A stretch of 16,380 nucleotides of DNA from Candidatus Omnitrophota bacterium (GTDB lineage Bacteria > Omnitrophota > Omnitrophia > Omnitrophales > Aquincolibacteriaceae). Position numbers and translations under genes: made by a program. The stretch is taken from NCBI GenBank assembly GCA_043803685.1, contig JAZDJU010000110.1, forward strand, positions 1 through 16,380, in the 5' to 3' direction. This document shows, one piece after another, positions 1 to 16,380 of this stretch (position 1 is the stretch's first letter; each line of letters starts with the position of its first letter). The notes below the pieces were generated by a model. It saw only the letters and a list, made by a program, of their open reading frames with translations, had not been told where the DNA came from and made no database searches.

Positions 1-127
1 TGATTATATGGATCCCCTGCCGGCTTCCGAAGATGTATTTGTCCATCTTGGGATGCCATTTTGAGGTTTGGTGGCCGAAGTGCGCTCCGGCTTGGAGCAG
101 ATCGACCAATGACGGTATTTTAGACAT
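1..127 (-). CDS. rpsB: 30S ribosomal protein S2, N-terminal part (runs off the window)
   Basis: Manual translation of the reverse complement from ATG at 127 gives [42 protein letters not shown], which carries the uS2 signature AGxHFGH...WxPKM..YIF. Not in the supplied ORF track. Confidence 0.97.
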
Positions 128-140
128 ATTTTCCTTTTAG

Positions 141-215
141 CCTCTCCTCTGCCCCGCCGCGGGCCGATGTAAATCAGCCAGGATGCGGTCAGTTAAATCG
201 CAGAGAATGTGTGAT
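141..215 (-). promoter_or_regulatory. rpsB 5' leader (S2-leader-like autoregulatory RNA structure)
   Basis: The minus strand reads CACAC followed by nested stems CTCTGC/GCAGAG (205-200 with 152-147), CCGC/GCGG and GGCTGAT/ATCGGCC, then a purine-rich tract before the start. Position and architecture match rpsB leaders. Confidence 0.6.
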
Positions 216-230
216 GAATTAAGTGCCGAG

Positions 231-259
231 AAGGTAACATTTAGCGGTAAAAATGGCAA
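231..259 (-). promoter_or_regulatory. Putative sigma70 promoter of rpsB
   Basis: TTGCCA (259-254), 17-bp spacer ending in TGT, TACCTT (236-231), immediately upstream of the leader. Confidence 0.55.
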
Positions 260-312
260 GTATCTAGGGAAGAATCCGGAATCTAGGTTTTTATAAAACC
301 AAGGAAAATCAG

Positions 313-379
313 TTCCTAAGCTTGTCGAAGGACTACCTACATCAAGGTAACCCTTCGACTGCGCTCAGGGAATATACTC
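313..379. repeat. REP-like inverted pair (CCTRAGCTTGTCGAAGG / CCTTCGACTGCGCTCAGG type)
   Basis: Arms at 313-331 and 352-372 are imperfect inverted repeats. 346-379 recurs nearly identically at 15112-15145. Confidence 0.7.
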
Positions 380-482
380 CGTGACTTTACGGACTTGATG
401 GACTTTACAGACTACTCCACATTCGTATATTCGTATATTTCGTGAAGCCGATTCGTATTTTCGCAGACCTCTGTAGCCAATT

Positions 483-512
483 AAAAAGAGCGCAACTTTC
501 GTTACGCTCTTT
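483..512 (-). terminator. Rho-independent terminator downstream of the lipoprotein gene
   Basis: The minus strand reads AAAGAGCGTAAC-GAAA-GTTGCGCTCTTTTT, about 30 nt after the stop at 544. Confidence 0.75.
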
Positions 513-543
513 GGTTGAAGTGTTTGAGTTTTCGTCGAGACGC

Positions 544-1599
544 TTACTGCGTCTTTACGAGCCAGTTGGCCCCGGACTGGGAGGGCTTGACCCCTCCGGT
601 CACGGTGCCGTCGTTGATCCGCCCCAGCTCCTCTGAGCCGTAGCAGATCAAGATGATCGCCGGGCAACCGCTGGCGTAGCAGAACCACGTGCCGTCGTCG
701 ACCGCGATCTTCAGCCCGTTCGGGTTGTTCGGGTCGAGGGGCTGGGTCGCCCCGTCGTGACTGGCGCCGAAGTTCAACTCGTAGGACGAGTTGACGGGCA
801 CGGCTCCGTCATCCCAGACGGCAGTCGTGGCACCCTTCGTGCCGATGAACAGATTGCCCCACGGAAGGTCCGTGAGACCGCTGTTCGCGGGGTAGTCCTT
901 GAACCCGTCGGCCGCGAGGTAGTCCCCGCTTGCGACGTAGTCCTTCTGGACCTTGACGACGAAGTGACCCGAGGTCACATCCGAGCAGTCGAGGGTTGCA
1001 CCCCCACTGCCGCCTTCGCCGCCTGCACCGCCGGCACAACCGCCAGCTCCGCCAGCATTGCCGCCCTCGCCGCCGGCACCGCCGCCGCCTGCGCTCTGGC
1101 ACTCGCTGCCCTTTGGCGCGGTCCACTTCTTATCTGGCGAGCAGAACAAGTCGCGGCTGCAAGCCTTCTCCCAGCATGACTCGCCGGGAGTCTCGCACTC
1201 CTTGCCTTCCTCGCAGATGAAGCAGGAAGGAGCGTCAGCTGGCGCGGTCCACTTGCTGTCTGCCGAGCAGAACAGCTCGCGGTCGCACGCGTCCTCACAG
1301 GTGTCGCCGGGAGTCTCGCACTTGGCGCCAGCCTCGCAGGTGATGCATGCTTCGGCATCGCTCCCTGCACTCCACTTGGACTCTGCAGAGCAGAACAACT
1401 CCCGCTCGCAGGCGTCCTCGCAGGTCGCGCCCTTGGTCGGGCACTCGTCGCCCTCCACGCAGGAAGGGCCTCCGCCCGAGCCACCGCCGCCAGTCGCCGT
1501 GGCGCCACCGCCGCCGTTGCCGAGCTTCTCCAGAGGAGACTCGGAACAGCCAACGATCAATGCCACCAAACCAATGATGTAAATGTACGTGTGGCGCAT
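544..1599 (-). CDS. Putative lipoprotein with three Cys-rich repeats and Gly-rich linkers
   Basis: ATG at 1599 is preceded by AAGGAG. Signal peptide MRHTYIYIIGLVALIVG-C has a lipobox. It is followed by poly-Gly linkers, three ~41-aa repeats and a C-terminal globular domain. Codons are strongly GC-biased. The ORF-track start at 1620 is less likely. Confidence 0.85.
   Translation of the reverse strand: MRHTYIYIIGLVALIVGCSESPLEKLGNGGGGATATGGGGSGGGPSCVEGDECPTKGATCEDACERELFCSAESKWSAGSDAEACITCEAGAKCETPGDTCEDACDRELFCSADSKWTAPADAPSCFICEEGKECETPGESCWEKACSRDLFCSPDKKWTAPKGSECQSAGGGGAGGEGGNAGGAGGCAGGAGGEGGSGGATLDCSDVTSGHFVVKVQKDYVASGDYLAADGFKDYPANSGLTDLPWGNLFIGTKGATTAVWDDGAVPVNSSYELNFGASHDGATQPLDPNNPNGLKIAVDDGTWFCYASGCPAIILICYGSEELGRINDGTVTGGVKPSQSGANWLVKTQ
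1099..1461 (-). repeat. Three intragenic Cys-rich repeats (~41 aa, 6 Cys each)
   Basis: CVEGDECPTKGATCEDACERELFCSAESKW...C / CEAGAKCETPGDTCEDACDRELFCSADSKW...C / CEEGKECETPGESCWEKACSRDLFCSPDKKW...C. Confidence 0.9.
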
Positions 1600-1824
1600 G
1601 GCCACTCCTTTCTCCCCCAAAGGGGCTAGTCTTCTCCCTCGCCGCTAACCTACCATAGATCAGCACGAAGAAGAGTATATTAAAACATTTTTTTGACTTT
1701 TTGTCAATAGTCTTAGCGCCAAGAGCGTATTTTTTGGCTAAAAATAGCCGTAAACTTGGCTTGACTAAAAATTGAGTAAAAAAACCATCTTTTAAATACT
1801 AGCGATTTCGTTTTTTTCGCTAGA

Positions 1825-1960
1825 TTCTCCCTCTTAAGCTAAGAGGGAGTTAGAGGGAGTTAGAGGGAGTTATGAACAGTAAAGAAAACCAATCTGATTG
1901 GAATTGTTTTATTCTCGGTTCGTAACTCCTCCTAGCCTCCTCTTATCCTAAGAGGAGGGA
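1825..1960. repeat. REPIN-like element (CTCCCTCTTA..TAAGAGGGAG type)
   Basis: Hairpin 1827-1849 followed by AGAGGGAGTT x3 (1842-1871). An inverted, diverged arm with its own hairpin CCTCCTCTTA-TCC-TAAGAGGAGG lies at 1923-1960. Confidence 0.7.
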
Positions 1961-1994
1961 TGTGGGATAAAAACGCTCTCAGGATCCCGTCTCA

Positions 1995-2084
1995 TGGCGG
2001 AGAGGGTGAGATTCGAACTCACGGTAACCTTGCGGCTACGGCAGATTTCAAGTCTGCTGCTTTAGACCACTCAGCCACCTCTCC
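1995..2084 (-). tRNA. tRNA-Ser(TGA)
   Basis: GGAGAGG/CCTCTCC acceptor stem, anticodon arm GCAGA-CT-TGA-AA-TCTGC, long variable arm, GTTCGAATC T-loop, discriminator G and encoded CCA. Confidence 0.97.
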
Positions 2085-2229
2085 GCCATGTTACGGAACA
2101 ATTCCGCCCCTCGGCTCATCAGCTCTTCCGCCCCTCAGCTATTCTGCCACAATCCCCCGTCAACCGCCAAAGACTAACTTATTTTTTGATTTTAGTCGAG
2201 CTTTTCTGAAAATTATGCCGGTTAAATAA

Positions 2230-2258
2230 TTGACAATTAGCCGCCAAACCGCGATTCT
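2230..2258 (+). promoter_or_regulatory. Putative promoter of the sigma-factor gene
   Basis: Perfect TTGACA (2230-2235) inside the palindrome TAATTG-A-CAATTA, 17-bp spacer, weak -10 GATTCT. Confidence 0.4.
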
Positions 2259-2313
2259 AATAACCATTCGCGCATAGCGCGCGAACTGCTCATTCACAAC
2301 TACGGAGGGGCAG

Positions 2314-3480
2314 ATGACTCGTTTCAACGGGGAAAGTTATTCGATGCCGGCGTTTCTCAAAAAACGCTATTCGAAGCTCGACCCGTATGAGGTCGAGCGT
2401 CTGTTTCTTGAAGCCAAAAGCGAGGATCCGACCGTACGCAGAGCGGCAATCGAGCACCTCGCCTTGGCAAACATCGGTTTGGTCATAAGCATCGCCAAGG
2501 GCTATGTCTCCAATGGCTTGCCATTGATGGATCTGGTCCAAGAAGGGATGATACAGCTCATCACCAAGGCGATTCCAACCTTTGATCCTTCACGCGGCAC
2601 GAAGTTTAGCACGTATACGGTGCCTGCGCTGCGGCACACTTTCACTCGCGCGTGCGCTGAAAAGAGCTATAATAGACCCTTTACCATCCCGGAGCATGTC
2701 CGATATGTGAAACATGCCGTTGCAACCGCCCGTGCAGAATTCTATAAGACGCTTGGCCGATGGCCTGATACGGATGAAATATTCGCTCTCTTGCAAACGC
2801 GGGAAAGCAATGTCATCAAAGCAATCTCGAAACAGGAAATCGAGAGGATCGTCCACACGTCTCGTATGGATGTACTCTCATTAACCCAGCCCGCTTTCGA
2901 AGACGACGGTCCTGTTTTGGAAGAGCGGATGCTCATGGACTTCGGGGATCAAGGAGCGGAATGCGTTGCCATCAACTCTGAAGAGCTGGCCTGTTGGTCC
3001 AAACGCCTTCGCACCGTTTTACAGTCCTTACCCGAACGCGAGCGAGAGACCATCGTTTTCCGCTTCGGTCTGGCGGATCAAGTACCGAAAAAGCTTGAAG
3101 CTGTCGGCAAAATCCTGGGTGTGACCAGAGAACGCATTCGCCAACTGGAATGGAAAGCCATAGGGCGGATGGTGAAAAAATGGAGAATACCGAGTGAGTC
3201 CGTCAGGAATATCCTGATCTCTCTGCGAGAATTAGGGTTCACCGTGCAAATTCAAAGCACGAAACCGGTCCCGACGGAAATTCCTTCAACACAAATCTCC
3301 TCCAGAGTTTTGACCGAGCACGCCGTCGCTCTCGCCGACGGCAAATACGTAGTCAGACCTGCACGGACACTCGCCGTTCGACTGAATATCGACGAAAATA
3401 CAGCGCAGATCGCCGTCGAGACGTGCGCCAAAGAAGGCGCGTTCGCGTTCGTAGACGGATGCGACGCCATCCGTCTTTGA
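2314..3480 (+). CDS. Divergent sigma-70 family RNA polymerase sigma factor (RpoD/RpoS-like regions 2-4) with a C-terminal extension
   Basis: Region 2 ANIGLVISIAKGY..GLPLMDLVQEG..FDPSRGTKFSTY; region 3 LGRWPDTDEI; region 4 LPERERETIVFRFGL..LEAVGKILGVTRERIRQLEWKA. GGAGG RBS upstream. Confidence 0.92.
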   Translation: MTRFNGESYSMPAFLKKRYSKLDPYEVERLFLEAKSEDPTVRRAAIEHLALANIGLVISIAKGYVSNGLPLMDLVQEGMIQLITKAIPTFDPSRGTKFSTYTVPALRHTFTRACAEKSYNRPFTIPEHVRYVKHAVATARAEFYKTLGRWPDTDEIFALLQTRESNVIKAISKQEIERIVHTSRMDVLSLTQPAFEDDGPVLEERMLMDFGDQGAECVAINSEELACWSKRLRTVLQSLPERERETIVFRFGLADQVPKKLEAVGKILGVTRERIRQLEWKAIGRMVKKWRIPSESVRNILISLRELGFTVQIQSTKPVPTEIPSTQISSRVLTEHAVALADGKYVVRPARTLAVRLNIDENTAQIAVETCAKEGAFAFVDGCDAIRL

Positions 3481-3507
3481 ACATATGCCCTTTCATGACA
3501 ACCGCTT

Positions 3508-3539
3508 GCCGTCCCGAAAGCTTTCGTGACGGCTTTTTT
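3508..3539 (+). terminator. Rho-independent terminator after the sigma gene
   Basis: GCCGTCcCGAAAG/CTTTCGtGACGGC hairpin followed by TTTTTT. Confidence 0.8.
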
Positions 3540-3602
3540 CATAAAAAATAACAAGTCCTCTAGAGAGAAAAACAGAAAAAAAGTCATTCCGCTGCTAACA
3601 AA

Positions 3603-3773
3603 TGTCATTCCACGGTTCAACCGGGGAATCTTCCAATTTGAAGATCCCCCGGTCAAGCCGGAGGATGACATGTCCCCCGGTCAAGCCGGAGGATGACATG
3701 GAGAGAGGCACCGGAGGATGACATGTTCCCCGGTCATCCCCGCCTACGCGAGGACAGGCGCCGGAGGATGACA
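3603..3773. repeat. REP/REPIN-like palindromic cluster (GTCATCC..CGG type)
   Basis: Inverted arms at 3603-3633 and 3640-3670. CCGGAGGATGACA occurs four times (3658, 3686, 3711, 3761). A nested CCCCGCCTACGCGAGGACAGG unit lies near 3738-3758. Confidence 0.8.
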
Positions 3774-3791
3774 GGAGAAAAAAATATAAAA

Positions 3792-3946
3792 GGGTCATGT
3801 CCGAGTTTCGTCCCGGTTTCCAAAGAAAAGAAAAGAGCTGGAGAGTCTTCCAGCCCGGAAAGTATGCGGCGTGTTTGGCCTGCGACAGCTAGGCCGACCG
3901 CACCACGCGAGTGATGGAACGCTCTTTTGAAAACCGGGTCATGACC
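3792..3946. repeat. Small element bounded by GGGTCATG(T/A)CC palindromic ends, with internal hairpins
   Basis: GGGTCATGTCC at 3792-3802 and GGGTCATGACC at 3936-3946. Internal stems AAAAGAGC/GCTCTTTT, GCTGGA/TCCAGC, TGCGG/CCGCA and GGCCT/AGGCC. Confidence 0.5.
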
Positions 3947-5245
3947 CACGCGTGTCCGGTTAAGAATCCCACAACGTAGCCTGCTTTTGGATGGGTGATC
4001 CGATTTCAGATAAAACGAACTCAGAAATCAGCTCAACCATGGGAGTTTTGTCAAAAAGGGAGACACTTAATATTTGTAGAATTTCGTAGGAACTTCTTTT
4101 GATCCCTAACCTCTTTTTCATAATGGCAACCAGTAAATATGTACACAGCGCAATGCATATTTGTGTCTTCACTGAATTTCGTGAGCGACCCCAAAATGAT
4201 TTGACGCTCAAATGCTGTTTGATCCATCTAAAAAATAGCTCAACTTGCCAACGATGTTTGTATACATCAGCGATTGTTTGTGCAGGTACGTCAAATTGAT
4301 TCGTGAGAAATACATACACATGTTGTGTTTCAGCATCAACATATTTGATGCGCCGAAGCTTCTCGGGATATCGCTCTTCTGCAGTGTACCCAGATAAATA
4401 AATCACCTGATCACATTTCACCCCAGAAGACTTGTCTACATCATTTGAATAAATTCGTCGAAAGACGGTATTACGTCTTGCTCGTGTCACGAAAAACGCT
4501 TGTGCACGATGGATCGTATTCAGTCTCTTAAAATCTCCATACCCACGATCCATGACATAGTAGCTTCCGGCTTCATAGATAATCCGATCAAGAAAGTGCA
4601 TATCATTCTCTTTTGCGCTGGAAAAATCGAAAAATGCAGGAATATTGCCTTTTAAATCCAATCCCATATTGAGTTTGATTGCCGCCTGTTTCTTCGAATA
4701 TCTTGCCCATGGAAATATATTCAAACACATTTCAATCGTCGTTGAATCAACGACAAGAACTGTTCCCTCCAAATCAAGGGTGAATGGCGTATCATCAACA
4801 TAGATGCCGCGCGCCTCTTGAATGAGGATGAGTGCGTAGTCGCGATAGATACGCCAATCTCGTGCTTCATTCGCATCGGAGAGCGTGGATCGTCTAACAA
4901 CAGTACGAAAACCCAAATGATACAATTTTTCATGTTGAGCGGTGAGACATATGACAATGTCACGCAGGCTCTCACGGAATGAGAGATGACCGAATGACAT
5001 CGCCAGAAACTGTTCCCAGCAAGAAAATTCTCTCACCCGATATTCACCGCCATACCGTGCAACGCAATGATTAAATTGATATCGAACGACACTGTCCATG
5101 ACCTGTGAAAAGACATATTGGCCTTGGTGCATATACACCAAGTATTGCACAGATAAAATTCAAATCGAAAAATGCTTTTTTTCAAAAAAACGGCTCAACG
5201 AAGAGCTGTTTTTATGATGGTGAAAGACTTAACCGGACACGCGTG
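3947..5245 (-). mobile_element. IS4-family insertion sequence
   Basis: Perfect 18-bp terminal inverted repeats CACGCGTGTCCGGTTAAG (3947-3964, 5228-5245). Flanking 10-mers GGTCATGACC and GGACATGACC match at 9/10. The transposase stop codon lies within the TIR. Confidence 0.92.
3960..5132 (-). CDS. IS4-family DDE transposase (DUF4372-like N-terminus plus DDE_Tnp_1-like domain)
   Basis: VVDSTTI and VMDRGY acidic motifs and the YREK signature YKHRWQVELFFRWIKQ. N-terminus MHQGQYVFSQ...FSCWEQFLAMSFGHLSFRESLRDI. ATG at 5132 preferred over the start at 5150. Confidence 0.95.
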   Translation of the reverse strand: MHQGQYVFSQVMDSVVRYQFNHCVARYGGEYRVREFSCWEQFLAMSFGHLSFRESLRDIVICLTAQHEKLYHLGFRTVVRRSTLSDANEARDWRIYRDYALILIQEARGIYVDDTPFTLDLEGTVLVVDSTTIEMCLNIFPWARYSKKQAAIKLNMGLDLKGNIPAFFDFSSAKENDMHFLDRIIYEAGSYYVMDRGYGDFKRLNTIHRAQAFFVTRARRNTVFRRIYSNDVDKSSGVKCDQVIYLSGYTAEERYPEKLRRIKYVDAETQHVYVFLTNQFDVPAQTIADVYKHRWQVELFFRWIKQHLSVKSFWGRSRNSVKTQICIALCTYLLVAIMKKRLGIKRSSYEILQILSVSLFDKTPMVELISEFVLSEIGSPIQKQATLWDS

Positions 5246-5274
5246 GGACATGACCCCGTTTCTTGGTCGCAGTT

Positions 5275-5355
5275 TAGTGCACAGATTCCGCACATGCCGA
5301 GGCATGTGGGTTGCACGATACTAAATTGTCATGGCGGAGATGGAGGGATTCGAAC
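5275..5355 (-). repeat. att-like repeat copy 1: tRNA-Ser 3' fragment plus conserved trailer
   Basis: Ungapped 81-bp match to 14775-14855. TGGCGGAGATGGAGGGATTCGAAC differs at one position from the tRNA-Ser(GCT) 3' end, and similarity stops just past the T-loop. Confidence 0.9.
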
Positions 5356-5631
5356 TAAGTGGGTCATCCGATACTAAGTTCTCTTGCCTCAATGTTGAAA
5401 TTGATCTCAACCGAGCTATTTTTTTGTTGTGTTGTTTAGAGTTGAGATTTTTCGTGTTATCTCCACGGGCAGCATATCCGGCCAAATCTCATGCAATCTC
5501 ATATGAGCTATCATTAAACGGGTTCAGTAATCGGTGAATGCCTGCCCAAGAAAATCGCTCGATAATTACATGTCGCAAGAAAATTTAACGAACTCGTTAC
5601 GATAAAAGTTGGAAACTAAGTAAGAGAAAAA

Positions 5632-7008
5632 TTAAGAACGTATTATCAATGTATTCTCTGCGACCTTGAGTCGATCCTGTAGCGTTTGGCGCGATTTGAG
5701 GTAGGCATAGACGGCATTGATATCAGGAAATGTTTGTTTACCGACAAGCAACCAGCTCATCGCTTTGAAGAAAGTATCTTTTTTTAATCTAAGCACCTCA
5801 CATGAAGGAAAAACGTCTGGATAAGACTCCATTTCTCGAAAAATGCACGGAAGAGCATCCCGAACATCTTCATCAGGCTTTTCAAAATTTGGAAAGAGGA
5901 TAGATCGAATCATTCTTACCGCTTCTTCCGGTTCTCTCCGTAGTGATATTAAGAGCTTCTGTAATGCTTCATCAGACTCCAGTGATTGAACGAGTGCGTC
6001 TTCGTGATTTTTTGCCAAATACAACTCGACGGAAGCAAGGTAAATGTCGGGCGTGATCGTCTTGATCAGTTTTTTGTTCAGAGACGCTAATTTTTCAGGA
6101 TCAAATTTTCCATTTGCTCTATGGATTTTATTCGCGTCGAACGTTTCAAGGAATTGTGAAATGGAAGGATAGACGACGTTGGAGCGTCCATAGCCGGACG
6201 AGATGAGATAAGAGACGAGCGCTTGAGGAAGAATTCCTTTTCGAATGAAATCATCAAAGTTAGAAGCTCCTCCCAACATTTTGCCGCGTTCATCTAGTAG
6301 AAGTGGCGTATGGAGGTACTTTTTAGGTTCGAACCCAAGGGCGATGCGAACCATCTCTTGAAAATCGACGATGGGCATTTTGTCTTGTCCTCGCACGACG
6401 TGCGTCACTCCGAATTCGGCATCATCAACAACGGTCGCGAGATGATAAAGCACGCTTCGGTCGGAGCGCATCAAAGGAAAATATTTTTGGCCACTTTTGA
6501 GACGTTTTTCAAGGTCGACGAGAATTCTACCTCTCAAAACATCGTCGAATTCAAACGTATCAGAATATTCGTCGATAAATCGCTCAATATCAAATAAAAC
6601 GAGTCCGGAATCTTTGTCTACGAAAGCGATTTTTTTATCGAACAGCTCTTCTATGTATTTTGAATAAATCGTCTGTCTTTCAGATTGGTAAACGGATTGC
6701 CCTATGGTTTCTTGGGAATTTTCAGGCGTAACATCAAATTCGAAACCAAGAACATCGCTAAAAAAATGGAGGAGCTCCAATGCTTTCTCTTTCTTATGCT
6801 CTTCAGCATTGGTGTCATCTACGCGAAAAATAACCTTCCCTTCAGATCCTTTTTGTTTTTCGCTCTGAGCGAGTGAATAATTATAGAGATGAGAACGGAT
6901 CGCTCCGATGTTTTTATTTCCTTCGACGGGGGACATTCCGAGGCGAACTACGACAGGTTTCTTCTTAGAATCGTTTTGCTGTTTTCTTTCTATGGGCTTT
7001 TCGTTCAT
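5632..7008 (-). CDS. Glutamyl-tRNA synthetase-like protein (class I aaRS paralog, degenerate HIGH/KMSKS)
   Basis: VRLGMSPVEGNKNIGAIR (cf. RFAPSPTGxLHxGxxR), FRVDDTN (cf. LRIEDTD), YQSER, YHLATVVDDAEFGVTHVVRGQD, HTPLLLDERGKMLGG, GILPQALVSYL, FDPEKLASLN. ATGA overlap with the upstream gene. Confidence 0.85.
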   Translation of the reverse strand: MNEKPIERKQQNDSKKKPVVVRLGMSPVEGNKNIGAIRSHLYNYSLAQSEKQKGSEGKVIFRVDDTNAEEHKKEKALELLHFFSDVLGFEFDVTPENSQETIGQSVYQSERQTIYSKYIEELFDKKIAFVDKDSGLVLFDIERFIDEYSDTFEFDDVLRGRILVDLEKRLKSGQKYFPLMRSDRSVLYHLATVVDDAEFGVTHVVRGQDKMPIVDFQEMVRIALGFEPKKYLHTPLLLDERGKMLGGASNFDDFIRKGILPQALVSYLISSGYGRSNVVYPSISQFLETFDANKIHRANGKFDPEKLASLNKKLIKTITPDIYLASVELYLAKNHEDALVQSLESDEALQKLLISLRREPEEAVRMIRSILFPNFEKPDEDVRDALPCIFREMESYPDVFPSCEVLRLKKDTFFKAMSWLLVGKQTFPDINAVYAYLKSRQTLQDRLKVAENTLIIRS

Positions 7009-7796
7009 AGAGGATCACTTGGATTTTTTTTAAGAATGATCAGCGTATTTTCATCGTGCCACGAAATGCGATCCACGTCGTGAAAGCGTTTTTGAAGCCT
7101 GTCAATAAATGTTATGAGGGATCGTTTGAATTCCGTCTCCGTATATAAATTGAACGTTGAATAGTGTTTCCCCTGCGCCTGCTCTTTCAATCTATTGATG
7201 TTTTCGACGCGTGGGAAGCGAAAGTATTCGATATGCTCAACGAGTAGCCCCGGTGCTTTTTTCATGGTGGACTGGAATAAGCTAAGCGTGAACAGGCGTG
7301 TCTCTTTTTTTTGGAACAAGGGGAAATATTTCCCCCAGATATTTCTAGAATTCTGATTTTTAAAGCGCGTGTATATAAATATTCGACCGTGATTTCTCAA
7401 ACAGCGTGAGCATTCGTCCAGGAATTGAGGCAGCTGAAAATGATGGATAGCATTAAAAATGAACAGGGCATCGATAGAATTCGACTCGAAGGGCAAGTGT
7501 TCCGCGGATGCTTGTATTATTTTAAAGTTTTTAAAACCGCCCTTTTTTAAATTTTTGCTCAGCAGGGAGAGCATGGCTTTATTTTTATCGACGCTATAAA
7601 AGAAAGAATATCCTTGTATACTTTGGAGCAACCTTGCTGTATATCTCCCGTCGCCGCAGCCGATTTCGGCTATAATTGACACGGGACGCGTTTTTAACCA
7701 CGATTCGATGAATGCGATCGGAGCGTTATCCGTTGTGCGCAGATGAGTGTAACGATTCGCAATTCGTGAAAAGTGGCGTTGGACGTCTTTGATCAT
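7005..7796 (-). CDS. Class I SAM-dependent methyltransferase
   Basis: Motif I IAEIGCGDG, SVDKNKAML, ASAEHLPFESNSIDA, AIHHF, RCLRNHGRIFI. Confidence 0.92.
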   Translation of the reverse strand: MIKDVQRHFSRIANRYTHLRTTDNAPIAFIESWLKTRPVSIIAEIGCGDGRYTARLLQSIQGYSFFYSVDKNKAMLSLLSKNLKKGGFKNFKIIQASAEHLPFESNSIDALFIFNAIHHFQLPQFLDECSRCLRNHGRIFIYTRFKNQNSRNIWGKYFPLFQKKETRLFTLSLFQSTMKKAPGLLVEHIEYFRFPRVENINRLKEQAQGKHYSTFNLYTETEFKRSLITFIDRLQKRFHDVDRISWHDENTLIILKKNPSDPL

Positions 7797-7804
7797 ACAG
7801 TCTG

Positions 7805-8461
7805 TTAGATGCGCCCCACTGTTCCGTCTGGCTGGAACTCAGAAATTTTTCCGACGCACCGCTCTATGTGATTACCGATCCAAATAACGCCGGAATTTTC
7901 AGGAATTGCCAGAATCGGACTACGTAATGAAGCGGCGAGAGATGCCGCATGTTCTTTCATCGAATCCTGGTAATGGCAGAGCACGGACATTCCTCCAAGC
8001 ATATTCAACCCGTTGTGGTGCGTGCTGCCTCGATGGTTTTCGTCTTCGACGGTGCGTATATCTTTCCCGAGCACTATCGCTCCCGCACTTCCGCCGTATA
8101 TACTTCCGCCTCCCTGCACATACTCCGCGAGACGCTCTCTCATTCCCGCTTCAGTTACATAATCCAAGAGATGGTATGTATTTCCGCCCCCGATATATAC
8201 GGCATCAAATTTGTCGAGTGATGTTACCCGTATATTCTCCAGAGCTGTTTCAAAATCGATTTCTTTTCCTTCCGAATGTCTCGCGACCAGGGCGGAGAAC
8301 CAATCGATACAAGCTTCGTATCCTATCGACTCACGGCGCAAAGCGATGGGAATATATAGAAGACTTGCCTGACGGGGAAGTTCGAAAAAAAATTGCTCAT
8401 CGAAATCGAAGCTTGTATCCGCGTCGCCTCCCCCTCCGAGGAAGAGTTTTCCATTCTTCAT
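7805..8461 (-). CDS. Peptidase E-like protein (peptidase S51, class I glutamine amidotransferase-like fold)
   Basis: LFLGGGG, YIPIA, DAVYIGGGNT, nucleophile YGGSAGA, LCHY and AIPE motifs; the catalytic Ser, His and Glu positions appear intact. Confidence 0.9.
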   Translation of the reverse strand: MKNGKLFLGGGGDADTSFDFDEQFFFELPRQASLLYIPIALRRESIGYEACIDWFSALVARHSEGKEIDFETALENIRVTSLDKFDAVYIGGGNTYHLLDYVTEAGMRERLAEYVQGGGSIYGGSAGAIVLGKDIRTVEDENHRGSTHHNGLNMLGGMSVLCHYQDSMKEHAASLAASLRSPILAIPENSGVIWIGNHIERCVGKISEFQPDGTVGRI

Positions 8462-9633
8462 AGAAAATTTTGAAGAGTTCTTTGAATAATGTCCGCCTGA
8501 TCGGGTCTTGAGCGTTCAAGTTGCAGAATGAACGCGGACCTGTTTTGGTTTACGTTCAAATAGATGTCAGGCCCACCGAGTTTCTTGAATTCACCCAGAA
8601 AAGCGACATTGTGAGCTCTCTCAATTTCTTTACGCACGATTTCCAGCAAGGATGCCTTATCTAACGTCGATTCGGCGCTCCATCTTGTCCAGTAATCGTC
8701 TGCTATGGAAACAAGTTTTTCGATGTCGAGCCTCATTGATCTGCTCCGTGAAAAAAATCTTGTCATGCATTGGCGTAATCGATATCCGGGATCTTTGTGC
8801 GAGGGGACGACCCCTTCGCGTGCCATCAATACGCCCGTCCTGACTGCATCAATGACGCCTGAGATATCGTTTCGGTCATGATCAGGGGTGTAAAATTGAT
8901 CAAAATCTTGATAATAGTGGCAATGTTTTCCAGTACCCCAACTGAAACGCTCCATACCAAAACAGCCGTCCGCGATGGCGATTTTGGACCCGTCATCCAA
9001 CGGATAGTCCGGCACGTAGACGCATTCCGAGACTTCGACTTCTCGGGCATAGAGTGTGATTGTATTTTTTGTAACTTTTTTCTTTCCCCATCGGTCAGCA
9101 GATTCGCTGATTGTCACTCGGATGTCTCGTAAAGGAACGCCTTGATTAATGAGGAGAGCTAAGAGCAGTTTGTATATTTTGAAGAAATCTTCCATTTTGG
9201 CGTTCACGTGCTCAATCGAAACGTCGACGAACGAGGTTGAGAATCCTTCTTTTACGGCATCCATATATTGACTGCGAATAACAGGTTGCGCGACGAGGAA
9301 TTTTTTCCCCACGATCTCCGCACGCTCCCGTAACATGCTTTCGACGCGCTGTACACCAGCCGTCGTAAAAACGGTCGATTCTCCAGGCGGCCTAAGCACC
9401 GGCTCTGGCTTCAGTCGCTCATATCCTTCGAAAAATCGTTCAACGTCTTCGGATTCGTTCAAATTTAAAACTTGTTCGGATTTATTTTTTATTTCATCGT
9501 CAATTACAGTCTCGTCAATTCGGTAGCGTTGTCTCAAGCTATCTTCCGTTTCGAGGATAAGATGAAACTGGTCGATAAAATCATCAATCTTTGATCGGAT
9601 CTTTTCATCGCCTCCTGACGTGTAGCGTTCCAT
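8458..9633 (-). CDS. Alanyl-tRNA synthetase-related protein (catalytic and helical domains only)
   Basis: STVFTTAGVQ (cf. LLFTNAGM), AQPVIR (cf. QxCxR, motif 2), DGCFGMER (cf. DTGMGLER, motif 3), IDAVRT..EGVVPSHKDPGYRLR (cf. ADHxR..DGVxPSNxGRGYVLR). At 391 aa it has no editing or C-Ala domain. Confidence 0.85.
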   Translation of the reverse strand: MERYTSGGDEKIRSKIDDFIDQFHLILETEDSLRQRYRIDETVIDDEIKNKSEQVLNLNESEDVERFFEGYERLKPEPVLRPPGESTVFTTAGVQRVESMLRERAEIVGKKFLVAQPVIRSQYMDAVKEGFSTSFVDVSIEHVNAKMEDFFKIYKLLLALLINQGVPLRDIRVTISESADRWGKKKVTKNTITLYAREVEVSECVYVPDYPLDDGSKIAIADGCFGMERFSWGTGKHCHYYQDFDQFYTPDHDRNDISGVIDAVRTGVLMAREGVVPSHKDPGYRLRQCMTRFFSRSRSMRLDIEKLVSIADDYWTRWSAESTLDKASLLEIVRKEIERAHNVAFLGEFKKLGGPDIYLNVNQNRSAFILQLERSRPDQADIIQRTLQNFL

Positions 9634-9638
9634 CGTCG

Positions 9639-10859
9639 TTAGCAGAGTTGAACGACCCCGCTGATAATTTTTTTCGAAAGCGCTGGTATCTGTTGAACCT
9701 CATTCTGTAGAAAGGTCTTGAGAGATTCGCTTTCGGTGAATTCTTTTGGGATATTGATTGCCAGGATCCATGGATCGACCAGCGGCTTATCGCTCTGGCT
9801 GACGAGATACACTTCGTTCTGAATACCGAATTTTTCATGAACGCGCCTTGCCAATTCGAAGGCGGCCACGTAATAGATTTTTCCGATATGGTATATGGGA
9901 TTCTTTCCGCAGGATCCTTCCATGCTCATAGGCCGCGTTGGTGTAATGAGTCCGTTGATTCGATTTCCTCTCCCGACCAATCCCTCGTCACCACTTTCGA
10001 TTGACGAACCGGTTGCGGTGAGATAGAAATCACCCCTTTGTTCATCATCTCTTGTATTAATGCTTAATTCGAAATCAGCTATTCCGAATCGATACATAAT
10101 GTCTTCAACGTAAGCTTTTGCAGCTTTGATATTTTTTGCATATTCGGAATAATTTTGTACATATGTCGCGATTTGAGGAATGCACATGGTAAAAAAGAAC
10201 TTATTTTTATTCCGGCATGCCATGATTTTAATGTCGCTACCCAACCAAGGGTCTGCTATTTTTCGCTCAGGAGAATTTAAGAATTGTTCGATCGCGAGCG
10301 TCGCCTGCTCCAGTATCGTCATGGGTGCGTAACCGACTCCGAGTGATGTATCATTGGCAGTTAATTGTTTTACTTCGGGCAAATCATCGACAGTTTCCGG
10401 CTCAAACCATTTTTGGCGAGCCCCACCAACCGCTTCTTTTTCATAGGTCTTCCCCGGGCTACTTTGAACACTTAAGTTGAAATGAAATTCCAAATTTGTA
10501 TCTGGGTCAACAAAGGGAAGCTTCTCGATAAAAAACTCCTTTGTCCAAGAAGTAAGAAGTTCTTTGATGGGGATGGTTTCTTGGGCGAACTTCGTCGATG
10601 CTCGGCCGTTTATTAAAACGCGGATTGGATTCAGTACGCGCCCTTCTCCGAATTTGACGCGCGAAGAACCCCCAAGAAGCCCTAATTTGTCAAAATTATG
10701 GTGCAAGACCACACCGAATTTTTTCATGCAGTAATTTGAGAAGTTTGCAGAAAATTTCTCAGCGAGGGCATCTGCTAGCGTATCTGGATGGCCAGTTCCT
10801 TTTCTTTCGATGATTTCAAAATCCTGATTAAAATCTTTGCGTGAGAGGAGTGTATGCAT
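9639..10859 (-). CDS. mat: S-adenosylmethionine synthetase, archaeal type
   Basis: EIIERKGTGHPDTLADALAE, HHNFDK, ANDTSLGVGYAP, GSDIKIM, YLTATGSSIESGDEGLVGRGNRINGLITPTRPMSMEGSCGKNPIYHIGKIY. ATG at 10859 chosen because the TTG at 10895 is the -35 box. Confidence 0.95.
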   Translation of the reverse strand: MHTLLSRKDFNQDFEIIERKGTGHPDTLADALAEKFSANFSNYCMKKFGVVLHHNFDKLGLLGGSSRVKFGEGRVLNPIRVLINGRASTKFAQETIPIKELLTSWTKEFFIEKLPFVDPDTNLEFHFNLSVQSSPGKTYEKEAVGGARQKWFEPETVDDLPEVKQLTANDTSLGVGYAPMTILEQATLAIEQFLNSPERKIADPWLGSDIKIMACRNKNKFFFTMCIPQIATYVQNYSEYAKNIKAAKAYVEDIMYRFGIADFELSINTRDDEQRGDFYLTATGSSIESGDEGLVGRGNRINGLITPTRPMSMEGSCGKNPIYHIGKIYYVAAFELARRVHEKFGIQNEVYLVSQSDKPLVDPWILAINIPKEFTESESLKTFLQNEVQQIPALSKKIISGVVQLC

Positions 10860-10866
10860 GCGCGTT

Positions 10867-10895
10867 ATTGTATTTGACGATGATGAAAAATGCAA
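10867..10895 (-). promoter_or_regulatory. Putative sigma70 promoter giving a leaderless operon transcript
   Basis: TTGCAT (10895-10890), 17 bp, TACAAT (10872-10867), then 7 nt to ATG 10859. No Shine-Dalgarno sequence. Confidence 0.65.
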
Positions 10896-11012
10896 TATTT
10901 TTGGTTATTTTTTGAAATTTCGTTCACCCCAAAGATAGGGGCTTGATCGCTGCTTTTACGAATCGCTCATGTATTCAGCTTCCGGCCAAAAGGATGGAAA
11001 ACTAATCCATGA

Positions 11013-11035
11013 CAAAACCGTCCTTTCGGACGGTT
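11013..11035 (-). terminator. Terminator hairpin just beyond att-like repeat 2
   Basis: The minus strand reads AACCGTCC-GAAA-GGACGGTT-TTG. Confidence 0.65.
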
Positions 11036-11042
11036 CCTTTAT

Positions 11043-11123
11043 TACCGCACAAACCTCGAACGCCTTTGGACATGTGGGTTGCACGATACTAAATTGTCAT
11101 GGCGGGGAAAGTGGGACTCGAAC
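11043..11123 (-). repeat. att-like repeat copy 2: diverged tRNA 3' fragment plus conserved trailer
   Basis: Ungapped match to copies 1 and 3. 35 bp are identical to copy 1 (CATGTGGGTTGCACGATACTAAATTGTCATGGCGG). The tRNA part GGCGGGGAAAGTGGGACTCGAACC has 5 mismatches to tRNA-Ser(GCT). Confidence 0.88.
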
Positions 11124-11191
11124 CACGCGGGTCGCCTCTCGTGCATATATTGGGGTTTTTGAAGGAAAATTTCAATTTTTCACTTCTCGTC

Positions 11192-11220
11192 TTGACTAGC
11201 TTGTTTATATCTCATATAAT
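11192..11220 (+). promoter_or_regulatory. Near-consensus sigma70 promoter of the Fic operon
   Basis: TTGACT (11192-11197), 17 bp, TATAAT (11215-11220), 16 nt before the ATG. Confidence 0.8.
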
Positions 11221-11236
11221 CTCCTATACATAGTAT

Positions 11237-12301
11237 ATGAGATTAAGCATCTACCACCGTGATCCACGAATCAAATATATCCCCCAAAATCTCTGGTCTC
11301 TCATCAATCACATTGATGAACTGAAGGGTCGTTGGATTGGAGGCGCGTCTCTCAATCCGCAAGCATTAAAGCGATTGAAGCGTTCCGTGCTGATCACATC
11401 TACAGGAGCGTCGACGCGCGTCGAAGGAGCAAGACTTTCGGATGAGGATGTTGAGAAACTCATGCGCGGCCTTTCTGTTAAAAAATTCGCTGATCGTGAC
11501 CAGCAGGAAGTGAAAGGATATTATGAATTGTTGGATAACATTTTTTATGGATGGAAACAAACTCCTTTCAACGAAAGCGCGATCAAGCATCTCCACAAAG
11601 AATTGTTGAAATACGTTTCCAAGGATGAGCGTCATCGTGGCGAATACAAGAAGACGGAAAATTCTGTCGAGATGTACGACGAATCAGGAAAATCTATAGG
11701 CGTCGTCTTCGAGACGACTCCTGCATATCTCGTGCCAAAACAGATGCAAGAGCTTGTCGCATGGACAGAGGGAGCGCTCGCGCAAAAAGAATTCCATCCG
11801 TTGCTCGTCATCGGAAATTTTCTTGTGGAGTTTCTTGCCATTCATCCGTTCCAAGATGGAAATGGGCGTCTTTCGCGCATCCTTGCAAATCTCCTCATGT
11901 TGAAGGCTGGATATGAATATGTACCGTACGTCTCACATGAAAAATTGATTGAAGACAACAAAGCCAATTATTATCTAAAGCTCCGAAAAAGTCAGAAGAA
12001 GCTGAACACCAATTGTGAAGATATCACGGATTGGCTTGAGTTTTTTCTGACGGTTTCGCTTGAGCAAGCTAAACAGGCAATCGAGCTTTTATCTAAGGAG
12101 AACATTGAAAGGCTGTTGTCTCCAAAGCAGCTCCTCGTGTGGCAATACCTTCTATCCATTCCCGAAGCGACTCCTGGCGACATCACAAAGGCAACAGGGG
12201 TAGCACGACCAACGGTTTCACAGGCGTTGGATGTTTTGATGCGCCTGAAAAAAGTTGAACGCATCGGACAGGGACGAACGACGAGATATCGGAAAAAATG
12301 A
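11237..12301 (+). CDS. Fic family protein with C-terminal winged HTH
   Basis: Canonical Fic motif HPFQDGNGRLSR. N-terminal inhibitory (S/T)xxxE(G/N) motif STRVEG. C-terminal TPGDITKATGVARPTVSQALDVL..VERIGQGRTTRY wHTH. Confidence 0.95.
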   Translation: MRLSIYHRDPRIKYIPQNLWSLINHIDELKGRWIGGASLNPQALKRLKRSVLITSTGASTRVEGARLSDEDVEKLMRGLSVKKFADRDQQEVKGYYELLDNIFYGWKQTPFNESAIKHLHKELLKYVSKDERHRGEYKKTENSVEMYDESGKSIGVVFETTPAYLVPKQMQELVAWTEGALAQKEFHPLLVIGNFLVEFLAIHPFQDGNGRLSRILANLLMLKAGYEYVPYVSHEKLIEDNKANYYLKLRKSQKKLNTNCEDITDWLEFFLTVSLEQAKQAIELLSKENIERLLSPKQLLVWQYLLSIPEATPGDITKATGVARPTVSQALDVLMRLKKVERIGQGRTTRYRKK

Positions 12302-12310
12302 TCAGCGCAT

Positions 12311-12568
12311 ATGGGCAAACCCATTAAGGCGATTCATGCTCTGAATTGGTATTACGGCAATATCTGTTCTCGTAAGTGTCCGGAAAATCGACAAAAGGAA
12401 CATTACGACCGGATGCGTGAAATCATTCGTGGTCATGAAGAGTATCTCATTACGCATAAGATGTTCGTCAAAGTCATGCACGAAAGACATCACGTTTGCA
12501 GGCTCACGGATGAGGAGCTGCGAAAGCCAACCCGTGACTTCTGGAAGTTAGACCGCATGTCCCTATGA
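12311..12568 (+). CDS. Hypothetical protein (85 aa)
   Basis: Fills the gap between fic (9 nt after its stop) and the helicase gene (ATGA overlap). No recognised family. Confidence 0.6.
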   Translation: MGKPIKAIHALNWYYGNICSRKCPENRQKEHYDRMREIIRGHEEYLITHKMFVKVMHERHHVCRLTDEELRKPTRDFWKLDRMSL

Positions 12569-14724
12569 TTTCCGTTACTGAAGAACAGCTTGTTTTATTT
12601 TCCTCTTTATTCCATGGTCGAGAGGATATTTTTGCACGTCGCTGGGAGAAGAACGGGAAAATTGGCTACGCTCCAGCGTATGATGTTGATTGGACGGCGT
12701 TCAACGAACATAAACGACATGGCGGGACATGGCTTAACTTCAAGGAAAAGGTTCCGATCCCACTGACTCCCGACGTCATCAAAAAGCATTTTCTCGGAGG
12801 CCAAACGATCGGCATCTATCCATCACTTGAAGACAATACGTCGTGGTTTATCGCTGCGGATTTCGACGGAGAGCGATGGTGGAATGATTGCCAACAGTTC
12901 ATCCACGTCTGTTCGGAGTATGACATTCCGGTCTCCATCGAACGCTCACGCTCCGGTAATGGCTGCCACATCTGGCTTTTTTTTGAAGTGCCGTATCCCG
13001 CATTCAAGAGCCGTCGTATTTTTCTTGAACTTATCCGTCAGGCGTTTCATCTTTCGGAATTCGATAAAGAAGTGAGTTTCGACCGTCTATTCCCAAATCA
13101 AGACGAGCTGAGCGGCAAGAGCTTCGGCAATCTGATTGCATTGCCGTTTCAAGGAAGGCTAACAGATCAAGGAAAAACAGTTTTTATCCATCCTGAAACT
13201 GGAGATCCGTATCCAAACCAGTGGCAGCATCTCCTTGGAATAAAACGTCTGGCGACAATCGAGCTTGATACTTTATACGATCGGCTCGTCCAAGCTGGCA
13301 CTGTCGTTTCGATGAACGGCACAGCGTCAGAGGCACCAGGAGGCATTACGATCACGCTCGCGTCTTCGATCGAATTGTCACGCCGTGAGCTGGATACTGA
13401 GACGGTCAAATTTCTGAAAGAGGAATTGAATTTCATGAATGCCGAATATCTGCAAAAAAAGCGCTTCGGCAAAAGCACCTACCAAACGGAAAAATATTTC
13501 AAGCTGATTGAAGAGCAGGGCGACATCCTGAGACTGCCGCGAGGCTTCCTGGAATCTCTAAAACAGCACTTTGACCAACGCGGGATGCGCTATCATCTAT
13601 CGGATAGACGGACAGCCGTGGAACCGGTTCAGTTCAATAGCGCGATCGAGCTTCGCACTGAACAGAAAGGCTTGGTCGAGAAAGCGCTCCTTCATGATGA
13701 AGGGACGATCGTTGCGCCGCCCGGAAGCGGGAAAACGATCGTTGCCCTTGAGCTTATCGCGCGACGCGAACTCCCTGCTTTCATTTTAGTTCATCGTCGG
13801 CAACTCATGAGTCAATGGATCGAACGCATTCAAGCGTTCCTACAAATCCCAAAGACAAAAATTGGAAGAATCGACGGCGTAAAGAAAAAGTTCGGCAAAG
13901 AGATTACGGTTGCCATGCTTCAGAGTTTCGCGGGTATGGAAAATCACAAAGACGAAATGGCAAAGATCGGAACTGTCGTTATGGATGAGTGCCATCATGT
14001 CCCGGCCAAGACATTCCGGGAAGTAGTTAAAAATCTAGATGTGAGATACCTGTATGGCCTGACAGCAACACCAACCCGCAAACATCACGATGAAAAAATG
14101 ATCTTTCTATATGTTGGAAATATCATCGCGGAACTAGCGGTAAATCCAGCGATCAATGAAGATTCAACTTCGATGCAGACCCCAGTAAACGTCGTCATCC
14201 GAAAAACAGACCTGGACATTCCATTTAGATTCAAAACCGACAACTATCAGCTTCTTGCCAAAATGTTGAGCTGTGACCATTCACGTAATAAGGTTATTGT
14301 TGGTGATATCCTCGTTCAGGCCAAGCAGAGCCGTAAAATCTTGGTATTGAGCGAACGCAAGGAACACTTGGAAATACTCAATCTCTATCTCCGCAAGGAA
14401 GCAGAGACGATCACGATTACTGGCGACGATTCTGAGTCGAACCGGAAGCAAAAATTGAAACAGATTGAAACCGGCCATTACCAAGTCATTCTTTCAACCG
14501 GCCAGTTCTTCGGTGAGGGCTTGGACATCAAAGGGATCGATTGCCTCGTGATCGCGTTTCCATTTTCCTTTGATGGAAAGCTAGCGCAATACGTAGGACG
14601 TCTGCGTGGTGTAGACAAACTCGTTCTGGACTATCGCGATTATCTCACGCCATTTTTGGATCGGCAGTTCAAACAACGAATGAGGTTTTACAAGAAACAA
14701 GGATATGAGATTAAAGAAACCTAA
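12565..14724 (+). CDS. AEP primase-like (TOTE-type) domain fused to an SF2 DEAD/DEAH-box helicase (ResIII-like)
   Basis: N-terminal FHGREDIFARRW, AADFD, ERSRSGNGCHIW, FDRLFPNQD, GNLIALP. Helicase motifs APPGSGKT, DECHH, GLTATP, GEGLD, QYVGRLRG. Confidence 0.88.
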   Translation: MISVTEEQLVLFSSLFHGREDIFARRWEKNGKIGYAPAYDVDWTAFNEHKRHGGTWLNFKEKVPIPLTPDVIKKHFLGGQTIGIYPSLEDNTSWFIAADFDGERWWNDCQQFIHVCSEYDIPVSIERSRSGNGCHIWLFFEVPYPAFKSRRIFLELIRQAFHLSEFDKEVSFDRLFPNQDELSGKSFGNLIALPFQGRLTDQGKTVFIHPETGDPYPNQWQHLLGIKRLATIELDTLYDRLVQAGTVVSMNGTASEAPGGITITLASSIELSRRELDTETVKFLKEELNFMNAEYLQKKRFGKSTYQTEKYFKLIEEQGDILRLPRGFLESLKQHFDQRGMRYHLSDRRTAVEPVQFNSAIELRTEQKGLVEKALLHDEGTIVAPPGSGKTIVALELIARRELPAFILVHRRQLMSQWIERIQAFLQIPKTKIGRIDGVKKKFGKEITVAMLQSFAGMENHKDEMAKIGTVVMDECHHVPAKTFREVVKNLDVRYLYGLTATPTRKHHDEKMIFLYVGNIIAELAVNPAINEDSTSMQTPVNVVIRKTDLDIPFRFKTDNYQLLAKMLSCDHSRNKVIVGDILVQAKQSRKILVLSERKEHLEILNLYLRKEAETITITGDDSESNRKQKLKQIETGHYQVILSTGQFFGEGLDIKGIDCLVIAFPFSFDGKLAQYVGRLRGVDKLVLDYRDYLTPFLDRQFKQRMRFYKKQGYEIKET

Positions 14725-14735
14725 GCAGATTTACA

Positions 14736-14761
14736 CAAAACGACCATTTCGGGTCGTTTTG
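14736..14761. terminator. Bidirectional terminator between the helicase gene and tRNA-Ser(GCT)
   Basis: CAAAACGACC-ATTTCG-GGTCGTTTTG, a perfect 10-bp stem with T-tracts on both strands, between convergent genes. Confidence 0.8.
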
Positions 14762-14774
14762 TTGGTCACAATCA

Positions 14775-14855
14775 TACCGCACAAATCTCGCACGCTTTGA
14801 GGCATGTGGGTCTGCCGATACGAAATTGTCATGGCGGAGAGGGAGGGATTCGAAC
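14775..14855 (-). repeat. att-like repeat copy 3 (overlaps the 3' end of the intact tRNA-Ser(GCT))
   Basis: TACCGCACAAATCTCGCACGCTTTGAGGCATGTGGG...AAATTGTCATGGCGGAGAGGGAGGGATTCGAAC aligns without gaps to copies 1 and 2. Confidence 0.9.
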
Positions 14856-14922
14856 CCTCGCGGGCTTTTACACCCCTAGGAGATTAGCAATCTCCCCCCT
14901 TCAGCCTCTTGGGTACCTCTCC
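14832..14922 (-). tRNA. tRNA-Ser(GCT)
   Basis: GGAGAGG/CCTCTCC acceptor stem, anticodon arm GGAGA-TT-GCT-AA-TCTCC, long variable arm, GGTTCGAATCC, G discriminator and CCA. Confidence 0.97.
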
Positions 14923-15026
14923 GTAATCTATGAATTGTAGCTATCAAAACACTTCGCCGGACAACATTACCAGTCAAAAGATATTATTTCAAGATGACAA
15001 ATACAATCTGTTTTATTGTTCTGATT

Positions 15027-15053
15027 CTGGATTCCTGCCTTCGCAGGAATGAC
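15027..15053. repeat. REP-like palindrome (GGATTCCTGC-CTTC-GCAGGAATGAC)
   Basis: 8-bp perfect stem ATTCCTGC/GCAGGAAT with a terminal GAC, resembling ATTCCC..GGGAAT-type REP elements. Confidence 0.6.
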
Positions 15054-15111
15054 AAGGGTGGACGAGTGGACATCAAAGGTGAGTGTGGGAATGCTAAACC
15101 TATTTTCAGCC

Positions 15112-15145
15112 GGTAACCTTTCGACTTTGCTCAGGGAATATTCTC
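15112..15145. repeat. Second copy of the TTCGAC..GCTCAGG REP-like arm
   Basis: GGTAACCTTTCGACTTTGCTCAGGGAATATTCTC compared with GGTAACCCTTCGACTGCGCTCAGGGAATATACTC at 346-379. Confidence 0.7.
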
Positions 15146-15187
15146 TTCTAACCAACTCCGCCCCCCGCCACATACCAGCCACTATCC

Positions 15188-15424
15188 CTCATTCATCATT
15201 CCTCTTATCTATCATTGAAAATTGTAAATTTTTCCCCCATTTGTCATTCGTCATTCGGATTTCGTCATTTCTATCTTCGTCATTGAAAATTGGAAATTGA
15301 TAATTGTAAATTTTTCCCTCATTCCTCATTCATACTTCATACTTCATCATTCATACTTCATACTTCTTACCTCATTCCCCAATCCCCATACCAGCTACAA
15401 GCTACCAGATACCAGCTACCGGCT
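15188..15424. repeat. Mosaic of degenerate heptamer tandem repeats
   Basis: Runs of TCATTCG, AAATTGN, TCATACT and TACCAGC units. TCATTGAAAATTG...TAAATTTTTCCC occurs twice. Confidence 0.8.
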
Positions 15425-15434
15425 TCTCCCCACA

Positions 15435-16169
15435 CTACTTCCCCAACGCCAACACAAAACCATAAACCCTCTCGACTCCGGCAAGCCGCAAAGCGCGCGC
15501 GGCATCTCTCATAGTTGCGCCGGTTGTGAAAACGTCGTCAACCAACAACACTGACGGCGGCTTTTCCGGTAAAGGGGCGCTGACGGAATAAACATTCAAA
15601 ACATTCGCGCGCCTCAAATTTTGGTCTTTTAAATCCGCCTGCGCCGTAACAGACTTGCCTCGCTTCAACCAAGAAACGCACTTTGCCCAAGGCACGATAG
15701 TTTCTTGAACCGCTTGGCTTATCAATTCAGCCTGATCAAAACCTCTGGCTCGAACGCGCTTGGGCGCGCCAACCAAAGGCTGGATAACCAAACGCTCCTC
15801 CCCTGTCCACGGCCAAGGATCTCTGCGCATATCGCGATAACGCCGCAATAGCTCTTTCACGCTCGGCATCAAGCAGGTTGCGCCGTTGTATTTCAAATTA
15901 TGGATTACGGCCCTCAACCGCGGATCGTGGTAAAAACCCAAAGTCACCAAAGCGTCTATGCGCCGCAAACCCTCCGGCGTTTGGCACTGATGCATTTTCA
16001 ATCCTCCGCAAACCGCGCACGGATCTTTAAAAGAAAATTCAACCTTGCTTAAACAATCCGCGCAAAACCAAGCACCAGCCTGTCGGCAGGCGGCGCAATG
16101 CGGCGGAAAAATCACGTCAAGAGCTGCTCTTGCCAATCTACAATTCCAAATCTTTCCAAGTAACGTCAT
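15435..16169 (-). CDS. comF: ComF family competence protein (double zinc ribbon plus PRTase domain)
   Basis: FPPHCAAC..FCADC..CAVCG, LKY, RGFDQAELI, RRANV, VLLVDDVFTTGATM. The exact start is uncertain (32-nt overlap with the upstream gene). Confidence 0.93.
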   Translation of the reverse strand: MTLLGKIWNCRLARAALDVIFPPHCAACRQAGAWFCADCLSKVEFSFKDPCAVCGGLKMHQCQTPEGLRRIDALVTLGFYHDPRLRAVIHNLKYNGATCLMPSVKELLRRYRDMRRDPWPWTGEERLVIQPLVGAPKRVRARGFDQAELISQAVQETIVPWAKCVSWLKRGKSVTAQADLKDQNLRRANVLNVYSVSAPLPEKPPSVLLVDDVFTTGATMRDAARALRLAGVERVYGFVLALGK

Positions 16170-16380
16170 TTATCAAATAAGTTCCATCTGACTGTTTTTG
16201 AAAAACAACTGTCGCCTCCTTGTATTTTACGGCTGTCGGCGCTCCAGGATTGCCGGCATCTTCCGCCTGTTGCACGCTGAGCACAAAAGTAACGCTCGCC
16301 GCCCCTGACACGGCTGAAGAAGCTTTATTTGATACTACGCGGGTGGTGATGCCGAACATCGGCCCTGCGGCAGGATGCGC
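16138..16380 (-). CDS. Hypothetical protein, C-terminal part (start lies outside the window)
   Basis: The frame is open to the window edge and ends ...GITTRVVS...KYKEATVVFQKQSDGTYLINDVTWKDLEL. Co-oriented with and overlapping comF. Confidence 0.7.
   Translation of the reverse strand, partial: AHPAAGPMFGITTRVVSNKASSAVSGAASVTFVLSVQQAEDAGNPGAPTAVKYKEATVVFQKQSDGTYLINDVTWKDLEL

What the first reader, a model, noticed from the sequence alone, without database searches (positions are those of the whole stretch)
5632..10895. Self-contained operon of SAM synthetase, AlaRS paralog, peptidase E, methyltransferase and GluRS paralog: candidate undescribed aaRS-paralog pathway
Seen: five co-oriented genes with gaps of 5 and 8 nt and two ATGA overlaps, a single promoter, and nothing else between two att-like repeats. 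Known: free-standing aaRS catalytic paralogs are repurposed as amino-acid ligases or modifiers (GluQ/YadB, EpmA/PoxA, MshC, SerRS-like carrier-protein ligases), and clusters with heavy SAM use can carry their own MAT. Inference: the unit supplies SAM, activates amino acids with one class I and one class II paralog, methylates a product and trims it with the S51 peptidase. Possible outputs are a small methylated peptide or aminoacyl-nucleoside, a tRNA or protein modification, or resistance to an aminoacyl-adenylate mimic. I know no named system with this gene set, and biosynthetic cargo would be unusual in a reduced genome.
Basis: partly seen in the sequence, partly recalled or inferred. Interest (0 to 1): 0.87.

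Follow-up and report, generated by a model that had tools for sequence, protein, structure and literature searches.

The report
Twin broken-synthetase aminoacyl-adenosine cassette
A five-gene island next to a serine tRNA, likely from an ultra-small (Patescibacteria) bacterium, joins a remodelled SAM-synthetase look-alike to a shortened alanyl-tRNA-synthetase copy and a glutamyl-tRNA-synthetase copy that has lost its ATP motifs; it likely makes an undescribed amino-acid-bearing adenosine compound rather than serving protein synthesis.

Summary
The operon is real: five minus-strand genes with the stated gaps and overlaps, between two copies of a tRNA-Ser 3'-end repeat. The contig probably belongs to a 0.9-Mb Patescibacteria bin (G806) that has its own housekeeping AlaRS and GluRS but no detectable MetK. 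The five genes join two modules. MAT + truncated AlaRS + S51 recurs in about 18 distinct loci, usually with glycosyltransferases, a deacetylase and inositol synthase. The GluRS copy usually sits with a different MAT and S51. The exact five-gene order was found only once more (52-70% identity, MAT frameshifted). The GluRS copy keeps its fold and glutamate pocket but lost HIGH and KMSKS. The AlaRS copy has the architecture of ascamycin AcmF. Extra intact synthetases in sister cassettes mirror AcmD/SbzA. Best reading (0.48): the MAT-fold enzyme makes a 5'-substituted adenosine, the two synthetase relics transfer amino acids from charged tRNA onto it, and S51 removes them. The acceptor is unknown, and the MAT may still make SAM.

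The parts
9639..10859 (-). Archaeal-class methionine-adenosyltransferase-fold enzyme (likely 406 aa from ATG 10859; longest ORF starts at TTG 10895), cassette subfamily with a 16-residue-longer gating loop
   Evidence: PF01941 E 3e-107; below all NCBIfam equivalog cut-offs; PDB archaeal MATs E 6e-73; residue check
8458..9633 (-). Truncated AlaRS paralog (391 aa): aminoacylation plus part of the tRNA-recognition domain, no editing or C-terminal domain; AcmF-like architecture
   Evidence: hhalign 99.6% to canonical AlaRS; model pLDDT 86.8, Foldseek top hits all AlaRS; family of at least 205 clusters at E<=1e-30
7805..8461 (-). Peptidase S51 (PepE/cyanophycinase-fold) serine hydrolase, Ser125-His163-Glu188 present; belongs to the AlaRS-paralog-linked type
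   Evidence: PF03575 E 1e-20; PDB PepE hits; 47-55% to the closest AlaRS-linked S51s versus 21-26% to GluRS-linked ones
7005..7796 (-). Class I SAM-dependent methyltransferase of a widespread uncharacterised family; substrate unknown
   Evidence: PF08241 E 5e-20; 1271 homologues at E<=1e-20, the L010 copy at 52% barely above the family background of 42-50%
5632..7008 (-). Full-length GluRS paralog (458 aa) with HIGH read as NIGA and KMSKS read as KMLGG; glutamate-pocket Arg22, Tyr188, Arg206 kept
   Evidence: 50 homologues at >=256 bits then a drop to <=86; motif counts in 26 rows; model pLDDT 91.2, TM 0.77 to 8jpv
10867..10895 (-). Candidate promoter TTGCAT-17-TACAAT ending 7 nt before ATG 10859 (leaderless start; inferred, weak)
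   Evidence: Read from sequence; not reported by the consensus scan
5275..5356 (-). att-like copy of tRNA-Ser 3' end plus downstream segment (distal boundary of the island)
   Evidence: Repeat family D2; blastn E 5e-17
11043..11124 (-). att-like copy of tRNA-Ser 3' end (boundary between this island and the Fic/TOTE island)
   Evidence: Repeat family D2; blastn
14832..14922 (-). tRNA-Ser(GCT), the anchor of the tandem islands; its 3' end is the third repeat copy (14775-14856)
   Evidence: ARAGORN; repeat D2

Best explanation
The operon is a tRNA-Ser-anchored accessory island that likely makes an aminoacylated, 5'-substituted adenosine, a predicted mimic of aminoacyl-AMP. Inferred steps: (1) the MAT-fold enzyme moves the 5'-deoxyadenosyl group of ATP onto a nucleophile (in sister cassettes probably an inositol or amino-sugar unit; here the acceptor is unknown and could still be methionine); (2) the AlaRS relic and the GluRS relic run the second half-reaction of a synthetase backwards, taking a small amino acid (Gly, Ala or Ser; Gly slightly favoured) and glutamate from tRNAs charged by the housekeeping enzymes and placing them on an amine of the adenosyl adduct bound in the old AMP site, as AcmF and SbzA do; (3) the methyltransferase tailors the product; (4) the S51 hydrolase removes an aminoacyl group for self-protection or pro-drug switching. 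Shown: gene content, island anatomy, paralog status, motif loss and retention, co-occurrence and fusions. Not shown: any reaction, product or target.
For: Core linkage: MAT lies directly upstream in 21 of 24 AlaRS-paralog loci (the other 3 start at a contig edge) and S51 directly downstream in 18 of 24 (3 cut by contig ends, 3 lacking it); 6 pairs are identical or near-identical, so about 18 loci are distinct. 16 of the 24 carry a glycosyltransferase, 9 a PIG-L deacetylase, 7 an inositol-phosphate synthase. Of 8 other GluRS-paralog loci, 7 have S51, 5 a MAT and 1 a SAM-hydroxide adenosyltransferase in its place; 2 are cut upstream. Fusions: AlaRS paralog to glycosyltransferase (P0203, P0216), methyltransferase (P0219), S51 (P0229). 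Extra intact synthetases sit in sister cassettes: GluRS in L036 and L038, both besides a housekeeping copy; SerRS in L030, L130, L137, L141, a second copy in 2 of 3 genomes checked; GlyRS in L013; ProRS in L127. This is the AcmD/AcmF/AcmE and SbzA pattern (PMC12945691). GluRS paralog: 0 of 26 rows keep the first His of HIGH, while Arg22 (24), Tyr188 (25) and Arg206 (26) are kept. AlaRS paralog keeps the adenine and amino-group residues Arg120, Phe135, Arg229 (53 of 53) and Asp222 (49 of 53) and lacks the Asp motif for G3:U70 (0 of 147 listed relatives). MAT relatives sit in cyclitol/sugar clusters: 17 of 19 MAT-bearing regions fetched from CPR-type and related bins and plasmid clusters, including the region of pCT127 whose gene content matches the published thuringiensin cluster; thuringiensin and adenomycin both carry a sugar or inositol on adenosine C5'.
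Against: The window has none of the sugar or inositol genes of the sister cassettes, and none of the tested partners is elsewhere in G000 except an Ino1 in a lipid-type context; G806 was not searched for them. The MAT keeps the methionine-carboxyl His (His65 = MjMAT His58), Tyr291 and Asp303, and G806 shows no MetK, so plain SAM synthesis fits too. The MAT tree does not show cassette MATs as one clade: two plain MATs nest among them with weak support and the thuringiensin-type MATs are separate; the thuringiensin-cluster MAT keeps the Ile that the window copy changed. The AlaRS paralog lacks AcmF's diagnostic D-to-E change and keeps motif 2 and 3 arginines, so it may still adenylate. The only independent five-gene copy has a frameshift in MAT. 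No exporter and no intact immunity synthetase lie in this island. RNA evidence is inconclusive.
Confidence: 0.48

Rival explanations
1. One reading: the MAT is an ordinary SAM synthetase that feeds the methyltransferase, and the paralogs are ATP-dependent amino-acid ligases making a small methylated peptide or acylated metabolite.
For: His65, Asn67, Tyr291, Asp303 and the ERKGxGHPD, NDTS, DIK, GRGNR and GKNP motifs are kept; no MetK in G806, G403 or G405; a methyltransferase is in the operon and fused to an AlaRS paralog in P0219; AlaRS motif 2 and 3 arginines are invariant.
Against: GluRS paralog lacks HIGH and KMSKS; no methyltransferase of this family in 22 of 24 AlaRS-paralog loci (one has an unrelated FkbM enzyme); gating loop and Ile351 position remodelled throughout the AlaRS-linked clade.
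Confidence: 0.17
2. The five genes are a loose composite: a MAT-AlaRS-S51 trio that lost its sugar genes, plus a methyltransferase and a GluRS relic carried along; they do not share one pathway, and the window copy may be decaying.
For: The GluRS paralog normally has its own MAT and S51 types, both absent here; 0 of 8 other GluRS-paralog loci has this AlaRS paralog in the cassette; the methyltransferase comes from a large unrelated family; the L010 MAT is frameshifted.
Against: Same order and tight junctions in L010 at 52-70% identity; all five window frames are intact with conserved active-site residues; cluster members of the methyltransferase and the GluRS paralog share three contig lengths (6841, 4886, 2991), which hints at further linked copies (circumstantial).
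Confidence: 0.15
3. Resistance or detoxification: the relics bind or acylate incoming aminoacyl-adenylate mimics and S51 cleaves them, like MccF (recalled), with no compound made de novo.
For: Adenine and amino-acid pockets kept while catalysis is eroded; S51 is the most constant partner; extra intact synthetases in sister loci.
Against: A MAT-fold enzyme, inositol synthase, glycosyltransferases and deacetylase are biosynthetic and travel with the core.
Confidence: 0.1
4. The enzymes modify tRNA or protein, or act in anti-phage defence, in keeping with the Fic and TOTE genes of the neighbouring island.
For: tRNA-binding domains are retained; the adjacent island encodes a SoFic-like and an AEP-TOTE helicase protein.
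Against: PADLOC gives no hit for 4 of 5 genes and only a generic methyltransferase hit for the fifth; partners in other loci are small-molecule enzymes; no relatives of the MAT or AlaRS paralog in viral contigs or phages by these searches.
Confidence: 0.08

Closest known systems
Ascamycin AcmF / AcmD / AcmE (Streptomyces sp. 80H647; PMC12945691, passages and section 5 read)
   Same: Truncated AlaRS with only aminoacylation and tRNA-recognition domains and no Asp-plus-Asn G3:U70 reader; paired with a hydrolase; sister cassettes carry an extra intact synthetase.
   Different: Window enzyme keeps the Asp that AcmF changes to Glu and has Glu where AcmF has Gln; hydrolase is S51, not alpha/beta; no sulfamate genes; a MAT-fold enzyme and a class I relic are present. 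AcmF's sequence was not on hand, so kinship was not tested.
SbzA, IleRS-like Ile-tRNA-dependent transferase of SB-203207 (PMC12945691, section 6 read)
   Same: Class I synthetase copy in a cluster that transfers an amino acid from charged tRNA to a small molecule in the AMP site.
   Different: SbzA keeps HYGH and AMSKA motifs and weak charging; the window GluRS copy has lost both motifs. I found no described GluRS-derived transferase in my searches.
Thuringiensin cluster of B. thuringiensis pCT127 (PMC4147579, passages) and adenomycin (PMC6540904, passages)
   Same: The pCT127 region matching the cluster's gene types holds a PF01941-like gene with the same extended WFxP..DLPE loop; both compounds join adenosine C5' to a sugar or inositol. 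Sister cassettes have inositol synthase, glycosyltransferase and deacetylase, which fits adenomycin's parts (its serine is recalled, not read).
   Different: The review assigns no MAT and credits another protein with that bond; the thuringiensin-type MATs are a separate clade at about 34% identity; the window has no sugar genes; no adenomycin cluster was available to compare.
Archaeal methionine adenosyltransferase (PF01941; MjMAT 7P83, PfMAT 6S81; PMC9298006, passages)
   Same: Fold family, triphosphate and adenine residues, His58 and Tyr273 equivalents.
   Different: Gating loop 16 residues longer, Ile351 replaced by Ser368, Asp146/Leu147 not assignable, below all equivalog cut-offs, found in mobile cassettes in bacteria.
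GluQ-RS (YadB) and mycothiol MshC (recalled)
   Same: Synthetase paralogs with non-translational roles; sister cassettes share Ino1 + GT4 + PIG-L logic with mycothiol.
   Different: GluQ-RS is a short enzyme with working ATP motifs; the window copy is full length without them. MshC is CysRS-derived and the window lacks the sugar enzymes.

Membership tests
Canonical AlaRS | Class II motifs 1-3 of the aminoacylation domain | tested here: met
   Arg120, Phe135, Trp182, Glu200, Asp222, Arg229 aligned to canonical AlaRS
Canonical AlaRS | Asn + Asp pair reading G3:U70, editing domain, C-terminal domain | tested here: not met
   Asn position is His279; no YDTYG-type motif in 0 of 147 relatives; protein ends at 391 aa; TIGR00344 18.5 bits versus 457 cut-off
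AcmF-type aminoacyl-tRNA-dependent transferase | Truncated two-domain AlaRS lacking the Asp-plus-Asn pair | tested here: met
   against the description in PMC12945691
AcmF-type aminoacyl-tRNA-dependent transferase | N-to-Q and D-to-E active-site changes | tested here: not met
   Window has Glu203 at the Asn position (Glu or Asp in 41 of 53 rows) and keeps Asp222 (49 of 53); mapping to AcmF numbers is inferred
AcmF-type aminoacyl-tRNA-dependent transferase | Transfer from aa-tRNA to a nucleoside acceptor | not testable with these tools
   Needs an assay
Canonical GluRS | Full-length fold and glutamate pocket | tested here: met
   TM 0.77 to 8jpv; Arg22, Tyr188, Arg206 conserved
Canonical GluRS | HIGH and KMSKS signatures | tested here: not met
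   NIGA and GKMLGGA in the window versus HIGN and SKLSKR in the G806 housekeeping enzyme; TIGR00464 168 bits versus 290 cut-off
GluQ-RS (YadB) | Short enzyme without anticodon-binding domain, above TIGR03838 cut-off | tested here: not met
   458 aa; 81.9 bits versus 276.7; TM 0.43-0.49 to YadB versus 0.77 to full GluRS
Archaeal MAT (SAM synthetase) | PF01941 match with catalytic, adenine (Tyr273) and methionine-carboxyl (His58) residues | tested here: met
Archaeal MAT (SAM synthetase) | Methyl pocket Leu147/Ile351 and gating-loop Asp146 | tested here: inconclusive
   Ile351 is Ser368; the loop is 16 residues longer so Asp146/Leu147 cannot be placed by sequence; no MAT model was made
Archaeal MAT (SAM synthetase) | Makes SAM from ATP and methionine | not testable with these tools
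   Needs an assay
Peptidase S51 | Pfam cut-off and Ser-His-Glu triad | tested here: met
   74.8 bits versus 23.9; Ser125, His163, Glu188
Dipeptidase PepE proper | NCBIfam equivalog cut-off | tested here: not met
   43.8 bits versus 156
Mycothiol pathway | Ino1, MshA GT4, MshB deacetylase, CysRS-derived MshC, MshD (recalled list) | tested here: not met
   None in the window; the ligase is AlaRS-derived even in sister loci
tRNA-anchored genomic island | Direct repeats of a tRNA 3' end, lower GC, patchy distribution | tested here: met
   GC 0.44 versus 0.52 for flanking host genes; GluRS paralog in 1 of 381 and AlaRS paralog in 2 of 381 genomes of the G806 class
tRNA-anchored genomic island | Own integrase or observed excision | tested here: inconclusive
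   No integrase between the repeats; no repeat-to-repeat joint in contigs of 4 runs, which drop rare variants
Known anti-phage system (PADLOC 2.0) | Match of the gene set to a defence model | tested here: not met
   0 hits for 4 genes, one generic methyltransferase hit

The most novel reading that the evidence does not exclude
A parasite-sized bacterium runs a minimal two-synthetase assembly line: a SAM-synthetase fold repurposed to adenosylate a non-methionine nucleophile, and relics of both synthetase classes acting as tRNA-dependent ligases to build a methylated glutamyl-glycyl (or -alanyl) adenosine pro-drug that S51 unmasks or disarms. It would be the first GluRS-derived transferase, and the same MAT-fold chemistry would explain the unassigned C5'-O link of thuringiensin and adenomycin.
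Probability: 0.25. Interest if true: 0.9.

Novelty: new variant of a known kind. Interest (0 to 1): 0.72.

Why it matters
Patescibacteria are regarded as nearly devoid of specialised metabolism (general knowledge), yet MAT-fold cassettes occur in about 1 in 20 genomes of one CPR phylum and almost all sit in small-molecule-type neighbourhoods. If the reading holds, it gives a large untapped class of synthetase-targeting nucleosides, a new reaction for the MAT fold that could be tested at once on known C5'-ether nucleosides, a family of over 200 AcmF-like enzymes without a Pfam model, and a class I relic that transfers glutamate without ATP motifs. This window is the most compact version, with both relic classes and no sugar genes, so it is a good one to express whole.

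Tried and rejected
Housekeeping role: rejected, intact alaS and gltX elsewhere. Reliance on G000 as host: dropped after the contig proved 99.9% identical over 14.8 kb to a contig of G806 and the second-largest tetranucleotide outlier of 54 G000 contigs; the direct composition comparison was only marginally in favour of G806 (0.83 versus 0.80), so the MetK found in G000 and the G000-phylum tallies probably concern another organism. Viral or phage origin: no relatives of the AlaRS paralog or MAT; the 13 viral GluRS hits were 24-30% identical and were not examined further. Plasmids: MAT relatives only (44 records); none for an AlaRS-paralog representative, the GluRS paralog or the methyltransferase at the thresholds used. 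Expression: one metatranscriptome has contigs over 4 of the listed stretches inside the operon but also over neighbours, and contigs cannot show transcription. Excision: no joint between the repeats. Link of the repeats to a serine recombinase: all three read as HVG..I.NCHGG..G.RT on the plus strand, but the four recombinases inspected did not end that way. ESM Atlas gave only unnamed clusters for the AlaRS paralog and generic methyltransferases. No structure of the MAT was predicted because both jobs went to the two paralogs. Complex prediction was not used. Literature searches found no paper on this gene set; the library lacks most subscription journals and I read no supplements.

Full report
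Observation. The five genes, their junctions and the flanking repeats are as described. The repeats are copies of the 3' end of tRNA-Ser(GCT) at 14832-14922 plus about 57 nt. They divide the region into two tandem islands: one with a Fic protein and an AEP-TOTE helicase (11237-14724), and this operon; an IS4-type transposase lies beyond. The operon is 44% GC against 52% for flanking host genes. The same repeat family borders another MAT cassette at a tRNA-Ser in L135 (87.5% over 64 nt), and L130 has a MAT cassette and a serine recombinase between two tRNA-Ser genes. Near-identical DNA covers the operon and both boundaries in contigs from three other groundwater studies, so it is not an assembly artefact. 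The MAT probably starts at ATG 10859 with a candidate leaderless promoter; 7 of 10 other MAT starts checked had a TANNNT 4-9 nt upstream, without a shuffle control.

Host. G000 (2.9 Mb, 6.6% contamination, two tRNA-Ser genes each for TGA and GCT) has alaS, metK and gltX. However, the contig is 99.9% identical over 14.8 kb to a contig of G806, a 0.9-Mb bin whose record is labelled Patescibacteria, and it is the second-largest composition outlier among 54 G000 contigs. I therefore repeated the check in G806: housekeeping AlaRS (642 aa) and GluRS are there, MetK was not found (the bin may be incomplete). The paralogs are rare: GluRS paralog in 1 of 381 and AlaRS paralog in 2 of 381 genomes of the G806 class, G806 included; PF01941 in 21 of 401 genomes of another CPR phylum.

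Two modules, one union. A profile of the AlaRS paralog found 25 metagenome loci; I dropped L033, a 626-aa enzyme with an editing domain, leaving 24, of which about 18 are distinct. MAT is upstream in 21 of 24 and S51 downstream in 18 of 24; 16 carry a glycosyltransferase, 9 a PIG-L deacetylase and 7 an inositol-phosphate synthase. The GluRS paralog forms a sharp family of 50 proteins. In 8 loci other than the window's twin, 7 have S51, 5 a MAT, 1 a SAM-hydroxide adenosyltransferase, and none has this AlaRS paralog in the cassette. The window's MAT and S51 belong to the AlaRS-linked types (15-row clade, support 100/99). The full five-gene order occurs in L009/L010, one sequence assembled twice, at 52-70% identity, with a frameshift in a T run of its MAT. 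So the window is an AlaRS-type core that carries a methyltransferase and the GluRS relic where its sisters carry sugar enzymes.

The enzymes. The AlaRS paralog folds as the aminoacylation and tRNA-recognition part of AlaRS. A profile search finds 205 clusters at E<=1e-30; of 147 newly listed proteins 133 are 300-450 aa and none has the YDTYG-type motif. Four of the five long ones are fusions to glycosyltransferase (2), methyltransferase or S51; the fifth is unassigned. Arg120, Phe135 and Arg229 are invariant, Asp222 nearly so, the Asn that AcmF changes to Gln is Glu or Asp in 41 of 53 rows, and the G237-equivalent (numbering) is Cys in the window, L010 and the one GlyRS-linked locus but Gly in the four SerRS-linked loci; this weakly favours glycine. 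The GluRS paralog is full length, keeps the glutamate pocket and has lost HIGH and KMSKS; that these motifs serve ATP binding and adenylation, and which residues line the pocket, is established knowledge recalled here. The MAT keeps His58, Tyr273 and the catalytic motifs of MjMAT but has a 16-residue-longer gating loop and Ser for Ile351. The loop motif is shared with most cassette MATs and absent from four plain MATs (L072, L074, L143, L144) and from the cassette MAT of L130. S51 has its triad; the methyltransferase belongs to a large uncharacterised family.

Wider context. Of 20 regions fetched around MAT hits, 19 held a MAT and 17 of these lay in cassette-like neighbourhoods: with the AlaRS paralog (5), an extra intact ProRS, SerRS or GlyRS (5, overlapping), or kinase-like, glycosyltransferase and cyclitol-type enzymes (10). 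Plasmid homologues in Bacillus, Parageobacillus, Streptomyces, Megaera and a haloarchaeon have the same kind of neighbours; I viewed 13 of 44 records, and 2 of these were plain. One is the pCT127 region whose gene types match the published thuringiensin cluster, for which the review names no MAT. Adenomycin has adenosine C5' ether-linked to inositol bearing an amino sugar, which matches the sister cassettes' enzyme list. Extra intact GluRS copies in L036 and L038 are additional to a housekeeping copy, as are the cassette SerRS genes in 2 of 3 genomes.

Mechanism. The closest worked-out systems are AcmF and SbzA, synthetase copies that move an amino acid from charged tRNA to a small molecule lying in the AMP site, with a hydrolase and a resistant intact synthetase alongside (PMC12945691). 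That logic explains why the GluRS relic can lose its ATP motifs but keep tRNA and glutamate sites, why S51 is the constant partner, why intact synthetases appear in sister cassettes, and why an adenosyl-C5' enzyme of either fold is always near. I put 0.48 on this for the window. The main doubts are the missing sugar genes, the retained methionine-binding His with no MetK in the host bin, a MAT tree that does not unite the cassette enzymes, the lack of AcmF's D-to-E change, and the single independent copy. Rivals are true SAM supply with ATP-dependent ligation (0.17), a loose composite (0.15), resistance (0.10) and macromolecule modification or defence (0.08).

Novelty. It works like the ascamycin and SB-203207 tailoring sets but fails their residue-level tests and adds a MAT-fold enzyme and a motif-less GluRS, so I file it as a new variant of a known kind. 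Ten searches of the open library found no description; subscription papers, for example on adenomycin biosynthesis, could exist unseen, and no supplements were read. Papers seen: PMC12945691 (passages, sections 5 and 6), PMC9298006, PMC4147579, PMC6540904 and PMC11452475 (passages); all others as search listings only. Earlier notes of this scan describe the MAT-AlaRS-S51 core and the MAT-GluRS cassette separately on other DNA; a search for their union returned nothing. These notes are unchecked and add no independent support.

Noticed in passing
window 1-16380 (G000:C110) versus L034 / G806:C19: The contig appears in two bins at 99.9% identity; it looks mis-binned in the 2.9-Mb G000 and native to the 0.9-Mb Patescibacteria bin.
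   Followed up: yes
window 11237-14724: Neighbouring island between the same repeats: SoFic-like Fic-HTH protein, an 85-aa unknown and an AEP-TOTE primase fused to a SF2 helicase; defence-like cargo.
   Followed up: partly
window 3931-5261: IS4-type transposase (DUF4372 + DDE) with 34-nt inverted repeats, inserted 13 nt outside the distal att-like repeat.
   Followed up: partly
window 5275-5356, 11043-11124, 14775-14856: All three repeats read on the plus strand as a similar short peptide (HVG..I.NCHGG..G.RT), as if remnants of a gene-embedded recombination site; no matching recombinase end was found.
   Followed up: partly
window 544-1620: Cys-rich repeat lipoprotein-like ORF at 63-69% GC, unlike the rest of the contig and reminiscent of myxobacterial surface proteins (recalled); no Pfam hit.
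   Followed up: no
L010 about 7000-7010: The MAT of the only other five-gene locus shifts frame in a run of seven T followed by AAAG, the same in two assemblies: pseudogene, phase variation or programmed slip.
   Followed up: partly
L133, L134, L135, L136, L138, L139, L145: Small-genome bins (and one relative of G000) carry thuringiensin-like gene sets: MAT-fold gene, HPr-kinase-like protein, F420-ligase-like, shikimate dehydrogenase, TIM barrel, Gfo/Idh/MocA, GT2.
   Followed up: partly
L041 15284-19948: A second, different cassette: YqcI/YcgG, S66 peptidase (MccF family), another truncated AlaRS type (377 aa), methyltransferase and two dCTP-deaminase-like genes.
   Followed up: partly
L127 3137-8644: Ino1 - MAT - S51 - full-length ProRS with a facing glycosyltransferase and no synthetase relic; the intact ProRS may be the transferase, as SbzA is.
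   Followed up: partly
L036 4877-11383: Cassette with two GluRS copies (one intact, one motif-less) in which a SAM-hydroxide adenosyltransferase replaces the MAT.
   Followed up: yes
window 2314-3480: RpoD-like sigma factor with an unusual C-terminal extension of about 100 residues.
   Followed up: no
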